Shown: positions 1-64,000 of the stretch, piece by piece
Layout: each line of letters starts with the position of its first letter
Numbering within the stretch: the stretch's first letter is position 1
Assembly (NCBI GenBank): GCA_963833365.1
Contig: CAWHXS010000012.1
Location: 56,402 to 120,401 of the forward strand
Reading direction: 5' to 3'
Source of the DNA: an uncultured Gemmatimonadales bacterium
GTDB taxonomy: Bacteria > Gemmatimonadota > Gemmatimonadetes > Gemmatimonadales > GWC2-71-9
Length of the DNA stretch: 64,000 nucleotides
Position numbers and translations under genes: made by a program
Notes under the pieces: generated by a model
What the model was told of the DNA's origin: nothing
The model's database searches: none
The model's input: only the letters and a program-made list of their open reading frames with translations

Positions 1-169
1 CGCGGAGCGCCTTGGCGGCGCGGAGCAGCACGAGATCCTGGAAGGAGAACCGGTAAGTGTTACGCGGACCCCGGGCCGGATGCAAAAAGCCCGCCCGAGC
101 GTACGCCCGAACCTGCGGGGGCGTGAGTGCGATCAGGCGGGCGACGTCGGCGGTGCTGTAGGATTTCAT
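1..169 (-). CDS. MerR-family HTH regulator, 5' part only (gene runs off the left edge)
   Basis: Absent from the ORF track because there is no in-window stop. Reverse-strand translation from ATG 167-169 reads MKSYSTADVARLIALTPPQVRAYARAGFLHPARGPRNTYRFSFQDLVLLRAAKALR, which fits the MerR N-terminal HTH-wing pattern. Confidence 0.6.
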   Translation of the reverse strand, partial: MKSYSTADVARLIALTPPQVRAYARAGFLHPARGPRNTYRFSFQDLVLLRAAKALR

Positions 170-185
170 GGGGGAGCCGAGCGCG

Positions 186-306
186 GTCGATGGTCAATGG
201 TCAATGGTCCTTCGTCGCTCAGCGCGTCGACCTCCCTGGTCTCTAGTGACGATCGCTTCGATTTCTCTGCATTCGACTATCGACTATTGACTATCGACCA
301 TCGACT
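186..306. repeat. Inverted pair of heptamer tandem arrays
   Basis: Arm 1 at 186-210 is GTCGATG GTCAATG GTCAATG GTCC. Arm 2 at 274-306 is CGACTAT CGACTAT TGACTAT CGACCAT CGACT. The arm 2 units are reverse complements (rotated) of arm 1, with a ~63-nt spacer. Lies between the Ku stop and the MerR start. Confidence 0.75.
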
Positions 307-318
307 GGCACTCGCCGA

Positions 319-1177
319 CTATCCCCTGGCAGCCTTCTTCACTCGCTTCTCCTTGCCACCCTTCACGACCTTCATCGCCGGCGCCTTTCCGGCAGGGGCC
401 TTGCCCGACTTGGAGAGGCTCGCCTTCAGCGCCTCCATCAGGTCGATGATCTTGGTTTCCTGCGCCTGTGGCTCGTCGGCCACGATCTCCTGGCCGTCCA
501 CCTTGGCCTGAATCGCCTCAAGGACCCGGTCTTTCACCGTGTCGTGATACTGGGCCGGCTTGAACTCGTCGGTGGCGGACTGGTCGATCAGTTGCTTCGC
601 CAGCTGCAGCTCCGCGTCCTTGACCTGCGTGTCGGGGATCGGCACTTCGCTCACCGGGCGGAGCTCATCGGCATAGTGCAGCTGCTCCAGCACCAGCGCT
701 CCCTCCAGGGGACGCACCAGGATCAGGTTCTGCTTGCCGCGTGCGGAATACTGACCCACGCGCCGCTCGCCCGCTCACCTTCAGGGCCTCGAGCAGCAAG
801 CGGTAGGCGCGTTCACCGCCCTTGTCGGGCCCGAGGTAGTAGGCCTTCTCGAGGTAGATCCGGTCCACCTTCGCCAGCGGCACGAACTCCTTGATGTCGA
901 TGGTGTTGGTGGCCTTCTCGTCGAGGGCCTTCAGTTCTTCGGGGGAGAACAACACGTACTGTCCCTTGGAGAACTCGTAGCCCTTGGCGATCTCGTCCTT
1001 CTCGACCACCACGTTGTCCTTGGGGCAGATATACTGCTGTTTGAGCCGAGTCCCGCAGCTCTTGTGCAGCATGTTGAACGAGACGCTGGCCGCGGACTCG
1101 CTCGAGGAGTACATGACGACGGGCACGGAGACGAGCCCGAAGGAGATTGTTGCGGAACCCATGGTGCGTGCAGCCAT
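319..1177 (-). pseudogene. ku: Ku (NHEJ DNA end-binding protein), one frameshift near 750-780
   Basis: The N-terminal ORF (665..1186) has the Ku core MAARTMGSATISFGLVSVPVVMY...YYLGPDKGGERAYRLLLEAL. The sequence continues in another frame (319..759) as GQYSARGKQNLILVRPLEGALVLEQLHYADELR, ending in a Lys-rich tail. The likely start is ATG 1175-1177 rather than the track start TTG 1186. Confidence 0.85.
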
Positions 1178-1204
1178 ATTTCCCAAACGGACGGAGGAAA
1201 GCGT

Positions 1205-1233
1205 ACTATAGGATTGCGAATATGAAGTTGCAA
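1205..1233 (-). promoter_or_regulatory. Candidate sigma70-type promoter for ku
   Basis: On the minus strand: TTGCAA (1228-1233), a 17-nt spacer, then TATAGT (1205-1210). It sits about 28 nt upstream of the ku ATG. Recognised by eye only. Confidence 0.4.
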
Positions 1234-1238
1234 GTCAC

Positions 1239-1322
1239 GGGAGACGGGAGACGGGAGACGGGAGACGGGAGACGGGAGACAGGAGACGGGAGACGGGAGA
1301 CGGGAGACAGGAGATGGGAGAA
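1239..1322. repeat. (GGGAGAC)n heptamer tandem array, 12 units
   Basis: 84 nt of GGGAGAC with three variant units (two GGGAGACA-type and one GGAGATG). It starts 5 nt beyond the putative ku -35 box, in the ku/ligD divergent region. Confidence 0.9.
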
Positions 1323-1365
1323 CTAGACCAGTGATACGCGAAAGACATTGATCCGTTTCAATTGG

Positions 1366-1465
1366 CCGCCTCGTCCGCCTCGTCCGCCTCGTCCGCCTCG
1401 TCCGCCTCGTCCGTCCTGTTCGCCCCGACCGCCTTCCCGCCTTCCCGCCCTACCGCCCTCTTTAC
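1366..1465. repeat. (CCGCCTCGT)5 nonamer array decaying into CCGCCTTC-type 8-mers
   Basis: Five perfect 9-nt units at 1366-1411, followed by CCGTCCTGT, TCGCCCCGA, CCGCCTTC x2 and CCGCCCTA. The track ORF start at 1348 translates this as PPRPPRPPRP, which I regard as non-coding. Confidence 0.85.
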
Positions 1466-1497
1466 CTTTCCCCCGATTACCTGTCTTTTTTCTCACC

Positions 1498-4113
1498 ATG
1501 CCTGAGCATCCCCTCTCATCCTATCGGGCCAAGCGACGTCTCGAGGCCACCCCGGAGCCGGGAGGAACCGTTGCACCGGGTGGCGGGCATCTGTTCGTCG
1601 TGCACAAGCACGCGGCCCGTCGGCTTCACTTCGATCTCCGGCTCGAAATGGATGGAGTCCTCCGCTCCTGGGCCGTCCCCAAGGGCCCGTCCTACGATCC
1701 GAACGACAAGCGCCTGGCGGTGCACGTCGAGGATCACCCGGTGGAGTACGGGGACTTCGAAGGGATGATTCCGGAGGGCAACTACGGCGCTGGCGCGGTG
1801 ATCGTGTGGGACCGGGGTAGCTGGACTCCCGTCGGTGACCCCAACGAGGGCCTGGCGAAGGGGAAGCTCCTCTTCCGTCTCGATGGCCACAAGCTGCACG
1901 GAATGTGGACGCTCGTGAAGCTGAAGAAGGGTGAAAAAGAGTGGCTGTTGATCAAGGAACGCGATTCCTACGTAACCCCCGGTGGTCGCGAGGTGCCCGA
2001 AGGCTCGGTGCTTTCCGGCGTCACCGTCGAAGACATGAAGGCGAGGACCGATCTGGCAGCACCGGTGCTCAAGGCTCTCGAACGGGTGAAGGCGCTCAAG
2101 CGGGACGTCACGGCCGACAAAGTTGACTTGATGCTGGCGGAAGTTGCCGAGAAGCCGTTCTCCCGCGACGGCTGGCTGTTCGAGCTCAAGCTCGATGGAT
2201 ACCGGCTCCTGGCCGAACGGCGGAAGGGACACGTCGTTCTCCTCACCCGCAATCACAACGATGCCACCGTCACCTTCCCCGAGATCGCGAAGTCCGTGGC
2301 GGCGATGCCGTTCGATTCGCTGATCTTTGACGGCGAGGTGGTGGCGCTGGATCCGACCGGACGGCCGAGTTTCCAGGGCTTGCAACAACGGGGCAGGCTC
2401 CGGCGCCCGCTCGAGGTACAGCGTGCGGCGATCGAGCAACCGGTAGTCTACTTCGTCTTCGATCTCCTCGCCTTTGGCCCCTACGACCTGCGCCCGCTGC
2501 CGCTGGAGGCAAGAAAGGAAATCCTGAAACAGGTGGTGCCCGAGGTCGGCGCCATCCGTTACGTCGACCATATCGAGCGAGAAGGGGAGCAGGCTTTCGC
2601 CGAGGCCGAACGCATGGGCCTCGAGGGCCTTGTCGCAAAGAAGGCCGATGCCCCCTACAAAGGCGGCCGCTCGGCAAACTGGCTCAAGCTTCGCGCGGCC
2701 AAGAGCGACGATTTCGTCGTGGTCGGCTTCACCGCTCCCAAGGGATCGCGCGCCGGGCTGGGAGCCCTGCATCTCGCGCAGTATCTGGACGGAGAGCTGA
2801 CCTATTCCGGTCGCGCGGGCAGCGGGCTCACCGACAAGGATCTGACCGGAATTCGGGAGCACCTGGAGCAGAAGAAGCGGAAGACGCCGCCCTGCGAGAA
2901 GGTGCCCGCCGAAGCGAAGAAGGACTCAACCTGGGTTGAACCGGAATTGGTTTGCGAGGTGCGCTTCACCGAGTGGACCGGCGAAGGCTTGCTGCGTCAC
3001 CCGGTATTTCTCCGCTGGCGCGACGATAAGAAACCGGAGGATTGCATCGGCTCGGCGGCTCGGCGGCTCGGCGGCTCGGCGGGTGAGCCCGAGCCAGGCA
3101 ATACCACCGACAAGCCCTCAGCCAAGCGAGCCAAGCGAGCAACGAACCGCCGAACCGCCCAGTCGCCGAAGCCTGCCGCCGAGCCGCCGAGCCGTGGTGC
3201 CGCCGAGCCGCCGAGCCGCCGCTCTGTCCCCCTGCAGCTCACCAACCTGAAGAAAGTCTTCTGGCCGGTCGAGGGTTACACCAAAGGCGATCTAATCGAG
3301 TACTACCGCGGGATCTCGCCCTGGCTGCTCCCGTATCTGCGCGACAGGCCGGTGGTGCTGACCCGCTTTCCTGACGGGATCGAAGGGAAGTCGTTCTATC
3401 AGAAGGATGCGCCGGACTTCATCCCCGACTGGATTCGCACGGTCCCGATCTGGAGCGAGGATACCGGGCGGGACATCAAGTATTTCGTGTGCGATGACCT
3501 CGATTCACTGCTCTACATCGCGAACATGGGGGCGATCCCGCTGCATCTCTGGCTCAGCAGCGCGGGCTCGCTGGAGCGTCCTGACTGGTGTGTCATGGAT
3601 CTCGACCCCAAGGAGGCGCCCTTCAGCGACGTGATCAAGGTCGCTCGGCTCCTACATGAGCGGTGTGAAACGGCAGGCTTGCCCAACTACGTGAAGACGA
3701 CAGGGAAGACCGGCCTGCACGTGATGATTCCCTTAGGCAAGCAACTCACCTGGGAGATGTCTCGAGGTCTCGGGGAACTGCTCGCGCGAGTCGTGATGCG
3801 GGAACTGGGAGACATCACCACCATCATCCGGCACATCCGGAGTCGAGGGACCAAGGTCTATCTCGACTACATGCAGAACCGTCACGGGCAGCTGATTGTG
3901 GCGCCCTACGCGGTTCGGCCTTTGCCCGGGGCAACGGTCTCGATGCCGCTGGAGTGGAAGGAGGTCAACAACAAACTCGATCCCACGAAGTTCACTATCC
4001 GGACAGCCATCGAGCGAATGCAGAAGCTGGGTCACGACCCGGTGGCACCAGTGCTGACTGAAGTTCCGGATCTGGGGGAGGCGTTGGAGAAGCTGTCGGG
4101 TGGGTCGGGCTGA
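1498..4113 (+). CDS. ligD: Multifunctional NHEJ ligase LigD (phosphoesterase - ATP-dependent ligase - polymerase/primase)
   Basis: PE domain: HLFVVHKHAARRLHFDLRLE. Ligase motif I: FELKLDGYRLLA. Pol domain: LTNLKKVFWP...KTTGKTGLHVMIPL. Start placed at ATG 1498 (MPEHPLSSYRAKR), downstream of the repeat-encoded extension. Confidence 0.9.
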   Translation: MPEHPLSSYRAKRRLEATPEPGGTVAPGGGHLFVVHKHAARRLHFDLRLEMDGVLRSWAVPKGPSYDPNDKRLAVHVEDHPVEYGDFEGMIPEGNYGAGAVIVWDRGSWTPVGDPNEGLAKGKLLFRLDGHKLHGMWTLVKLKKGEKEWLLIKERDSYVTPGGREVPEGSVLSGVTVEDMKARTDLAAPVLKALERVKALKRDVTADKVDLMLAEVAEKPFSRDGWLFELKLDGYRLLAERRKGHVVLLTRNHNDATVTFPEIAKSVAAMPFDSLIFDGEVVALDPTGRPSFQGLQQRGRLRRPLEVQRAAIEQPVVYFVFDLLAFGPYDLRPLPLEARKEILKQVVPEVGAIRYVDHIEREGEQAFAEAERMGLEGLVAKKADAPYKGGRSANWLKLRAAKSDDFVVVGFTAPKGSRAGLGALHLAQYLDGELTYSGRAGSGLTDKDLTGIREHLEQKKRKTPPCEKVPAEAKKDSTWVEPELVCEVRFTEWTGEGLLRHPVFLRWRDDKKPEDCIGSAARRLGGSAGEPEPGNTTDKPSAKRAKRATNRRTAQSPKPAAEPPSRGAAEPPSRRSVPLQLTNLKKVFWPVEGYTKGDLIEYYRGISPWLLPYLRDRPVVLTRFPDGIEGKSFYQKDAPDFIPDWIRTVPIWSEDTGRDIKYFVCDDLDSLLYIANMGAIPLHLWLSSAGSLERPDWCVMDLDPKEAPFSDVIKVARLLHERCETAGLPNYVKTTGKTGLHVMIPLGKQLTWEMSRGLGELLARVVMRELGDITTIIRHIRSRGTKVYLDYMQNRHGQLIVAPYAVRPLPGATVSMPLEWKEVNNKLDPTKFTIRTAIERMQKLGHDPVAPVLTEVPDLGEALEKLSGGSG
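3048..3223. repeat. Composite short-period repeat element inside the ligD Lig-Pol linker
   Basis: (CGGCTCGG)x4 at 3048-3079. (GCCAAGCGA)x2 at about 3121-3139. (GAACCGCC)x2 at 3144-3159. (CCGCCGAG)-type x6 at 3176-3223, which is the reverse complement of the first array. Translated in frame as GSAARRLGGSAGEPEPG...AAEPPSRGAAEPPSRR. Confidence 0.8.
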
Positions 4114-4114
4114 A

Positions 4115-4253
4115 GTCGATGGTCGATGGTCGATGGTCGATGGTCGTGTGGGTCTTGAGTCTTGGGCCATGAGACCGCAACACTGCTGGTCCGCCCCGTC
4201 CGCCCCGTCCGCCCCGTCCGCCCCGTCCGCCTCGTCCGCCCTGTCCGCCCCGT
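4115..4253. repeat. Tandem arrays between the convergent ligD and sthA genes
   Basis: (GTCGATG)x4 at 4115-4142, GTCTTGA GTCTTGG at 4152-4165, and (CCGCCCCGT)x7 at 4191-4253 with two variant units. Confidence 0.9.
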
Positions 4254-4254
4254 C

Positions 4255-5655
4255 TCACACCGCCAACTTATTCGCCGCATTCAACGCCGCCACCTTGTAA
4301 CACTCGGCGAGCGTGGGATAGTTGAACACCGTTTCCATGAAGTAGTCGAGCCCGGCTCCCAGGCCGAGCACCGTCTGGCCGATGTGCAGGAGTTCCGTTG
4401 CCCCGGTTCCGATGATGTGCACGCCGAGGAGTCGGCGGTCTTCCCGGTGGAACAGCATCTTGAAGAAGCCGCTGTCGTCTCCCAGGATCTGGCCTCTCGC
4501 GATCTCCCGGTACCGGGCGATCCCAACCTCGTAGGGAATCTTCTGCCTGGTCAACTCCTGTTCCGTTTCGCCCACCATCGAGATTTCCGGAATGGAGTAG
4601 ATCCCGATCGGGAAGTGCTGCCGCATCTTTGAGACTGGGCTGCCCAGTGCGTAGCAGGAGGCAAGACGGCCCTGCTCGCTCGACGTTGCGGCGAGGCTGG
4701 GGTGGCCGATCACGTCACCTGCGGCGTAGATGTGGGGCACTGTGGTGCGGAACTGTTCGTCCACCTGCAGCCGCCCTCGTTCATCCGCTTTGAGGCCGGC
4801 CAAATGAAGGTCGAGCTGGACGGTGGCACCAATCCGTCCGACCGAGAACAGGGCCATCTCGGAAACGATGCGCTTCCCCGATTCCAGGTGGATGACCACT
4901 CGTTTCGGCGGTTCCTCGGAGACGTCCAGCCGGTCCACCGTCTCTCCGGGCCGAAAGATCAGATTTCGCCGCCGGAGTTGATGCAGCAACTCGTCCACGA
5001 TCTCCTCATCCAGGAATTCCAGCGGACGGCGGCGCTTGTCGACCAGCGTGACCCCCACGCCAAGCGCCGCGAAGATCGAGGCGTATTCGGTGCCGATGAC
5101 TCCGGCGCCCACCACGGTCAGGGTCTTGGGGATGCGGGGCAGGCGAACGATGTCGTCACTCGTGACGATCGATACCCCATCCGCGGCCATTCCGAGGGAG
5201 GGAGCCGGAACGGTCCCCACGGCGATGAGTATGTTCTTCGCCGTTACCTCCCTCCAGCTGTCTCCCGCGCGCACAACCAGCGTGTGAGGGTCCAGGAAAG
5301 AGGCGTGACCTACGATGACTTCCACCCCGTTGCGGCGGAGCTGGTGTTCGATCACCGCCGCCTCCTGGCTCACGACGTGCGCCACCCGTTCCAGCAGATG
5401 ATCGGCGTCGGGCGGGGTGTGGATCCCTCGGCGTCCCAGCACAGCACCATGGCCTGAGAAGGACAGGACCGCCTCGCGGATCGTCTTGCTGGGGATCGTG
5501 CCGGTATCGAGACACACTCCGCCTACCGAGCGGCATTTCTCGATGATCGCCACCCGGCTGCCCAGCTTGGCGGCCTGAACGGCGGCTCGCTGGCCGGCCG
5601 GCCCGCTGCCGATGCACACGAGGTCGAACTGGTAGGTCGGTTCCATGGGGGTCAC
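4255..5655 (-). CDS. sthA: Soluble pyridine nucleotide transhydrogenase (Si-specific)
   Basis: 466 aa. FAD-binding site FDLVCIGSGPAGQRAA, NAD-binding site TVVGAGVIGTEYASIF, and overall flavoprotein disulfide-reductase layout without the redox CxxxxC. GTG start. Confidence 0.85.
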   Translation of the reverse strand: MTPMEPTYQFDLVCIGSGPAGQRAAVQAAKLGSRVAIIEKCRSVGGVCLDTGTIPSKTIREAVLSFSGHGAVLGRRGIHTPPDADHLLERVAHVVSQEAAVIEHQLRRNGVEVIVGHASFLDPHTLVVRAGDSWREVTAKNILIAVGTVPAPSLGMAADGVSIVTSDDIVRLPRIPKTLTVVGAGVIGTEYASIFAALGVGVTLVDKRRRPLEFLDEEIVDELLHQLRRRNLIFRPGETVDRLDVSEEPPKRVVIHLESGKRIVSEMALFSVGRIGATVQLDLHLAGLKADERGRLQVDEQFRTTVPHIYAAGDVIGHPSLAATSSEQGRLASCYALGSPVSKMRQHFPIGIYSIPEISMVGETEQELTRQKIPYEVGIARYREIARGQILGDDSGFFKMLFHREDRRLLGVHIIGTGATELLHIGQTVLGLGAGLDYFMETVFNYPTLAECYKVAALNAANKLAV

Positions 5656-5766
5656 TTCTGGAGGTAACAGGGCTGCACCAGCCTCCGTCGTATCTTACTG
5701 CGGGAAGCCATTCACGTATAGAATGATGTGCTGGCAGATGTCCAAGAAGCACGCGCGGAGCTAACC

Positions 5767-6693
5767 ATGAATCAGACCGACCAGGAAACCATCGCTACTA
5801 TCGCCCTGCTCTCCGCCCTGGCGGACGGAACGCAGACCCCGGAAGAGAGCGCTCAACTCGCCGAGGTGTTCAAGCGACTCGGAATCACCCAGCTCGACGA
5901 AGAAGCCCGTCGCGCGAGCACCGGGAAGATTGATCTGCAGGAGCTCGCGGGACGTCTTTCCGGGGATGACGCCCGTAAGATGGCCTACGACACGGCTCTC
6001 GCAGTCGTCCATTCCGACGGCGCGGCCAATCCTCCGGAAATGGATTTCATCAACCAGTTGAGAGGATCCCTCGGGCTGAGCCTGTCCTCGGTGCGAGAAT
6101 CCGATCAGCAGGCCACCGCCCTGGCAGGGGCGGGAACCAAGCTTCCCGATGTTCAGGTCAGTACGGGCAAACCGCCTTCCGATGCGGTGCTCGACGATCT
6201 GATCCTGAAGCAGGCGATGTTGACCGGCGCCCTGGAAATCCTCCCCGACCGCCTGGCCAACGTCGCCATCCTGCCGCTTCAGCTCCGCCTGGTCTACATG
6301 ATCGGGCAGCATTTCGGCCAGAAACTCGATGCCAATCAGGTCAAGGATCTCGCCGCTACGCTGGGCCTCGGTGCCGCGGCTCAGGTGATGGAGAGTGTGG
6401 TTCGCAAAGTGCTCGGCGGGATCGCCGGCGGCATCCTGGGAGGCATGGTCGGCGGCGTTACCGGACTCGCGGCAGGGGCGGCGGTGTCATTCAGCTCGAC
6501 CTATGCGCTGGGCCATGTCGCCAAGCAGTACTATGCCCAGGGACGGAGACTCAGTGGGGAAGACCTGCGGAGGCTCTTCGCCCGGTTCCAGGATGAGGCC
6601 AAGGCGTTGTTCCCCAAGGTGCGGGATCAGGTCCAGTCCCAAGCCCGCAGTCTCAACCTCCAGCAGGTGCTCGCCAACCTGCAGGGCAAGTGA
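5767..6693 (+). CDS. TerB-like N-terminal domain protein with a Gly-rich C-terminal membrane-associated region
   Basis: Start at ATG 5767 (MNQTDQETIATIALLSALADG...). Two TerB/DUF533-like helical segments (ALAVVHSDGAANPPEMDFINQLR), then a GGIAGGILGGMVGGVTGLAAGAAV glycine zipper. Confidence 0.45.
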   Translation: MNQTDQETIATIALLSALADGTQTPEESAQLAEVFKRLGITQLDEEARRASTGKIDLQELAGRLSGDDARKMAYDTALAVVHSDGAANPPEMDFINQLRGSLGLSLSSVRESDQQATALAGAGTKLPDVQVSTGKPPSDAVLDDLILKQAMLTGALEILPDRLANVAILPLQLRLVYMIGQHFGQKLDANQVKDLAATLGLGAAAQVMESVVRKVLGGIAGGILGGMVGGVTGLAAGAAVSFSSTYALGHVAKQYYAQGRRLSGEDLRRLFARFQDEAKALFPKVRDQVQSQARSLNLQQVLANLQGK

Positions 6694-6757
6694 GTCCGCG
6701 CGAACCAGACCACCTCATGACGAGGCCCCGCGGTGCAGCGCGTCGCGAGGGGAACCC

Positions 6758-7297
6758 ATGACCGGAACGCTCAGGAAGTCTGTAACCAGCCGGCTCGTTT
6801 TCCCAGCCATTCTGCTCGCGGCCCTGATTTCGTGTCGGGCCCCCGCCGCCAAACCTGCTTCCGACTCTGAATCTGCGGCGATCAACCCGGTTCAGGTCGT
6901 GGACCAGTACATGGCGGCCTGGAACGCACACGATGCCGGCAAGGCCGCCAGCTACATGACGGATGATGTCGTCTACTACGACGCCACTGTTGGGGTTCCA
7001 CAGGTGAGCCGCGATTCCGCCCGGAAGAATGTGATCCAGGCCTTCATGACCGCGGCCCCCGACTGCAATTGGGTACGGGACTCGACACCTCCGATCGTGG
7101 GGCCCGACGGCGTCGCCTTCCAGTGGACCTTCACCGGCACCCACACCGGGCCCTTCGCAGACGGGACCAAGCCCACCGGTAAGAAGTTCTCCTTCAAGGG
7201 TGCCACCCTGATCCGGCTGCGGGGAGATCACATCGCCTACCAGGGCGACTACTACGACGCCTACGGCTTCCTGAAACAGTTGGGACTGGCCAACTGA
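6758..7297 (+). CDS. SnoaL-like (NTF2-fold, ester-cyclase family) secreted or lipoprotein
   Basis: Start at ATG 6758. Signal peptide with LLAALISC, then VVDQYMAAWNAHDAGKAASYMTDDVVYYD...FSFKGATLIRLRGDHIAYQGDYYD, typical of SnoaL-like proteins. Confidence 0.65.
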   Translation: MTGTLRKSVTSRLVFPAILLAALISCRAPAAKPASDSESAAINPVQVVDQYMAAWNAHDAGKAASYMTDDVVYYDATVGVPQVSRDSARKNVIQAFMTAAPDCNWVRDSTPPIVGPDGVAFQWTFTGTHTGPFADGTKPTGKKFSFKGATLIRLRGDHIAYQGDYYDAYGFLKQLGLAN

Positions 7298-7299
7298 CC

Positions 7300-8604
7300 A
7301 TGGGCGACTCTACCGACCGCAAGAACTTCCTCTTCGTCTCGCTGTCCGGCTTGATCGGCGACATCGCGTGGCAGGTGCTGAAGGAGGGCCACGGGGTGCG
7401 CTATTTCATCGAAGCCGAACGGGAGCGGGACATCGCCGACGGGTTCGTCCCCAAGTCCACCAACTGGGAGGCGGATCTGCCCTGGGCCGACGTGATCGTC
7501 TTCGACGACACGCTGGGGCAGGGAGCCAAGGCCCAGGCCCTGCGCGCCAAGGGAAAGCTCGTCGTCGGTGGTTCAGCGTACACCGACCGGCTGGAAGACG
7601 ACCGCTCCTTCGGCCAGGAGCAGCTGCGGGAGGTAGGCGTCGGCATCCTCCCTTACAAGGAGTTCGACAACTTCGCCGAGGCGATCGAGTTCGTGCGGGC
7701 TAATCCGGACCGCTATGTCATCAAGCCCAGTGGCGAAGCACAGAACGTGAAGCGCCGGCTCTTCGTGGGTGAGGACGACGATGGGGAAGACGTGATGCGG
7801 GTGCTCGAGGCCTACAGGAAGTCCTTCTCCGATGAGATCAAGATCTTCCAGCTCCAGCGCCGGGTGACCGGTGTGGAAGTCGCCGTTGGTGCCTTCTTCA
7901 ATGGCCAGCGGTTCGTGTACCCGATCAACGTCAACTTCGAGCATAAGAAGCTCTTCCCCGGGAACATCGGCCCTTCAACCGGCGAGATGGGGACGGCCAT
8001 GTTCTGGAGCGGCCCCAACAGGATCTTCAACAACACGCTCGCCAAGATGGAAAGCCGGCTGGCCGAGGAAGGATACGTCGGATATATCGACCTCAACTGC
8101 ATCGTGAACGGGAACGGGATTTACCCGCTGGAATTCACCTCCCGGTTCGGCTATCCGACGATCATGATCCAGCAAGAGGCGATGCTGACGCCGATCGGGG
8201 AATTTCTCTACGACCTCGCCCGGGGCGAGACGCCGAAACTCCGGGTGAAGAGCGGCTTCCAGATCGGGGTACGGATCGTGGTTTCGCCTTTCCCGTTCGA
8301 TGACGACGCCACATTCGAGTCGGTATCCAAGAACGCCGTAATCTTGTTCAAGAAGCCCGCCACCGAGGAGGTCCATATCGAGGACGTCCGCCAGGTGAAC
8401 GAGCAATGGGTGGTGACGGGAACGTCGGGCGTTGTGCTGGTGGTAGTCGGACTGGGTCCGACCATGCGGCAGGCCCAGTCCCATGCCTACAACCGGATCA
8501 AGAACATTCTCATCCCCGACATGTACTATCGCACCGACATCGGGGATCGCTGGTTCGAAGACCACGACAAACTGCACACTTGGGGATACCTGAGAGAAGC
8601 CTAG
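7300..8604 (+). CDS. PurD-like ATP-grasp ligase of unknown substrate
   Basis: 434 aa. [19 protein letters not shown] resembles the PurD motif DHKR..D.GPNTGGMG. The C-terminus [20 protein letters not shown] is PurD-like. The N-domain lacks the canonical GSGGREHA. Confidence 0.6.
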
Positions 8605-8606
8605 CC

Positions 8607-9059
8607 ATGGACTACAAGAAGCCTTCAGATGCAGAGCTGCGTCAGCGGCTCACTCCATTGCAGTACCAGGTGACTCAGAAGGAAGCGACCGAGCGGCCTT
8701 TTCAGAACGAGTATTGGGACAATCACGCGGCGGGAATCTACGTCGACGCTGTCTCGGGAGAGCCGCTCTTCAGTTCACTCGACAAGTACGACTCGGGCAC
8801 CGGCTGGCCCAGTTTCACCAAGCCGCTGGAGCCGGAGAACGTTCAAACCAAGACTGATCGGCATCTCTTCATGGAACGGACCGAGGTCCGCTCCGCGCAT
8901 GCGGACTCGCATCTTGGGCATCTCTTCGACGACGGCCCGGCCCCGACCGGCCAGCGGTTCTGCATGAATTCCGCGTCTCTCAGATTCATCCCGGTGGACC
9001 AGCTGGAGGCCGAAGGCTACGGCCAATACCTGGCGCTTTTCAAGGACAAGGCGGGCTAA
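8607..9059 (+). CDS. msrB: Peptide-methionine (R)-S-oxide reductase
   Basis: Start at ATG 8607. [17 protein letters not shown] and the catalytic RFCMNSASL motif. Confidence 0.9.
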
Positions 9060-10345
9060 CGGGTAAAGTAGATGACGGTGTAGATCAGCAGTCCGGCCAG
9101 GCCGCCCACCAGGGTGCCGTTCAGCCGGATGAATTGCAGATCCCGCCCCACGGCCAGCTCGATGCGCTCGGCCGCCACCTCCGGATCCCACTGGCGTACC
9201 GTCTCCGCCACGAGGTCCGACACCTCGTGACGATGCTCTTCGAGCTGGCTGGCGAGGAATTCGGTGATCGTCAGGTCCAACTCGGTGAGCCGGTTGTCAT
9301 CGGCGAGGAGCGATTCCCCCGCGGCGGCGAGACCCCTCGCCAGCGGCTGCAACGACGCCCCATCGGCCTCCGCGCTGTAGCGGTCTGCCGCCTTCCGGGC
9401 CCGCTCCCAGAGTGAAGCCGCGAACTCCTCCACCGCCGGATGCGTGAGCAGGTCCTGCTTCCAGGCCTCAGTGCGGGATGCGATATCCGGGGAATGCTTG
9501 AGCTTCTCGACAAAGTTGCGGAACGCCGTGTCGAACTTGAGCCGCAGCGGATGTCGAGGAGTGGCTCGGATCTCGTCAACCAGCCGTTCCGTCGCGTGCA
9601 CCAGCCGCTTGTGAAACGCATCGTCCACGACACCGGGAACCCACCACGGACTCTCCTCCTTGATCTTGCGGCGGAGCTCTTCCCGGTTCCGCTCCAACGC
9701 GTCGTGCACTAGTCGCAGAGCTTCATCGAACAGCGGCTGGTGCCGGTCGTCCGCGGCAACCACCGACAACAGGTTCCCCATGAACGGCGCGAGTTGCACC
9801 GACTGGAGCCGGGCCACCGCACTCTGCCGGATGAACTCGCTGGCCTCGGCTTCGGGCAGCGTCTGCACCGCCTTCGCGAGACCCGCGGCGACATGCCGGG
9901 CCAACCGTTCGCTGTTTGCAGGATCGCTGACCCACCGGGCCGATCGGGTCGCGAGATGCAGCGAGCCCAGCCGGGCTACCAGCACGTCCCGCGAGAGGAA
10001 GTGATTCTGGAGGAAGCCGCCAAGAATCCGGCCGATCCGGTCTTTCTGAGTGGGGATGATGGCCGTGTGTGGAATCGGCAGGCCCATCGGCTTGCGGAAA
10101 AGCGCCGTGACGGCGAACCAGTCCGCCAAACCTCCGACCAGCGATGCCTCCGCCGTCGCTCGGACGAAACCAAGCCACGGATACTGCGGTTCGAGCAGGA
10201 GTGCGACGACGAAGATCACGAGGGCGACACCTAGAAGACCCGTCGCCAGGCGCCTCATCACGCGAAGCTCGGCTTGTCGAGTCGCCTCGTCCTTCCGCGG
10301 CGGGCTGATCAGCTCGGTGGTGCGGGGGCGTGCCAGGGTCGCCAT
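9056..10345 (-). CDS. DUF445-family membrane protein
   Basis: Start placed at ATG 10343-10345 ([12 protein letters not shown]). An N-terminal TM helix, then [31 protein letters not shown], characteristic of DUF445/YjiN. 4-nt 3' overlap with the convergent msrB. Confidence 0.7.
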
Positions 10346-10359
10346 TGCAGAAAGATACG

Positions 10360-10482
10360 GCGGGAAGGGCGGAAAGGCGGGATGGCGGTAGGGTGGACAG
10401 GGCGGTCGAGACGGTCGGGGCGGACGGTACTGGAACAAGAGGTCTAAGGTTTTGTCACGTCTCACGTCCCACGTCCCACCGA
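10360..10482. repeat. G-rich degenerate array plus a (CACGTCY) heptamer array
   Basis: GGGCGGAAAGGCGGGATGGCGGTAGGGTGG...GACGGTCGGGGCGGACGG contains the reverse complement of the 9-mer unit seen at 4191-4253. CACGTCT CACGTCC CACGTCC lies at 10457-10477. Confidence 0.6.
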
Positions 10483-10581
10483 CTTCCACGTTCCGTTTCG
10501 CGACCTGTAACCTCCAACGGCGCAACGACGTACTCCGCGTATCCACCTCCAGTTCAGCCTCGTCACACAGGAGCACGCGAT

Positions 10582-11646
10582 ATGTCGATTCGCCCCGTTG
10601 CGCTGGGCGTAGCCCTGACGCTCGTGGCCGGAGCCGCCTCCGCCCAGAACTTCCGTCTCGATACTCCCAAGGCGAGTCCACGGGCCTCGGTCAGCCAGAC
10701 GATCGGACTCACGGAGATCAACGTGACCTACGACCGTCCCGCGGTAAACGACCGGAAGATCTGGGGTGGCCTGGTGCCCTACGACACGGTCTGGCGGGCT
10801 GGAGCCAATGAGAACACCGTGCTGTCCTTCAACACGCCGGTCACCATCGGCGACGCGGAAGTCCCGGCGGGACGCTATGGGGTTCACATGGTCCCGACGA
10901 CCAACAAGTGGATGGTGATCTTCTCCAAGCAGGCCGATGCCTGGGGCGCCTTCAGCTACGACCCCAAGGAAGACGAGCTGCGGATCATCGTGCAGCCCAG
11001 GGAGGCGCCGTTCCTCGACCGGCTGCAGTACACCTTCGATGATGTGACGCCGAACTCGACGACGATCTACATGCACTGGGAAAAGCTGGCTGTCCCGATC
11101 CCGATCCAGGTGAACGTGGAGAAGGTGGTCATCGACAGCCTCGCTCAGCAGCTGCGAGGACTTCCCCGATTCTTCCAGGATGGCTGGGGCCAGGCGTCGC
11201 GCTGGGCGTTCACCAACACCAAGGACCTCGACCACGCCGAGGCGTGGGCCGACAGCGCGCTCAAATTCCCGCTCCCGACCTTTCAGACCCTGCAACTCAA
11301 GGCTGCCATTCTCGATAAGAGGGGCAACAAGACCGCGGCGGACTCGGTCCGGAAGCAGGCGATGCTGGTGGCCAACGAGAACGACGTGAACCTGATGGGC
11401 TACAACCTGCTGAATCAGAAGAAGATGGACGAAGCGATCGCGATGTTCCAGAAAAACGTGAAGGCCCACCCCGAATCGTGGAATGTCTACGACAGCCTGG
11501 GCGAGGCCTATGCGACGAAGGGCGACAAGGCCAAGGCCAGCACCAACTACAAGAAGGCGCTGAGCATGTGTCCCGAGGGGCAGAAGCCGAGGATCCAGGG
11601 GATCCTGGCGGGGCTTTCTGGGAGTGGTACCACTACGGGCAGCTGA
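10582..11646 (+). CDS. DUF2911 domain protein with C-terminal TPR repeats, secreted
   Basis: Start at ATG 10582 with signal peptide MSIRPVALGVALTLVAGAASAQ. SQTIGLTEINVTYDRPAVNDRKIWGGLVPYDTVWRAGANENT is the DUF2911 signature. The C-terminus is TPR-like (AIAMFQKNVKAHPESWNVYDSLGEAY). Confidence 0.7.
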   Translation: MSIRPVALGVALTLVAGAASAQNFRLDTPKASPRASVSQTIGLTEINVTYDRPAVNDRKIWGGLVPYDTVWRAGANENTVLSFNTPVTIGDAEVPAGRYGVHMVPTTNKWMVIFSKQADAWGAFSYDPKEDELRIIVQPREAPFLDRLQYTFDDVTPNSTTIYMHWEKLAVPIPIQVNVEKVVIDSLAQQLRGLPRFFQDGWGQASRWAFTNTKDLDHAEAWADSALKFPLPTFQTLQLKAAILDKRGNKTAADSVRKQAMLVANENDVNLMGYNLLNQKKMDEAIAMFQKNVKAHPESWNVYDSLGEAYATKGDKAKASTNYKKALSMCPEGQKPRIQGILAGLSGSGTTTGS

Positions 11647-11652
11647 AGCTCG

Positions 11653-11759
11653 TGAGTAGTCTTGAGTCTTGAGTCTAGAGTCTAGAGTCGTGGGTTTGTG
11701 GTCGAGACTCACGACTCATGACTCTAGACTATCGACTATCGACCATCGTCCATCGACCC
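11653..11759. repeat. Inverted pair of heptamer arrays (potential long hairpin)
   Basis: Left arm: GTGAGTA GTCTTGA GTCTTGA GTCTAGA GTCTAGA GTCGTGG. After a ~10-nt spacer, right arm: GAGACTC ACGACTC ATGACTC TAGACTA TCGACTA TCGACCA TCGTCCA TCGACCC. Confidence 0.85.
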
Positions 11760-11817
11760 TTCCCCATCTCCCTCCCGCCTTCCAAATTCCGTCTCCCTCC
11801 CCCAAGGCTGTTCTGGC

Positions 11818-13314
11818 ATGGCCCAGCTCCACCCGATTCTCGTCAACGGCCAGTGGGTCGCCCCTCACTCGACCAAGGCGCGAACCATTACCAACCCCTC
11901 GACGCTCGAAACGCTGGGGGCCGTCGCGGACTGTGATCTCCACGACGTGGATCACGCGGTGATGGCGGCACTCAATGCCCAACGCGCCTGGTGGAAGGTT
12001 CCTGGTGTCGAGAAGGCGAGGCTGCTGCGGGAAGTGGCCGCGAGGATCCGGGAGAAAGGACCCGAGCTGGCGCCGTTGCTTGCGCGGGAGACGGGAAAGC
12101 CGTTGATCGAGGCGGTGGATTGCATCGACTGGGTAGCGATCTGCTTCGAGTACTACGCCGAGATAGGGAGACGCAGCTACGGGAACTCTATCCCGCCGGG
12201 TGCGGCGCACCAGATCAACTTCACGATCAAGGAGCCGTTCGGAGTCGTCGCGGTCATCGTTCCCTTCAACTTCCCGCTGCTCCTCACCGCGTGGAAGGTG
12301 GCCCCGGCGCTCGCGGCCGGGAACACGGTGGTGTGCAAGCCGCCCCACCAGAACCCGCTCTCCAACCTCTTGATGGCGACGTGTTACGACGTGCTGCCCC
12401 CGGGCGTGGTGAATGTGGTGACCGGTGCCGGGCCGACCGGCGAGGAGCTGGTGCGCCACCCCAAGGTGGACCTGATCGCCTTTACCGGCTCGGTAGCCGC
12501 GGGACGCAGGGTCGCGAGCATGGCGGCGGAGCAGCTCAAGAAGCTGAACCTGGAACTGGGCAGCGTCGATCCGTTCATCGTCTGTGAGGATGCGGATCTC
12601 GATGTCGCGGTCCCCGGAGTCGCCTGGGCTCGGCTGCTCAACGCCGGACAGGTCTGCACGTCGTCCAAGCGGATCTACGTCGTGCAGTCGATCGCGGGCG
12701 AGTTTACCCGGCGGATGGAGCAATACGTGAAATCGCTGGTGGTGGGAGATCCGATGAATCCCGAGACCGATATCGGGCCGCTGATCTCGGACGAGGCACT
12801 GGCGACGGTGGAACGACAGGTCGCGGTGTCGGTACAGCAGGGCGCTCGAGTACTGTTAGGGGGCCGGCGGCGAAAGCACAATGGTCTCAAGGGCCATTTC
12901 TACGAGCCCACGATTCTGACCGACGTGGAGCACGGGACGCTGCCTACGCGAGAAGAAATCTTCGGTCCCGTCATTTCGATCACGGTTGCCCACGACTCCG
13001 ATCATGCCATCGAGATGGCCAACGACTCACAGTACGGGCTCGGTGCCTGCATCTACACCGCGAGTCTCGAGACCGCGATGAAGGCGATGGAGTTCATCAA
13101 GGCGGGAACCTTCTGGATCAACGACCCGCTCACCGACAACAACGCGGGTCCCTTCGGCGGCATGCGGTTGAGCGGGCTGGGGCGGGAGCTGGGAGAGGAA
13201 GGCCTCGACGCCTTCCGGGAACCCAAGCACGTGCATCTCGACTACGTGATGGAGCGGAAGGACTTCTGGTATCCCTACCGGGACCGGCCCATTCCGGGGA
13301 GCGGTGAACGGTGA
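11818..13314 (+). CDS. NAD(P)-dependent aldehyde dehydrogenase
   Basis: 498 aa. FNFPLLLTAWKVAPALAAGNTVVCKPP, LELGSVDP, the catalytic-Cys region NAGQVCTSSKRIYV, and EEIFGPV. Confidence 0.9.
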   Translation: MAQLHPILVNGQWVAPHSTKARTITNPSTLETLGAVADCDLHDVDHAVMAALNAQRAWWKVPGVEKARLLREVAARIREKGPELAPLLARETGKPLIEAVDCIDWVAICFEYYAEIGRRSYGNSIPPGAAHQINFTIKEPFGVVAVIVPFNFPLLLTAWKVAPALAAGNTVVCKPPHQNPLSNLLMATCYDVLPPGVVNVVTGAGPTGEELVRHPKVDLIAFTGSVAAGRRVASMAAEQLKKLNLELGSVDPFIVCEDADLDVAVPGVAWARLLNAGQVCTSSKRIYVVQSIAGEFTRRMEQYVKSLVVGDPMNPETDIGPLISDEALATVERQVAVSVQQGARVLLGGRRRKHNGLKGHFYEPTILTDVEHGTLPTREEIFGPVISITVAHDSDHAIEMANDSQYGLGACIYTASLETAMKAMEFIKAGTFWINDPLTDNNAGPFGGMRLSGLGRELGEEGLDAFREPKHVHLDYVMERKDFWYPYRDRPIPGSGER

Positions 13315-13337
13315 ACGGTTACTTCTCACTTCTCACG
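13303..13337. repeat. Heptamer arrays (GGTGAAC)x2 and (TCTCACN)x2
   Basis: GGTGAAC GGTGAAC GGTTACT TCTCACT TCTCACG, spanning the aldehyde dehydrogenase stop codon. Confidence 0.7.
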
Positions 13338-13346
13338 CTTTTCGCC

Positions 13347-13794
13347 CTACCGCCATTCCGCGACCACTCGCTCCATCGCCTCCACCGACTGGTCGTAAGC
13401 CGAGACCAGCTTGCTCAGCCGCTGGCGCAGCGGGCCTCGCGCCCCGGGAGCCTGCTCCTTGGCGTCTTCCATCAGGGACCGGAAACGCCGCATCCGCTCG
13501 ACCCGTTGGAGCAGGGTGCGGTGCACCAGGTCGGGCGCCAGGCGGTAGTAGGCTGCGGCGATCGCCCGGTCTTCCGACCCGCTCGAGAAACCCCCAGCGC
13601 TCCAGCACCCTGGTGTTGGTGCTCACGCTGGGCTTGCTGACCTTGAGCTCCCGCGGCGATGCGAGTCGATGGAGACGGCCTGGTCCGCGAGCAGCAGCAG
13701 GCCGAAGATCCGCCCGCCGATGCGAGGCAGTCCCTTCGGACTGAAAGAAGATGCCGCTGCGTTCGACGAACTGCTGCGCTCGCTGGCCGCGCAT
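13347..13794 (-). pseudogene. GbsR/MarR-type winged-helix regulator, about 3 frameshifts
   Basis: Pieces in three frames: MRGQRAQQFVERSGIFFQSEG / LPRIGGRIFGLLLLADQAVSIDS / LKVSKPSVSTNTRVLERWGFLERVGRPGDR / YYRLAPDLVHRTLLQRVERMRRFRSLMEDAKE...AEWR*. Divergent from the efflux operon. Confidence 0.7.
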
Positions 13795-13924
13795 GGAGAT
13801 CCTCGCGAATCAAGGTGCTTGCCAGTCTAACTACGTTTTGTATGTTTAAGCAAGACTGAATCTCATGCGGTTTGGTGCATATAGGCGGCACCGACGCTCG
13901 AGTCGCGTGCCCTGAGGTCTTCGA

Positions 13925-15430
13925 ATGATTGTGTTTCGCGCGGGTTGCCCGGCTGTTTCCTCCTGGCTTGCCGCCACACTCATCCTGTTCGGCTGCACCC
14001 CCTCGCCCCCGGCCTCGGCGGCAGGCCCGCGACCGCACCAGCCCCCAACAACTCCTGGGTGCCGCCGCGACGATCATCCCGAGCTGGCCGAGACTCCGCC
14101 CGCCGGCGACTCGGTGCATGCCCTGCCGGAAGACCTTCTCCCTCGCCTCCAGTCGCTGGGCCTCGGAGACGTCGTTGATCTGGCCCTTCGGAACAACCCC
14201 GCCACTCGTCAGAGTTGGGCCAGCGCCCGGGCCGCGGCGGATCTCTATGGTGCCTCCCGCGGACCGTACTATCCGCAGACTCGACGGGCAAGTCACCGCA
14301 ACCCGGCTCAAGACCACGGCGACTCAGGGCCGCAACGCGCAGCAGCAGACCGTGTACGGGCCGGTACTCAACGTCTCATGGCTTCTGCTCGACTTTGGTG
14401 GACGCTCCGGCGCCACCGGTCAGGCGCGGGAAGCGCTGATCGCCGCCGATTGGACCCACAACGCCACGATTCAGAACGTCGTCCTCACGGCGCAGTCTGC
14501 GTTCTTCCAGTACAGGGCACCCGGGCACTGCTCGCGGCGCAGCAGGTCGAGCGTCAAGGAGGCTCAGGCCAACCTCGACGCGGCAGAAGAGCGTAACAAG
14601 GTTGGTCTCGCGACTATCGCCGACGTCCTGCAGGCGCAAGACCGCGCTCTCCCAGGCGCGAGCTGGCACTCCTTACCACCGAAGGCGCCCTCGCCACGGT
14701 GCGCGGTGCCCTCGCAGTCTCCATGGGACTGCCAGCCAATTTGCCCTATGAGGTGGATTCGCTTGCCGGGCTCCAACGCTGTTCACCGCGCTGGCGGACA
14801 GTGTCGACGCGCTCATCGGCAAGCCGTGCGGGATCGGCCCGACCTGGCTGCCGATCGCAGGCCGAGGTTCGGCAATCGGAGGCGCGACATCACTCGAAGC
14901 CCGCGGCGCCCGGCTTCCGTCCATAGTGGTGACTGGGTCGAACGGGTACACCGGCGTTGGCGGCACCACGGCGCTGAAGAACAGCTACGCGGTGACAGTA
15001 GGCTTGCAGATTCCGCTGTTTAACGGATTTGGCCGGGAATACACCCAGCGTGCCGCCGAGAGTCAGGCGGAGGCCACCCGGGCCGGGGCGCAGACCCTCC
15101 GGCAGCAGGTGATCGCCGAGGTATTCAGCTTCGTACTACGTGCTGCGCACGGCGACCCGGAGGGTGGAGACTACCGATGATCTGCTGGAGAGCGCGGAGC
15201 GTTCTGCGGAGGTGGCGCTGGGGCGCTATCGAGAAGGAGTGGGAAGCGTGATTGACCTGCTGACGGCCGAGGCCGCGCTGGCCGATGCCAGGGCGCAACA
15301 GGTCCAGGCGCGCTGGATTTGGCAGACGGCGCTCGCGCAATTGGCGCGTGACACCGGGCAGCTCGACGAGCGGGGAGGTTCGAGCCTCCGGCTGGGAACC
15401 GATTCAACCGGGGTAGAACCCATACGATGA
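13925..15430 (+). pseudogene. TolC-like outer-membrane efflux factor, at least 6 frame changes
   Basis: Lipoprotein start LILFGC. Recognisable OMF segments hop between frames: DLALRNNPATRQSWASARAAADLYGASRGPYYPQ / VYGPVLNVSWLLLDFGGRSGA / VKEAQANLDAAEERNKVGLATIADVLQAQ / SYAVTVGLQIPLFNGFGREY / SAEVALGRYREGVGSVIDLLTAEAALADARAQQVQA. Confidence 0.8.
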
Positions 15431-16548
15431 TCGCATTCGACTGCCGGTCCCGCACCGCAATCCTCGCTCTCTCCTGCATCGCCGCAGCGGGTTGCAAGGA
15501 GAAGGATCCTGGGACTCCGTCCCGGTTCCGGTCACGGTTGCGACGGTCGAACGCCGCCCGGTGCCATTCGAGCTCGCGGCGGCTGGGACTGTCGAGCCGC
15601 TGCAGCGGGTGAACGTGGAAGCGCAGATCTCCGGGCAGCTCCTGCGCATCGGCTTCCAGGAGGGCGACCAGGTCACCAAGGGCCAAGTGCTGTTCGAGAT
15701 CGACTCCCGCGCCCTTACGGGCCGCATTCGCCGCGGCGGAGGCGATGGTCGCTCGAGACGTGGTGCAGGCCCAGAACGCCGAGCGTGATGTCGATCGCTA
15801 TGCGGCGCTGGTCAAACAGGAATACGTCACCTCGCAGCAGTACGACGCCGATCAGGGCCATCGCCGCCGCCATGCGAAGCGACGGTGCAAGGCCGACAGC
15901 GCGCAATGGAGACCGCGCGTCTCAACCTGCAGTACGCCACGATCCGGGCGCCGATCGGCGGACTCGCGGGCAGCCTGCAGATCCGGGAGGGCAATCTGGT
16001 GCGGGGTCCCGGCAACACGCTGGTTACCATCAATCAGATCCGGCCCATCCTGGTCCGGTTCCCGGTCCCGGCTCAGCAACTGCCGGAGAATCCGCGGCCG
16101 TCCGATCAAGGACGTCGGAGTCTGGCACAGCCGGCCGGCGGTGTACCCGGCTCAAAGGCCGGCTGGTCTTCATGGACAATGCGGTGGATAGCGACGACCG
16201 GTACCATTTTGCTCAAGGGCAGTTTCGACAACGCTGACGGCACCCTGTGGCCCGGCCAGTTCGTCAGTGTGAGTGTGCAGCTTTACGTACAAAAGGACGC
16301 TCTCGCGATCCCGGCCGTGGCAGTCCTGACCGGCCAGCAGGGCACATCCGTCTTCGTGGTTGATTCGGCCCAGACCGTGGCACCCCGCACGGTCAAGGTG
16401 GCGCGTACTGGCCGGAGACATCGCGGTGATCGAAAGCGGTCTCCAGGCCGGCGAACGAGTCGTCACCGACGGGCAGCTACGCCTGGTGCCCGGCGCCCAT
16501 GTCGAGATCAAGACTCAGCCGGTGCGCGGTCCGGAGGAAGCGTCGTGA
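15427..16548 (+). pseudogene. RND efflux periplasmic adaptor (MFP), at least 5 frame changes
   Basis: Lipobox IAAAGC. Fragments: VPVTVATVERRPVPFELAAAGTVEPLQRVNVEAQISGQLLRIGFQEGDQVTKGQVLFEID / LQYATIRAPIGGLAGSLQIREGNLV / TGTILLKGSFDNADGTLWPGQFVSVSV / [32 protein letters not shown]. The stop overlaps the RND start (GTGA). Confidence 0.8.
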
Positions 16549-19500
16549 ACATCGCCGAACCCTTCATCCGGCGCCCGGTCATGACGACGCTGGTCTCGGC
16601 CGGCGTCCTGATTTTCGGCGACCATCGCCTACCGGCTGTCTGCCGGTGAGCGACCTGCCCACCGTGGATTACCCCACCGTCAGCGTCAGTGCCTCGTTGC
16701 CCGGAGCGAGTCCGGAGACGATGGCGTCGGCGGTTGCTACCCCGCTGGAGAAGCAATTCTCCACCATTCCCGGCCTCGATGTGATGACCTCATCGAGCGG
16801 CCTGGGCAGTACTTCGATCACTCTCCAGTTCACGCTCAGCCGGAACATCGACGCTGCCGCAGCAGGACGTACAGGCCGCGATCTCCCAGACGCTGCGTCA
16901 GCTGCCGCAGGGCATGCTGCCGCCTTCGTATCGCAAGGTCGATCCCTCGTCCTCTCCGATCGTGTACTACGCGCTCACGTCGGCCACGATGCCGTTGTCG
17001 ACGCTCGACCACTACGGGCAGACCTTCATCGGCCAGCGGCTTTCGACGGTGGACGGTGTGGCCCAGGTGCAGGTATACGGATCGCAGAAGTACGCGGTGC
17101 GGATTCAGCTGGATCCCCAGAAGCTGCAGGCCTGGAAGATCGGTATCGACGAGGTCGTCGATGCCATCAACACGGGCAACGTCAACCTGCCCAACCGGAA
17201 TTCTCTGGGGCACCGACCAGACCTACACGGTCGAGTCCAACGGGCAGCTGGAGAGCGCCGCGGCGTTCCGGCCGCTGGTGATCGCCTACCGCAACGGCGC
17301 GCCGGTTCGGTTGGAGGATGTCGGACAGGTCAACGACGGCGTGCAGAGCGACAAGGTCGCGAGCTGGTTCAGCGGGACCCGGGCCATCGTCCTCGCGGTC
17401 CAGCGCCAGCCGGGCACCAATACCGTCGCGGTAACCGAGCGGGTAAACCAGGTGATGGCGGACCTGCGAGAAGCAGCTTCCCGGCCGCGGTGAAGGTCAC
17501 CAAGATGTTCGACCGTTCGGAGGGAATTCGGCAGTCGGTGTCCGACGTCCAGTTCACCCTGCTCCTGACCATCTTCCTCGTGATCCTGGTGATCTTCCTG
17601 TTCCTCAGGAACATCCCGGCCACGATCATTCCGAGTTTGGCGCTGCCGATGTCCCTCATCGGCACCTTCGCGGTGATGTACCTGCTCGGCTTCAGTCTCG
17701 ACAACCTGTCGCTGATGGCGCTGACACTGGCGGTGGGTTTCGTGGTGGACGACGCCATCGTGGTGCTGGAAAACATCGTCCGCCACACCGAGCTGGGAGA
17801 GCAACCGTTCGACGCGGCGCTCAAGGGGGCGAAGGAGATCGGTTTCACGATCGTCTCGATGACGCTGTCGCTGGTGGCCGTCTTCATTCCGGTGTTGCTG
17901 CTCCAGGGACTCATCGGACGGCTGTTCCGTGAGTTCGCCGTTACCATCGCGGTCGCGATTCTGGTGTCGGGATTCGTGTCGCTCACGCTCACCCCGATGC
18001 TCTGCGCCCGGTTCCTGAAGGCCGGCCACCAGGCGCAGCACGGCCGGTTCTACGACGACCACCGAGCGGCTCTGGCTGCGGCTGCTTGGCAGCATACGAC
18101 CGTTCCTTGACCTGGGTGATGGACCACGCGGGCCGACCCTGGCCTTCTCGGCGGCGATCCTGGTCGGCACTGTTCGTGCTGGGCCACTTCGTGGAGAAGG
18201 GCTTCATCCCCAGCGAGGATCAGGGCATGCTGTTCGGCAACGTGGTGACTCGAGAGGGCACTTCGTTCGACGCTATGGTCCGGCACCAGCAGGAGGTAGC
18301 GCGACATCGTTCAGGCCGACTCGAATGTCGAGACTTTCATGTCTTCGGTGGGGTCCGGAGGCCGTTCCTCCGGCATCAACGAGGGCACCCTGTTCCTGCA
18401 GCTCAAGGACCGGAGCAAGCGCAAGCTCGACGCCGACGCTGTCGCGCGCGAGATCACCGCCAAGGCGTCGGCGGTACCCGGCGTGCAGGTTTATCTCACC
18501 AATCCTCCGGTGATCAACATCGGTGGCCGCCGGACCCGAAGTCTCTACCAGTTCACCCTGCAGGGGACGGACATCAACGAGCTGTTCCAGAAGGCTGGCG
18601 AGTTCGAGGTCGCAGGCTCGGAAGACTCCCCGGGCATCACCGACGTGAACAGCGACTTGCAGATCAAGAATCCGCAGGTGCAGGTAACCATCGACCGGGA
18701 CCGCGCCGCACAATTGGGCATTTCCGCCGAAGCGGTGCAGGAGGCGCTGTACAACGCCTACGGCGCCCGCGCAGGTCTCCACCATCTTCACTCAGGACGA
18801 CCAGTACTGGGTGGTGATGGAGCTGTTGCCCGAGTACCAGCGGGATCTCGCCGCGCTGAATCTGCTCTCGATCCGGTCACCGCAATGGAGACCTGGTTCC
18901 GCTCACTTCCCTCGCGCAAGGTCGAGCCGGATGTCGGGCCCGCTGACCGTCAATCACCAGGGCCAGCTGCCGGCGGTGACCATCTCCTTCAACACCGCTC
19001 CCGGGGTCTCCCTGGGCGACGCGGTGTCCAGGGTGCAGGATCTCGCGCGATCGCACGCTGCCCTCCTCGATCAGTACCATGTTCTCCGGCACCGCCCAGG
19101 CGTTCCAGGAGGCCCAGAGCGGGCTCCTGATCCTCCTGGTGCTGGCGATTCTGGTGATCTACCTGGTGCTCGGCATTCTGTACGAGAGCTTCGTGCACCC
19201 GATCACGATTCTGACCGGCCTCCCCTTCGCGGGGTTTGGGGCGCTGCTGATCCTGCTGATTACCCGTCTCGACCTCAGCATTTACGCCTTCGTGGGCATC
19301 ATCATGCTGGTGGGTCTGGTGAAGAAGAACGCCATCATGATGATCGACTTCGCGATCGAGGCCGAACGGCGGGAAGGGAAGTCGCCCAGCGATGCCATTC
19401 TCGAGGCGTGCCACGTCCGGTTCCGGCCGATCATGATGACCACTATGGCCGCGCTGATGGGGACGCTGCCGATCGCGCTGGGTGCCGGGGCTGGTGCCGA

Positions 19501-19759
19501 ATCGCAGCCGCCCCTCGGCGTCGCAGTGGTGGGCGGGCTCGCGTTCTCCCAGTTGATTACGCTCTACGTGACCCCGGTGTTCTACACCTACTTCGATGGC
19601 CTCGCGACCCGAGGGTCAAGACGTGGCGGACCCGAGCGGCCCGGTGGCCGTTGGGCCGATTCAATTGCCATAACCATGATGCCGGAGGCCTCCGCCTTCG
19701 CCACATCCAACACGTCGTTACTTCGTCACATCCAAACATCCAGACATCCAGACACCTGA
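16545..19759 (+). pseudogene. RND inner-membrane efflux transporter (HAE1/AcrB-type), at least 8 frame changes
   Basis: GTG start, [17 protein letters not shown]. Fragments: [42 protein letters not shown] / [23 protein letters not shown] / the long intact TM block FTLLLTIFLVILVIFLFLRNIPATIIPSLALPMSLIGTF...VVDDAIVVLENIVRH / FVHPITILTGLPFAGFGALLILL...FRPIMMTTMAALMGTLPIALG. Confidence 0.85.
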
Positions 19760-19795
19760 CATCCTGACACCTCACTCCTCACATCCTCACCATCC
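19727..19795. repeat. Degenerate 7-8-nt array (ACATCC/ACACC units)
   Basis: CACATCC AAACATCC AGACATCC AGACACC TGACATCC TGACACC TCACTCC TCACATCC TCACCATCC, at the RND 3' end. Confidence 0.7.
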
Positions 19796-19799
19796 CCTG

Positions 19800-21010
19800 A
19801 CCACCTCCCCCGCGCTACTACGAACCATCGGCCGCTGGACTCTGACCGGGCTGATGATCAACGCGATCGTGGGCAGCAGCGTGTTCGGGCTTCCGTCGGT
19901 CATCGCCGGGCGGCTGGGATCCGTCCAGTCCTCTGGCCTGGGTGTTCGCCGCCCTCGGGTCCGGCGTCATCATGGTCTGTTTCGCCGAGGTGGCATCGCG
20001 CTTCACTGAGGCGGGCGGGCCCTACTTGTACGCCCGAGTCGCATTTGGCCGGCTGGTGGGAATCGAGATCCGGGCTGGCTGCTCTACCTGGCGCGGGTGA
20101 CCGCCGCGGCTACCAACGCCAATCTGATGGTGATTCTGCTCGACGGAGTTCTGGCCTGAAGCCACTGGACCGGTGGAATCACGGGTGGTGCTGGCGATCG
20201 TGATCGGGGGGCTCACCGCCATCAACTTCGCGGAGTGGGCTTCGGGGCCGCGGCCAGCAACGTCTTCGCGCTGGCCAAGCTGATACCCCTGGGGCTGTTT
20301 CTGGTGGCTGGGCTCGCCTTCATCCTGCGCGGCAACGGGCCCGCGCCGCAGCTACACCATGGCAACGCCGGAGACCTGGCTCGAAGCGGTGTTGTTGCTG
20401 ATGTTCGCCTACGGCGGGTTCGAGGCGGCCCTCATGCCCATGGCCGAGGCCAGGAATCCGCGCCGGGATGCTCCGTTCGCGTTGTTCGTGGCGCTGGGTG
20501 TCGTGACCCTGGTGTATACCATGACCCAGCTGATCGTCATCCACGCCTTGCGGATCCACCGCGACCGAACGGCCGCTCTCGGCGGCGGCCGGAGTGTTGC
20601 TGGTATAGCGGGTCCGCCTTTATGGGGGTGGTGGCACTGATCTCGGTGATCGGCTATCTGGCCGGCGTCACTCTGAATGTTTCGCGACTCACCTTTGCCA
20701 TGGCGCAGGAGCAGGATCTTGCCGGGTGTTCGGCAGGATTCATCCTCGTTTCCGCACTCCGCTACGTCTCGTTGTTCTGCTTCGCCCGGCGGTTTGGTTG
20801 CTCGCGGCGGGCGGAAGCTTTCTGCAGAACCTGACACTGTCGGCGGTTTCGCGCCTCGTTACCTATGCCCTGATCTGCGCCGCGCTGGTGCGCTTCCGGC
20901 GGCGTGACCTGGCCCCGCCCGCGCTCTTTGTGCTCCCGGGCGGGACGACCTTTGCGGCCATCGGCATCCTCTTCTCCGGAGCCCTCGCCACCCGGATGAG
21001 CGCGAGATGA
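19800..21010 (+). pseudogene. APC-family amino acid permease, multiple frameshifts, start not identifiable
   Basis: Fragments: RTIGRWTLTGLMINAIVGSSVFGLPSVIAG / FAEVASRFTEAGGPYLYARVAFG / WLEAVLLLMFAYGGFEAALMPMAEARNPRRDAPFALFVALGVVTLVYT / FGRIHPRFRTP / LSAVSRLVTYALICAALVRFRRR. Confidence 0.7.
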
Positions 21011-21076
21011 AGGGCTGATCCTTGTCGTTGCCTTGCTGCTAGGGTGGTCTCAACTGGATGTGGGCGAGAAGAAACG

Positions 21077-21165
21077 CGTGAGACGTGAGAAGGGTCGGCT
21101 CCTAACACCGTACTTCTCCGACTCCGCTGTTCCGCCCTTCCGCCCTCTCCGCCCTTTCCGCCACT
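21077..21165. repeat. (CGTGAGA)x2 and (TCCGCCCT)-type 8-9-mer array
   Basis: CGTGAGA CGTGAGA at 21077-21090, which is the reverse complement of the TCTCACG units at 13324-13337 and 10461-10467. TCCGCCCT TCCGCCCT CTCCGCCCT TTCCGCCA at 21131-21163. Confidence 0.65.
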
Positions 21166-21237
21166 CCTTCCCTGCAACCCTCCGCATCCATCCGCCGAAA
21201 GTACCAGTCTCGTTGACCACCAGCCAAGGGAGATAGT

Positions 21238-22106
21238 ATGTCGCGTAGTGGAACACCGCGGCTCTCAGCCTGCTCACCGTCCTCACCGCGCTACCCGTCA
21301 GCTATCCGCTCGCCCAGGACCACGACCACGACCAGACTATCGGGTGACGATGGGGGACGGCCGCGGATCGGGGTCATGATGGACGCCCGGCCGATACCGC
21401 CAACGGACAAGGTCGGAGCCCGGATCAGGAGGTGACGCCGAAGGTCCGGCGGACAAGGCCGGCCTCAAGGCCGGGGACATCGTCACCAGTTCAACGGCAC
21501 TGCCCTCGGTGGTGTCAAGAGCCGACGACGAGGATGAATCAGGGCCCGGTCAGAAGCTGATCGAGCTGGCGCGCAAGCTCGATGTGGGCGATACCGTGAC
21601 GGTCGCAGTACCGGCGGGGCGACCGAGACTCGTACGGCGCGGATCATCGCGGAAGACGTGAAGATGAGCATGCGTGATGTGGATGCCTCACATGCAGGAC
21701 CTGCCCCGCATGAGGATGCCCGACTTCGAGGAGCGACGATGGGGATTTCCGCGTCTTCATCAACGACCGGTTCTCGGACCTCGACCTGGTGGACCTCAAC
21801 CCGGACCTGGGCGAGTACTTCGGATCCAAGACCGGCGTCCTGGTCGTGAAGGCGCCGAGCGATTCGACGATTCCGTTGAAGGCGGGAGATGTGATTCTCA
21901 AGATCGACGGCCGGGAGCCCAAGAACGTCTCCCAGGCCGAACGTATCCTGAGGTCCTACGATTCAGGCGAAACGGCCAAGCTCGAAGTGATGCGGAAGCA
22001 GAAGCGGATCACCGTGAACTGGACCGTTCCGGAGCGGAAAGCCAGAGAATGGGACTGGCACGACCCCGAGGGCCGGCCAGCGCGGGTTCACATCGAACGC
22101 TCTTGA
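21238..22106 (+). pseudogene. Two-PDZ-domain periplasmic protein, several frameshifts
   Basis: The second PDZ domain is intact: LGEYFGSKTGVLVVKAPSDSTIPLKAGDVILKIDGREPKNVSQAERILRSY. The first PDZ domain is split: GRPRIGVMMD... / ...GPADKAGLKAGDIVT. Confidence 0.6.
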
Positions 22107-22109
22107 TTC

Positions 22110-23375
22110 CTACTTGGTCCCGGCCTTGGTCGTGACCTTGAAGACCATTGGGCTCTTCAGCACAACAGAGCCTGCCGGCAGGACTGCCGTGACGGTGAGC
22201 GCGTTGACTCCCGCCACGGCACCTGTCGTCCAGCCACCGACTGTAGCGAGTCCGCTGGCATTGGTGACCTGACTGCCACCTGTCACCGTCCCGCCACCCT
22301 GGGTCACGCTGAATACCACCGTCACCCCGGGCATCGGTACTCCCAGAGCATTCCGGAGCAGCACCTTGGGAAGCTTGGCCGCCGCCACCGGCTTCCCAGT
22401 GGCAACCCCGGTCTGAGTAAGGGGCGACATGTCGTCCATGGTTGCCTGAATATCTACCGCACCATAGGGGCTGAATTTCTTGGCTGTTCCACCGACCCCA
22501 GTACTTTTGACCGCAGCGAAGAGCGGCGTCGGGGTCATCAATTGCTTGAGGCCCTGCAGCAGCGGTGCCGCGAATCCGAGCGAGGACTGCTGGGCCAGGG
22601 TGCAATCAAGGAATGGCGCGTTCACCAGCGGGAGGATCTCGATGCTCCCTGGCGTGAACGGCGCGATGTTGTGCGCCAGCCTGAGTCGGCTGGGGTTCGG
22701 AATAACGATGTCGTTCGGCTGGCACACTCCAGCGACGACATCCGAGGTGAAGGTCACTTCGGGTGACGAGGTGTACTCGTAGAAGAAGGGGAACTGGGCC
22801 AGCGTCGTCAGGAGCGGCGGCGGCGAGTTCGGTAGCCGGGTGACGGTAATCAGAGTGGTTTGCGGCACCTGACCGGTATTAACCTGAACCCCCGCGAACT
22901 TGTTCTCGGTGAGCACGGTGGTATTGGGAGACTCGGGGGTAATAACCGCCGCCGCACCGTCCGGATCGAGTGCCGCCAGGGTCAAGCCGGGGGGCAGACC
23001 CACGAACTCCAGGATCCCATTGCCAAAGGTAAGCACGTTCTGCGGGAGATTCGGATCGGTCGGGTTCTGAAGACCCCCGGACTTGAACAGGGAGATTGTC
23101 AGGTTCACGATCTGCGCCGCGAGGGCCTGCGCTTCCTGAACGTTTGGAGGCGGCTGAGTGCGAAGCATGATGCCTACCATCTGCTCAAACTCGGCCGTGG
23201 GCGCGTCGGCCTCGAAGAACAACACACCCATCAGGATCCGCAGGCTGTCATCGCTTAGGACACTCGGTAGAACGCCGCCCTCGACCTTCATGGCGGACTG
23301 CTGGGTTACACGTTCCGAACAGCCGGCCAGGATCACTCCTGCCAGCAAAAGCGGAATAAACGACGGGCGGCGCAT
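22110..23375 (-). CDS. Lipoprotein with C-terminal bacterial Ig-like (Big_1-type) domain, paralog A
   Basis: Start placed at MRRPSFIPLLLAGVILAGCSE (lipobox LAGC). The C-terminus LPKVLLRNALGVPMPGVTVVFSVTQGGGTVTGGSQVTNASGLATVGGWTTG is an Ig-like repeat pattern. The N-terminal two-thirds is unrecognised. Confidence 0.55.
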   Translation of the reverse strand: MRRPSFIPLLLAGVILAGCSERVTQQSAMKVEGGVLPSVLSDDSLRILMGVLFFEADAPTAEFEQMVGIMLRTQPPPNVQEAQALAAQIVNLTISLFKSGGLQNPTDPNLPQNVLTFGNGILEFVGLPPGLTLAALDPDGAAAVITPESPNTTVLTENKFAGVQVNTGQVPQTTLITVTRLPNSPPPLLTTLAQFPFFYEYTSSPEVTFTSDVVAGVCQPNDIVIPNPSRLRLAHNIAPFTPGSIEILPLVNAPFLDCTLAQQSSLGFAAPLLQGLKQLMTPTPLFAAVKSTGVGGTAKKFSPYGAVDIQATMDDMSPLTQTGVATGKPVAAAKLPKVLLRNALGVPMPGVTVVFSVTQGGGTVTGGSQVTNASGLATVGGWTTGAVAGVNALTVTAVLPAGSVVLKSPMVFKVTTKAGTK

Positions 23376-23684
23376 GCTTCCTCGTACGGTGGCGGAACGG
23401 AACGGCAATATAGGAATGAGATAGTGCAATTTCGGACAGGGGTCCGCAAGGAGCAAGCCTAGGTGATTGCTGCCTCTCGTCCCTCATACCGTGGAGCCGA
23501 TGCGTCGGAGGGAGGGAAATCTGGCGCGGGTGGCCGACAGTCTGTCCCGATTGTTGCGGTCTCGAGGCACAAGTGGGGTGCGTGCCCTGCACTCAGGGTT
23601 CGAATTCAAACCCATGGAGTGCCGCTGGCGCGGTCCGGAAGGGTGGCCAGCCCGGGTTCATGTCGAACGGGGCTGAGGCAAAAA

Positions 23685-23725
23685 GGCAGACGGCCTCGCC
23701 AGGTGGCGAGGCCGTCTGCCTTTCT
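23685..23725. terminator. Bidirectional rho-independent terminator
   Basis: Perfect 16-bp stem GGCAGACGGCCTCGCC / GGCGAGGCCGTCTGCC with loop AGGT. It is preceded by AAAA and followed by TTTCT. Confidence 0.75.
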
Positions 23726-23771
23726 CCATCCAACTCAAGACCGCCGCAGCGGCCTTATCGATCAGCGACGG

Positions 23772-25497
23772 CTACGGCGTGGTGTAATCGAGCCTCGCAT
23801 CAAGGTAGGACTCGACGCCGCGGTCGACGCCGCGGATGAAGATCTGGTTGACCTGTCCGGGAATCAGGATCGGGGCCTGAACAGTGAAGCTCCCCAGAGG
23901 ATTGATATCGGCGCAGCCCTCGTGGGAAATCAATCCGCCGCTCACGTCGTTGCCGTTCACAAAGACGTGGACGTCGTTGTCAACGAGGGCGTCGATCGTC
24001 ATCGATACCGCACCCGCTGGGACAAAGACGTCGCGGCGCAACAGGATGGTCGTGTTGAGGTCCCATGGTGTGCCGATCGGCAGCAACGGCGACCCGCAAC
24101 CGACTTTGGTGCCGAAGGGAGCGGTAGCGGGCGTCCACCCATTGGCCACAGTCGGGTGCGATGGTAGTCCAGCTCGACGGTACAGGATCGGAGTTGCTAA
24201 TCTGCTTGTAGAACCAGCCGCCCGACCCGAAAGGCACTGGGAGCGTCGAGGCGATCGTTGCCACGAACAGCACGGGACTTCCCTGAACGAAACTGTTCAG
24301 GTGCGGCGGAGCGACCGTCGCGCTGACTGAATCGGGTCCAGCGCCCGAGCCCAGAGTCCAGCTACCGACGGTGGCTATGCCGCTGCCGTTGGTGACGGCC
24401 GTTCCGCCTGTGATACTGCCTTCGCTGCCTACTACGCTGAACGTGACGGGATAGTTGGTAAACAGTTTGCCCAGCGGAGTGGAGACCTTCACTGCCGGGA
24501 GGTCCGCTGCCGCGACACTCGAGCCTGCAGGTCCGGTCAACGACGTCGGAGACACCGCGACCGCATTGACCTGCGGATCCACCACACCGAAGGTGCTGAA
24601 GTTCTTGGTCTTGCCGCCTACCCCGGTGCTGCCCACCGCGGCAGACAGCGGAGTCGGGGAAATCAGTCGGGCGATGCCGTGACCCAGCTGCTGCAGGGTC
24701 CGGACGGCGGCATTGCTGGACAGATTGAGGGGGCGGGTTGAGAAGGACAGTTCAACCCCAGCGCACCCGGGTCCGCGAAATCGAAGATCTCGATCCCGGT
24801 CGGGTTAGGATCGGGAACATTGTGCGCCAGCCGGAGCCGCGAAGGGTCAGGCGCGGCACTGGTCTCCACGCAGATGCCGGTCAATACCGGCGTGGTAAAC
24901 GGGCCATTCGACGTGGTGAACTGATAGTTGACGGGGTACTTGTCCAGGTTGGTAAGCAGAGTGTCCTGCGTTGCAAAAACGGTGATTAACGTCGGTTGCG
25001 TCACGTCGGTCGGCTGGATCTGGACTCCTGCGATTGCCGCCGGCGTTGTCAGGGTGGTCGGCGTCGTCTGAGTCGGAGACACGACCGCTACTGCAACGTC
25101 GATGGCGTTTGGTGGAGTAAGTCCCACGAAACAGGTCAACGCGCTATTCAGTGCGGCAACCTTGGCCTGCGTCGCGGGTGACATTCCACCGATCAGCTTA
25201 CCGGCGTCGAGCTGCTTCTTCGTAAAGGCGATCAGATCGGTTGCCAGTTTCTGTGCGTCGACCGTCTTCCCGTTCTTCATCTTCAGAACGATGGCCTCGA
25301 AAGTCGCCTGGGCGAGGATCAGCCCGTTCCCGAGGGGGAAGAGCTTGAGAATTTGTATTCTGATCTGTGGTGCGGTGGGGCAGCTGGCGACTGCGTTGGG
25401 CAACGTGAACGGCGGCGCCGTTGGCCCTTCCGCCTGATCCGAACAACCAACGATGACAACGGCGGCGAACGGCAACGACGAGGGCGATGCGACGCAT
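23772..25497 (-). pseudogene. Paralog B of the Ig-domain lipoprotein with an extra C-terminal beta-sandwich-like domain, about 3 frameshifts
   Basis: The ATG at 25495-25497 (MRRIALVVAV) is out of frame with the lipobox piece FAAVVIVGCSDQ. It shares PSRLRLAHN, AGVQ.Q and QPTLITV with paralog A. The Ig-like segment is VKVSTPLGKLFTNYPVTFSVVGSEGSITGGTAVTNGSGIATVGSWTLG. The last piece (23772..24149), W..ATAPFG...TPW...ILLRRDVFVPAG...DNDVHVFVNGNDV, looks like a carbohydrate-binding-type sandwich. Confidence 0.55.
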
Positions 25498-25781
25498 AGG
25501 GTGGTCCTCTAAGGAGACGCTACGTGAGCTAAGCGTCTTTACCGCCGAGCAGTCGATCGGTTGTTTCGAGAAGGGCAGGCACGTGAGCTGCTGAGGCGAG
25601 CCAATGTGCCGCGCGGGAGCGGGGCTCGCAAGATGCACACCCTCCTGGTTGACTGCGGCCACAGTGCTCAACCCCAGACAGTCCAATGAGGACGGCGGGG
25701 TTCATGACACGCTGGCAAGCTGGAAGGGCGATGAGAATCCGGATATCGGGGTGCCGGAGTGTAGCGGAAAGGCCACAGCAG

Positions 25782-28340
25782 TCAAGGTGTCGCGCCGACT
25801 AACCGCTTGTAGCGAGGGTCGTTGGCGAGCTCCCGAAACCACCAGTTCGGGTTATCCCGAAAGTCGGCGACGCGGGCCGGATTGGCCAGAAGGTAGGCCT
25901 TGAGCTGGTTCAGCGCCTCCGTCGTATCACCCACAAGTGTCCACACGAACGCCGCAGTGTTTGCCACATCGCGCGAGGGGTCTATCTCGGGATCGTCCTT
26001 GGTGTTGCGCAGCACTGCACGGGCGCTGTCTTTGAGCCCCGCCCGGGCCAACACACCGGCCACCAGGACGCGCCCGTTCAACTTGGCGTAACGCTGTTCC
26101 TGCTGGTCCGGCGTCAACTGAACCAGCGAGTCCGCCAGCCTCCAGGCCAGCGCCGGGTCGGGCTGGGCGAACTTCGATTCCATGAGCAGGAGCTGGCATT
26201 CGACGAAGCTCGATGCCTTGGGGAATCGCCGCTGGCCCTCGCGGCACCACTTGTCGGCGTCGGGGAACTGGCCGAGATCGTAATATCCCAGCACCAGCCG
26301 ATTCAGGATAACGTCCGCGTTGCTGAGATACGCATCCTTCTCCAGCGCGGTTCGAGCGGCCAGCACTACGTCTACGCCAGTTTTGCTCAGGACATTGTTG
26401 TACAGGTGGGACAATGTGGCATAGGCGCCGGCGTTATTCGGGTCGAGTTGCGTGGCCCGCTCCAGATCCGCCTCCGCTCCCATCAGGAGCTGCTCGCGCT
26501 TGAGCGAATCCGGTTCCAGAGGGTACAGCCATTTCCAGTAGTTGAGATTCCCTCGCAGGACCAGCCCGTCGGCATCGTTCGGATCCAATTGAAGGGCCCG
26601 TTGGGCGTGCCCCAGTCCGACATCAATCATCTTGCCGGCCAGCCCCGCGTCGTCACTTGCTCGACGGGATCGCCAATAGGCCAGAGTGCCTCGCAGAACG
26701 ATCGGGTCGGTCCACGTGGGATCCAGCTTTTCGGACAGCGCGGCTATCGAGTCGGCGGCCAGATACTCGCGGGAAAAGCCGTCGGCATCTCCCGCCTTGA
26801 AGAGAGAGTCCCCCCGTCCCCGTGCCTGCGCCGCACGCTGATACTTGGACCATGCGTCGGTGTTCCGGGTGCCCGCCCGGGTCCGGCTCAGTTGCACTTC
26901 CTCTCCGATCCGCCGCCTGATCTGCACGGCAACTTGCTGCGCGAGGCTGTCCGACAGACCGATCAGATCCTTCGCGGGTTTCTTGAACGTCGCCTTATCC
27001 ATCTCGATTCCGGCATCGTCCAGAAGTCGCAGGGTCACCCGGATGCTGTCGTTTTCGGGTTCAACACTGCCTACGACGACGGTCCCGACCTGGAGAGCCC
27101 GGGCGATGCTGTCGCGTGATACGCTGCTCCCCCGGTATTGGGCCACCCCACCGCGCGAAACCACCGAGAGGCGCTGGACCCCGCTCAGCTCGCTGATCAG
27201 TCCTTCGGTCAGACCGTCGGCGACGTAGCCGAGGTCCTTCCTGGGACTCAAATCCTCAAAGTAGAGCACCGCGACATGGTGACGATCGAGGCCACCGGTG
27301 TCAGCGGGTCCCGGATTAGTGCCGCGGCCTTTAAGTCGCCACGCCGCAACACCACCTCCAATGAGGAGGAGAATGATGGTGGCGAAGGCTCCCCCGATGA
27401 TCCAGCGTCGAAGGACCACATTCGATTGAACGATCGCCGCCGTAGCACGCGGGGTATTAGCGCGACGCGTCGCGGTTGCCCGGGTGGTCCGCCGGGCCGC
27501 GGTGACGTGCAGGGGGACTCCCAGCATCTCGGCGAGTTGCGTCGCGGTTTGGGGCCGGTCGGCCGGGGTCTTGGCGAGCGACGCGAGAATAGCGTCTTCC
27601 ACCTCGTCGGGAACCGTGTCGCGCACGACTTGGAGACTCGGCACCACCTCCATGGCGTGCCGGGCCATGATCGCTCGGGCATTGGGGCCGGTGAACGGCG
27701 GCTGCCCGATCAGCATCTCGTACATCACGCAGCCCAGGCTGTAGAGGTCACTGGTGGGGCCAACGTTGTCTCCCACCGCCTGCTCCGGACTCATGTACAG
27801 GGGGGTACCAATCGCCGTGCCGGTCTGCGTGAGCTTGGTGGTCTCGGCGGACGCCACAGCGCGGGCGATGCCGAAGTCAGCCACCAGGGCGTGACCGCCG
27901 GAGAGCATGATGTTTTCCGGCTTGATGTCGCGGTGGACTATGCCCAGGCTGTGGGCGTAGGAAAGGGCGTCGCAGACCTCGAGGGTTATCTGAAGCGCGT
28001 CATCGATCGGGAGCTGGTTGTCGCGATTGAGTCGATCGCGCAGCGATTCCCCCGGCACGAACGGCATGACGTAGTAGAGAAAGCCGTTAGTGGAACCCGA
28101 GTCATACAGGCTGACGATGTGGGGATGCTGCAGCTGGGCCGCCATCCGGATTTCCCGGTCGAACCGTTCGGCTCCGAGATTGGCTGCCAGTTCCGGGTTC
28201 AGAACCTTGATGGCGATCTGGCGCCCGTGCTTGATATCCTCGGCCAGATACACGGTCGCCATGCCGCCTCGGCCGAGCTCGCGCTCGATGCGGTAGCGAT
28301 CAGCTAAGGCAGTTTGTAGCTGCTGGAGGGCTTCGTCCAC
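25782..28340 (-). CDS. Hanks-type Ser/Thr protein kinase with TM helix and C-terminal TPR region
   Basis: 852 aa. GRGGMATVYLAEDIKHGRQIAIKVL, HRDIKPENIML, DFGIA and a GTPLYMSPEQ-type segment. A TM helix (WIIGGAFATIILLLIGGGVAAW) and a TPR-like C-terminus follow. Confidence 0.85.
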   Translation of the reverse strand: MDEALQQLQTALADRYRIERELGRGGMATVYLAEDIKHGRQIAIKVLNPELAANLGAERFDREIRMAAQLQHPHIVSLYDSGSTNGFLYYVMPFVPGESLRDRLNRDNQLPIDDALQITLEVCDALSYAHSLGIVHRDIKPENIMLSGGHALVADFGIARAVASAETTKLTQTGTAIGTPLYMSPEQAVGDNVGPTSDLYSLGCVMYEMLIGQPPFTGPNARAIMARHAMEVVPSLQVVRDTVPDEVEDAILASLAKTPADRPQTATQLAEMLGVPLHVTAARRTTRATATRRANTPRATAAIVQSNVVLRRWIIGGAFATIILLLIGGGVAAWRLKGRGTNPGPADTGGLDRHHVAVLYFEDLSPRKDLGYVADGLTEGLISELSGVQRLSVVSRGGVAQYRGSSVSRDSIARALQVGTVVVGSVEPENDSIRVTLRLLDDAGIEMDKATFKKPAKDLIGLSDSLAQQVAVQIRRRIGEEVQLSRTRAGTRNTDAWSKYQRAAQARGRGDSLFKAGDADGFSREYLAADSIAALSEKLDPTWTDPIVLRGTLAYWRSRRASDDAGLAGKMIDVGLGHAQRALQLDPNDADGLVLRGNLNYWKWLYPLEPDSLKREQLLMGAEADLERATQLDPNNAGAYATLSHLYNNVLSKTGVDVVLAARTALEKDAYLSNADVILNRLVLGYYDLGQFPDADKWCREGQRRFPKASSFVECQLLLMESKFAQPDPALAWRLADSLVQLTPDQQEQRYAKLNGRVLVAGVLARAGLKDSARAVLRNTKDDPEIDPSRDVANTAAFVWTLVGDTTEALNQLKAYLLANPARVADFRDNPNWWFRELANDPRYKRLVGATP

Positions 28341-28450
28341 GGCGCCTGAGTGCGGGGAATGATGCTGAATATAACCAGTAAGTATATGAAGGATGCGGGT
28401 TTGGGGCTAGGTTGCGGCTGGCGGGAGGGCTTGGGCTGGAAGGTAAGAAA

Positions 28451-28528
28451 GACGGTTCGACGGTTAGACGGTTAGTGGTGACGAACCGCCGAACCGCCGA
28501 ACCGTCAAACCGCCAAACCGTCGAACGC
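28451..28528. repeat. Inverted pair of octamer arrays
   Basis: GACGGTTC GACGGTTA GACGGTTA at 28451-28474, then GAACCGCC GAACCGCC GAACCGTC AAACCGCC AAACCGTC GAACGC at 28483-28528. The arms are reverse complements. Confidence 0.85.
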
Positions 28529-29403
28529 TACTGCTCAACCACAATCAAATACCTGCTCGCCTCCCAGAACTTGTCCGGCGCTGCGATCGCGATCTCTCCC
28601 TTCAACTGCCCCTTCTTTGGACTACCCGGATTCAGGTAGGCCAGGTTCTGCCGAGTCACGATGCGGTATTTCCGGTCGGTCCGGGGCAGGGGAATCTGCC
28701 GGGTGCTGGTCCGGTCGATAGACGTGAACTCCTGCAACGGCAGCTCCCGCGCTGGTGCGACCCCGCGGGTGCCGAACAGAGGCACATCCTTATGACCGTC
28801 CTCCACCAGAACTCCCTTGGCCAGAAGTTCGGTGCGGGTACCGATGACGTAGAACGCGGTGTTGTGATCATCGGTCAGGCGAAGCACGCTGTCGGTCAGG
28901 ATCTCGTTCTCCCCCGTCAACTGCTCGATCTGACCGGTGAGCGCGGTCAGGTTTTCCCGCTGGGTGGCCACCGTGGCGTTCAGGTCATCAATCGTGGCCT
29001 TGGCGGCGCTGAATTCAGCGCCCAGACTATCCGCCTGGCGGGAGAGCCGCCCCGCCCGCTTCTCACTATTGGCCAAGCGGGTCTGCAGATCTTTCACCCG
29101 CTTGGTGACTTCTCTCACTCGTTCCATCACGAAGGTTCGCTGATCGGTAGTCACCTCCAGGGCGGGAGACTCCGGCGTCCCTCCGGCGGGCTTGGGTTGA
29201 ACCTTGGCCAGCTCATCCTGGATTTCACCGAGCAGCTTGCCGTTGGCAGCAACTTCGCCAAGCAGGCTGTCGCGCTGGGCCATGACCGCCATTTCCTGGA
29301 GCTTGTGATCCAGCCCGGACTGCCGTTGGCACGCCGTGACGAATCCCATGACGGCGGCACCCAGGAGAAGCGTCCGGCTCACCGATCCGTATTTCGCACA
29401 CAT
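28528..29403 (-). CDS. Coiled-coil lipoprotein, function unknown
   Basis: Start placed at MCAKYGSVSRTLLLGAAVMGFVTAC (lipobox). It has a long heptad-like region (RVKDLQTRLANSEKRAGRLSRQADSLGAEFSAAKATIDDLNATVATQRENLTALTGQIEQLTGENE). Confidence 0.5.
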   Translation of the reverse strand: MCAKYGSVSRTLLLGAAVMGFVTACQRQSGLDHKLQEMAVMAQRDSLLGEVAANGKLLGEIQDELAKVQPKPAGGTPESPALEVTTDQRTFVMERVREVTKRVKDLQTRLANSEKRAGRLSRQADSLGAEFSAAKATIDDLNATVATQRENLTALTGQIEQLTGENEILTDSVLRLTDDHNTAFYVIGTRTELLAKGVLVEDGHKDVPLFGTRGVAPARELPLQEFTSIDRTSTRQIPLPRTDRKYRIVTRQNLAYLNPGSPKKGQLKGEIAIAAPDKFWEASRYLIVVEQ

Positions 29404-29656
29404 GGTCCTACTCGCTTTCTTGCTGACTGTACTCCCGAGAGAATGTGGATTGGCGCTTCCCGGTGTCGGTCCGTTACCACTCGGGGTGGTTCCGGAACGG
29501 CGCCGCATGCTCGTTTCCGAGCGGAGGGCCGGTTGAAAAGGGATGGCAGAACATCCGGTAGCGATTCGGTGTGGGGCGACGCTACGATAGCAGCGTCCCA
29601 TTGCACCGATCTCGCCGGATGGATGACGAGTCGTTATCAGCCGGGTGAGGTGAAGA

Positions 29657-30832
29657 CTAAGAAGTGAGGCTGCTCACCAGCGCTTGCAGCGCGTGATCCA
29701 GGGCCGCGGCATCGGCCACGGTTCCCTGCGCGATCCGGGGTGATCCCCCGCCCCTTCCACCATGGGACTCGAGTATCGGCTTGAGCGTGGCTCCTGCATC
29801 CACGCCACTGTCCGTCGAAGTGGCTAGAAGGAGGGAAGGGGGAGAGTCGATCGACCCCAACAGGATCACTTTCGGATGTGCGAGGACCGCCTGGGCCAGC
29901 CCCCGGAGGGCTCCGATCGGCCGTCCACCGGCCCGATGCACGATGAGGCGCACTCCATTCGACGCCGGCGCTGTTGCGTGATACAGATCTCTCGCCTGGT
30001 ATCCTACCAGTTGCTCATCAAGCGCGCGGCGCGAGTGTTCCATTAACCGCAAGTCGGCGCGCTGCTTCTCGAACAGAGCGGGGAGGTCGGGGATACCCGC
30101 GGAAGCCACTCCGGCCATCAGGGACAGGGTCTCGTAGTCGGCCCTGGCCTGTAGCACTGCCCGGCTGCCACAGAGGAATTCCAGCCGAGCCTGTTTCTTT
30201 ACCCGCTCGACTCCTCTAATAAGGATGCTCCCGATCTCGCCGGTTGCCCGGACATGGGTCCCGCCGCAGGCGCTCCGGTCGAGATCGGCGATGGTGATCA
30301 CTCGAAGGGTTCCCGACCGATCAGTGGCTTTGCGCAACCCGGAAGCGGCGCCGGCTTCCTCAAAAGCGATGGTGACCGGCCGGTTCTCAAACACCACGGC
30401 GTTGGCCCGTACTTCCGCCTCTCTGACCTGCTCCGAGCTGATTGCCCCCACGTCGAGGTCGAGGCTCGATGTGTCGGACCCGAAATGAACCGAGACTGTC
30501 TGATATCCGAAGGCGTCGGCGAGGACGGCGGAGAGGAGGTGCTGCCCGGTGTGCTGCTGCATGTTGTCGAAGCGACGCGCCCAGTCTATCGATCCCTGAA
30601 CCTTCTCCGCCTCGACCGTCCCATCAACCAGGTGGGCTACGCGTTCTCCTTCGTCGATGACATCGAGCACCCGCTTACCGCCCAGCGATCCCAGATCATT
30701 AGGCTGGCCGCCCGACGTTGGGTAGAACGCGGTGCGATCGAGATACACCCGCCGACCCTCATCCCCCCGCTCCAGGACGGTGGCGGTGAAGTCGGTCAGA
30801 TAACTGTCGGTGTAGTAGAGGCGCTGGGTCAC
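29657..30832 (-). CDS. alaX: AlaX-L type alanyl-tRNA editing protein (AlaRS editing domain plus DHHA1-like C-terminus)
   Basis: 391 aa. YPTSGGQPND, the zinc/editing motifs HTGQHLLS and CGGTHV, and a C-terminal GGRGGGSPRIAQG. Confidence 0.8.
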   Translation of the reverse strand: MTQRLYYTDSYLTDFTATVLERGDEGRRVYLDRTAFYPTSGGQPNDLGSLGGKRVLDVIDEGERVAHLVDGTVEAEKVQGSIDWARRFDNMQQHTGQHLLSAVLADAFGYQTVSVHFGSDTSSLDLDVGAISSEQVREAEVRANAVVFENRPVTIAFEEAGAASGLRKATDRSGTLRVITIADLDRSACGGTHVRATGEIGSILIRGVERVKKQARLEFLCGSRAVLQARADYETLSLMAGVASAGIPDLPALFEKQRADLRLMEHSRRALDEQLVGYQARDLYHATAPASNGVRLIVHRAGGRPIGALRGLAQAVLAHPKVILLGSIDSPPSLLLATSTDSGVDAGATLKPILESHGGRGGGSPRIAQGTVADAAALDHALQALVSSLTS

Positions 30833-32662
30833 TGCCTGTCGTCTGTCTTCACCAATTCGGCGACTTCCCGCAGACCTTCGGCATAGGCCTTCACTTCGAG
30901 GTCGAGTTCAGCCCCGGTCGAACCCAGGGCCTGATGGGTCAATTCCGAGGCCTCAAGGGCACGGGTTCGAACCCGTCCCAGGAGAGCGAGCGCGTCGAGC
31001 ATCCGTTGGACCAGCTTGTCCCGGGTCCGCTCGGTGTCACCCAGGCTGTCGGCCCAACGCTCGAGTCCCCCGTTGAACCGCTCCCGCCGGCTTTCCAGTT
31101 CAGTAAGATGCGCTTCCACATCGGCCAGGTCACGAGCCGCGGCACAGGCGTGCAACAGCAGGTCCTCCGCTTCGGCGGAGCCGCTCTCCACGTTCGCCTC
31201 CACCAGCCGAATTCTCACCGCGTGGACGTTGCGCGCAATCTCCGCGAGCAACTCGAGCGCCGTCCCCTCAGGGAGCTGTGCCAGCGTCTCTCCCAGGACC
31301 TTCCCCGCTTCGGGACTGAGCGGCGAGCGATTGGCCGGCGGCACCAGCGCAGGCCTGCGAATCCGGCGCTGCGCGTCCACGAGGAGGAGGCCTGCCAAGA
31401 CGGGGCTCATCCAGATGAGGACGCCCGCCGCCGCGCCCGGCTGCGAAACCCGAGACCACCATGCCACCCGCCACGAGCGTGAGGCTGCCGGGAAGTGGCA
31501 CCCACCGCCGTCCCGCTACTCGCGCGGGAATGCCCCGGCTTGCCAGCCGCTCGATCACTCGGTCCGAACCGCTCCACGGGACTCGGCTCAATACGCGCCG
31601 ACCTTCTACTACTTCCTGCACTAGCTCAGGCCCCGCCTTGGGACCGAGCAGCCGGTGAATCCGTTCGCGCCGGTCCGCGCGCTCGGTCTCCGAGACCGGA
31701 GGATGGAGGAGCACATGCACCTCGTGGCCGGCAGGTGCCAGGGAGGCGCAGGCCGCGCACAATCCGAGTCCCAGCGGGTCGCGCATGCCGCACATGAGGC
31801 AGAAGTCCACCTCGCCCCACTCCGGCATCGCTAGGGAGTTGGGCCCCGGCGTTTGATCCGCCAGCGCCTGGGTTGCGACTTCGCACGAAGCGAAGCGGTC
31901 GGCCGGCCGGGCCGCGGTCATCCGGGCCACAGTCGCGTCCAGCCACGCTGGAATCTCCGGGCGAATTTGCCCTGGCCGGAAACCTTCCGCCACCGGTGAG
32001 GGTGGGAGGTGGGGAGATGCCCGCTGGGGTAGCCGTCCCGTCAGGCCAAGATACAGCGTCAGTCCCAGCGAGTAGAGATCCGAGCGCGCATCGCCTCGTT
32101 GCCCCTTGAAGACTTCGGGAGCCATGTAGTCGAGGGTCCCGACCGCGGCACCCGTAGCGGTAACCGTGGTCTGTCCATCGAGCCGGGCCGAACCGAAGTC
32201 GGTGAGTCGGGCGCGACCATCAGGATCGAGCAGGATGTTCTGCGGCTTCACATCGCGATGCAGCACTCCATGGCGGTGTCCCGCGGACAGAGCCGACGAC
32301 ATCTCCTGGCCCAGGCGTGCTGCGTCATCGGGTGCCAGCGGTCCCCGCTCTCTGACCCGAACCGCCAGATCCGGCCCCGCCACGTATTCCATCACCATGA
32401 AGCTCCACTGCCCCTCTTCGGCGAAGTCGTGCACCGCGACGATGTTGGCATGGGAGAGCCGGCGGGCGGCGAGCACCTCTCGACGCATGCGCTCCCGCGC
32501 CAATTGGGCCATCGCTGGAGGAGGCACCAGCAGCTTGATGGCGACTTCGGCCCCAAGCTCATTGTCGCGGGCGCGATAAACGACCGAGTATCCCCCCCGC
32601 CCGATTTCTCCGAGGATCTCGTAGCGAGCGAGCAGGAGGCTGCCGGACTGGAGATAGCTCAT
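30829..32662 (-). pseudogene. Hanks-type Ser/Thr kinase - zinc ribbon - TM - coiled coil, one frameshift near 31440 (alternatively two genes)
   Basis: Start MSYLQSGSLLLARYEILGEIGRGGYSVVYRA. HRDVKPQNILL and DFGSA. A CxxC..CxxC ribbon (FCLMCGMRDPLGLGLCAAC). The TM helix is split between frames (SLTLVAGGMVVSGFAAG / AAAGVLIWMSPVLAGLLLV). The helical tail continues to 30829 and overlaps the alaX start by 4 nt. Confidence 0.7.
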
Positions 32663-32666
32663 CAGC

Positions 32667-33257
32667 TCAGTTTCCCTGAGCCTTATCCAGCCGGCCCAGC
32701 ACTTCGATTGCATTCGAGCGCCAGCCGTCATTGCTGGTATAGAGCTCGAGGAAACGGCGCAGGTGAGTCGCGGCGAGATCGGGTTGGCCGAGCACGTACT
32801 CCGACATCCCGGCGTGGTAGAGCGCCATGTAGTTCTCGGGCCAGAACTCGAGTACCAGCTCCATGATGGGCCCGGCGGAACGGTCGTCGCCGGCGTCGGC
32901 TACCGGATGGCCTATGTCGAAGACGATGGCCGAGGCCTGGCCTCGCTCACCGGCGGGGAGGGCGGTGATTAGTGACCGGGCCTGGTCGATGCGACCGGCC
33001 AGCGCATAGCACGCTGCTCCATAGCCGGCGCCCTGCATCCCCGCGGGCGCAGGCGTCTGTCGCATCATCGTCTCCACCTCGACCGAGTTGCAGTACGGCT
33101 TCATGGACTGGAACCAGCCGGCGGGCCCGCTGGGTTGTCCGGCGGGTGCCACGGGTGAAGGCGCTGGGGTTGGAGCTGGCGTCGCTCGGGTGACTCGATA
33201 CGCCACCACTCCGCAAACCGCGGTGTAAGCAATGCCGAGGGCGTAGAGGGACCGCAT
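32667..33257 (-). CDS. Hypothetical membrane-anchored protein (helical, TPR-like C-terminus)
   Basis: 196 aa. An N-terminal hydrophobic helix and a Pro/Ala linker. Its stop lies 4 nt upstream of the kinase start, implying co-transcription. No family recognised. Confidence 0.45.
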   Translation of the reverse strand: MRSLYALGIAYTAVCGVVAYRVTRATPAPTPAPSPVAPAGQPSGPAGWFQSMKPYCNSVEVETMMRQTPAPAGMQGAGYGAACYALAGRIDQARSLITALPAGERGQASAIVFDIGHPVADAGDDRSAGPIMELVLEFWPENYMALYHAGMSEYVLGQPDLAATHLRRFLELYTSNDGWRSNAIEVLGRLDKAQGN

Positions 33258-33518
33258 GCCATCGCCTCATGTCTCAGAGAGTTACCGGGGGACGCGGAGA
33301 CGGACCCCAGTTGGACACTCTCATAGAGGGCAACCGGCATGCCCAGGCGTGTAACTCCTGTCGCACAATTTGGGGGACGTTCGGGGCAATCGTCAGCTTC
33401 CGAGACACCCTCAAGATCTGCTGGTTGTCCTCACCTCGAGCAGGCCATTTACTAGGGATCACCCAAGGGCGGCGTGGGTGGGGCGGGATCGGTTGGGGAC
33501 TTTGGATACGAGGACGCC

Positions 33519-35912
33519 ATGCTGCGACTCCTTCGTCGCGGCGGCCTGCTCGTTGTCGCCCTGGGACTGGTGCTGTCGTGCGCAGCGCCGGACTCGACTG
33601 CTCCCAGCGCCGGCAACCCGCCTCCGCCCGCCAATACCCGACTCTGGTCCGACCCCGCTACCTGGCCCGGCCATCAGCTTCCTCAGGCCGGCGACTCGGT
33701 GGTGATTCCCGCCGGAGCCACGATCAAACTCGACACGGATCCGCCCGCGCTCCACAGCCTGACCATCGAGGGCATGCTGTTTTTCGCCGACCGTGACATC
33801 AACCTCACGACCGGCTGGATCCTGGTGGACGGCACGCTGCGTGTCGGCACCGAGAGCGCTCCCTACCGGAACCGCGCCGTCATTACCCTTACCGGAAGTC
33901 CCGGCAACGCGGACATTCGCGGCGTCGGCAACAAGATGATCGGGGTGACCGGCACGCTCGATCTGCACGGCGAGGGACGGGCCGGCTGGACTCAGCTCAG
34001 CGCGAGTGCGGCGGCTGGGGCCACCAGTATTGACCTCAAGAAGGCAATGGGCTGGCGAGCGGGAGACCGGATCGTTCTTGCGTCCTCCGATTTCGATCCG
34101 GGTCAGGCCGAAGAGGCGGTGATCAGCGCCGTCAACGGCAGCAACCTCACGCTCGAGCAGCCGATTCGGAACGCGCACTTCGGCCAGCTGTTAACAGTGG
34201 CGGGACAGAGCGTGGACGAGCGCGCGGAGGTAGGACTCCTCACCCGGAACATCACGATCCGGGGTGATACCGGTTCTACCCCGGGCTATGGCGGTCACAT
34301 CATCGTGCTGCAGGGAGCCACCGCACGGGTCGAGGGCGTCGAGTTGTTCCAGATGGGCCAGCGAGGCCATCTCGCCCGGTATCCGATGCACTGGCACGTG
34401 GCAGGCGACGTGTCGGGACAGTACTTCAGGAACAGCAGCGTCTGGCGCACCTTCAGCCGCTGCGTCACGGTTCACGGGACCGACAACGCCCTGGTCCAGA
34501 ACAACGTCTGTTACGACCACACCGGTCACGGCTATTTCCTCGAGGACGGTGCCGAGACCGGCAACACCTTCGAGGGGAACCTGGGGCTGGTCTCCCGGAT
34601 TCCGCAGGGAACCGACCGGCTGCTCGAATCGGACTCTCGTGCGGCCACGTTCTGGATCACCAATCCCGACAACACCTACCGGAACAACGTTGCGGCGGGG
34701 TCCAAGGGTATGGGATTCTGGTGCGCCTTCCCGCAGGCGCCGACCGGGCTCTCGGTGGGACAACCCAACCTGCCCCAGACCACTCCGCTCCGTGAATTCA
34801 GCGGGAACGTGGCCCACTCCAACAACCAGGGCGCGCTCCACGTGGATGATGGTCCGCTGCCGGATGGGACCACGACGGTCACCAACTACACTCCGCGGGC
34901 GGATCCTGCCGATCCATCTTCGGCCCCGGTGGTGGCTCACTTCACCAACTTCCGCGCCTACAAACAGGGCTACCGGGCCGTGTGGCTGCGGGGACGGAAT
35001 CTCGAACTGGATGACTCCCAGCTGGCCGACAACGGGATCGGAGCAACGTTCGCGGCCTCGGAAACCTTCGTGAAGAACACGGTCTTCATCGGGGTGTCGG
35101 GCGCCGCTTCTCGACTGCCGACCAGCGGTTTGCTCAAGGGATACGAGTTCTACGACGGGCGGGTAGGCGCGGAGAATGTCACCTTCGTCAACTACACGGC
35201 GGCATCGTCCATTCCGGCGGGTGCGCTGGGCTACAATCGCACCAACGCGTTCCCGATCGACCCGCGGAACTTTGCCCGCAATGCGACCTTCATCAACTCG
35301 AACGAGGTGTACATCGAGGACCCGGCTGCGGATAAGGATGGAGACAAGGCGGCGGTGTTCTTCGATGAGACTGGCGAGGTCTCGGGAGCCGCCAACCAGT
35401 GGATCGCGGCCAACGTGCCGATCCTGCTTTCCGGGTCCTGCAGCTACCGGGCGCAGTGGAACGCGCACATCTGTACCAACAGCTTTATCAATCTCAGCGT
35501 AAGAAGCGGAGGAAATGAGGCTGTCGCTCCGCTGGATGTCGTTCGGGATGATGCCGTGAGCCTTACCCTGTCGGGCACCGGCAACCAGCCGGAGCACGCG
35601 GCGATGTCCGTCATCCCCGGACGGGGGTACACGCTGCAGTGGAGCGGTGCCCAGCCGCCTACGCCGCGGATCTATCTCAACGATGCCGTCGTGGGGAACT
35701 CGGTGATGGTGTCTCTACCTCTCTCCAGCCCGCCACCCAAGGTGATCCGGGACTACAACACCTCGCAGCCCCTCGGCTCGGTCGCCGACCTGGCGGCGCT
35801 TTCGGCGAGCAACGGAGACAAGTACTACTACGATGCCGGCTCCGGCACCTTGCACCTCAAGATCGTGGTGCAGTCGGGCCGCGACTGGGCGACGATCTTT
35901 GTGACGCCGTAG
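33519..35912 (+). CDS. G8 domain plus right-handed beta-helix lipoprotein (CEMIP/TMEM2/PKHD1-like fold family)
   Basis: Start at MLRLLRRGGLLVVALGLVLSC (lipobox). The G8-like N-terminus is WSDPATWPGHQLPQAGDSVVIPAGATIKLDTDPPALHSLTIEGMLFF...GTLRVGTESAPY. It is followed by ARYPMHWH and repeated PbH1-like turns (CVTVHGTDNALVQNNVCYDHTGHGYFLEDGAETGNTFEGN). Confidence 0.75.
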   Translation: MLRLLRRGGLLVVALGLVLSCAAPDSTAPSAGNPPPPANTRLWSDPATWPGHQLPQAGDSVVIPAGATIKLDTDPPALHSLTIEGMLFFADRDINLTTGWILVDGTLRVGTESAPYRNRAVITLTGSPGNADIRGVGNKMIGVTGTLDLHGEGRAGWTQLSASAAAGATSIDLKKAMGWRAGDRIVLASSDFDPGQAEEAVISAVNGSNLTLEQPIRNAHFGQLLTVAGQSVDERAEVGLLTRNITIRGDTGSTPGYGGHIIVLQGATARVEGVELFQMGQRGHLARYPMHWHVAGDVSGQYFRNSSVWRTFSRCVTVHGTDNALVQNNVCYDHTGHGYFLEDGAETGNTFEGNLGLVSRIPQGTDRLLESDSRAATFWITNPDNTYRNNVAAGSKGMGFWCAFPQAPTGLSVGQPNLPQTTPLREFSGNVAHSNNQGALHVDDGPLPDGTTTVTNYTPRADPADPSSAPVVAHFTNFRAYKQGYRAVWLRGRNLELDDSQLADNGIGATFAASETFVKNTVFIGVSGAASRLPTSGLLKGYEFYDGRVGAENVTFVNYTAASSIPAGALGYNRTNAFPIDPRNFARNATFINSNEVYIEDPAADKDGDKAAVFFDETGEVSGAANQWIAANVPILLSGSCSYRAQWNAHICTNSFINLSVRSGGNEAVAPLDVVRDDAVSLTLSGTGNQPEHAAMSVIPGRGYTLQWSGAQPPTPRIYLNDAVVGNSVMVSLPLSSPPPKVIRDYNTSQPLGSVADLAALSASNGDKYYYDAGSGTLHLKIVVQSGRDWATIFVTP

Positions 35913-36057
35913 ACTCGGCGGCTCGGCGCCTCGGCGGACGCCACCCCGAAAAGCTTACCGCGGATGACGCGGAGTACGCGGAAGAACGCGGAGGGAAGTA
36001 CCTATAAACCACTTCGGCGTGAATCCGCGTGTTCCGTGTGTTCCGCGGTATGCAGTT
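35913..36057. repeat. (CTCGGCGN)x3 octamer array plus copy 1 of a palindromic nonamer-arm element
   Basis: ACTCGGCG GCTCGGCG CCTCGGCG at 35913-35936. The palindrome at 35950-36057 has left arm AAGCTTACCGCGGATGACGCGGAGTACGCGGAAGAACGCGGAGGGA and right arm CCACTTCGGCGTGAATCCGCGTGTTCCGTGTGTTCCGCGGTATGCAGTT, with a short loop. Confidence 0.8.
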
Positions 36058-36156
36058 GCGAACGTAGCATCGGGGGTCGTGCGCGTTGGAGGGCCAGACC
36101 GTAGCTTGCAGCAACGGAACTAGGGACGCGTTCCCTCGGAGGAAGAGGGGCTTGGC

Positions 36157-36761
36157 ATGAGGCTATCCTGGTTGGTCCCGTTGCTGATGCTGGACGTGAG
36201 CGTCGTGGCACCGCCGCGATGGATCGCTGCCCAACAGAAAGTCCGAGCGCAGACTGCCCCGCTGTTCAGGGAGACCCCAGGCGTAGGGTGTGCCCTGACA
36301 GTCTGGTAAAGAGATCGGAACTCGGCGAGCCGATCCCGGCAGGGAACAGCAAATGGTTCACTGCCAGCTACAACGACGCGACCGATAACTCCCCCACGAT
36401 AGTCGCAACACTACCCGCGTCTCCGCCGAAGAATCACGTCGGTAGGTTCCCCCAGCTCAACGTCCGCTGCAAAGGCAATCAGCTCAACGCATGGGTGGAT
36501 TGGGGTCAATCTCTCGCATCGGGCACGTCTATGACCTTTCGATTGGACGATAGGTCAGTCAGGCTCGACTGGCAGTTCAGCTCCGACCATAAAGCGTTCT
36601 ATTTTCTGGGGAAAGCGAAACCCTTCATCGAGACGCTGCTCAAGGCAGAACGTTTTACGGTTCAAGCAGCCCTGCGTGGCCAACCCCTGATTGCCGCGGA
36701 TTTTGTTCTTCGAGGAGCGGACCGCACTCTCGGTCCCTTGTTGCGCGCATGCGGGTTATGA
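36157..36761 (+). pseudogene. Hypothetical secreted protein; the SD and signal peptide are out of frame with the body (one frameshift near 36285)
   Basis: GGAGG at about 36139, then ATG 36157 giving MRLSWLVPLLMLDVSVVAPPRWIAAQQ, which stops at about 36306. The 180-aa body ORF (36219..36761) is in another frame and has no signal peptide of its own. Confidence 0.4.
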
Positions 36762-36871
36762 GCCCTTAGGCCGAAAGCTGCTCCAGAAACAGTTGACCCT
36801 CCGAATGCTCAGAAAGCACTCGGAGGGTCTACGTTTTTGGAACCGCTGACGGCTGACGGCCAGTGGCTTCT

Positions 36872-38827
36872 CTACTGCACCCCCGGCAACCCGTCACCCA
36901 GCGCCTTCAGGACCTGGGTCACGGTCAGAGGCCGCGCGCTCTCCGGCGTGCTCGACCAGGAGTCCATCCGCTGGGCGATCCAGATGCGCTTGGCGTTGTA
37001 CTCCTGCTTGGCGTTCAGGTCCTTGAAGGCGAAGGCGCCTCCCTTGACCTCGAACTGACCCTGCTGCTTGTCGAGCAACGCGAGAAGCTCGCTCACCTGC
37101 TTGAACATCAGGTCGGATGCCTGCGTCAGGTCCGTCGGCTCGACGTAAGACTGCCGTCCCGCCCAGACGCGCATCTCATTGGACGGCCACTTGCCCGACC
37201 GCTGCGAGGCGAGAACGCTGTCGTCGTAGGCTTTCTCGATGCGCGTAACTCGAGTCCGGTACTGAGCGATGGCTTCCGAGCCGCCCTTCCAGGCTGAGGC
37301 CGCATCGGTAATTCCCTCCGACGTGGAGAGGCGCGATGCGGAGAAGATCCGGATGAAGCCGGCTGCCATGAGCTTGCTGTAGAGGTCCTCGCGGGCTGCC
37401 GTCGCGGCTTCACCGTAGCGGCGGGTGAGTTCACTCGGTGCGACACCAGATCCACCACTCGTCATGGCGGCCACTTCGACGTCTGGTGCGCTCATGTCGA
37501 GCTTCGTCGAGCGGAAATCGGGGCGCACGGCCGCGACGATCTGTTCTGATTGCCCCGAGTCAACCGATGCGGGAACTGACTTATCAGTCCCGGCCGCAGG
37601 ATTCTGCTGCCCTGCGGCAGCCGGTTTTCCGGTGTTGGGCGTGTTCTGCGCGTTTGCCGTCTGAACCAGCTGGGAGCCGTTCGCCGGTTTGCCTGCCGCC
37701 GTCGTCGGAGCTGTGCTGGGATCGGCAGCGGTGGCTACGGTCGTCGGGGGGTTTGACCCATTCGAGGCCCACGGCTTCCAGAACGCGACCACGCCAAGCA
37801 ACGCCAGGACGCCAACGCCACCCGCCACGAGACCCATCTTGCTCTTCTCCGGCCGGTGGTGAATCGGCGCGGGAGGCTGGGCCAGTTCGACTGGCGGTGC
37901 CTCCACCTCGAGATCCACGTGCGCCGCGCGCGGCTTTGGCACACTCGGCTGCACCGCGATATTGCTGAAGGGCGTGCGGTCGAGAGTCGGAGTCCAGACG
38001 TTCCCGCCGTTCTCGGCAGGCTTGGTCGAAGCGTTCTTGTCCTGGGCGAGTTCGGGGCCGGGCAGGACATCGACGGGCGCGCTGTCGTTGACGGTCCGAT
38101 GCCCGTTCGAATTGCGGATCGGGCTATCAACGCCATCGCCCGCGATGAGGAATTCATCCTGAGCCGGTTCCGGCTTCGGTGCCGGTTCCGGCTTCGGTGC
38201 CGGCTTGGGCTTGGGAAGCTCCACGTCGAGGAAGAGCAGTTCCTTGCTCTTCTTCGGCCTGGGTGGAGGCGTCGGCTCTGCCGGAGCAGCAGGAGCGGAA
38301 GCCTGAGGCTCGGAGCTCTGCGGAGCCGGCACCGGCTCGGTAGCCACCGACGAGGTCGTCGCAGCAGCAGCCGGCGCCGACGGCATCGTCAGCTTCGGCG
38401 CCGGACTGTTGAGGGGCGGGCGTACCTGAGTCAGTGCAGGGCGAACCCCAGAGCTGGTCAGAGCCGGCTGCTTCTGGCTGTCGCCTGTCGCAGGGCGGGG
38501 CGCAGTCCCGATCGCAGGCCGCTGTCCCGAGTGCTGACGAGCCGGCTTCGAGAGAGACGGCGGTGCCGCCTGAACTCCAAATGGACTGAGAGTAGGTTTC
38601 GCACTGCCGGGAGGTGTGAGACGGGCAGTGTGGCCGTTCCCGTTCTCCTCAGCCAATCCGAGGGCGGAGCGGTAGTGAGGGTGACTCTTTACGTCGAGCC
38701 ACTTGTTGGCCCGCGAGTGGAATATTTCGTCTTCAGCGGCGATGATGCCGCTGCGAACGGCCGCGTTGAACTCCTCGAGGGTCTTGAAGACCGCCTCTTC
38801 GCCTGAGCTCGAACGGATACGGTACAT
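36872..38827 (-). CDS. GYF_2-like N-terminal domain, Pro-rich, single-TM protein of unknown function
   Basis: 651 aa. The N-terminus MYRIRSSSGEEAVFKTLEEFNAAVRSGIIAAEDEIFHSRANKWLDVKSHPHY resembles DUF4339/GYF_2. A long P/A/S-rich region and a TM helix (MGLVAGGVGVLALLGVVAFW) follow. The C-terminal ~270 aa are unrecognised. Confidence 0.5.
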   Translation of the reverse strand: MYRIRSSSGEEAVFKTLEEFNAAVRSGIIAAEDEIFHSRANKWLDVKSHPHYRSALGLAEENGNGHTARLTPPGSAKPTLSPFGVQAAPPSLSKPARQHSGQRPAIGTAPRPATGDSQKQPALTSSGVRPALTQVRPPLNSPAPKLTMPSAPAAAATTSSVATEPVPAPQSSEPQASAPAAPAEPTPPPRPKKSKELLFLDVELPKPKPAPKPEPAPKPEPAQDEFLIAGDGVDSPIRNSNGHRTVNDSAPVDVLPGPELAQDKNASTKPAENGGNVWTPTLDRTPFSNIAVQPSVPKPRAAHVDLEVEAPPVELAQPPAPIHHRPEKSKMGLVAGGVGVLALLGVVAFWKPWASNGSNPPTTVATAADPSTAPTTAAGKPANGSQLVQTANAQNTPNTGKPAAAGQQNPAAGTDKSVPASVDSGQSEQIVAAVRPDFRSTKLDMSAPDVEVAAMTSGGSGVAPSELTRRYGEAATAAREDLYSKLMAAGFIRIFSASRLSTSEGITDAASAWKGGSEAIAQYRTRVTRIEKAYDDSVLASQRSGKWPSNEMRVWAGRQSYVEPTDLTQASDLMFKQVSELLALLDKQQGQFEVKGGAFAFKDLNAKQEYNAKRIWIAQRMDSWSSTPESARPLTVTQVLKALGDGLPGVQ

Positions 38828-38971
38828 GACGGCTCTCCGCAGGGCGTTAGTGCTGTGTGTGTCAATATAAGCAACACTCAGGCCTGAAACCTAAACCGTT
38901 ATATATCAACAAGTTGTCCATTTTTTAGACGGTGCGATAGATCACTATTTAGGCGGTTTGCTAGAGGAGAG

Positions 38972-40123
38972 ATGCCCCACGCAATCCTCAATCCCCAAGT
39001 GCGGCAAGAGCTTCGGACCCCGGCGCCAAGCCCGGAACCCTGGGCTCTCCATCAAAAACTCCCCGGCTACCAGCCCACTCCGCTCCGGCAACTGGACGAC
39101 TTGGCCCGCATTGCAGGGGTACGCGCGGTTCATCTGAAGGACGAGTCGAATCGGTTTGGTCTTCCGGCCTACAAGATCCTCGGAGCATCGTGGGCAACGT
39201 TGCGAATTCTCGAGCGCATGCTGGGCTCAGCGCTCGAACCCTGGACCAACGTTGACCAGCTTCGTGAGCGGTTGGTACCGCTCGGCCGGCTCAAACTCAT
39301 CACGATGACCGATGGCAATCATGGACGCGGTGTCGCGCGGGTTGCCCGATGGCTCGGCTACACGGCGGAGATATTTGTCCCCCGGGGAACCGCTCAGGCT
39401 CGCATCGAAGGGATCGAATCCGAAGGCGCGGTAGTAACGATCGTCGACGGGACGTATGACGATGCGGTCGAGCGCGCGGCCTCCTCTGTTGCTCCCGGGG
39501 TAATCCTGGTTTCCGACCATGGCTGGCCGGGATTCGAGGAAGTTCCGTCCTGGGTGGCAGAAGGTTACGAGACGATTTTTCTGGAGATCGAGCGGCAGAT
39601 CGCGGATCAGCAAATCGCGCCACCGGATCTGGTGCTGGTACAAATCGGAGTCGGCACGCTGGCAAGCGCCGTGGTTGCGCATTTCAGGGCTGAGGGTCGC
39701 GCAACGTTTCCAACCCTGGTGGGTGTCGAGCCGACTGGAGCCGCGTGTGCGCTCCACTCGATTGAAGCAGGGAAGCCGGTCATGCTCCACGCCGGCGCCG
39801 ATGCTTCCATCATGGCCGGCCTCAACTGCGGGACTCCATCAACCGCCGCTTGGCCCGCCCTCGAGGACGGGATCGATGCCTACCTGGAGATCGAAGACGA
39901 GAGGGCCCGCGAGGCAATGCGCCTGCTGGCCGCATCCGGTGTCGTCGCCGGGGAATCCGGCGCCGCATCCACCGGAGGCCTGCTCGAGTTGATGAAGGGG
40001 GTAGCAACACGCCGGGTGCGCGAGGCACTTGAAGTCGGTCCTGAAACCCGGGTCCTGCTGATTTCTACGGAGGGCGCGACTGATCCCGCGAGCTACCGCC
40101 GAATTGTCGGACGCTCACCCTGA
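38972..40123 (+). CDS. Diaminopropionate ammonia-lyase-like PLP enzyme
   Basis: 383 aa. HLKDESNRFGLPAYKILGASWA (PLP-lysine region typical of DpaL/YgeX). Fold-type II PLP layout. Confidence 0.7.
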   Translation: MPHAILNPQVRQELRTPAPSPEPWALHQKLPGYQPTPLRQLDDLARIAGVRAVHLKDESNRFGLPAYKILGASWATLRILERMLGSALEPWTNVDQLRERLVPLGRLKLITMTDGNHGRGVARVARWLGYTAEIFVPRGTAQARIEGIESEGAVVTIVDGTYDDAVERAASSVAPGVILVSDHGWPGFEEVPSWVAEGYETIFLEIERQIADQQIAPPDLVLVQIGVGTLASAVVAHFRAEGRATFPTLVGVEPTGAACALHSIEAGKPVMLHAGADASIMAGLNCGTPSTAAWPALEDGIDAYLEIEDERAREAMRLLAASGVVAGESGAASTGGLLELMKGVATRRVREALEVGPETRVLLISTEGATDPASYRRIVGRSP

Positions 40124-41100
40124 GGCTCCGCCGCCCGCTCGGCGAAGCGGCGGACAATCTCACCCGCAGGTTCGATCGAGGTGATCTTCCCCGCACTCTT
40201 ACCCGCCTGCCAGTAGTCCCGCTCTCCCGACTCGTCCAACGACGCCCTCTTGAGCTGCCACAGTGACTTGAGCGCGTAGATGGTGCGCATCCAGTGCTTC
40301 GTCCTGCGACCGCGCAGCATCCAGCGAGCGATCGGTCCTGCCTTGAGTCCCATCCGTTCGACGAACGGAGTGCGAATGACCGCGACGGGAACTCCGGTGA
40401 TTCGCTCGCTCAGGACGATGTCGGCTTCCGTCGCTCGAAGAATCGCCTCCTTGTAAGCGGTGCTCGCATGGCACTCCGGCGTAGCGATGAACCGGGTGCC
40501 GAGCTGGGCTCCGGCGTATCCCATTTTTAACGCGGCGGCGAACTCCTCCGGAGTCCCGATCCCCCCGGCACAGATCAGAGGAACCCCCAACGGGCCCAAC
40601 TCTTCGATTAGCTCCTCGGCTGAACTTGGGCCGGCATGCCCACCCGCTCTGCGATTCACCGCGATCAGTCCCTTCACTCCTCCCGCGAGCCCCTTGTCCG
40701 CCCACTTGCGCTCGGTCACGTCGTGGTAGACTACGCCCCCGACCGGCGTCACCCGTTCCACTACCCAGCGCGGGTTTCCGAGCGATGTCACGAAGAAGCG
40801 AACTCCTTCCTCCAGGGCGATGTCGATCCAGCGCGACATGCGCTCGTGGTAGGCGCGGGACGATTGCTCGATCAGGGCGTTCATGCCGATCGGCTTGGAA
40901 GTCAGCCGCCGGATGAGACGAAGTCCCTCTCGAAAATCGTGACCGTGGACGTAGGTGAGTGAAATGGGTTGGACAATCCCGATTCCGCCGGCCTCCGAGA
41001 CCGCCGCGACCAGCTCGGGATTACTGCAGGGATACATGGCACCACAGATCAGCGGTACTTCGATGCCTGCATGCGCGGTGAGCGGAGTGGAAAAGGTCAC
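40093..41100 (-). CDS. Nitronate monooxygenase (NMO / 2-nitropropane dioxygenase family)
   Basis: Start placed at GTG 41098-41100 (VTFSTPLTAHAGIEVPLICGAMYPCSNPELVAAVSEAGGIGIVQP). ICAGGIG and GAQLGTRF motifs. 31-nt 3' overlap with the convergent dpaL-like gene. Confidence 0.8.
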   Translation of the reverse strand: MTFSTPLTAHAGIEVPLICGAMYPCSNPELVAAVSEAGGIGIVQPISLTYVHGHDFREGLRLIRRLTSKPIGMNALIEQSSRAYHERMSRWIDIALEEGVRFFVTSLGNPRWVVERVTPVGGVVYHDVTERKWADKGLAGGVKGLIAVNRRAGGHAGPSSAEELIEELGPLGVPLICAGGIGTPEEFAAALKMGYAGAQLGTRFIATPECHASTAYKEAILRATEADIVLSERITGVPVAVIRTPFVERMGLKAGPIARWMLRGRRTKHWMRTIYALKSLWQLKRASLDESGERDYWQAGKSAGKITSIEPAGEIVRRFAERAAEPQGERPTIRR

Positions 41101-41105
41101 GTCGC

Positions 41106-41597
41106 TCAGGCCCTGGGTTCGACCAGGCCGAGTCGCCACTTCGCGGTCACTCGCGCCACGAGGTCGGAGGCGCTGTCCCGAATCTCCCCAATCGCATCGT
41201 GATCCATGGATCCAGAGACCACGGGAATCGCGGTCCGGCATTCGGCGATCAGTGTGCCGCGTGCCTTCTTCATGTATTCGACGGAAAGCCCGGTGAGGAT
41301 TCCGCGGACATTTCCGGGCAGGCCCACCAGCGTTGCGAGTCCCGTCGTCAGCTCACCAAGGTTGGCCAGGGCGATGGCGTGAACCGAACGGAGATGATTC
41401 CGGACTTTTCGGCGATCACGCAATTCGACTCGCGCGTACCCGGGCTCGAGTGCCCGGATGTGAGCCCCGATGCTGCCGGAGTAGGGGACCATGAAGCCCA
41501 AGGCGCGGCTGAACAGCCAGGTGCCGCCAGGGAGTGGACGGAGCCTGGTCCAGAGGTCTGCCAGTCCGGCGCCGGAGGACAACGACTTCGGGGGCAT
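41106..41597 (-). CDS. Hotdog-fold protein (DUF4442 / PaaI-like thioesterase)
   Basis: 163 aa. MVPYSGSIGAHIRALEPGYARVELRDRRKVRNHLRSVHAIALANLGELTTG is typical of DUF4442. Confidence 0.6.
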   Translation of the reverse strand: MPPKSLSSGAGLADLWTRLRPLPGGTWLFSRALGFMVPYSGSIGAHIRALEPGYARVELRDRRKVRNHLRSVHAIALANLGELTTGLATLVGLPGNVRGILTGLSVEYMKKARGTLIAECRTAIPVVSGSMDHDAIGEIRDSASDLVARVTAKWRLGLVEPRA

Positions 41598-41707
41598 ACA
41601 GATAGTCTATCCCTTGTCAGGCATCTGGGGCAGGGAAAGTTCCGCTTTGACACTTGTCGTTGCACGGCCTCGTAGGACCGCCCACTCGGAGACCGATCAG
41701 CCTGCTC

Positions 41708-41739
41708 TTGACAGATTGACTACTACTGTAATATTACAG
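41708..41739 (+). promoter_or_regulatory. Candidate blaI promoter overlapping a perfect 14-bp palindromic operator
   Basis: TTGACA at 41708-41713, with TAATAT/ATATTA at 41729-41736. The palindrome CTGTAATATTACAG at 41726-41739 contains the TGTA/TACA half-sites typical of BlaI/MecI boxes. It lies 30 nt upstream of the blaI ATG. Confidence 0.5.
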
Positions 41740-41769
41740 CTGTAGTTAAAGCCAAAACCCTGAGGGGAT

Positions 41770-42168
41770 ATGCCCGAGACTCATCAGCTGACTGATCTTC
41801 AGATCGCCATCATGCGGATTCTCTGGGAACGGAGAGAAGCGACGGTGGCCGAGATCGCGGACGCGCTCCGGGACGAGCGAGGACTGGCACAGACCACGAT
41901 CGCTACCCTACTTTCGCGGTTGGAACGCCGCGGTGTCGTCTCCCACCGGACCCGAGCCCGCCAGTTCGTCTATGCTCCGCTGGTCACCGAATCGGAAGTT
42001 CAGCGGTCGATGGTCACCGAGCTTACCGAGCGGCTCTTCGATGGCGACGTCGCCGCGCTGATGACCCACCTGCTTTCCGCCCGCGAAGTCAGTTCGGGCG
42101 ATCTTGAACGCATCAAAGAGTTGATCGCGGAACACGAAGCCGGCACCGAGGGACCCCGCCATGACTGA
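41770..42168 (+). CDS. blaI: BlaI/MecI/CopY-family transcriptional repressor
   Basis: 132 aa. LTDLQIAIMRILWERREATVAEIADAL...TTIATLLSRLERRGVVSHR winged helix. 8-nt overlap with the downstream M56 gene. Confidence 0.85.
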   Translation: MPETHQLTDLQIAIMRILWERREATVAEIADALRDERGLAQTTIATLLSRLERRGVVSHRTRARQFVYAPLVTESEVQRSMVTELTERLFDGDVAALMTHLLSAREVSSGDLERIKELIAEHEAGTEGPRHD

Positions 42169-44368
42169 ACACATCGCTTCCTGGCTATTCACTTACGCGC
42201 TCCACAGCACCGTCCTCCTGGCCGCCGCGTGGCTGGTCACTTGGCGCCTGGTACGGTCTCATGACGTGCGCGACGTGATCTGGAAATCTGCTCTCGTGGG
42301 CTCGCTCATCACCGCCACGCTTCAGGCTGGTTTGGGGTTTGTGCCCGTCGGCGGGCTGGTTTCAATCGTGGGTGTAGGTGCCGCTCCGGCTGAAAAGCAC
42401 GCCACCGCTCCAGTAAAAGCCGATCGGGCGGTGAGCCCCACAGTAGAAACGAAAGCGATCGACGAGATCCCGGTCGCTGGGCCTCTTTTCAACGCTGCCA
42501 AGGGCACCTCGACGCCGACGGTTCCCGCGGAAGCCGCGATGCAACCGGTATCCGAGCAGGTTAATCGCGCGCAACCGTTCGCGCTGATCGCCTGGGCAGT
42601 GAGTGCCGGCCTGCTGCTGATCCTGTATGGCGCCAACCGGCTTCGGCTCTTCTACCGGTTGGGTTCCCGCCGGCCGATCGACGATCCGCGACTGGCACTG
42701 GTGCTCAACCGGCTCCGGGTCGATGCCGGAATTCGTCGCAGTGTCAGCCTGACTGCAGCTCCCGGTCTCTCCAGCCCCGTGGCGTTGGGCAGCTCCGAAA
42801 TCGCCCTGCCTGAAGCGGCGCTAACCGAGCTAGGACCCGACGCGCAGGAGAGTATGCTGGCGCACGAGCTGGCCCACCTCGCCCGGCGCGATCCGCAGTG
42901 GCTAACCCTGGGCTGTATCATCGAGCGGGTCTTCTTCTTCCAGCCGCTCAACCGGCTGGCTCGGTTCCGGATTCAGGAAGCAGCGGAATTCCTCTGCGAC
43001 GACTGGGCGGCACGCCGGACAGGGTCCGGACTGGTACTCGCCAAGTGCCTGGTGAAGGTTGCCGAATGGATCGATACCTCACCCCAGCCGGTGCCGCTGT
43101 CGGCCATGGCCGAGCGTCGCAGCCAGCTGGTTTCCCGTATTCACCGTCTCATCGAGAATCACGCAATGCGCCCACAGCCTCGCCGGTTCTGGTTGATCCC
43201 TGCTGCGGTGGCCCTGGTCCTCATCACGGCGTTCTCGGTGCCGGGGATTTCGGCCGTCCCGACAGACGTGCAACAGGAGGAGGATTCCAAGGCGGTCTTG
43301 GCGGACACTGGTGAGCGTTCGATGCAGTTCTCCCTGAGCAAGATGCACATTCACACCAGGGAGATCGAGCGGCGCGCGATGCGGCAGGTGAAGGCCGCGA
43401 TGGCTCGGACGTCGATACGGGCGATGCCTGCGATAGATCCGGCGCCGGCTGTGAAGGTTGATCTGCACGGGGTCATGGCGGGTGTCGATTTCAAGGGAAA
43501 GCACGCGGGTGACACAACCAACACCGCAGTGCCCGCTCTTATCGCGGCCCTCAAGGACACCGATGTGAAAGTGCGCCGTGCCGCGGCCTCGTCGCTCGGC
43601 AACCTCGAGGATCCCCGGTCGGTCCCCGCGTTGATCGAGGCACTGCGGGACACGGACAGCGAGGTTCGCGCCTGCGCCGCGGATGCGCTGGGGAACATGG
43701 AAGATCCACGCGCCATCCCCGGGCTGACCGCGGCAATCAAGGACAGCAATCCTGAAGTTCGCCGTCGCGCGATCTCCGCCATCAGCAACATGGAGGGCGG
43801 GAACAAGCCGGTGGATGCTTTCATCGTGGCGCTGTCGGACAGCAATGCGGAAGTGCGCGAGGCGGCGGTCGAAGCGCTCAGCGATGTGCAGGACAAGCGA
43901 GCGGTCCGTCCCCTGATCAAGCTGCTGTCGGATCCTTCGGCTGACGTGCGGCACCAGACGGCCCACGCGTTGGGCAACCTGGAAGACCCTGCGGCTGCTG
44001 AACCGCTCGCCGCGGCACTGCGCGACTCGGATGCCGACGTTCGGAGTGCTGCGGCCCAGTCGCTATCCCAGCTCGGTCTCACGACTGCTCCCGCGGCTCT
44101 GATCGAAGCCACCAAGGACAAGAACCCTGACGTCCGGCAGAACGCGGTCCAGGCGCTGGGCCAGATTCGGGACCCCAAGTCCGTCCCGACGCTGCGCGTC
44201 GCATTGAATGACTCGAACGCCGACGTCCGTGATGCCGCGATCGAGGCCCTGAGTGAAGTTCGGGATTCGTCAGCGCTGGATGCCCTGGTCGCCGCACTCA
44301 AGTCGAGCGACCCCAACGTCAGAAGGCAGGCGGCTGAGGCGCTGGGGCAGAGGGATGAGTCGAATTGA
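42161..44368 (+). CDS. BlaR1-like M56 metalloprotease sensor with a C-terminal array of ~9 HEAT (PBS-lyase type) repeats
   Basis: N-terminal TM helices, the zinc motif HELAHLARRD and FLCDDWAA. A further TM helix (FWLIPAAVALVLITAFSVPGISA) follows. From about 43529 there are nine ~31-aa units such as VPALIAALKDTDVKVRRAAASSLGNLEDPRS. Confidence 0.8.
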   Translation: MTEHIASWLFTYALHSTVLLAAAWLVTWRLVRSHDVRDVIWKSALVGSLITATLQAGLGFVPVGGLVSIVGVGAAPAEKHATAPVKADRAVSPTVETKAIDEIPVAGPLFNAAKGTSTPTVPAEAAMQPVSEQVNRAQPFALIAWAVSAGLLLILYGANRLRLFYRLGSRRPIDDPRLALVLNRLRVDAGIRRSVSLTAAPGLSSPVALGSSEIALPEAALTELGPDAQESMLAHELAHLARRDPQWLTLGCIIERVFFFQPLNRLARFRIQEAAEFLCDDWAARRTGSGLVLAKCLVKVAEWIDTSPQPVPLSAMAERRSQLVSRIHRLIENHAMRPQPRRFWLIPAAVALVLITAFSVPGISAVPTDVQQEEDSKAVLADTGERSMQFSLSKMHIHTREIERRAMRQVKAAMARTSIRAMPAIDPAPAVKVDLHGVMAGVDFKGKHAGDTTNTAVPALIAALKDTDVKVRRAAASSLGNLEDPRSVPALIEALRDTDSEVRACAADALGNMEDPRAIPGLTAAIKDSNPEVRRRAISAISNMEGGNKPVDAFIVALSDSNAEVREAAVEALSDVQDKRAVRPLIKLLSDPSADVRHQTAHALGNLEDPAAAEPLAAALRDSDADVRSAAAQSLSQLGLTTAPAALIEATKDKNPDVRQNAVQALGQIRDPKSVPTLRVALNDSNADVRDAAIEALSEVRDSSALDALVAALKSSDPNVRRQAAEALGQRDESN

Positions 44369-44437
44369 AGATTGAAGATTTCAGATTGCAGATTGAACAG
44401 CTTATAGCTGACGGCTGATGGCTGACGGCCGACGGCT
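44363..44437. repeat. Heptamer arrays (ATTGAAG-type x5) and (GCTGACG-type x4)
   Basis: ATTGAAG ATTGAAG ATTTCAG ATTGCAG ATTGAAC at 44363-44397. GCTGACG GCTGATG GCTGACG GCCGACG at 44407-44434. The GCTGACG unit also occurs at 36845-36858. Confidence 0.8.
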
Positions 44438-44452
44438 CAAACTGAGGGCTTC

Positions 44453-45775
44453 ATGAAGCTATTCCTCCTTGCAGCAACCGGAGTGGTCACACTCGGCGCG
44501 GGAGTTCGGGTCGTGAACAGCGGGCACTCGCCGGGTCATTCAAATCGGCCGGGGCCGGATTCCGCCGCGGTGGTGCGAATGTTCGGCGCATTGGGCAGTG
44601 CCGATCCTGTGGTGTGCGAATTCACCGCCGATCAGATGCGCAATGGCTGGAGCTGGAGCAGCGACGCGAGCCAGATTGCGGCTTTGAGGGATCACACCGC
44701 GGACGACCGCGCCGTCAAAGACATGTTCAACCAGGATGTGAAGGACCCCAAGGCGATCCGGGTACTGGGGAGTCATTTATCCGACCCGAATCCCTGTCTG
44801 CGCCGTACCGCCGCTCAGCTCCTGGGTGGGAGCAACAACGACGAGGCGGTGCGGACGCTCCGAGAGGCAATGAAGAGCTCCGACGGGAAGCTTCGCGAAG
44901 CGGCGGTACTGGGCCTGGGGCACGCGGAAGACATGGGCTCATTTGACGCCCTCACAAAGTCGTTGCGCGATTCCGATGGCGATGTGGCCCGCATGTCGGC
45001 CTGGGCGCTCGGTGAAATCGAAGATTCCAAGGCCATCCCGCCTCTGGTCGATGCGCTCAAGACCCAGAACGCCGGTCTCCGTCATGCCGCGATCTGGGCG
45101 CTCGGACAGATCGAAGATCCGAAGGCCGTGGATCCGCTCCTTCCAATGCTCAAGTCTCAGGACACCGAAACCCGCAGATTGGCGGCGGAGGCGTTGGGAG
45201 ACATCGAAGACGCACGTGCAACCGGCGGTCTCACGGCGATTCTTGGAGACCCCGATGTCGAAGTGCGCCTCGCTGTGGTCCGGGCCCTGGGAGACATCGA
45301 AGACAAGAAGGCCACCCGGCCCCTGCTCAAGCTCCTTAACGATTCAGATTCCGAGGTACGCCGGGCTACCGCCGAAGCGCTGGGCAATATCGAGGATCCG
45401 GCGGCAGCCGATGCTCTGGGAGGAGCATTGAACGATTCGGACAAAGAAGTGCGTCGCGCCGCGGTCGAGGCATTGGGGAATCTCGATGACCTGAATCGGG
45501 CTCCGCCGGCTTTGATTGCCGCGCTCAAGGATTCCGATTGGGAGATCCGGGAAAAGGCGGCCGAGTCGCTTGGCAACATCGGTGATGCCGCGGCCGTACC
45601 CGGGCTGGGTGCTGCGATCCACGATGAGCGGGTCGAGGTACGCCGGAAGGTGATCGAGGCCCTCGGCCAGATGGAAGACGCGCGAGTGACGAATTACCTG
45701 GTTACGGCCATCAAGGATGATGACGCCGAGGTGAGGAAAGCAGCCGCGGAGGCGCTGGGCGAGCACAAGGAGTAG
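44453..45775 (+). CDS. Exported HEAT-repeat protein (~11 PBS-lyase type repeats)
   Basis: 440 aa. An N-terminal hydrophobic signal/anchor, MKLFLLAATGVVTLGAG. It has 31-aa units like IPPLVDALKTQNAGLRHAAIWALGQIEDPKA, of the same type as the C-terminus of the upstream M56 protein. Confidence 0.75.
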   Translation: MKLFLLAATGVVTLGAGVRVVNSGHSPGHSNRPGPDSAAVVRMFGALGSADPVVCEFTADQMRNGWSWSSDASQIAALRDHTADDRAVKDMFNQDVKDPKAIRVLGSHLSDPNPCLRRTAAQLLGGSNNDEAVRTLREAMKSSDGKLREAAVLGLGHAEDMGSFDALTKSLRDSDGDVARMSAWALGEIEDSKAIPPLVDALKTQNAGLRHAAIWALGQIEDPKAVDPLLPMLKSQDTETRRLAAEALGDIEDARATGGLTAILGDPDVEVRLAVVRALGDIEDKKATRPLLKLLNDSDSEVRRATAEALGNIEDPAAADALGGALNDSDKEVRRAAVEALGNLDDLNRAPPALIAALKDSDWEIREKAAESLGNIGDAAAVPGLGAAIHDERVEVRRKVIEALGQMEDARVTNYLVTAIKDDDAEVRKAAAEALGEHKE

Positions 45776-45800
45776 TTTCTTCCCGCCGTGAAGTATCGAG

Positions 45801-45835
45801 ACCCGGGCCTCACGTCATGGGCCCGGGTTTTCTCA
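45801..45835 (+). terminator. Rho-independent terminator after the HEAT gene
   Basis: Stem ACCCGGGCC (45801-45809) / GGCCCGGGT (45820-45828), a 10-nt loop, and the tail TTTTCTCATT. Confidence 0.65.
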
Positions 45836-45903
45836 TTGAGAGATCCTGCGCCGAGTCCGCCCCAGCGTGACGGACCTGTGATCTGCTGGTATGATATCTG
45901 GTC

Positions 45904-48030
45904 ATGTCCTCGCCTCCTCCCCTTCGGCTGATCACGTTTGGGGCGCCTACCGCCCGGCTCTCCGGCGAGGTGCCTCCCCCCGATGTCTTGTGGCGAAAAC
46001 ACCTGGCTCTGCTGATCTACCTGGCGCTTTCCCCCGGGATGACTCGAAGCCGCGAACACCTGCTCGGCCTCCTCTGGCCGGATAAAGACGACGCGAAGGC
46101 CCGTCACTCTCTGAACGAGGCGCTGCGTCGGCTGCGAGTGAGTCTCGGGTCCGACCGGATCATCACGGAGACCGACTCGGTAAGACTGGCGCCTGGCAAT
46201 CTTGAAATCGATGCTCTGGTCGTGTCTGGTGCCGCCCGACCGAGCGGGGTCTTCCTCGAGGGATTTACTCTCGATGATGCCCCCGCGTTCGAGGAGTGGG
46301 CGGAGTCGGCGCGGACCCGCTTCCGGACGCAAGCAACACACTCCTTCCTGGAGGCCGCTCAGGAGCTTCTCGCCTTGAGCAAGACCATGGAGGCGTTGGA
46401 GGCCGCCCGTCACGCACTCGGCCTGGACCGGTACTCGGAACCGGCCGCCCGTCTCGCAATGCGAGCCGCGGCCCTGGGTGGGGACGCCTCCGGTGCCCTG
46501 CGGGAGTTTCACCGATTTGCCGAAGGTCTGGGGGAGTTGGGGGAGCGGCCGAGTCCTGAACTCTCTGCGTTGGCCCAGCGAATCCGCGAGGGGCGGTGGC
46601 TCGACTCCGCGGGGAAGCCGGTCGACGAGCCGCAGCTGGTGGGGCGGGCCGGGACACTGCAGGAGCTGGCGCGTTGGCTCGCTCCGGGGTCGCGCGGAGG
46701 GACGCTTCTTTTCGAGGGCCATCCCGGGATCGGAAAGACCCGGTTGTTCAGCGAAACGATATTGCGCCTGGCGCTCGAGGGTGCCACCACGTGCGTTACC
46801 CGCCCGATCGAGGCGGACCAGACCATACCGTGGAGCACTCTTAGGAGCGTGGTCCGGCGGGGATTGCTGAGCGCACCGGGACTCGCCGCCACTGATCCCG
46901 GCGCCCTGGCGGTTCTCGCCGCGGTGGTTCCCGAGCTTGCCTCGCGGGTAGCTCCTCGAGAACCACGGGATCAGGGGGAGATCGCACTCGCGCTGGGGAT
47001 GATGTTGCGCGCCGTCACCGAGGAAGTGCCGGTGGTAATCGGATTGGACCAGGCGCAATTTGCCGACGACCCATCGCTCGGCGCGCTGCGCGCCGCCATG
47101 GAGAGTCTCACCGACACCCGGGCCTTCCTGCTGCTGACCGCGGTCGCCGGCGATCCCGACACTCCCCGTCAGCTGATCGAGCTGCAAGCGCAGATCGGGC
47201 GCTCGCTCCCGGGTCAGGTCTTCACTCTGGAGGAGCTCGATGCCAAGGCAATGACCGATCTGGTGACCGCAATGGCGCCCTGGTGTGACGAGCCGTCGGC
47301 GCGCAACCGCCTGGTTCGCCGTCTCATGGTCGAAACAGCCGGCCGTCCACTCCTGGCCGTGGCGTTGTTGCGCAGTCTCTCGGAGAGTGTCGCGCTGCGC
47401 GAGCGAGCAGTGGTGTGGCCCCCACCGGAAGAGACCTTCGAGAGTCTGCTACCGGTCGAAGTTCCTCAGCTGGTAAGGTCGGCCGTCCTCGCCCAGGTCG
47501 CGCGGCTCGATGCAAAATCGCGGATCCTTCTCGCCTCCGCAGCCATAGGAACCCGGGTCCTCGATCTGTCCATGGTGGCCGCCCTGTCGGGTGATGCCGC
47601 AGGCGACCTCCCCTCCCAGCTGGCGAGGCTCGAACAGCATCGCTTCCTGGTGCTCGAGGGTGACCGTTACGCCTTCGCGACGCCGCTCATCCAGACGGTT
47701 GTCGAGCGTGCCATGCTCACGCCGGGGCAGGTGAGGGACCTTCGGCGGCGAGCTGTCGAGCTTCTCACCGGTCGGGTAGACCTCGCCTCTCGCGTATTAC
47801 GGGCGGAATTGCAGGTCCGGCTCTCACCGACACCCGAGACTTTTTCGGGATTGCTGGAAATCGCCGCCGATGCGCTGGCGGCTGGGGATCGAAGGACTGC
47901 CCGGCGCTGCCTGGTCAGCGCCGAAGCTTATGGCGCCGACCTACGGCAGGAAGACCGGGCGATCCTTGCGACGCTTCGGGCGCGTCTCGATGCCAGGGGA
48001 GGAGACCCGGTTACCGGGGCAGAGTCTTGA
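45904..48030 (+). CDS. SARP/BTAD-type regulator with P-loop ATPase (AfsR-like, STAND-type layout)
   Basis: 708 aa. A winged-helix/BTAD N-terminus (LLIYLALSPGMTRSREHLLGLLWPDKDDAKARHSLNEALRRLR; FLEGFTLDDAPAFEEWAESARTRFR). Walker A motif FEGHPGIGKTRLF. A helical repeat tail. Confidence 0.7.
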   Translation: MSSPPPLRLITFGAPTARLSGEVPPPDVLWRKHLALLIYLALSPGMTRSREHLLGLLWPDKDDAKARHSLNEALRRLRVSLGSDRIITETDSVRLAPGNLEIDALVVSGAARPSGVFLEGFTLDDAPAFEEWAESARTRFRTQATHSFLEAAQELLALSKTMEALEAARHALGLDRYSEPAARLAMRAAALGGDASGALREFHRFAEGLGELGERPSPELSALAQRIREGRWLDSAGKPVDEPQLVGRAGTLQELARWLAPGSRGGTLLFEGHPGIGKTRLFSETILRLALEGATTCVTRPIEADQTIPWSTLRSVVRRGLLSAPGLAATDPGALAVLAAVVPELASRVAPREPRDQGEIALALGMMLRAVTEEVPVVIGLDQAQFADDPSLGALRAAMESLTDTRAFLLLTAVAGDPDTPRQLIELQAQIGRSLPGQVFTLEELDAKAMTDLVTAMAPWCDEPSARNRLVRRLMVETAGRPLLAVALLRSLSESVALRERAVVWPPPEETFESLLPVEVPQLVRSAVLAQVARLDAKSRILLASAAIGTRVLDLSMVAALSGDAAGDLPSQLARLEQHRFLVLEGDRYAFATPLIQTVVERAMLTPGQVRDLRRRAVELLTGRVDLASRVLRAELQVRLSPTPETFSGLLEIAADALAAGDRRTARRCLVSAEAYGADLRQEDRAILATLRARLDARGGDPVTGAES

Positions 48031-48226
48031 GGCTGAACTCCGCCGGCTTGCACCGCGGCTCCGCCGATGCTCTCAGCGCGGGTGCGCGGGGAGAAACCGG
48101 GGCACACTCGGTCGTTGTACCGGAACCGGGCGTCGTGCCGACTTGGACAACGTTGGGTTCAGTAGTGGAGCTACAGGCAGCGATCATCAGGGTTGCACCA
48201 ATCCAAATCGATTGCTTGACCGACAT
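48011..48226 (-). CDS. Small lipoprotein, paralog 1 (71 aa)
   Basis: MSVKQSIWIGATLMIAAC (lipobox IAAC). The mature 54 aa are Thr/Pro-rich with two further Cys separated by 17 residues. A GGAGG-like SD is present. 20-nt 3' overlap with the convergent SARP gene. Confidence 0.5.
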   Translation of the reverse strand: MSVKQSIWIGATLMIAACSSTTEPNVVQVGTTPGSGTTTECAPVSPRAPALRASAEPRCKPAEFSLKTLPR

Positions 48227-48398
48227 AAGGCCTCCCGGGCCTGGCCGCGAAGCGGCGTGAAACGAGTTGTGGGATCAGCTTCGAGACCAAGCTAGAGGAC
48301 GGCGGCCAAGCCCCAGTCAATCGTCGGGTCCGTGGAGTCAATCCCTTCGCATGCAGGCACTTGCCACTTCGGCCGAGCTTCGCTCACTGACTCGAGGA

Positions 48399-48635
48399 TT
48401 AAAGCACCGGTTTCTGTGGCTGGTTGGGGCAGGGTTTCGCCCTCGCCGACGAGAGATGCGAGCTTACCGGTTGCGATGAGACCTGGCAGCTCGGGTCAGT
48501 CTCCACCGGAAAGGCGGGAACCTGCGGCGGCCCGCTTCGGTTGTCGGGAACCCCGTCCACGTTGGGGCCGCTGGTCGAATCGCAGGCCGCCAGCATCAGG
48601 CTGGCGCCGATCCATAGCACGTGCTTGACCGACAT
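48399..48635 (-). CDS. Small lipoprotein, paralog 2 (78 aa)
   Basis: MSVKHVLWIGASLMLAAC (lipobox LAAC). The mature N-terminus CDSTSGPNV compares with CSSTTEPNV in paralog 1. Two further Cys are separated by 18 residues. The start context CTTGACCGACAT is conserved on the plus strand. Confidence 0.5.
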   Translation of the reverse strand: MSVKHVLWIGASLMLAACDSTSGPNVDGVPDNRSGPPQVPAFPVETDPSCQVSSQPVSSHLSSARAKPCPNQPQKPVL

Positions 48636-48778
48636 GGGTTCCTCCCTGGTGACCGCCGCCTCTGGCCGCGGGTAATAGTCCCTCGACTATGCTTTCGGGG
48701 ACCCAAGCTAGGGCGCACGGCACAAGTATCGGTCAACCTCTGGATACGCGGAGTCAATTCGTTAGTCTGTTGTCGGTT

Positions 48779-49630
48779 ATGAACGAGTCTGTACTTCCTT
48801 CAATCGTGTCCAGCCACTGGCTCGCCGCACGCCTCGACCAGGTCGAGGTGCGAGTGCTGGACGCCTCGTGGTATCTCCCTTCGACTGGACGCGATGGGAG
48901 AGCGGAGTTCGTGGCGGGACACCTTCCCGACGCCCGGTATTTCGATCTGGACGCGGCGAGCGACGACCGGACTTCGTTGCCTCACATGGTGCCGACGGCA
49001 AGCCGGTTTGCGGAGCAGGTAGGCGCGTTGGGAGTGGGGAACGACAGCACCGTGGTGGTTTACGACGGCTCTGGCGCCAACCTGAGCACCGGGCGGGCCT
49101 GGTGGATGTTCCGGGCTTTTGGTCACGATCGGGTCGCGGTACTGGACGGTGGCAGCAAAAAGTGGAAAGGGGAGGGAAGGGCGATGGAGACGGGGATCCC
49201 GCGGATCGAGCCCACGGTGTTCAATGCGAAGCTTCGCCCGGAGATTGTGCGCACAATGGACGATGTCGCCGACGCGCTGCGGTCCGGAGCCGCGCAAGTC
49301 GTGGACATGCGAAGCCGCGGGCGGTTCGAAGGATCCGACCCCGAGCCGCGTGCGGGCCTGCCGAGTGGCCACATGCCCGGCGCGCTGAACCTGCCATATG
49401 GCACTCTGGTAGCACCGGACGGGACGCTACTCCCGCCGGATGAGCTACGTCAGCGCATAGCAGACGCCGGCATTCGACTCGACCGACCGATCATCGGTAG
49501 TTGTGGATCGGGAGTGAGCGCCTGTGCGCTTCTACTGGCGCTGGATACCCTGGGGGTTGAGGGAGCAACACTGTACGACGGATCGTGGACCGAATGGGCC
49601 ACGAAAGGGGGTGCGATCGAAACACGATGA
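48779..49630 (+). CDS. sseA: 3-mercaptopyruvate / thiosulfate sulfurtransferase (tandem rhodanese)
   Basis: Start placed at MNESVLPSIVSSHWLAARL. GHLPDARYFDL, and the active-site loop IGSCGSGVSACALLLAL. Confidence 0.85.
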   Translation: MNESVLPSIVSSHWLAARLDQVEVRVLDASWYLPSTGRDGRAEFVAGHLPDARYFDLDAASDDRTSLPHMVPTASRFAEQVGALGVGNDSTVVVYDGSGANLSTGRAWWMFRAFGHDRVAVLDGGSKKWKGEGRAMETGIPRIEPTVFNAKLRPEIVRTMDDVADALRSGAAQVVDMRSRGRFEGSDPEPRAGLPSGHMPGALNLPYGTLVAPDGTLLPPDELRQRIADAGIRLDRPIIGSCGSGVSACALLLALDTLGVEGATLYDGSWTEWATKGGAIETR

Positions 49631-49643
49631 TAGTGCCGCCAGT

Positions 49644-50303
49644 TCATTCGGCGACGAGTCCGCTTTCCACCGCGAAGCGGGTAAGCCCCGCCACGGTACG
49701 AATCGCGAGCTTGCGCATGAGGTTTTCCCGATAGGCCTCGACCGTCCTGGGGCTGAGGCCGAGCTGCTGGGCGATGATCTTGCTGGTTGATCCCGCCGCA
49801 ATTCCCGCGAGGACCTGCCGTTCCCTGTCGGTGAGGCGCTCGAGTTTTCCTCCCTGCTCCTCCCGGAGCGTCTCCTGGCGAACCGCCGCCGAGAGCTGGC
49901 GGGCGACCGGGCTGCTGAAGAACGCCTCTCCCCGATGTACCGTTCGGATGGCCAGCCGCAGCTCGGCTGGAGAAGTGTCTTTCCTTATATAGCCCTGAGC
50001 GCCAGCGCGAACCGCCTCGAGGACATACTCGGGGTGATCATGGACGCTCAGGATCAGCGACCGGGCTGCGGGCGCTACCTCGCGAAGCCTGACGACTGCG
50101 CGAAGACCGCCCTCTCCTGGCATCGAAAGGTCGAGGATCACGACGTCAGGGCGGAGCTTCCCGGCAGCCTCCACCGCCTCCTCACCGCTTCCGGCTTCCG
50201 CCACGATCTCGAAGCCATCCTCGGCCGCCACGATCGAACGAATGCCCTCGCGGACCAGGGGGTGGTCGTCAACGATCATGACCCGGATCGGAGAAGTCGT
50301 CAC
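49644..50303 (-). CDS. NarL/LuxR-family response regulator
   Basis: 219 aa. Receiver domain: RVMIVDDHPLVREG, VVILDLSMPG. LuxR HTH: LTDRERQVLAGIAAGSTSKIIAQQLGLSPRTVEAYRENLMRKL. 4-nt overlap with the upstream kinase. Confidence 0.9.
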   Translation of the reverse strand: MTTSPIRVMIVDDHPLVREGIRSIVAAEDGFEIVAEAGSGEEAVEAAGKLRPDVVILDLSMPGEGGLRAVVRLREVAPAARSLILSVHDHPEYVLEAVRAGAQGYIRKDTSPAELRLAIRTVHRGEAFFSSPVARQLSAAVRQETLREEQGGKLERLTDRERQVLAGIAAGSTSKIIAQQLGLSPRTVEAYRENLMRKLAIRTVAGLTRFAVESGLVAE

Positions 50304-52036
50304 GGCGATGGTGCCTCCCGCGGAAGAACAATCATGAGGCGCGCTCCGCCCTCGCTCCCCGCCTCCAACTCCACTCGTCCACCCAGTGAGGCAAATCGCT
50401 CCCGCATTCCCGCGAGACCCATGTGTCCTGCGCCATTCCCGGCTTGATCCAGATTGACGGGCCCGTGTCCGTCATCAACCAGCTCCAGTAGCACGCGGTC
50501 TCCCTCATCTCTCAGCGTGACTTCAACACTCTTCGCCTTGGCGTGCCTCGCCACATTGGCGAGCCCCTCCTGCACCGCCCTGAAGAGAGCTAGCTCGGCA
50601 TCCTTTTCGAGACCCGGCAGCGCGTCCGGTGCGGTGAACCGGGTGCTTAGACCGGAGCGGGCCCCGAAGTCGGTCACTAGAGCCCGCAGGGCAGGGATCA
50701 GGCCGAGGTCGTCGAGTAGCGACGGACGCAGCGCTTCGGTGACGCTCCGGATGCTGGACATCCCGGCATCCACCAGGGCAATGATCCGTTCCAGTCGCGC
50801 AGTGTGTGCTGCCGGGAGTTTCTCCTTCAACATGCCGAGCTGCAGCTTCACCGCCGAAAACACCTGGGCAGTTTCGTCGTGCAGCTCGAGCGAAATTCTC
50901 CGGCGTTCTTCCTCGTGCTGGTGGATCATCCGCACCGATAGTCGCTCCAGATCTTCGCTCCGTCCACGCAGGTTCCGGTACAGGTCGGCATTCTCCAATG
51001 CCGCGCCCACCTGCTGTCCCAGCGCAAGAAGGAACGATTGATCGAGCGCTGTGAACGGATCCCGGGCGTCTCCCACGATGATCATGGCGCCGGTAACCTC
51101 GCGCCGACGGAATACCGGGAGTACCGCCGCGAACGCAAAGACTGCCCTCAGCCGACACGCCCTCCCGCCATCCGGAAACCGAGACGGGCTTGCCTCCTTC
51201 TACCGCAGATCGAATCGCAGGACGCGCCTCGGCAGAAGGCTCCCGCCCGGCCCATGAGGAGGCAACCCCCGCTCCCCGGACGTAGCGTCCAGACTCCCTC
51301 AGATACATCACGCTGCCGCGGACGCCAGCCAATCCCAGCGGACGAGCGAGGAGTCCGCCCAGCACATCGGCCCCGCCATCGGTGCGCTGGAGATCGCCCG
51401 AGAGTGCCGCGAGAGCGCCGAGTCCCCGGTCGGTATCCTCGAGCACCAGGAGGATCATGCCGAACCCGACCGCCAGCGCGAAGAGGATGTCGAGGTAATA
51501 GCCCCACGGATTCCAGGCGCCGCGAGCCCGCAGAAGGGGGTAGTCGAGATGGTGCAGGCCCCAGAGAAGGAAGGCCCCGCCGAGCAGCATCGCGGCGCGA
51601 GAACCGGTCTGGCGACGGAACCGGAGAAAGACCCGCGAGGTCCAGAGGGTCGCCGCGGAAAGGAAGACCACGGCCGGGACTGCGGCGACATAGAAGAGCC
51701 GTGAGCTGCCCAGGGTCTGCACCGCAAGCAGCGACCAGGCCAATGGCACCAGCACCAGGATCAGGTACACCGGCTTGAGCGGGGGATCGCGAGAAAACAC
51801 TATCGCGCTCCAGAGCAGGGCCAGCGCCGTCCAGCCGGTCAGCACCTGGTGGGCAAACAGCCAACTCTGGTCCGGTGAGTGCCGACGAAGGTGATGATCG
51901 CGACGAGTCGGAGCAGGTAGAGGCTCCACGCCACGGCCCACCAGAAGAGGTAGCGCTTGCGATAGCGGCGATAGAGGAAGATGCAGAGGCCGACGAGGGC
52001 GAGGATGATCGTCGCCTGCAGCAGCGCGGGATTCAA
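50300..52036 (-). pseudogene. Multi-TM GAF/HisKA_3 sensor histidine kinase, about 2 frameshifts (near 51870 and 51140)
   Basis: N-terminal TM block in two frames: NPALLQATIILALVGLCIFLYRRY...VAIITFVG / SWLFAHQVLTGWTALALLW...MILLVLEDTD. The GAF end and HisKA_3 region are in a third frame: AVLPVFRRREVTGAMIIVGDARDPFT, then ISLELHDETAQVFSAVKL. HATPase region: LANVARHAKAKSVEVTL...DDGHG. The start (TTG 52036) is tentative. Confidence 0.7.
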
Positions 52037-52050
52037 CTCCGCGCCGGCGG

Positions 52051-52820
52051 TCAGAGCGACTGGCCCAACCAGCGCGAGACGCGATCCCGGTAGCCCCGGC
52101 TCACCTTGAGCCGGGTGCCGTCCGTCAGGATGGCGATGAATTCGCCCGAGAACCACGGTTGCAGCTCGCGAATCCGCTCGACGTTGACGATGGTGGTGCG
52201 GTGAATGCGGAGAAAGTGCGCCGGGTCCAGCCGGCTCTCGATGTTGGTCAGCGACTCCCGCAGCAGGTGCTCGGTCTTGCCGGTGTGCAGTCGTACGTAG
52301 TTGCTCGCGGCTTCGATGTAGTCCACGTCGCCGGCGCGCACGAAGTACACCTTGCCGTCGCTCCGGATGGCGATGCGATCCGACCCGCGTTCGGGCTTGT
52401 CCAGCGACGCGAGCAGCTCGGCGAGCTTTCCGGCGTCGGAATCCGGCGTGGTGGCACGCAGCCGTTCCTTGGCCCGGAGGTACGCCCGGTGGAAGCGGTC
52501 CGCGTCGAACGGCTTCAGCAGGTAATCTAGCGCGTTCGCCTCGAAGGCCTGCAGGGCGTAGCTGTCGTGAGCGGTCACGAAGACCACGGCCGGCAGGCGG
52601 GGTGTCGCGCAACGCCTCGAGCACGCCGAAGCCGTCGAGTGCGGGCATCTGCACATCGAGGAAAAGCAGGTCGGGAGCCTGGGCACGGATGGCCTCCACC
52701 GCCTCGGCACCGTTGGCGCAGGCGGAGACCAGCTCGGCGTCCGGCTCGCTCTTCGAGGAGGCGGACCAGTCGCCGGCGAGCCAGAGGCTCGTCATCGGCT
52801 ACCACGACCCTTACCGTCAT
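52051..52820 (-). pseudogene. LytTR-family response regulator, about 2 frameshifts (near 52745 and 52600)
   Basis: MTVRVVVADDEPLARRRLVRLLEE / EPDAELVSACANGAEAVEAIRAQAPDLLFLDVQMPALDGFGVLEAL / PAVVFVTAHDSYALQAFEANALDYLLKPF...FLRIHRTTIVNVERI (LytTR domain). Confidence 0.8.
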
Positions 52821-53982
52821 GCCCCTGCTCCAGCCATCCGCGACCACCTGGAGGTGCAGCGGAGTGTGGGCTTCGTGGCACTCGATGTAGGGCAACGCGA
52901 TGGTCACCAGCGCGCCGCCCTCGGGGCTGTTGGCCAAAGCGAAGGCGTGCCGATCACCATAGAGCTGGCGGAGCCGCTCGCGGGTGTTGCTCAGGCCGAC
53001 GCCCTCCTTCAACGACGATGACCCATTGGGAAAACCGGGACCGTTGTCGCGAATTTCCACCGTGAGCATGGCTCCCTGGCGCCGGGCCCGAATGGCGATC
53101 TCTCCGGCGCCGGTCCGAGGCGAGGTGCCGTGCCGGATCGCGTTCTCGACGATGGGTTGCAGCAACAGCGCCGGCACTCCGGCGTCGAGTGCGTCGAGCG
53201 AGATGTCGGTGTCGACGGCGAGGCGGTCCTGGAACCGGGTCTGCTCGATCTCGAGGTAGGCGGTGAGGAACTGCAGCTCCTGGCGGAACGGGACGACCTG
53301 GTGGCCCGCCTGCTCCAGCGAGAGTCGCAGCAGATGTCCCAGACGCGCGATCAGGCGGTCGGCGTTGTTAGGGTCGTCGTGCGCCAGCTCGGCGATCGTG
53401 TTAAGGGCATTGAACAGGAAATGAGGCTGCAGCTGCATCTTCAGCACCTGCAGCTCGGCGCGCGCCAGCTGGGCTTCGAGTTCGGCGGCCTGAACCTCCC
53501 GCTCCCGGTAGAGCAGGGCATATCGCGCCGCCGAGGCGACGGTGACGATGCAGAGATAGGCCAGGAGACGGCTGTCGAAACGGTAGAGCAGCCCCTGCAC
53601 GAAGGGCTTCAGCGGTGAATCGCTGATGGAGGCAACGATGGCCCGCTCCAGCAAGGTCGAAACCAGCACGAAAGTGAGCCCTGCGATTCCGTGGAGCAGC
53701 AGGCTCCGCATCCGCTGGTTCGGCTCGAACCGCAGCCGATTCGCCACCCAGAGGGCCGCCGGGGTCAGTGCCGCCCAGATCCAGGCGCTTCCCAGCGATA
53801 TCGCGAACAGCGGCCCCCAGGGAATCGGGTCGCGCGCGGGGAGCGAGTAAGTAGAGAACGGTCTGGGAATACGAGAAGAGACCGAACAGCGTCCAGCCGC
53901 CAAAGACCAACGCCGCCTGCAGGCGGAAGCTCTTCCGCCGCAGGACGGCGTCCCGGTTGAGGACCACGGAGTGTTCGGGCAT
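52817..53982 (-). pseudogene. LytS/YehU-type sensor histidine kinase, at least 1-2 frameshifts (near 53840 and probably near 52850)
   Basis: MPEHSVVLNRDAVLRRKSFRLQAALVFGGWTLFGLFSY in one frame. Then TM helices, LKMQLQPHFLFNALNTIAEL (His_kinase motif) and LLLQPIVENAIRHG...VGLSNTRERLRQLYG in another. Confidence 0.8.
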
Positions 53983-54117
53983 TCCATGTTCCGCGACGGA
54001 ACGCGGCTCCTCAAGTGTTTCAGCGTTTCGCTCCGTGAAACGAGCGCCAACGCCGGATGGCGGCCGGCGAATTACGCCTGCCGCCACGCGAGGGCGAGAC
54101 TCTCTTGTGGGTCGGCT

Positions 54118-55155
54118 CTACTGGGAGGAGACGACAGCCCCCTTCGCCGACGCACTATCGACCATGATCTCGGTCAGCCGCTCGGAGATCGGCCGACGCC
54201 ATCCTCCATCATTGTTCACGCCCAGCAGGATCAGCACGTCCCTGTCCGGGTAATACGCGATCCAGGTCTGGAAACCCACTTGATCTCCAGCGTGTTCGGT
54301 GACCCGGACCCCGCCCGGCGTGGTGCTGACTACCCACCCGTAGCCATAGCCGTTCGGGGCCGGGGCGAACATCCGGCGCTTGGACTCCGGAGAAACCACC
54401 TTGTTGTCGCGCAACGCGAGACGGAACTGGTAGAGGTCCGCCAGGGGAGCCACCATCCCCTTGGCGATCACCGTCTCTCCCAGTGGCTCCCGATAACCCC
54501 GCGCAACCAGGGAATCACCCACCTCTCCGTTGTCCCAGAAGGTCCGGGTGAGACCATTGGGAATCAACAGATGGTTGGACACGTAGCTCTCATAGGATTC
54601 GCCGGTCACCTGCTCGATCACCTTGCGCAGCGTGACATAGCTGGCCCCGGTCTCCGCAAAGCGCTCGGCCAACGGATCAGCCGGTCCGGTTATGCTCGCC
54701 ATCCCGCCTGCATATGCCACCGTGGTCACTTCCCGATTGCGACTGAGGAGATCGTCGATGCGCAGATCCGCGGGCGCCGGCACGAAGCGGTTCACGAGAT
54801 CCTTAGTCGAGATCTTGCCCTCCTCCTCGAGGCGAAGCATCGCGGCCGCCGTGAACACATTCTCGACGGCACCGAGGGGATAGCGGCTTTCCGCGGTGTT
54901 GGGGAGCTCGCGGGCGCGATTGGCCTGCCCATACCCCTTATAGATGATCACGCGAGATCCCTCAGCAATCAGCACGGTGCCGCTGAATCCCTGGGCGGCG
55001 AAGGACTTCATGGCTTGGTCTACCTGCCCCGCGGCCGGGTCGGCCGTCGTTACCTGAGAGAGGTAAGGCGATTCCATGCGTGACATGCGGGCGCATGCCG
55101 CCGAGCCGGCCAGAACGGCGGCCAGCGCGGCCCGGGTCAGGGGACGATAGGACAT
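54118..55155 (-). CDS. Beta-lactamase/PBP-fold (serine hydrolase family) protein lacking the SxxK nucleophile motif
   Basis: Start placed at MSYRPLTRAALAAVLAGSAAC. The family context YPLGAVENVFTAAAMLRLEEEGKIS aligns with the canonical F.IGSvSKxFTAaailqLveeGKL, so Ser is replaced by Ala and Lys by Asn (54859-54870). EHAGDQVGF sits at the KTG/HxG position. Confidence 0.75.
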   Translation of the reverse strand: MSYRPLTRAALAAVLAGSAACARMSRMESPYLSQVTTADPAAGQVDQAMKSFAAQGFSGTVLIAEGSRVIIYKGYGQANRARELPNTAESRYPLGAVENVFTAAAMLRLEEEGKISTKDLVNRFVPAPADLRIDDLLSRNREVTTVAYAGGMASITGPADPLAERFAETGASYVTLRKVIEQVTGESYESYVSNHLLIPNGLTRTFWDNGEVGDSLVARGYREPLGETVIAKGMVAPLADLYQFRLALRDNKVVSPESKRRMFAPAPNGYGYGWVVSTTPGGVRVTEHAGDQVGFQTWIAYYPDRDVLILLGVNNDGGWRRPISERLTEIMVDSASAKGAVVSSQ

Positions 55156-55243
55156 ATACACCTCCACGTGATGAGCCGGCACTGATTGGAGTACGTCCGG
55201 CGCGATCACGATGGCGCGTCTGCACCTGCCTGCCAACCAACCG

Positions 55244-55379
55244 GGGATGAATCGCTTTGGTGCGGGGATGAGTCGTCGGGTTGTGGGGACGATCCCATAG
55301 CGCGCAATTCATCCCTCGTACGGTGCAGTTCGTCCCAGCTCATTTCTCCACCCATCCCGAAATCGTTCCGGCTCATCCC
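55244..55379. promoter_or_regulatory. Phased GGGATGA motif array (candidate operator sites)
   Basis: GGGATGA occurs on the plus strand at 55244 and 55265. Its reverse complement TCATCCC occurs at 55309 and 55373, with a degenerate CCATCCC at 55352. Spacings are 21, 43/44 and 21 nt, about two helical turns. The array lies in the divergent region between the beta-lactamase-fold gene and the OmpR remnant. Confidence 0.35.
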
Positions 55380-55421
55380 TGCCACTCCTAGGTTGGGCCA
55401 AAGCTCTCGGGAGGGAGATTC

Positions 55422-55874
55422 GTGCGAATCCTGATCATCGAGGACGACGCCGCGGGAGCGCTGACTCCATCGGCGGGAGCGGCCGTCGCTGATGGACCCG
55501 AAGCGGAAGCGCTGCTCGATCAAGCTGAGACGTCGGCTCGATGGAAACCGCGGGGCGGACTCACTGTGGGGCGGCATGGCGCGGTTTGGTGAGGTCGTCG
55601 TGGAATACGCGACCCAGCGCATCGTCCGGGCCGGCCGCTACATCCCGGTCACACCAAAGGAACTCCGACTGCTCTACGCGCTCATGCGGCGCGAGGGCCG
55701 TGTCGTGTCACGCGGCCCGAACTGATGGAGGAAGTCTGGGGGCCGGACGCGGCGATCGGTCCCCGGGTGATCGACACCCACATCGCCCGACTGCGCCGGA
55801 AGCTCGAGGCGGAACCGGCGCAGCCCCGTCACATCCTCACCGCCCTCAATCTCGGCTACCGGTTTCAGCAATAA
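55422..55874 (+). pseudogene. OmpR/PhoB-family response regulator remnant: receiver domain internally deleted, plus frameshifts
   Basis: A GGGAGG SD, then GTG 55422 giving VRILIIEDDAAGA...VADGPEAEALLDQAE. About 40 codons later the winged-helix domain follows directly: FGEVVVEYATQRIVRAGRYIPVTPKELRLLYALMRREGRVVSR / LMEEVWGPDAAIGPRVIDTHIARLRRKLEAEPAQPRHILTALNLGYRFQQ*. Roughly 70-80 receiver residues are missing. Confidence 0.7.
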
Positions 55875-55911
55875 GGCCGGGGCTGGCCCACCACCGAACC
55901 CCGGAGGTTGT

Positions 55912-58900
55912 ATGAAAGGATGGCTTCGTTCGGTTGTCCTGTTCTTGTCCCTCGGAGGTTTTAGCGAATCGGTTCTAGCTCAACAACAAGGCGCATCGTT
56001 GATTGGTCGAGTCACCTCGGCCGACGGCGATCCGCTGGGACAAGCCACCGTGGTGATCGAGCGCTGGGGTCTCGGCGCCACCACCAGGTCGGACGGCAGG
56101 TACACCATCGCGCTGCCGACGGCGCGACTCACCGGCGACACGGTGAGCGTGACCGCGCGGCTCATCGGCTACAAACCCCGAACCAGTCGCGTCGTGCTCG
56201 CGGGGGTCGAACAGACCCTCGACTTCTCCCTCGAAGCCAATCCGCTCCAGCTCGGTGAGATCGTCGTCACCGGCCTGGGCGGGGTCTCCGAAGTGGAGAA
56301 GCTTGGGACGGTGCGAAGCTCGATCGACTCGGCGCAGATCATCCGGAGCGGCGAGCAGAACCTGATCAACAGTCTTGCCGCCAAGGCTCCCAACGTCACC
56401 GTGACTTCGGCGTCGGGAGAACCAGGCGCATCGTCGTTCATCCAGGTCCGCGGCCTGACAACCATCAGCGCTCAGGATGGCCAGCCGCTCATCGTGGTGG
56501 ACGGCGTACCGGTCGACAATTCCATCAGCTACAACAACCCGATATCCGGCGCGCTCAACAGCAGCTCGTCGCCGTCGAACCGGGCCATCGATATCAATCC
56601 CAACGACATCGAGAACGTGGAAGTGCTGAAGGGCCCGGCCTCGAGCGCGGTGTATGGCTCGCGTGCCGGCTCAGGCGTCATCCTGATTACGACGAAGAAG
56701 GGCCGCCCCGGCCCGACCCGCTACTCCCTCCGCACGTCCCTCTCAGTCGATCAGCACGCCAATCTCCCGGACTTCCAGAACAAGTACGGGTTGGGGACCG
56801 GGGGCGCACCGCCGGCCTGCGTGAGGGAGGCGCGACCAATTGTCGGGTCGGATTCGGCGAAGCGGGGAGCTGGGGGCCGTTGCTGGCTGCGGGAACCCCG
56901 ACCTTCGATCACTCCGCCGAGATGTTCCAGGACGGCTACCAGACGGACAATGCCCTGACCGTGTCCGGCGGTGGCGAACGCACCACGTTCTTCTCTCGGG
57001 CGAGTACAACAACAACCGCGGCATCGTCGTCGGCGACAACAACAGCTACCGGCGCATTGCCCTCCGGTTCAACGGTGCCCACCGGGTTTTCGAGAACCTG
57101 AAGGTCGGCGCCAACATCTCCTACGTGGACGCCCAAGGCGGCGCCGTGGTAAGCCGCAACAGTACGGACGGCCTGCTGCTGGGCGCCTGGCGCACACCGC
57201 CAGACTTCAACAACAAGCCGTACCTCGATCCGGTGAGCGAGCTCCACCGTTCGTTTCGGTTCCCCAATCCAGGTCCGGGCTCCGAGCAACTGTCCCGGAG
57301 CTACGACAATCCGTTCTTCGTGGCCAACGAGGCCGAGTCCACCACGGACGTGAGCCGGGTCTACGGCGGTGTCAGCGCCGACTGGAATGCGAACGGGTGG
57401 TTGACCTTCAGCGAGAACCTGGGCTACGACTACGCCAACGACGAACGGCTGCAGGGATATCCCTGGTCCAATTCGAATACCACGGTGGCAGGAGTGAACG
57501 GCGTTGGTGGACTCAACGCCGGGTACATCAGGAATTCCCAGGTCGACCAGACCTTCACTGCGACAGCCAAGTATCGCATGTCGCAACAGTGGGCCGGTAA
57601 CGTCATGATCGGCCAGAACCTCAACTCGCAGACTTATCGCACCCGCCAGGTGGTGGGTACGACGCTGATCACGCCGAAGCCGTTCAATCTGGGCAATACC
57701 GCGGCGCAGCGTCCGCCCTACGACTTCGAGTCAACGGTGCGGCTCGAGTCATACTTCGCGCAGGTGAGCGCGGACCTGTGGGATCAGCTGTTCCTTACCG
57801 CCGCGTTGCGCAATGACGGTGCGAGCACCTTCGGAGCGGAAAACCGGCGCAACTGGTATCCCAAGGCGAGCGCCGCCTGGACCTTCCACCGCGGTGAAGT
57901 AGGGGAGAACAAGTTCCTCACCTACGGGAAGCTCCGCGCTGCCTACGGGCAGAGCGGTACCCAACCCGCGCCCTACCTGCTCGCGAGCACGCTCGTGACC
58001 TGGGCGGCGGCGGACGGAGGCTGGGGACCGTCCATCGGCAGCAGTCAGGGTGGAGCGGGCGGGCTGGTCACCAACTACAACCTTCCCACCCAGGAACTCG
58101 GTCCGGAGCGGGTCAAAGAATTCGAGACCGGTTTCGACGTCGGTCTTCTTCGGGACGCGGCCGATCTGAGCTTGACCTATTACCGCAGCTTCTCGACCGA
58201 CGTGATTCTCAACGTGCCGGTCGCGGGGAGCAGCGGGTATACCGAGAAGCCGGCGAACGCGGGCGAGCTTCGCAACTTCGGCTGGGAAATCGCGCTGAAC
58301 ACGCGTCCGGTGAACAAGCGGGAGTGGGGTTTCGATTTCGGCCTGCAGTGGGCCAAGAACATGAGCCTGGTGACGGATCTGGCTGGAGTTCAGTTCGCTC
58401 CGTTGCCGTTCTCCGGCGGGACCAACGGCCTGAGCGTCCAGTCGGTCGCGGCGAAGAACCAGCGGCTTGGCGTCCTGTTAGGCTCGGACTTCGTTCGCTG
58501 CGGGCGCGGACTCACGGTCAATGGCATCGATATCGACCACACCGCGGGCCACTGTCTGGGCGCCCCGAGCAAGTCGTTGTACATCGACTCACAGGGGTAT
58601 CCGATCCTCGACCAGTCGAAGAACTACATCATCGGTGATCCCAATCCCGACTGGACCGGATCGTTCCGGATGGGCTTCCGCTGGAAGAAGGTCTCGGTGA
58701 CCGGGCTGCTGGACGTGCGGTACGGCGGCCAGGCCCATAACGGGACGCGCGGCGCGCTCAATCACTTCGGAACCTCGAAGGAAACACAAGTCCTGCGCGA
58801 CGGCGGCAACTACATCTTCGGCACCGACTACTTCAAGAAGGAGCACGTCGCCGGTCCGGGCGCCGGCATGGCGGTACCGCTCGACGAGGGGTGGTTCACC

Positions 58901-59197
58901 GGAGCGGGCGGCATTTTCAACGGCGCAACTTCCCAGTTCCTGGAAGACGCGTCCTATGCCAAGCTGCGGGAAATCTCCATCGGATATCTGTTCGACGACG
59001 CGTGGGTGCTGGGCGGCCTCGGATTCAACTCGATGGAGGTCCGGGTCGCAGGACGGAACCTGCATACCTGGACCGGGTACAGCGGCATCGATCCCGAGAC
59101 CTCCGTGCTTGGCTCGGCTTCGGCGCTGCGCGGGGTTGATTACTTCAACAACCCGCAGACCAGGTCGTGGGTCTTCTCACTAACCCTGAACCGGTGA
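55912..59197 (+). pseudogene. susC: SusC/RagA-type TonB-dependent receptor, 2-3 frameshifts confined to about 56815-57000
   Basis: Signal peptide. CarboxypepD_reg domain (GRVTSADGDPLGQATVVIERWGLGATTRSDGRYTI). Plug domain (IENVEVLKGPASSAVYGSRAGSGVILITTKKG). Then frame hops: WGPLLAAGTPTFDHSAEMFQDGYQTDNALTVSGGGERTTFF / LSGEYNNNRGIVVGDNNSYRRIALRFNG. The remaining 2.2-kb barrel is uninterrupted. Confidence 0.85.
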
Positions 59198-59205
59198 GGC
59201 CAGCC

Positions 59206-60768
59206 ATGACACGCTCTCGCAAACTGGTCATGTGCGCGGCCCTGACGATACTGTCCGCCGCGTGTGACAACTTCCTCACCGGGCCCGGCATCGACCAGAA
59301 TCCCAACGGTACGACTGAATTGTCCAAGCCGGGCCCGCTCTACACCTCGATCCAGGCGCTGCAGTCGGTGCAGTTCGAAGGTCAGCTGGCCCGGAGTGCT
59401 CTGATGTACATGCAGCAGATCTCGGGCAACGGCCGGCAGCAGGTCGGGTACGACCGCGGCTTCATCGCGCCACCGGACATCGACACCTACTTCAGCGCAG
59501 TGTACGGAACGTCGCGCACCATCACCGGTGGTGGTGGCTTGCTCGACATCCGCAAGATGGAGCAGCTGGGTCATCGTCTGGGAGACTCCATCTATGTCGG
59601 CATCGGGAAAGTCTACGAAGCCCTCGTGATGGGGACCGCGGCCGACTTGTGGGGAGACGTTCCCTATCGGGAGGCGGCGGATTCAAACAATGAAACCCCG
59701 GCCTTTGACCCACAGCTCCAGATCTACCAGGACGTGCTGGCCCAGCTCGATTCGGCCATCACCGTGTATCTGGCGGTTCAGCTCGGCGGCCTCAACGCCG
59801 GGCCGGTTGCCGACGCCGCGGAAATCATCTACGGCGGAAGGGATGCCGCGGACCTTCAAGCCACCTACCTGGAAGTGGCGCATTCGCTCAAGGCCCGCTT
59901 CTACATGCACCTGGCGGAGGTGGATCCGGCCAACTATGCGCTGGCTCTTGCCGAGGTTCCGCAGGGAATCAGCTCGCCGGACAACGACATGCTCTGGTTT
60001 CACGATCTCTCTCCCACCGGGCAGAGCGTGTGGTGGCAGTTCCAAGCCACCCGGACCGACATCGCCCCGGGGGCCGCGCTCATCGAGATCCTGAAGCGGC
60101 GTATAGCGCAGGGTCTGGAGGACGACGCACGGCTCAACTTCTACTTCACGCCGGCGGACCCGCCCGGGGCGGCCAACGACTTCTTCGGGTATCGCCCAGC
60201 GGGCGCAACCGGACTGGTCACCACGGGCGGAGTTTATGACGGCAGCGGTTCAGCGCTGGGACACTACTCCGGCTTCACGTTCATCGATCCCAATATTTCT
60301 CCGGGAGACTTTCGTCACCCGATCATCACCTGGGCCGAAACCCAGTTGATCGGCGCCGAGGCGGCATTTCACGCCGGCGGGCAAGGCGCGGCTCAGCCGT
60401 ATCTCGATGCGGTGCGGGCCAACCGGGTCTACGGGTCGACCGGAGGAGCTACGGTGACCTTTCCAGCCCTCGGATCGGTTCCCGCGACGCTGCAGAACAT
60501 CATGGAGGAGAAATACGTGACGCTCTTCCTGAACATGGAAGTATGGAGCGACTACAAACGTACCTGCCTGCCGTCCCTGGCCTTTGCGCCTCCGGCGGGA
60601 AGCAATCAACCTGCGACCACGCCCGTTCCAGGGCGGCTGCCCTACGGGCAAACCGAAATCAACGCGAATCCCAACACGCCAAACGTTGATCCGGTGGGTC
60701 GCAATGCGAACGACCCCAACGCGTGCCCGGTGCTGAACTATTCGACCTCGACGCCGTTGGCCAACTGA
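59206..60768 (+). CDS. susD: SusD/RagB-family outer-membrane lipoprotein
   Basis: Start placed at MTRSRKLVMCAALTILSAACDN (lipobox). It directly follows the SusC-like gene. SusD-like helical/TPR core (AHSLKARFYMHLAE, WAETQLIGAEAAFHAG, EKYVTLFLNMEVWSDYKRT). Confidence 0.8.
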   Translation: MTRSRKLVMCAALTILSAACDNFLTGPGIDQNPNGTTELSKPGPLYTSIQALQSVQFEGQLARSALMYMQQISGNGRQQVGYDRGFIAPPDIDTYFSAVYGTSRTITGGGGLLDIRKMEQLGHRLGDSIYVGIGKVYEALVMGTAADLWGDVPYREAADSNNETPAFDPQLQIYQDVLAQLDSAITVYLAVQLGGLNAGPVADAAEIIYGGRDAADLQATYLEVAHSLKARFYMHLAEVDPANYALALAEVPQGISSPDNDMLWFHDLSPTGQSVWWQFQATRTDIAPGAALIEILKRRIAQGLEDDARLNFYFTPADPPGAANDFFGYRPAGATGLVTTGGVYDGSGSALGHYSGFTFIDPNISPGDFRHPIITWAETQLIGAEAAFHAGGQGAAQPYLDAVRANRVYGSTGGATVTFPALGSVPATLQNIMEEKYVTLFLNMEVWSDYKRTCLPSLAFAPPAGSNQPATTPVPGRLPYGQTEINANPNTPNVDPVGRNANDPNACPVLNYSTSTPLAN

Positions 60769-60807
60769 GTGTGGGATTTGAGATCTGGTAAATGAGTGCC
60801 AGGTGGT

Positions 60808-60888
60808 GGGGAGCAGGGAGCAGGGAGTAGGGCCCACGTCCTGACCGTGGAGTTGCAGCCCTATGTCTTGCCACCCACTCCCTACTCC
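60808..60888. repeat. (GGGAGCA)x2-GGGAGTA heptamers with an inverted partner
   Basis: GGGAGCA GGGAGCA GGGAGTA GGG at 60808-60831. CCACTCCCTACTCC at about 60873-60888 is the imperfect reverse complement. Confidence 0.6.
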
Positions 60889-60906
60889 TTCTTCCGGGAG
60901 GCCGGT

Positions 60907-61341
60907 GTGCGTATTGAAATCGTGCTAGTCCCGCTGATAGTGGGTTGTTACACCTACCGTCCACTCCCTTCGACGTCGCCCGAAACCGGCACCAGGGTTT
61001 CGGCGGAGCTCACCGATCAGGGCAGCATCGACATGGGCCCCCAGCTTGGTCCTGGGGTGACCCAGGTACAGGGAGAAGTACTGCCGTCGGATTCGATCGC
61101 CCTCCGCCTCGCGATACTCACCACGGCGAACAGCCGCGGGATCGAGTCCGACTGGCAGCGGGAACAGGTGGCGATTCCGGTGAATGCGCTGGGAAGGCTG
61201 GAACAGCGGAAGTTTTCGGTCAGCCAGACCGCGCTCGCTGGTGGGCTCGCGATCACGGGGCTTTATGCGATGTACCGGCTGTTAGGCGGGCCCGGGATCT
61301 TCGAGGGAAGTGCAGGACATGGGTCGAGTGAGGGGAGTTGA
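60907..61341 (+). CDS. Hypothetical small lipoprotein or membrane protein
   Basis: Tentative GTG start giving VRIEIVLVPLIVGCYTYRP (lipobox-like LIVGC). A C-terminal hydrophobic helix, ALAGGLAITGLYAMYRLL. No family recognised. The track start at 60796 lies inside the repeat region. Confidence 0.35.
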   Translation: MRIEIVLVPLIVGCYTYRPLPSTSPETGTRVSAELTDQGSIDMGPQLGPGVTQVQGEVLPSDSIALRLAILTTANSRGIESDWQREQVAIPVNALGRLEQRKFSVSQTALAGGLAITGLYAMYRLLGGPGIFEGSAGHGSSEGS

Positions 61342-61380
61342 ACAACTGCGTGCCGCGGATCTAGTGAGGGGAGCGGAACA

Positions 61381-61516
61381 AACTGCTTACCGCGGATGAT
61401 GCGGAATACACGGAAGAACGCGGAGGGATATTGTTAGTGGCTTGATCCGTCTCTTAAGTACTCGTAACCACTTCCGCGTGCGTCCGCGTGTTCCGCGTGA
61501 TCCGTGGTAAGCAGTT
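61381..61516. repeat. Copy 2 of the palindromic nonamer-arm element
   Basis: Left arm AACTGCTTACCGCGGATGATGCGGAATACACGGAAGAACGCGGAGGGA. A ~40-nt loop. Right arm CCACTTCCGCGTGCGTCCGCGTGTTCCGCGTGATCCGTGGTAAGCAGTT. A partial extra left arm (CAACTGCGTGCCGCGGATC) lies at 61343-61362. Confidence 0.8.
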
Positions 61517-61535
61517 TGGTGGTGGGGGCACTCCC

Positions 61536-62834
61536 TTACCTCGTCCGACTCAAGATCTGCACTAACGTCGGCATCAGATTCCGGCCAAACAGAGCTGAAT
61601 CAGCCGCCACGATGATTCCTGCGCTGTCCACGAGGAACCGACGAGGCAGTGTCGTAATCCCCAGAGTCTTCGCGACCGAGGATTCGAAGCTCCCCTCGGC
61701 AAACGCCTCGAGCCATGGCATTTGGAGCTGCCGCCTGAAATCGCGGGCCAACTGCCGGTCATCATCGAAAGAAACACCAAGGACATCGAGTCCCCTGTCG
61801 TGATATGCGCGATAGGCCTGCAGCAACCCTGGGAGCTCGGCCATACAGCTGTCGCACCAGGTCGCCCAGACATCGATCAACACCGTCTTCCCCAGCAGCG
61901 ACGCGTTGTCGAAAACCACCGATGAGTCCTCCAGAGCCGAGACTCTCAGGTCCGGAAGTGCCGCTCCGACGCTGGCGCTGGGTTTGGGCTGAAGGATGCC
62001 GCGGGCGAAGCCGAGCAGCGGAGACTCGGGGTGCTCCTGCTCCAGCCGTTGCAGGAAGTCCTCGGCCTGGGCCGAGTCTCCCGCGGATATCGAGAGGTTC
62101 ATGGCCTCCACCAACATCCATTGCTGGACCAAAGTGTCGGGATGGGAGGTCGCCGCATCGTTGAAGTAGTTCAGACAAGGAGCGATCGGTTTGTCGGGGC
62201 GGCACGGCTCACTGGCCAGCGCCGCCATGTTGGGTTCCAGCGCCCAGACCCTTGCCGTGGGGGGCACTTCGCGAAGCGCGCTCGATCGCAGGGATTCGGA
62301 CAGTGGAGCGCCAAGCCGCCTGAAGCGCAGCAACTCGAGATAGAGGGCCTGACGGACCAAAGGCGAGCGATCCTGCCCGAGCTGTTTCGTCGCCTTGGCA
62401 ACAGCCGGTTTCCAGTCGTATCCGGCCGAATCGGAGCCGCGCCGAGACCAGAGCTGGTATCGACTCTGTTCCGAGACCGCGTCCGCCATGACAGCCAGGA
62501 GCCGGGCGGACGCCGATGCGGGACGAAGCGCCGTTGCCCGCGACGCGAAGCTGTCATCCTGCGCGGCGAGGTGGACTTCGAGCGTCGCGTGAAGGGCAGG
62601 GTCGACCAGAATCGGGAGATAGAAATAGCCTCGCCCCGGAGCGAAGAACTGGAGTTGTGCGGTGCCGGTGTCGGAGACTTCGAGGCGGAAGGTGCCGTCC
62701 GCGGACGAGGTGGACTGGGCGAGGGTGAGGATGGGCGGGCGGATCAGGACTACGCCGGCACCGGCCAGCGGGGCCCCGGCCGCGTCCAGGATCTTGCCTT
62801 CGATGATCGCCGTCGGCTGGTGCCCGGCCAGCAT
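61536..62834 (-). CDS. TlpA-like thiol:disulfide oxidoreductase with an N-terminal carboxypeptidase-regulatory-like domain
   Basis: The C-terminal thioredoxin fold is KTVLIDVWATWCDSCMAELPGLLQAYRAYHDRGLDVLGVSFDDD. The N-terminus IEGKILDAAGAPLAGAGVVLIRPP...SADGTFRLEV is a CarboxypepD_reg pattern. A signal-peptide-like stretch lies upstream in frame, but without a start codon. Confidence 0.7.
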   Translation of the reverse strand: MLAGHQPTAIIEGKILDAAGAPLAGAGVVLIRPPILTLAQSTSSADGTFRLEVSDTGTAQLQFFAPGRGYFYLPILVDPALHATLEVHLAAQDDSFASRATALRPASASARLLAVMADAVSEQSRYQLWSRRGSDSAGYDWKPAVAKATKQLGQDRSPLVRQALYLELLRFRRLGAPLSESLRSSALREVPPTARVWALEPNMAALASEPCRPDKPIAPCLNYFNDAATSHPDTLVQQWMLVEAMNLSISAGDSAQAEDFLQRLEQEHPESPLLGFARGILQPKPSASVGAALPDLRVSALEDSSVVFDNASLLGKTVLIDVWATWCDSCMAELPGLLQAYRAYHDRGLDVLGVSFDDDRQLARDFRRQLQMPWLEAFAEGSFESSVAKTLGITTLPRRFLVDSAGIIVAADSALFGRNLMPTLVQILSRTR

Positions 62835-62896
62835 CGCGAGGAATCCGGCGAACAGCAGTAAAGCCCGGGGCAGGAGGCTCCGTCCTTGGTGGCCGC

Positions 62897-63262
62897 TTAG
62901 CGGGTTCCCGCGATGGCCTTGATTCGGATGAGGCCGGCCAGCGGATCGACTGTTCCGTCCGGCTGGGCGGCAGGCCCGGGGTGAATGAACCGGGACACGA
63001 GCTCCCGCAAGGCGATTTCGTGAGTGGGAATGTGCTCGGTCTCGAAAATCTCGATGTGTTCCGTGATCCGCTTGAACATCCCAAAGAACGAATGCTCCTC
63101 GATCCGGACCTGAATGCGCAAGAGACGGCCGTTCCAGTCGTAGGCGGCCGGATAGTCGCCATTGCGGACCCGGGCCGGATCCAACTCTCTGTGGACCTCC
63201 GCCGGATTGCGGAAGATGAGTATGCCTCCGCGAGCATCCACGATGATCGGTGGATTAATCAT
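62897..63262 (-). CDS. Hypothetical protein (121 aa)
   Basis: ORF only, no family recognised. 8-nt overlap with the upstream membrane-protein gene suggests co-translation. Confidence 0.35.
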   Translation of the reverse strand: MINPPIIVDARGGILIFRNPAEVHRELDPARVRNGDYPAAYDWNGRLLRIQVRIEEHSFFGMFKRITEHIEIFETEHIPTHEIALRELVSRFIHPGPAAQPDGTVDPLAGLIRIKAIAGTR

Positions 63263-63626
63263 TTCGCACCTCTAAAGCCCGCCACCCGAGCCAGACCGCA
63301 GCGGCCGCGATTGCCGCGGTAGCGAGCAGTGCCAGCAGACCCGTGCTCACTCCCGTGCCACCCCAGACCACTGGCGCCATGCCTCCGGTAATGCAGAGCA
63401 GAATTGCCCATGCGATAAGCGACATCCGAGCCCACGCGCGACCCTGGGCGAGGCCGATCGTACTGGTGAGGCCAAGGATTCCGTATGCGGTTTGAGTCCC
63501 CGCGGCGACCCGCTGACCGGCCGTTGTTGCGTCGCGAAACGCCTCGGGCCCGTTGAAGGCACCGAGCAGGCCGGTCAGGAGAGGAAGCGCGAGCGCGACG
63601 AGACGCCAGAGCAGCGTTCGGGACAT
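63255..63626 (-). CDS. Hypothetical 4-TM membrane protein (123 aa)
   Basis: Four hydrophobic segments (LLWRLVALALPLLTGLLGAF, AYGILGLTSTIGLA, MSLIAWAILLCITGGMAPVVW, GLLALLATAAIAAAAVWLGW). Confidence 0.45.
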   Translation of the reverse strand: MSRTLLWRLVALALPLLTGLLGAFNGPEAFRDATTAGQRVAAGTQTAYGILGLTSTIGLAQGRAWARMSLIAWAILLCITGGMAPVVWGGTGVSTGLLALLATAAIAAAAVWLGWRALEVRND

Positions 63627-63659
63627 GGGTGCGAAAGCTAGCTGTGTTCGGGGGAGGGG

Positions 63660-63989
63660 CTAGAGCTTTCGTTCCACCTCTGAGGGATCCAGACCCACTT
63701 CTTCGAGGATCTCTCTCGTGCTGGGGCCGGTGAAGTCCTCACGGCGCGCTTCGAAGACGAGCTCATGAGCATGCGGGCCATCCAGCGCCTGTTGCTGGCG
63801 CAGAACCCATCCGCTCTCATCCACGAACAACCGCACCGCGTGCTCCAGAGACTCGAAGAAGTTCTCGCTCCAGCGATGGTCCCGCGGGTGCCAGAAGCGG
63901 GTCATGAGCAGAGCGTTGGCGGGCGCCTTGTCCTTCCGGCCTACCTCGCGAGTGACGACCACTACGAGATGCGGACGGCCCGGGCGCAC
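63660..63989 (-). CDS. Hypothetical protein (at least 109 aa; the true start may lie beyond the track start or the window edge)
   Basis: ORF only, with coding-like composition. No family recognised. Confidence 0.3.
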   Translation of the reverse strand: MRPGRPHLVVVVTREVGRKDKAPANALLMTRFWHPRDHRWSENFFESLEHAVRLFVDESGWVLRQQQALDGPHAHELVFEARREDFTGPSTREILEEVGLDPSEVERKL

Positions 63990-64000
63990 AGTCGGCGCTT

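Follow-up and report, generated by a model that had tools for sequence, protein, structure and literature searches.

The ligase-polymerase linker of a Gemmatimonadales LigD carries tandem repeats of the type found in intergenic gaps

We analysed a window of 64,000 nucleotides (the whole stretch of DNA considered here) from an uncultured Gemmatimonadales bacterium and found that the segment joining the ligase and polymerase domains of its LigD is probably a weakly constrained, disordered tether, which has been colonised by the slippage-prone repeats of its lineage and which is hypervariable, always in frame and of immaterial exact sequence. Tandem arrays with units of 7-9 nt, often laid out as inverted pairs, lie in the little-constrained DNA of this lineage, and the linker DNA is of the same repeat type as the intergenic gaps, as supported by its period class, by two identical units and by an inverted-pair layout that it has in common with some of the gap arrays.

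LigD, its linker and the repeat arrays of the window

LigD (871 aa) is encoded on the plus strand at 1498..4113, as identified by Pfam and NCBIfam matches. Its true start is the ATG at 1498 (MPEHPL), where the homologues also begin, and these homologue starts rule out the TTG at 1348 as the start. The phosphoesterase domain lies at aa 36-141 according to Pfam/NCBIfam (3′-phosphoesterase, PF13298, E 3e-44; TIGR02777, 219 bits against a cutoff of 144) and is followed by the ligase NTase and OB domains at aa 213-511, which end at aa 511 by Pfam and at aa 516 by NCBIfam (PF01068 and PF04679; TIGR02779, 299.7 bits against a cutoff of 227.75), and by Prim-Pol at aa 579/595-847, with the NCBIfam match starting from aa 579 (PF21686, E 2e-84; TIGR02778, 228 bits against a cutoff of 214.7). 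The HxHxxxH...DLRLE residues of the phosphoesterase, K231/D233/G234 of the KxDG adenylation motif (ELKLDG) and D701/D703 of the catalytic DxD of Prim-Pol are all invariant in a 60-sequence alignment. Ku, the NHEJ partner of LigD, is encoded divergently on the minus strand (319..1186, Pfam Ku). In the window, a 1-nt insertion at ~758-761, located by aligning the gene to the unbroken Ku genes of L075 and L077, splits it into two ORFs, one matching positions 1-144 of Pfam Ku and the other positions 137-189. The LigD of the window has an intact PE-Lig-Pol architecture, with ku adjacent.

The linker (3046..3231, plus strand; aa 517-578, 62 aa, IGSAARRLGGSAGEPEPGNTTDKPSAKRAKRATNRRTAQSPKPAAEPPSRGAAEPPSRRSVP) reads through in frame between the ligase OB domain and Prim-Pol, lies outside any Pfam or NCBIfam profile match and is predicted to be disordered. 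AlphaFold2 gives a pLDDT below 50 and no secondary structure at LigD residues 524-573, and the linker as modelled belongs to the intrinsically disordered, low-complexity inter-domain tethers. TRF and a direct reading confirmed the arrays at the linker positions where a previous sequence-only reading had placed them, all of them given here on the plus strand. Array 1, which is also arm 1 ((CGGCTCGG)x4.4, 3048..3082, 100% matches), is translated in all three frames as SAARRLGGSA. Downstream of it lie (AGCCAAGCG)x2.3 (3120..3140, 100% matches), a 9-nt in-frame unit with the peptide AKRAKRA, and (GAACCGCC)x2 (3144..3159), with the peptide NRRTA and a unit identical to that of the intergenic array at 28483. 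Arm 2 (3175..3222) consists of two 24-nt super-units, 3175-3198 (AAEPPSRG) and 3199-3222 (AAEPPSRR), and had rightly been described as the reverse complement of array 1, though two of its six 8-nt registers of CCGCCGAG at 3176-3223 are degenerate and only four are perfect. Over 3143-3221, TRF reports a single period-8 array (10.2 copies, 72% matches), which the direct reading splits into (GAACCGCC)x2 plus six CCGCCGAG-type registers. The domain matches bear out the proposal that the element is translated in frame as a linker between ligase and Pol; that the linker consists entirely of arrays was overstated, as they make up ~120 of its 186 nt (about two thirds), and the parts at 3083-3119 and 3161-3174 are non-repetitive, with no second copy in the window.

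Of the inverted repeats in the window, the one formed by the two arms (3048-3082 and 3176-3210), which are 93 nt apart, ranks second in length (35 nt, 91% complementary, including stretches of 22 nt and 20 nt that are 100% complementary). Five intergenic pairs of the window have the same inverted-pair layout, and only some of the intergenic arrays are paired in this way. When the linker is folded as RNA or ssDNA, arm 1 is predicted to pair with arm 2 (MFE -111.6 kcal/mol, z -4.6).

The units of the linker recur in the intergenic gaps. If up to 2 mismatches are allowed, the 16-mer CGGCTCGGCGGCTCGG is matched 8 times in the window, where 0.52 matches are expected and none of 100 shuffles gives as many as 8; five of the matches fall within the linker, where both strands are represented, and the others at 35911-35934 and 28489. 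Seven matches, against 0.13 expected, were found for GAACCGCCGAACCGCC, including an exact 16/16 match at 28483; the GAACCGCC array of the linker shares an 18-nt exact match with the intergenic array at this position, and CGGCTCGG x2 matches intergenic 35919 at 15/16. Of the two intergenic comparators on the plus strand, (CTCGGCGG)x3 at 35914..35937 begins 2 nt after a stop codon and has the unit and the strand of array 1, and the inverted pair (AGACGGTT)x3.2 / (CGAACCGC)x5.6 at 28450..28526 abuts a minus-strand stop codon and contains the GAACCGCC unit. The sequence-only reading, which had itself considered that the units might be absent from intergenic arrays, was correct in assigning them to the gaps at 28483 and 35914, strand included; within the window, they are shared in excess of expectation. 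Arrays also flank LigD: (ACGGGAG)x12, (CCGCCTCGT)x7.7 and (CCGCCTTC)x3.6 lie in the divergent Ku-LigD promoter gap (1237..1457), and (GTCGATG)x4.6 and (GTCCGCCCC)x7.3 fill the convergent gap that follows the stop codon of LigD (4115..4254), where the orthologous arrays of relatives have an altered unit and copy number. When periods of 5, 7, 8, 10 or 11 were allowed (in practice 7 and 8), the window was found to hold 17 non-overlapping non-triplet arrays with at least 3 copies, and all of these are outside genes or at gene ends except two in the LigD linker. The linker arrays have the features by which the intergenic arrays are classed, namely a period of 7-9 nt, at least 3 near-perfect copies and a GC-rich unit.

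Variation of the linker among relatives

Among close relatives, the flanking 300 nt are 80-98% identical, and the linker is 51-74% identical in all pairs but one. Its lengths of 147, 162, 171, 177, 180, 186, 216 and 234 nt, like those derived from proteins (180, 189 and 237 nt), are all multiples of 3. At least 10 distinct alleles of 147-237 nt were recovered, all in frame save that of L040, whose frameshift, the sole one in the linker, comes from a 1-nt insertion that lies outside the arrays and may be an assembly error; these are consensus alleles, because they come from assemblies, and minority frameshifted alleles would not show among them. The window and L002, with a four-fold-site divergence of 9.7%, differ by 48 nt in total linker length and by ~27% in the alignable unique part of the linker (a hand count from the alignment). 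The alignment of orthologs that had been suggested as a check for a variable linker does show that its length varies, both among these alleles and among more distant homologues.

For array 1, the window shares the unit (CTCGGCGG)n with L002 and L075, and L001, L037, L040, L076, L077 and L085 have (AATGGCGG)n, both types lying in the same register and the same codon phase. The copy number of array 1 is constant per allele type, with 4.4 copies for the CTCGGCGG type (window, L002) and ~3.2-3.6 copies for the intact AATGGCGG type in lineages up to ~40% diverged at four-fold sites, and the longest perfect linker tract of any allele is 35-36 nt (4.4-4.5 units). Over 5.6 kb, L077 and L078 differ by ~4 substitutions (3 sites), a 1-nt indel and, in the intergenic array that follows LigD, a single 9-nt unit; judging by this unit polymorphism, the arrays of the lineage do slip.

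All 131 compared homologues carry a disordered linker, of 24-108 aa (median 49), composed of A (18%), P (17%), G (9.5%) and R (8.6%) and also rich in E and S. PE-Lig-Pol LigD occurs in Gemmatimonadota, Pseudomonadales, Rokubacteria, Flavobacteria and Nitrososphaeraceae, and with a disordered linker it is present in 58 of 61 loci and in all Gemmatimonadales loci. Arrays in the linker are confined to a few lineages. Period-7/8 arrays are found independently in this linker in further Gemmatimonadales lineages, for instance in L022, with (CGGTCGGA)x6.8, L028, L029 and L013; the matching 3′ linker position is occupied by CCGCCGAR-type arrays in L086 and L087, and L086 has further arrays in an expanded OB-domain loop. 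Linker length is correlated with array density in the flanks (Spearman rho 0.39, p 0.002).

Explanations for the repeats

We propose that the arrays are made and turned over by replication slippage, unequal exchange or template switching, and that they would in this way have filled intergenic gaps, extended into C-terminal tails and colonised the LigD linker. An 8-nt unit cycles through the three frames, three units (24 nt) corresponding to 8 codons, and stop-free units with a GGCGG/CCGCC core would yield harmless G/A/R/P/S/E-rich peptides such as SAARRLGG and AEPPSRRA. The linker would be remodelled by slippage and within-array unit turnover (concerted evolution), probably also by recombination or template switching between the complementary arms, while selection would purge products that are not a net multiple of 3 nt, or long unstable tracts. 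The repeats would have no regulatory role.

Two other origins had been put forward from the sequence. The linker could be the old, repeat-filled spacer of once separate lig and pol genes, now coding, as the intergenic type of its repeats, the separate adjacent lig and pol genes of other phyla (L057, L058) and the stand-alone ligase or polymerase genes (L065-L074) might suggest. However, because all 131 homologues have a disordered linker, the fusion is old and the linker is not a captured spacer; moreover, the fused protein is found in every Gemmatimonadales locus, in other phyla and in archaea, and the arrays in few lineages, and therefore the fusion long predates the arrays. When relatives with separate genes were checked for a repeat-filled spacer, the split genes of L057 and L058 were found to be joined by a 4-nt ATGA overlap or a few bases, without a spacer, and the linker of P0002, the closest outgroup (72% identity), is non-repetitive. 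This origin is already close to refuted, and we give it almost no chance. The second proposal, a repeat inserted into a tolerant linker, survives in part: tolerance of repeat colonisation fits, whereas the insertion of a discrete mobile or dispersed element (a MITE/REP-like hairpin) is very unlikely. The spacing and inversion of the arms resemble those of intergenic hairpin elements, and one dispersed intergenic element does exist, with copies at 35940-36060 and 61379-61520 (79% mean column identity over the alignment). Against this, the array units alone match elsewhere, the non-repetitive linker parts are single-copy in the window, and in the loci of relatives, ~600 kb in all, the 16-mer GCCGAGCCGCCGAGCC is found solely inside LigD. 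In sister lineages the linker is homologous but has another arm 1 in the same register, and neither the whole-element copies and empty sites in relatives that mark dispersed mini-elements nor an evident target-site duplication was found for the linker.

The sequence-only reading had also suggested a slipped-strand switch of NHEJ. In such a switch, adding or losing a single 8-nt unit would put LigD out of frame downstream of its ligase domain and reversibly leave a PE-Lig-only enzyme, with the Pol arm of NHEJ off. The arithmetic is right, as the unit length is not divisible by 3 and ±1 or ±2 units lead to stops at aa 527-623, before or at the Pol start, with PE-Lig intact (±3 units keep the frame). 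Tetra-, hepta- and octanucleotide tracts of H. influenzae are SSR phase-variable contingency loci, and mid-ORF heptanucleotide SSR frameshifts are known there (PMC2651432); like these loci and those of a coding-region SSR survey (PMC3315296), the linker has a non-triplet tract in an ORF in which ±1 unit would shift the frame, and arrays of the lineage change copy number over very short divergence (L077/L078). Nevertheless, the switch is unsupported and, in our estimate, highly improbable. Among the at least 10 consensus alleles, there is no ±8-nt or other non-multiple-of-3 unit-number allele and no ON/OFF pair among close strains, the only frameshift lies outside the arrays, and each allele type has a constant number of array-1 copies. 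Perfect linker tracts reach at most 36 nt (4.5 units), whereas intergenic arrays of the loci reach 12-14 units and the described hepta-, octa- and nonanucleotide SSR loci of H. influenzae, of hypermutable tract length, have 8-19 (PMC2651432); the tract also lies mid-gene, 59% into the ORF, and not 5′-proximal, unlike phase-variable SSRs with their bias to the N-terminal part (PMC3315296). The contingency loci are surface or restriction-modification genes, unlike LigD, a DNA repair enzyme of a soil bacterium. If minority ±8-nt alleles existed in reads, LigD would be a rare phase-variable DNA repair enzyme. It is also unlikely that the repeats are kept by function, either as an (A)EPP(S/N)RR motif for partner or DNA binding or as an mRNA stem of arm 1 and arm 2 (a translational pause or an RNase III site). 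CCGCCGAR arrays with EPPxR peptides just upstream of Pol in lineages of 64-66% protein identity, the motif in the OB loop of L086, the strong predicted stem of the window, L002 and L075 (z -4.2 to -5.1), which share the inverted-pair layout, and an L076/L085 linker that is more conserved than synonymous sites (92% against 79% at four-fold sites) would favour such a function. However, the motif is missing from most homologues, P0002 included, there is no Rfam match, the linker stem of the six AATGGCGG-type relatives, in which the inverted-pair layout is absent, is no better than shuffles, and the arms show no covariation. Moreover, one DNA unit is read in three frames and its copies are DNA-identical rather than synonymously varied, which points to a DNA-level process.

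The weakly constrained, repeat-colonised tether does not account equally well for everything. A CCGCCGAG/CCGCCGAA family is present at the 3′ linker end of the lineages of 64-66% protein identity, one 16-mer being DNA-identical across them, and this is not obviously predicted by pure neutral turnover; the shared family could reflect selection on the (A)EPP(S/N)RR peptide or on the DNA or RNA. The high conservation of the L076/L085 linker also counts against it, as does the 2x2 test of flank arrays against linker arrays across loci, which was not significant (p 0.31). In addition, the way in which the array-1 types are distributed does not agree with the similarity of the flanks, and therefore linker-allele recombination or some constraint must also be at work. 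A broader reading, which we regard as quite unlikely, is that the arrays show in coding DNA a so far undescribed process that generates repeats throughout the lineage in some Gemmatimonadales. Nearly all unconstrained DNA would be filled by 7-9 nt arrays particular to each locus, many of them inverted pairs whose complementarity is maintained through intrastrand template switching, and rare heritable ±1-unit slips in LigD would give a PE-Lig-only enzyme and low-frequency heterogeneity in double-strand-break repair.

Comparison with known systems

Loops between LigD domains have been described as flexible in models from M. tuberculosis, P. aeruginosa and B. subtilis (PMC8656161), and the linker resembles them in its OB/Prim-Pol position, its low confidence or disorder, its variable length and its lack of a conserved sequence. 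It differs from other LigD loops in being near the long end (62 aa against a median of 49), in that about two thirds of it consist of non-triplet (8-nt) arrays with an inverted arm pair, and in that linkers of its type are hypervariable even where the flanks are 97-98% identical. As a natural experiment, the LigD tether indicates that almost any sequence of ~49-79 residues is tolerated if it is in frame. Among NHEJ proteins, M. smegmatis Ku has PAKKA repeats in its C-terminal tail that are reported to modulate DNA binding (PMC3553676). Both the tail and the linker are low-complexity, basic P/A-rich repeat regions that are missing or different in relatives; unlike the PAKKA tail, a peptide-level, C-terminal repeat, the linker has a DNA-level repeat of 8 nt, read in three frames and placed between catalytic domains, for which any function is putative.

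Intergenic repeats of the heptamer class abound in some lineages, such as the G-rich heptamers of cyanobacteria and Xanthomonas (PMC4692102) and the TAACTGA arrays of Beggiatoaceae (PMC4679880). As in these, 7-9 nt direct-repeat arrays have spread in a lineage-specific and mainly intergenic manner; one or few units dominate genome-wide there, whereas here nearly each locus has its own unit, and the Gemmatimonadales arrays, unlike those, are often inverted pairs and intrude into coding linkers and tails. A search of a literature library for such arrays in Gemmatimonadota found no publication. These near-universal, locus-specific gap arrays may merit a study of their own, and they are relevant to how slippage, template switching and mismatch repair operate in a phylum that has received little study. 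For annotation, short tandem arrays here can encode real protein parts (linkers, loops and C-terminal tails) and can also give rise to false N-terminal extensions and to long ORFs in alternative frames.

Quasipalindrome correction by intramolecular template switching has reportedly been described by Ripley in 1982 and, in E. coli, by the Lovett laboratory. As in that process, an imperfect inverted repeat (GGCGG/CCGCC cores, AATGGCGG versus CCGCCGAG) is perfect in some alleles of the linker; the likeness is drawn from the comparison of alleles, and the alleles of both types of arm 1 are old (L075, L001, L037). In L085, a 35-nt tract of arm 2 has exactly the reverse-complement sequence of the window's arm 1.

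Array composition of the LigD linker

LigD is encoded in the window (64% G+C) by a plus-strand ORF at 1348-4113, in which the true start is the ATG at 1498 (MPEHPL...), matching the homologues. Pfam and NCBIfam profiles place the phosphoesterase domain at aa 36-141, the ligase NTase and OB domains at aa 213-511 (to 516 in NCBIfam) and the Prim-Pol domain from aa 579 (595 in Pfam) to 847, while residues 517-578 (nts 3046-3231), the linker, have no profile match in Pfam or NCBIfam. An alignment of 60 sequences shows no variation at the catalytic residues, and on this ground the gene looks functional. The LigD assigns the window to a Gemmatimonadales bacterium. The nearest public loci, by LigD amino acid identity, come from soil metagenome-assembled genomes (L002 94%, L001 91%, L040 88% and L037 87%).

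TRF identified two perfect arrays in the linker on the plus strand, (CGGCTCGG)x4.4 at 3048-3082 (array 1) and (AGCCAAGCG)x2.3 at 3120-3140, together with a less regular array of period 8 over 3143-3221 (plus strand). Read directly, the latter contains (GAACCGCC)x2 at 3144-3159 and six 8-nt registers of CCGCCGAG (four perfect, two degenerate) at 3176-3223, both on the plus strand; the six registers form two 24-nt super-units coding AAEPPSRG and AAEPPSRR. Arm 1 (3048-3082) and arm 2 (3176-3210) are 91% complementary over 35 nts, including stretches of 22 and 20 nts that match perfectly, and this pair is the second-longest of the inverted repeats in the window. GAACCGCCGAACCGCC recurs exactly in the intergenic gap at 28483 (0.13 hits expected from shuffles) and dimers of CGGCTCGG recur in the gap at 35911-35934 (0.52 hits expected). 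TRF, direct reading and shuffles thus bear out the sequence-only reading of the arrays, of the inverted second block and of the sharing of units with intergenic gaps; its statement that the linker consists entirely of arrays was too strong, since arrays make up about 120 of the 186 nts and the rest is unique sequence.

Further features of this region were observed. The arrays (CCGCCTCGT)x7.7 and (CCGCCTTC)x3.6 at 1348-1497 stay open in the LigD frame, so that translation from a TTG would add 50 spurious codons at the N-terminus (PPRPPRPPRP...), and gene callers have given a like extension to the relatives' proteins P0002 and P0135. An ORF of 104 codons in the +1 frame (2936-3250) is open across the linker because the repeat units are stop-free, and is almost certainly not a gene. 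Ku, the NHEJ partner, lies divergently upstream of LigD (319-1186, minus strand) and is split into two ORFs by one extra base at ~758-761 (CACGCGCCGC in the window, CAC-CGCCGC in the related locus L075); apart from this base the two halves show good conservation, and the Ku of relatives is intact (285-291 aa). Either Ku is a very recent pseudogene, in which case NHEJ would be switched off here, or the extra base is an assembly indel.

Intergenic-type repeats in a pre-existing linker

For the window as a whole TRF gave ~50 rows. Of these, 17 are non-overlapping arrays of a non-triplet period (5, 7, 8, 10 or 11 admitted, 7 and 8 in practice) repeated three or more times. With gene boundaries taken from a codon-usage gene model, the period-7/8 arrays all lie outside genes or overlap stop codons or C-terminal tails, except for two in the LigD linker. 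They fill promoter (1237-1457), convergent (4115-4254) and short co-directional (44364-44437) gaps, and intergenic inverted pairs occur at 186/274, 11665/11707, 28451/28481, 35953/36014 and 61379/61473. The linker repeats have the period class and units of the gap repeats and, in the window, the paired layout of some of them, and are of the intergenic type.

Most of the intergenic gaps examined contain 7-9 nt tandem arrays, the unit differing by locus (for example 185-306, 1237-1457, 4115-4254, 10359-10479, 11658-11758, 28450-28526, 35914-36047, 44364-44437 and 61327-61504). Many have a GGCGG/CCGCC core, several are inverted pairs 4-60 nts apart, and they frequently begin 0-15 nts from a stop codon. 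The trait is seen in some Gemmatimonadales relatives only (L003, L006, L016, L017, L029, L031, L087 and others), and searching the literature library for Gemmatimonadota tandem repeats brought up no relevant paper and no description of the trait. Arrays also overrun the 3′ ends of predicted genes at 13302-13319, where the stop codon falls within a CGGTGAA unit, at 19728-19769, where the last ~10 codons of the protein come from (ACATCCAG)n, and at 44364-44397, so that C-terminal tails are invaded as well. In contrast to these single-locus arrays, a dispersed hairpin element of ~120 nts, present in two copies (35940-36060 and 61379-61520; 79% mean column identity over the alignment) with a 9-nt periodicity in its arms (GCTTACCGCGGATGAYGCGGARTACRCGGAAGAACGCGGA ... 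TCCGCGTGTTCCGYGTGWTCCG), looks like a REP/MITE-like family.

The sequence-only reading had left two origins open, a repeat element in a tolerant linker or a former spacer between separate lig and pol genes. In all 131 homologues that allowed its limits to be set, the linker measures 24-108 aa (median 49) and has a high content of A, P, G, R, E and S. An AlphaFold2 model based on the 60-sequence alignment gave pLDDT below 50 without secondary structure for residues 524-573, with the three domains confident, and a structural review of LigD describes long flexible loops separating the domains (PMC8656161). The fused phosphoesterase-ligase-polymerase arrangement was found in 58 of 61 loci, from Gemmatimonadota, Pseudomonadales, Rokubacteria, Flavobacteria and Nitrososphaeraceae. 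At two loci of other phyla, L057 (Kapaibacterium) and L058 (Eisenbacteria), lig and pol are separate genes, but their junctions are an overlap (ATGA in L058) or a few nts, and a repeat-filled spacer is absent from both. Perfect 8-nt linker arrays of at least three copies are restricted to the window's own clade, and looser, independent linker arrays are present in a few other lineages. Since the linker is universal and predicted to be disordered and the perfect arrays are clade-restricted, the arrays entered a linker that already existed. Judged from the homologues and the model, the linker is ancient and disordered and not a captured spacer, which refutes the gene-fusion origin and upholds the tolerant-linker alternative.

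Linker variability and unit turnover

Alignment of the eight clade members with usable DNA (the window, L002, L075, L076, L077, L085, L001 and L037) showed that the linker is hypervariable in sequence and variable in length (147-234 nts): the 300-nt flanks are 80-98% identical, the linkers 51-74% identical in every pair but L076/L085 (92%). The window and L002 are 9.7% diverged at four-fold sites and 1.4% in amino acid residues, and their linkers differ by 48 nts in length and at ~27% of alignable unique positions (manual count from the alignment). Proteins of the same 90% cluster supplied further alleles, with linkers of 54, 59, 60, 63, 72 and 79 aa, and P0123, known as protein only, seemingly lacks 24 nts (three units) of array 1. 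A metagenome scan with a DNA pattern that is specific to the clade and marks the beginning of the Pol domain yielded only six contigs. All linker alleles are multiples of 3 nts, bar L040 (154 nts), where a 1-nt insertion in ACTCGCC (4550-4575), which may be an assembly error, lies upstream of array 1 and outside any repeat and is thus uninformative on unit slippage. Two of the six contigs from the metagenome scan, L080 and L083, both of one ENA assembly, were left out of the frame counting, being seemingly riddled with indels (L080 plainly so). The LigD of P0125, on an 86-kb contig, carries a frameshift in its AEAKK region.

Array 1 takes two forms, matched in register and codon phase: (CTCGGCGG)n, reading SAARRLGG, in the window, L002 and L075, and (AATGGCGG)n, reading WRNGGMAE, in L001, L037, L040, L076, L077 and L085. 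The GGCGG core is common to both and the other three positions differ in every copy. Overall divergence of the window is 6-8% from L076, L077 and L085, of the other type, and 15% from L075, of its own type; that the types do not follow flank similarity implies recombination among linker alleles or recurrent conversion. The 35 nts of arm 1 in the window are the exact reverse complement of the perfect arm-2 tract in L085, which would fit intrastrand template switching, converting one arm by the other. Selection on array 1 was rejected as a reading of its conservation, since by our calculation concerted evolution leaves eight independent sites, for which zero changes are unsurprising.

L077 and L078, from different samples, encode the same LigD protein and differ over 5.6 kb by ~4 substitutions and one indel of 1 nt, and also by one 9-nt unit in (GTCCGCCCT)n downstream of LigD (~4287 of the alignment), indicating that the arrays slip on short time scales; the L079 contig terminates within this array. 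Over the 61 loci, arrays in the flanks and arrays in the linker were not significantly associated in a 2x2 test (Fisher p 0.31), unlike array density in the flanks and linker length, for which the rank correlation was significant.

Possible roles of the repeats

An on/off switch, in which gain or loss of an 8-nt unit would frameshift LigD and uncouple Pol, is correct in its arithmetic: one or two units more or fewer in either block lead to stops at aa 527-623, giving a phosphoesterase-ligase protein without Pol, and three units preserve the frame. However, ±8-nt alleles were not found among the linker alleles of the consensus assemblies, and the array-1 copy number is unvarying within each type. 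The perfect linker tracts do not exceed 4.5 units, compared to 12-14 units in intergenic arrays of the same genomes and to 8-19 units in the hepta-, octa- and nona-nucleotide SSR loci of H. influenzae (PMC2651432). The tract also lies mid-gene and not 5′-proximally, whereas coding SSRs with phase variation are enriched toward N-termini (PMC3315296). With the contingency signature missing from these comparisons, the proposed switch is unsupported, and we consider it very improbable, what likelihood is left to it being that of a rare OFF subpopulation below the reach of consensus assemblies.

A strong arm 1/arm 2 stem is predicted for the window (MFE -111.6 kcal/mol, z -4.6), L002 (z -4.2) and L075 (z -5.1), and one no better than shuffles in relatives of the AATGGCGG type. 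A conserved RNA structure was rejected, as significance of the hairpin is limited to CTCGGCGG-type alleles, with no covariation between the arms and no match in an Rfam search of window 1-8000. Direct reading of the sequence led us to drop programmed frameshifting (no slippery heptamer seen upstream of arm 1) and an internal terminator (no T-run seen after arm 2).

A function of the repeats is hinted at by CCGCCGAG/CCGCCGAA arrays that code for EPP(S/N)RR peptides directly upstream of Pol in L086 and L087 (64-66% protein identity) and are also present in an expanded OB-domain loop of L086, and by the 16-mer GCCGAGCCGCCGAGCC, which in ~600 kb of relatives' loci is confined to LigD. Neutral turnover would not obviously lead one to expect such persistence of EPP(S/N)RR arrays across lineages, which we count as evidence against the reading that we prefer (below). 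However, the motif is absent from most homologues, the repeat copies have one and the same DNA sequence where synonymous differences could have occurred, and all three frames are used to read the unit; together these points favour maintenance by a process that would perpetuate itself at the DNA level. 

Our verdict is that the segment is the ordinary disordered LigD tether, in this lineage probably colonised and continually remodelled by slippage-prone 8-nt repeats typical of the unconstrained DNA of this genome, with the reading frame and a moderate tract length as its only probable filters. SSR-built low-complexity linkers are already known, and that of LigD is a new example; its peculiarity is that groups of three keep a non-triplet unit in frame.

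In L086 (4420-4587; P0032, LigD 64% identical), the short OB loop before STWVEPE has grown to ~70 aa, coded by (AGGGCGGAC)x5.3 and two (GCCGAGCC)x2.3 arrays, and is a second LigD site colonised by the same repeat family as the linker.

What the first reader, a model, noticed from the sequence alone, without database searches (positions are those of the whole stretch)
11653..11759. Most intergenic gaps are built from 7/8/9-nt tandem arrays, usually as inverted array pairs (clearest example here)
Short-period tandem arrays occur in most non-coding gaps longer than about 60 nt.

- Period 7: 186-306, 1239-1322, 4115-4165, 10457-10477, 11653-11759, 13303-13337, 19727-19795, 21077-21090, 36845-36858, 44363-44437, 60808-60831.
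- Period 8: 21131-21163, 28451-28528, 35913-35936.
- Period 9: 1366-1411, 4191-4253.

The unit sequences differ between loci. Even so, the same units recur kilobases apart:
- GTCGATG/CGACCAT at 186, 295, 4115 and 11742.
- GTCTTGA at 4152 and 11659.
- GCTGACG at 36845 and 44407.
- GAACCGCC at 3144 and 28483.
- CTCGGCGG at 3048 and 35913.
- CGTGAGA/TCTCACG at 21077, 13331 and 10461.

Many gaps contain two arrays whose units are reverse complements of each other (186/274, 11653/11704, 28451/28483). Such a gap could fold into a long imperfect hairpin.

This is not the architecture of REP/BIME, ERIC, classical MITEs or CRISPR, and I do not recognise it as a described repeat family. The arrays sit at convergent gene ends, at divergent promoters and between co-directional genes. 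Candidate roles are terminator/insulator structures, protein-binding arrays, or the footprint of a lineage-specific slippage or recombination process.
Basis: partly seen in the sequence, partly recalled or inferred. Interest (0 to 1): 0.7.

Follow-up and report, generated by a model that had tools for sequence, protein, structure and literature searches.

The report
Short tandem repeats filling intergenic gaps
The gaps between genes in this uncultured soil bacterium (Gemmatimonadales) are packed with 7-9-base tandem repeats, often as mirror-image pairs that fold into long hairpins right after a gene's stop codon; this type of repeat is already known from Xanthomonas and cyanobacteria, and here it occurs in a new lineage with many different repeat units.

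Summary
The arrays are real. TRF finds 29 arrays of period 5-12 in 64 kb. Twenty lie in about 9 kb of non-coding DNA, against 0.4 expected from dinucleotide shuffles. They cover about 17% of the truly intergenic DNA, and period 7 dominates.

"Most gaps" and "usually inverted pairs" overstate it. About 13 of 23 true gaps carry arrays, and 5 of those carry complementary pairs.

The window is a Gemmatimonadales MAG. Relatives at 84-94% nucleotide identity, from both short-read and long-read assemblies, keep arrays in the same gaps. Copy number, unit sequence and even period differ between them.

Paired arrays fold into strong hairpins (z -3.8 to -9.4). They start about 5 nt after a stop codon, are enriched in convergent gaps and are depleted in divergent gaps. 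Six Gemmatimonadales relatives carry such a hairpin after the same aldehyde dehydrogenase gene, built from five unrelated units.

A strict polarity holds: the G-rich array comes first and the C-rich array second (84:6).

All of this matches the long simple-sequence repeats described by Mrázek (2007) and the Xanthomonas/Nostoc heptamer repeats described by Rehm (2015). Those include inverted pairs and the same polarity relative to genes.

Verdict: a new member of a known kind. The origin is most likely replication slippage. The paired arrays probably act as U-tract-less 3'-end hairpins, but this is not shown.

The parts
11658..11692 (+). Left (5') G-skewed heptamer array of the flagged hairpin: AGTCTTG x2, AGTCTAG x2, AGTCGTG. 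It starts 12 nt after the stop codon (11644-11646) of the DUF2911/TPR gene.
   Evidence: TRF period 7, 4.6 copies. Arm of the inverted repeat, 81-86% complementary. Flanking gene identified by Pfam.
11693..11704 (+). Loop and apical region of the hairpin.
   Evidence: RNAfold of 11647-11770: -49.7 kcal/mol, z -3.82, 0 of 200 shuffles fold as well.
11705..11758 (+). Right (3') C-skewed heptamer arrays: GACTCAC, GACTCAT, GACTCTA, then GACTATC x2, GACCATC, GTCCATC. The outer units have no partner in the left arm and are 90% identical to 275-305.
   Evidence: TRF; inverted repeat; self-BLAST 275-305 ~ 11727-11757.
11759..11817 (+). C/T-rich, G-poor, nearly unstructured leader upstream of the aldehyde dehydrogenase start codon (ATG at 11818).
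   Evidence: Sequence. The 80 nt upstream have C 39 and G 10, MFE -5.3 kcal/mol.
185..306 (.). Inverted pair GTCGATG/GTCAATG ... CGACTAT/CGACCAT with a 56-nt loop, downstream of the Ku gene (minus strand, stop at 319).
   Evidence: Fold z -5.35 on the minus strand.
1237..1321 (+). (GGGAGAC)x12, the G-rich left half of the divergent Ku<->LigD gap. It abuts a promoter-like -35 hexamer (1233-1228, minus strand).
   Evidence: TRF score 149; sequence; promoter-like site.
1366..1459 (+). (CCGCCTCGT)x5 followed by (CCGCCTTC)x3, the C-rich right half of the same divergent gap and leader of LigD.
   Evidence: TRF. 90% identical over 62 nt to 4191-4252.
3048..3221 (+). Inverted pair of 8-nt arrays, (CGGCTCGG)x4.4 ... 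(CGAGCCGC)x10, inside the LigD ORF. It encodes the disordered linker between the ligase and primase-polymerase domains.
   Evidence: Pfam domain borders; translation. The L003 orthologue has different arrays.
4115..4254 (+). Convergent gap made almost wholly of arrays: (GTCGATG)x4.6, GTCTTGA x2, then (GTCCGCCCC)x7.3. G-skewed then C-skewed, but not complementary.
   Evidence: Fold z +1.94, less structured than shuffles. Orthologues in L003 and L037.
10359..10479 (+). Divergent gap DUF445<->DUF2911: degenerate G-rich 8/9-nt arrays (10359-10427), then (CACGTCC)x3.4 (10456-10479). The CACGTCC array has 11 copies in L003.
13302..13336 (+). Short arrays (CGGTGAA x2.6, overlapping the Aldedh stop codon, and ACTTCTC x2.3) in the 32-nt convergent gap after Aldedh. 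This is a remnant arm: L003 has the full pair GGAGTGA/TCTCACT here.
19726..19795 (+). C/A-rich 7/8-nt arrays at the end of the AcrB-like gene. Almost no secondary structure.
   Evidence: TRF. MFE -3.3 kcal/mol for 91 nt.
21130..21162 (+). (TTCCGCCC)x3.9, a C-rich array.
   Evidence: TRF.
28450..28526 (.). Inverted pair of 8-nt arrays, (GACGGTTA)x3 / (GAACCGCC)x5.6. It ends 2 nt from the stop codon (28528-28530) of the upstream minus-strand gene.
   Evidence: Fold z -5.46 on the minus strand.
35914..36053 (+). (CTCGGCGG)x3 directly after the stop codon at 35912, then a palindromic element (35953-36053) whose arms are 9-nt units with a conserved CGCGGA core.
   Evidence: Fold z -6.70.
44364..44437 (+). 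Two unrelated heptamer arrays, (ATTGAAG)x4.9 and (GCTGACG)x4.4. They fill the 84-nt gap between two HEAT-repeat genes, and the first overlaps the stop codon.
60809..60832 (+). (GGGAGCA)x3.4 at the junction between two plus-strand ORFs.
   Evidence: TRF.
61379..61518 (.). Second copy of the CGCGGA-core palindromic element, in a convergent gap. 46-nt arms, 85% complementary.
   Evidence: Fold z -9.40. A related copy lies in metagenome contig L146.

Best explanation
The arrays are long simple-sequence repeats with 7-9-nt units, in an uncultured Gemmatimonadales bacterium.

**Origin (inferred, strongly supported).** Replication slippage adds and removes whole units. From general knowledge, loops of 7-9 nt are larger than the 1-4 nt that MutS-type mismatch repair corrects. 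Purifying selection confines the arrays to gaps and to one disordered protein linker, so they expand until they touch stop codons.

**Polarity (shown).** Within a gap, the 5' array is G-rich and the 3' array is C-rich, on both strands. RNA entering a gap from a gene is therefore G-rich first. RNA leaving a gap towards a start codon is C-rich, G-poor and unstructured.

**Paired arrays (position shown, function inferred).** Where the two arrays are complementary, as at 11658-11758, the upstream gene's transcript folds into a 30-50-bp hairpin that begins 0-12 nt after the stop codon. I infer that this hairpin defines or protects the mRNA 3' end. It could be a terminator without a U-tract, or a barrier to 3' exonucleases after Rho-dependent termination. 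In convergent gaps it would act in both directions.

**Unpaired arrays (inferred).** Those in divergent and promoter-proximal positions act mainly as structure-free spacers or leaders, and may have no specific function.
For: **Enrichment and distribution**
- Arrays are about 47-fold enriched in non-coding DNA over shuffles. They cover 17% of the true intergenic DNA, with a lag-7 autocorrelation peak.
- They are present in independent short-read assemblies (L001, L002, L005, L007, L023) and long-read assemblies (L003, L037, L025).
- Arrays of period 7-9 occur at 0.22 per kb in 20 Gemmatimonadales loci and 0.035 per kb in 53 loci from other taxa (p = 4e-4).

**Slippage**
- Orthologous gaps differ by whole units and by unit type. 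CACGTCC has 3.4 copies here and 11 in L003. GTCGATG x4.6 here corresponds to TCGTCGGT x4 in L037. Pair, single arm or nothing is found at 13315 in different relatives.
- Identical variant units sit next to each other.

**Hairpins at gene 3' ends**
- Fold z-scores are -3.8 to -9.4 for pairs, against +0.7 and +1.9 for unpaired arrays.
- Of 46 intergenic pairs, 21 are in convergent gaps, 21 in co-directional gaps and 4 in divergent gaps. The baseline for all gaps is 72/236/98 (chi-square p = 2.6e-5).
- In co-directional gaps the pair lies a median of 5 nt after the upstream stop codon and 69 nt before the next start codon (16 of 21). Unpaired arrays show no such bias (37 of 72).
- After the Aldedh stop codon, six Gemmatimonadales relatives have array hairpins made from five unrelated units. 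None of 18 other taxa has arrays there.
- Canonical hairpin-plus-T-run terminators are not enriched in the window (6 found against 10.3 expected, and 8 against 12.3).

**Polarity**
- In pairs, the 5' arm is G-rich in 38 cases and C-rich in 1.
- Adjacent arrays read G-then-C in 84 cases and C-then-G in 6, counted without any gene calls.
- Relative to genes: 39:3 G-rich after stop codons in convergent gaps, and 23:7 C-rich before start codons in divergent gaps. In co-directional gaps Fisher p = 6e-6.
- The same rules are published for Xanthomonas and Anabaena (PMC4692102).
Against: - No transcript data exist, so 3'-end formation is inferred from position only.
- Most hairpins lack a U-tract. The 10 nt after the stem are 28% T, and only 6 of 28 have at least 5 T. 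Mycobacterial RNA polymerase has been shown to need a U-tract (PMC3993855), so autonomous termination is doubtful.
- Hairpins are not more stable on the sense strand than on the antisense strand (14 against 9, p = 0.35; G-U pairs 59 against 49).
- The order of variant units is not mirrored between the arms. Unit-order shuffles fold as well as the real sequence in 8 of 9 hairpins. There is therefore no pair-by-pair compensatory signal, and complementarity holds only at the level of the consensus unit.
- Some relatives have lost the array altogether (L037 at the 13315 gap).
- The gap-type statistics rest on my own crude gene caller. The sample is ascertained through one gene (Aldedh) and one unit (GGGAGAC).
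- Recurrence of the same units at unlinked loci and in other organisms is not explained by local slippage alone.
Confidence: 0.55

Rival explanations
1. Neutral mutational debris. The arrays, the pairs and the polarity are by-products of slippage acting on the local composition of gaps, with no function. Hairpins arise because both arms of ordinary short stem-loops, or fold-back duplications, get amplified.
For: - Copy number and unit sequence turn over quickly, and arrays can be lost.
- Variant order is not mirrored between arms, and there is no sense-strand bias in stability.
- Gaps without arrays already show a weak G-then-C polarity (117:75, p = 5e-6). Arrays may simply amplify that local sequence.
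Against: - Pairs, but not unpaired arrays, are tied to stop codons and avoid divergent gaps.
- A hairpin persists after the same gene in six lineages although the unit sequence is completely different.
- The polarity is far stronger in arrays (84:6) than in the background (117:75).
Confidence: 0.2
2. Arrays of binding sites for sequence-specific DNA- or RNA-binding proteins, for example nucleoid-associated or cold-shock-type proteins that bind one unit each. Conserved cores would be the contact points.
For: - The same units recur at unlinked loci and in many other contigs. (GGGAGAC) with at least 4 copies occurs in more than 120 metagenome stretches.
- Some families have a conserved core and variable remainder. 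In GTC-N4, positions 1-3 have 0.3-0.8 bits of entropy and positions 4-7 have 1.3-1.75 bits. The CGCGGA core in the palindromic element is conserved in a different contig.
Against: - At least a dozen unrelated units and three periods occur in one 64-kb window.
- Orthologous gaps swap one unit for another.
- Periods of 7-9 bp are not in phase with the DNA helix.
- No candidate protein is linked to the arrays.
Confidence: 0.1
3. G-quadruplex or i-motif regulatory elements, as proposed for the Xanthomonas and Nostoc GGGNATC repeats.
For: - (GGGAGAC)x12 at 1237-1321, and (GGGGCGGAC)x7 on the minus strand at 4189-4254, satisfy the G3+N1-7 quadruplex motif.
- GGGNNNN units dominate the metagenome contigs that carry GGGAGAC.
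- The Xanthomonas units form G4 structures in vitro (PMC4692102).
Against: - Most units in the window have no G3 run and cannot form G4: GTCGATG, GTCTTGA, GACGGTTA, GAACCGCC, CACGTCC, ATTGAAG and GCTGACG.
- These units still obey the same position and polarity rules, so G4 cannot be the unifying property.
Confidence: 0.07
4. Dispersed mobile or recombining elements (REPIN- or MITE-like) that carry internal periodicity and are copied between gaps.
For: - The elements at 35953-36053 and 61379-61518 are two copies of one palindromic element (86-93% identity). A relative lies in another contig.
- 275-305 and 11727-11757 share the same order of variant units.
- L002 carries a nested palindromic insertion in the loop of its array hairpin.
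Against: - I saw no terminal inverted repeats or target-site duplications, and I did not look for a transposase.
- Differences between orthologues are gains and losses of whole units, not presence or absence of an element.
- Most arrays have no second copy in the window.
Confidence: 0.06
5. Assembly or sequencing artefact of a long-read MAG.
For: The window has several genes split by frame changes (Ku, TonB-dependent receptor, AcrB). This suggests indel errors.
Against: - Homologous arrays occur at the same gaps in independent short-read assemblies (L001, L002) and in other long-read MAGs.
- Similar arrays occur in many unrelated metagenome assemblies.
Confidence: 0.01

Closest known systems
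G-rich heptamer repeats of Xanthomonas (GGGAATC) and Nostoc/Anabaena (GGGGAYT), Rehm et al. 2015 (PMC4692102)
   Same: - Heptamer tandem arrays, about 90% intergenic.
- Many occur as convergent inverted pairs, G-rich arm first.
- They lie close to, or overlap, the stop codon of the upstream ORF.
- The G-rich strand is the coding strand downstream of ORFs and the non-coding strand upstream.
- Position is conserved between related genomes while length and sequence vary. They are not linked to mobile elements (compared).
   Different: - There, one unit family dominates each genome and was studied as a G-quadruplex former.
- Here at least a dozen units and three periods (7, 8, 9) coexist, and most cannot form G4.
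- The phylum is different.
- Array density is higher here: 0.45 arrays of any unit per kb, against about 186 GGGAATC arrays per Xanthomonas genome. The genome size behind that comparison is from my own knowledge.
Long simple-sequence repeats (LSSRs) with 5-11-nt units, Mrázek, Guo & Shah 2007 (read only as summarised in PMC4679880 and PMC4692102)
   Same: - Tandem head-to-tail units, with heptamers the commonest.
- Typical of large, high-GC genomes of non-pathogens.
- Mostly non-coding. Units whose length is not a multiple of 3 are excluded from genes.
- Polymerase slippage is the proposed origin.
   Different: - No Gemmatimonadota is mentioned in the papers I could search.
- The pairing, the 3'-end position and the polarity are not part of that definition.
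Cyanobacterial STRR heptamers and TAACTGA heptamer repeats (MacGregor 2015, PMC4679880)
   Same: - Intergenic heptamer arrays with variable copy number and unknown function.
- Cyanobacterial loci in my sample have a similar array density (0.16 per kb).
- One metagenome contig (L134) carries TAACTGA-type units as inverted pairs.
   Different: - Those are AT-richer specific units, mostly direct repeats just upstream of start codons.
- No inverted pairs were found in my 8 cyanobacterial loci.
- None of those units occurs in the window.
REP/BIME and REPIN elements
   Same: Extragenic palindromes after gene 3' ends that form hairpins and can stabilise upstream mRNA (from my own knowledge). The CGCGGA-core element at 35953 and 61379 behaves like a dispersed palindromic element.
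   Different: REPs are fixed 20-40-nt sequences in hundreds of near-identical copies, mobilised by RAYT transposases. Here the stems are tandem arrays of locus-specific units, and the differences between relatives are whole-unit indels.
Intrinsic (Rho-independent) terminators, including bidirectional ones between convergent genes
   Same: A strong hairpin directly after the stop codon, enriched between convergent genes.
   Different: - Stems of 30-50 bp are far longer than the usual 5-15 bp.
- Most have no U-tract.
- The scan for canonical terminators is not enriched in the window.
Tandem repeats of Borg elements (PMC9879509)
   Same: Pervasive, fast-evolving tandem repeats in intergenic DNA. 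When in frame, they create disordered protein regions, as the LigD linker does here.
   Different: Borg repeats have longer units, are near-perfect, and occur in archaeal extrachromosomal elements. No inverted-pair architecture is described in the abstract I saw.

Membership tests
Long simple-sequence repeats, 5-11-nt class (Mrázek 2007) | Head-to-tail iterations of a 5-11-nt unit, longer than expected by chance for the genome's composition | tested here: met
   20 arrays in non-coding DNA against 0.43 +/- 0.68 in dinucleotide shuffles.
Long simple-sequence repeats, 5-11-nt class (Mrázek 2007) | Heptamers the commonest unit; arrays concentrated outside genes | tested here: met
   TRF rows by period: 13 of period 7, 10 of period 8, 7 of period 9. 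Lag-7 autocorrelation peak in intergenic DNA only. Period 7 accounts for 299 of 411 arrays in related metagenome contigs.
Xanthomonas/Nostoc G-rich heptamer repeats (Rehm 2015) | Unit of the type GGGNATC / GGGGAYT | tested here: not met
   No such unit in the window. The closest is GGGAGAC. GGGAATC does occur in some GGGAGAC-bearing metagenome contigs.
Xanthomonas/Nostoc G-rich heptamer repeats (Rehm 2015) | Sequence able to form a G-quadruplex (at least 4 runs of G3) | tested here: not met
   Only 1237-1321, and 4189-4254 on the minus strand, fit the motif. Most units lack G3 runs. Actual folding into G4 was not tested.
Xanthomonas/Nostoc G-rich heptamer repeats (Rehm 2015) | Convergent inverted pairs; G-rich strand is the coding strand after stop codons and the non-coding strand before start codons; position conserved, length variable | tested here: met
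   compared with PMC4692102.
REP/BIME/REPIN | Fixed imperfect palindrome of 20-40 nt in many near-identical dispersed copies | tested here: not met
   Self-BLAST shows only pairwise unit-level matches between array loci. The exception is the CGCGGA-core element, with two copies in the window and one relative in L146.
REP/BIME/REPIN | Association with a RAYT (IS200/IS605-like) transposase | not tested
   I made no search for RAYT genes, and only 64 kb of the genome is available.
MITE | Terminal inverted repeats flanked by target-site duplications; presence/absence polymorphism of the whole element | tested here: not met
   Orthologous gaps differ by unit number and unit type, not by empty against filled sites. 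I saw no terminal inverted repeats or duplications.
CRISPR | Repeats of 23-50 nt separated by unique spacers of similar length | tested here: not met
   Units are 7-9 nt and directly abut each other.
Canonical intrinsic terminator | GC-rich hairpin directly downstream of a gene | tested here: met
   Fold z -3.8 to -9.4. Median distance from the stop codon is 5 nt.
Canonical intrinsic terminator | U-tract of 7-9 nt immediately after the stem | tested here: not met
   The 10 nt after the stem are 28% T, and 6 of 28 have at least 5 T. The flagged hairpin is followed by CCCTTCCCCATCTCC.
Canonical intrinsic terminator | Transcripts end at the site | not testable with these tools
   No RNA data are available for this uncultured organism.

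The most novel reading that the evidence does not exclude
Intergenic gaps in these high-GC bacteria may follow a general, orientation-independent design: a G-skewed array followed by a C-skewed array. Together these would work as a U-tract-independent, bidirectional transcription insulator.

- Any polymerase entering a gap would make G-rich RNA and then its complement. The resulting long hairpin, or R-loop/G4, would create a 3' end.
- Any polymerase leaving a gap would make a C-rich, structure-free leader.
- Slippage would be the way these insulators are built, tuned and replaced.
- This would also explain the unexplained Xanthomonas and Nostoc heptamer repeats without invoking G-quadruplexes.
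Probability: 0.2. Interest if true: 0.7.

Novelty: new member of a known kind. Interest (0 to 1): 0.4.

Why it matters
Nobody knows what long simple-sequence repeats with 5-11-nt units do in bacteria. The best-studied case, Xanthomonas GGGAATC, was interpreted through G-quadruplexes.

This lineage obeys the same rules of position, pairing and strand polarity, but with many units that cannot form quadruplexes. That points to strand skew and hairpin potential as the shared property, and it makes the question testable: do these hairpins make transcript 3' ends in genomes that lack canonical terminators?

There are also practical consequences:
- Arrays at this density (about 17% of intergenic DNA) will break short-read assemblies of soil Gemmatimonadales.
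- They could serve as high-resolution strain markers.
- They can invade disordered protein linkers, as in LigD here.

Tried and rejected
- **Known RNA genes.** Rfam at gathering thresholds over the whole window gave no hit. There are no tRNA or tmRNA genes.
- **Exact protein look-up.** The Aldedh protein is not on record in the assembly index.
- **Compensatory evolution between arms.** I shuffled the order of units within each arm of 9 hairpins. The observed fold is not better than the shuffles, except in L003 (p = 0.02). I rejected this as evidence for pair-by-pair selection or arm-to-arm templated correction.
- **RNA-level strand specificity.** Sense and antisense folds of 23 pairs in co-directional gaps do not differ significantly.
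- **U-tract or pyrimidine tail after the hairpins.** Only a mild T enrichment.
- **Canonical terminator and sigma-70 promoter scans.** Not enriched over shuffles.
- **A GTC/GAC core common to all arrays.** It is present in 48% of units, against roughly 25% expected from composition by my own estimate. That is suggestive only. It is clear only within the GTC-N4 family.
- **A general C-rich sense bias in unpaired arrays of co-directional gaps.** Absent overall (40:32). It appears only once arrays are split by which gene end they are nearest to.
- **Exact array patterns in the 80 Aldedh loci.** No matches apart from L002.
- **Transcription-coupled mutational skew as the cause of the polarity.** Rejected, because the polarity is the same in convergent and divergent gaps.
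- **Literature.** No paper on tandem repeats in Gemmatimonadota was found. The Mrázek 2007 paper is not held, so I cite it only through papers that summarise it.
- **First gene calls.** They over-extended ORFs and left broken genes as false gaps. I curated the gap list by hand.
Full report

The flagged stretch reads AGTCTTG AGTCTTG AGTCTAG AGTCTAG AGTCGTG, then a short loop, then GACTCAC GACTCAT GACTCTA GACTATC GACTATC GACCATC GTCCATC. TRF reports three period-7 arrays there, and 53 rows over the whole window.

After merging, there are 29 arrays of period 5-12 with at least 2.5 copies, or 0.45 per kb. With a codon-usage gene caller trained on the window, 20 arrays fall in 9.2 kb of non-coding DNA. 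One hundred dinucleotide-preserving shuffles give 0.43 +/- 0.68, with a maximum of 3. Coding DNA has 9 arrays against 2.6 expected.

Several of those 9 are not in ordinary coding sequence:
- The arrays at 10363-10479 lie in the true divergent gap 10346-10581 between a DUF445 gene and a DUF2911/TPR gene.
- The arrays at 3048-3221 encode the disordered linker between the ligase and primase-polymerase domains of LigD.

In a hand-curated list of 23 truly intergenic gaps, arrays cover 837 of 4822 nt. Autocorrelation peaks at lag 7 (0.327, against about 0.27 background and 0.258 in coding DNA), and again at lags 14 and 9. Thirteen of those 23 gaps hold an array.

"Most gaps" is therefore about half. 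Complementary pairs occupy 5 gaps, plus one pair inside LigD.

The recurrence of units at distant loci is real. Nine of the 10 significant off-diagonal matches in a self-BLAST of the window connect array loci.

**2. Where does the window come from, and is this an artefact?**

The aldehyde dehydrogenase gene next to the finding (11818-13314) finds Gemmatimonadales MAGs at 92-99% protein identity (L001, L002, L037, L003). Further Gemmatimonadales follow at 67-75%. The closest four are syntenic at 84-94% nucleotide identity.

The window has several genes split over reading frames (Ku, a TonB-dependent receptor, AcrB), so it contains indel errors or pseudogenes. The arrays themselves are corroborated. 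Short-read assemblies (L001, L002, L005, L007, L023) and other long-read MAGs carry arrays in the same places.

**3. How do the arrays evolve?**

In orthologous gaps the position is kept but the content changes.

| Gap | Window | Relatives |
|---|---|---|
| 4114-4254 | (GTCGATG)x4.6 ... (GTCCGCCCC)x7.3 | L003 the same with other variants; L037 (TCGTCGGT)x4 ... GTCCGCC-type |
| 10456 | CACGTCC x3.4 | L003 x11 |
| 13315 (after Aldedh) | 2.3 copies of ACTTCTC | L001 3.4 copies; L002 a different unit; L037 nothing; L003 a full inverted pair GGAGTGA/TCTCACT |
| 11647-11817 (flagged gap) | GTC-N4 arrays and their complement | L001 and L037 the same type; L002 and L003 GGGAGAC arrays and their complement |

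Whole-unit differences, and runs of identical variant units, are the signature of slippage.

Within the GTC-N4 family I collected 63 units (30 distinct) from three loci in four genomes. The first three positions are nearly invariant and the other four vary freely.

**4. Two structural classes**

Paired arrays fold much better than shuffles:
- z -3.82 for the flagged locus
- z -5.46 for 28430-28530 (minus strand)
- z -5.35 for 175-315 (minus strand)
- z -6.70 and -9.40 for the two copies of a palindromic element with 9-nt CGCGGA-core units

Unpaired arrays fold no better than shuffles, or worse (+1.94, +0.66, -1.37).

**5. Where do the pairs sit?**

I applied the same gene caller to 20 Gemmatimonadales loci and to the high-GC contigs recovered with (GGGAGAC)x4. 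This gave 46 intergenic pairs: 21 in convergent gaps, 21 in co-directional gaps and 4 in divergent gaps. The baseline for all gaps is 72/236/98 (chi-square p = 2.6e-5).

In co-directional gaps the pair starts a median of 5 nt after the upstream stop codon and ends 69 nt before the next start codon (16 of 21). Unpaired arrays show no such preference (37 of 72). In convergent gaps the pair typically fills the whole gap.

Directly after the Aldedh stop codon, L003, L005, L007, L009, L023 and L025 carry array hairpins (z -3.7 to -7.2). These are built from five unrelated units: GGAGTGA, GAGACGGTC, GAAAGGG, GGCGGTTA and GGGCCCN. The 18 loci from other taxa have ordinary sequence there, or ordinary hairpins without arrays.

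So the hairpin is retained or regenerated while its sequence is replaced.

**6.

- In 38 of 39 skewed pairs the 5' arm is G-rich and the 3' arm is C-rich.
- Without any gene calls, adjacent arrays read G-then-C rather than C-then-G in 7:0 cases in the window. The counts are 11:1 in other Gemmatimonadales loci and 66:5 in the metagenome contigs.
- Relative to genes, arrays after stop codons are G-rich on the sense strand (39:3 in convergent gaps).
- Arrays before start codons are C-rich on the sense strand (23:7 in divergent gaps). In co-directional gaps the split by nearest gene end gives Fisher p = 6e-6.
- Because the order is the same in convergent and divergent gaps, transcription-coupled mutation cannot explain it.
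- Gaps without arrays show a weak version (117:75). The arrays therefore amplify a background property of the gaps.

**7. Tests that came out negative**

- The order of variant units is not mirrored between arms.
- Hairpins are not more stable on the sense strand.
- Most hairpins lack a U-tract.
- Canonical terminators are not enriched in the window.
- Mycobacterial RNA polymerase needs a U-tract in vitro (PMC3993855).

A role in defining 3' ends is therefore inferred from position. It may be processing or protection rather than autonomous termination.

**8. Comparison with what is known**

Papers that summarise Mrázek et al. 2007 describe long simple-sequence repeats with 5-11-nt units. Heptamers are the commonest, they occur in large high-GC genomes, and slippage is the proposed origin.

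Rehm et al. 2015 describe about 186 GGGAATC arrays in Xanthomonas:
- About 90% are intergenic.
- There are 70-75 pairs, "always" convergent.
- They lie close to or overlap stop codons.
- The G-rich strand is the coding strand downstream of ORFs and the non-coding strand upstream.
- 83% are at conserved positions, with variable length.

Each of these positional features is reproduced here. What differs is the phylum, the number of unit families and periods, the inability of most units to form G4, and the density.

Array density of period 7-9 is 0.22 per kb in Gemmatimonadales loci. It is 0.035 per kb in 53 loci from other taxa (p = 4e-4) and 0.16 per kb in cyanobacteria. It varies within the order. 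Inverted array pairs also turn up occasionally in Chloroflexi, Eisenbacteria and a proteobacterial MAG.

I found no paper describing this in Gemmatimonadota.

**9. Verdict**

The arrays belong to a described kind of repeat. They are a new member of that kind, in a new lineage.

The useful addition is that the position and polarity rules hold for units that cannot form quadruplexes.

The most likely mechanism has three parts:
- Slippage-generated arrays confined to unconstrained DNA.
- Complementary G-arm/C-arm pairs serving as long hairpins at gene 3' ends.
- Non-complementary arrays serving as structure-free spacers.

Only the sequence-level steps are shown. The transcript-level steps are inferred.

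Noticed in passing
window 3048-3221: An inverted pair of 8-nt arrays lies in frame inside the LigD ORF. It encodes the basic, proline-rich linker between the ligase and primase-polymerase domains. The L003 orthologue has a different left array and is 13 codons shorter. Either the arrays invaded a disordered linker, or a former gap was read through.
   Followed up: partly
window 319-1186; 55912-59197; 16914-19759; 13929-15430: Ku, a TonB-dependent receptor, an AcrB-type transporter and an outer-membrane efflux protein are each split over overlapping reading frames. These are either indel errors of a long-read assembly or pseudogenes. Gene calls in this window are unreliable.
   Followed up: partly
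window 35945-36060 and 61375-61522; L146 1155-1465: A dispersed palindromic element whose arms are 9-nt units with a conserved CGCGGA core and variable 3-4-nt spacers. There are two copies in the window (86-93% identical) and a related one in an unrelated metagenome contig. It looks more like a REPIN-type element or a binding-site array than a slippage array.
   Followed up: partly
L134 (metagenome contig Ga0070697_100003296), whole 12.4 kb: About 26 heptamer arrays in 12.4 kb (GC 0.63), with 8 inverted pairs. Many are built from TCAGTTA/AACTGAA, the reverse complement of the TAACTGA unit described in Beggiatoaceae and cyanobacteria. The organism was not identified.
   Followed up: no
L002 4895-4985: The loop of the GGGAGAC array hairpin upstream of Aldedh holds a nested, unrelated palindrome (GTCATTCCGAGCGAAGCGAGGAATC ... 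GATTCCTCGGTCGCCTCGCTCCCTCGGAATGAC), as if a small palindromic element had inserted at the hairpin tip.
   Followed up: no
window 10346-10581, compared with L002 2281-3901 and L037 7244-8852: The divergent DUF445<->DUF2911 gap is about 1.1 kb longer in L002 and L037 than in the window and L003. It probably holds an extra gene there, which I did not examine.
   Followed up: no
window 1205-1233 (minus strand): The only good sigma-70-like site near Ku (TTGCAA, 17-nt spacer, TATAGT) sits 4 nt from the end of the (GGGAGAC)x12 array. Copy-number changes would move whatever lies upstream without changing the promoter spacing.
   Followed up: no
window: 80 nt upstream of the start codons at 1186 (minus), 1498, 10582, 11818 and 28340 (minus): Five genes have very C-rich, G-poor leaders with almost no predicted structure (MFE -2 to -11 kcal/mol per 80 nt) and no obvious Shine-Dalgarno sequence. 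Other genes in the window do not have this. Over 19 upstream regions the C/G ratio is 1.38.
   Followed up: partly
window 38163-38203 and 19128-19180: Longer-period perfect or near-perfect tandem duplications lie inside coding regions (18 nt x2.3 at 100% identity, and 27 nt x2.0). They are unrelated to the 7-9-nt class.
   Followed up: no
window 36795-36829 (minus strand): A perfect 16-bp non-repetitive hairpin lies about 40 nt after the stop codon of the gene 36872-38827 (minus strand), with only a weak T-rich tail. Ordinary hairpins therefore also mark 3' ends in this genome.
   Followed up: no
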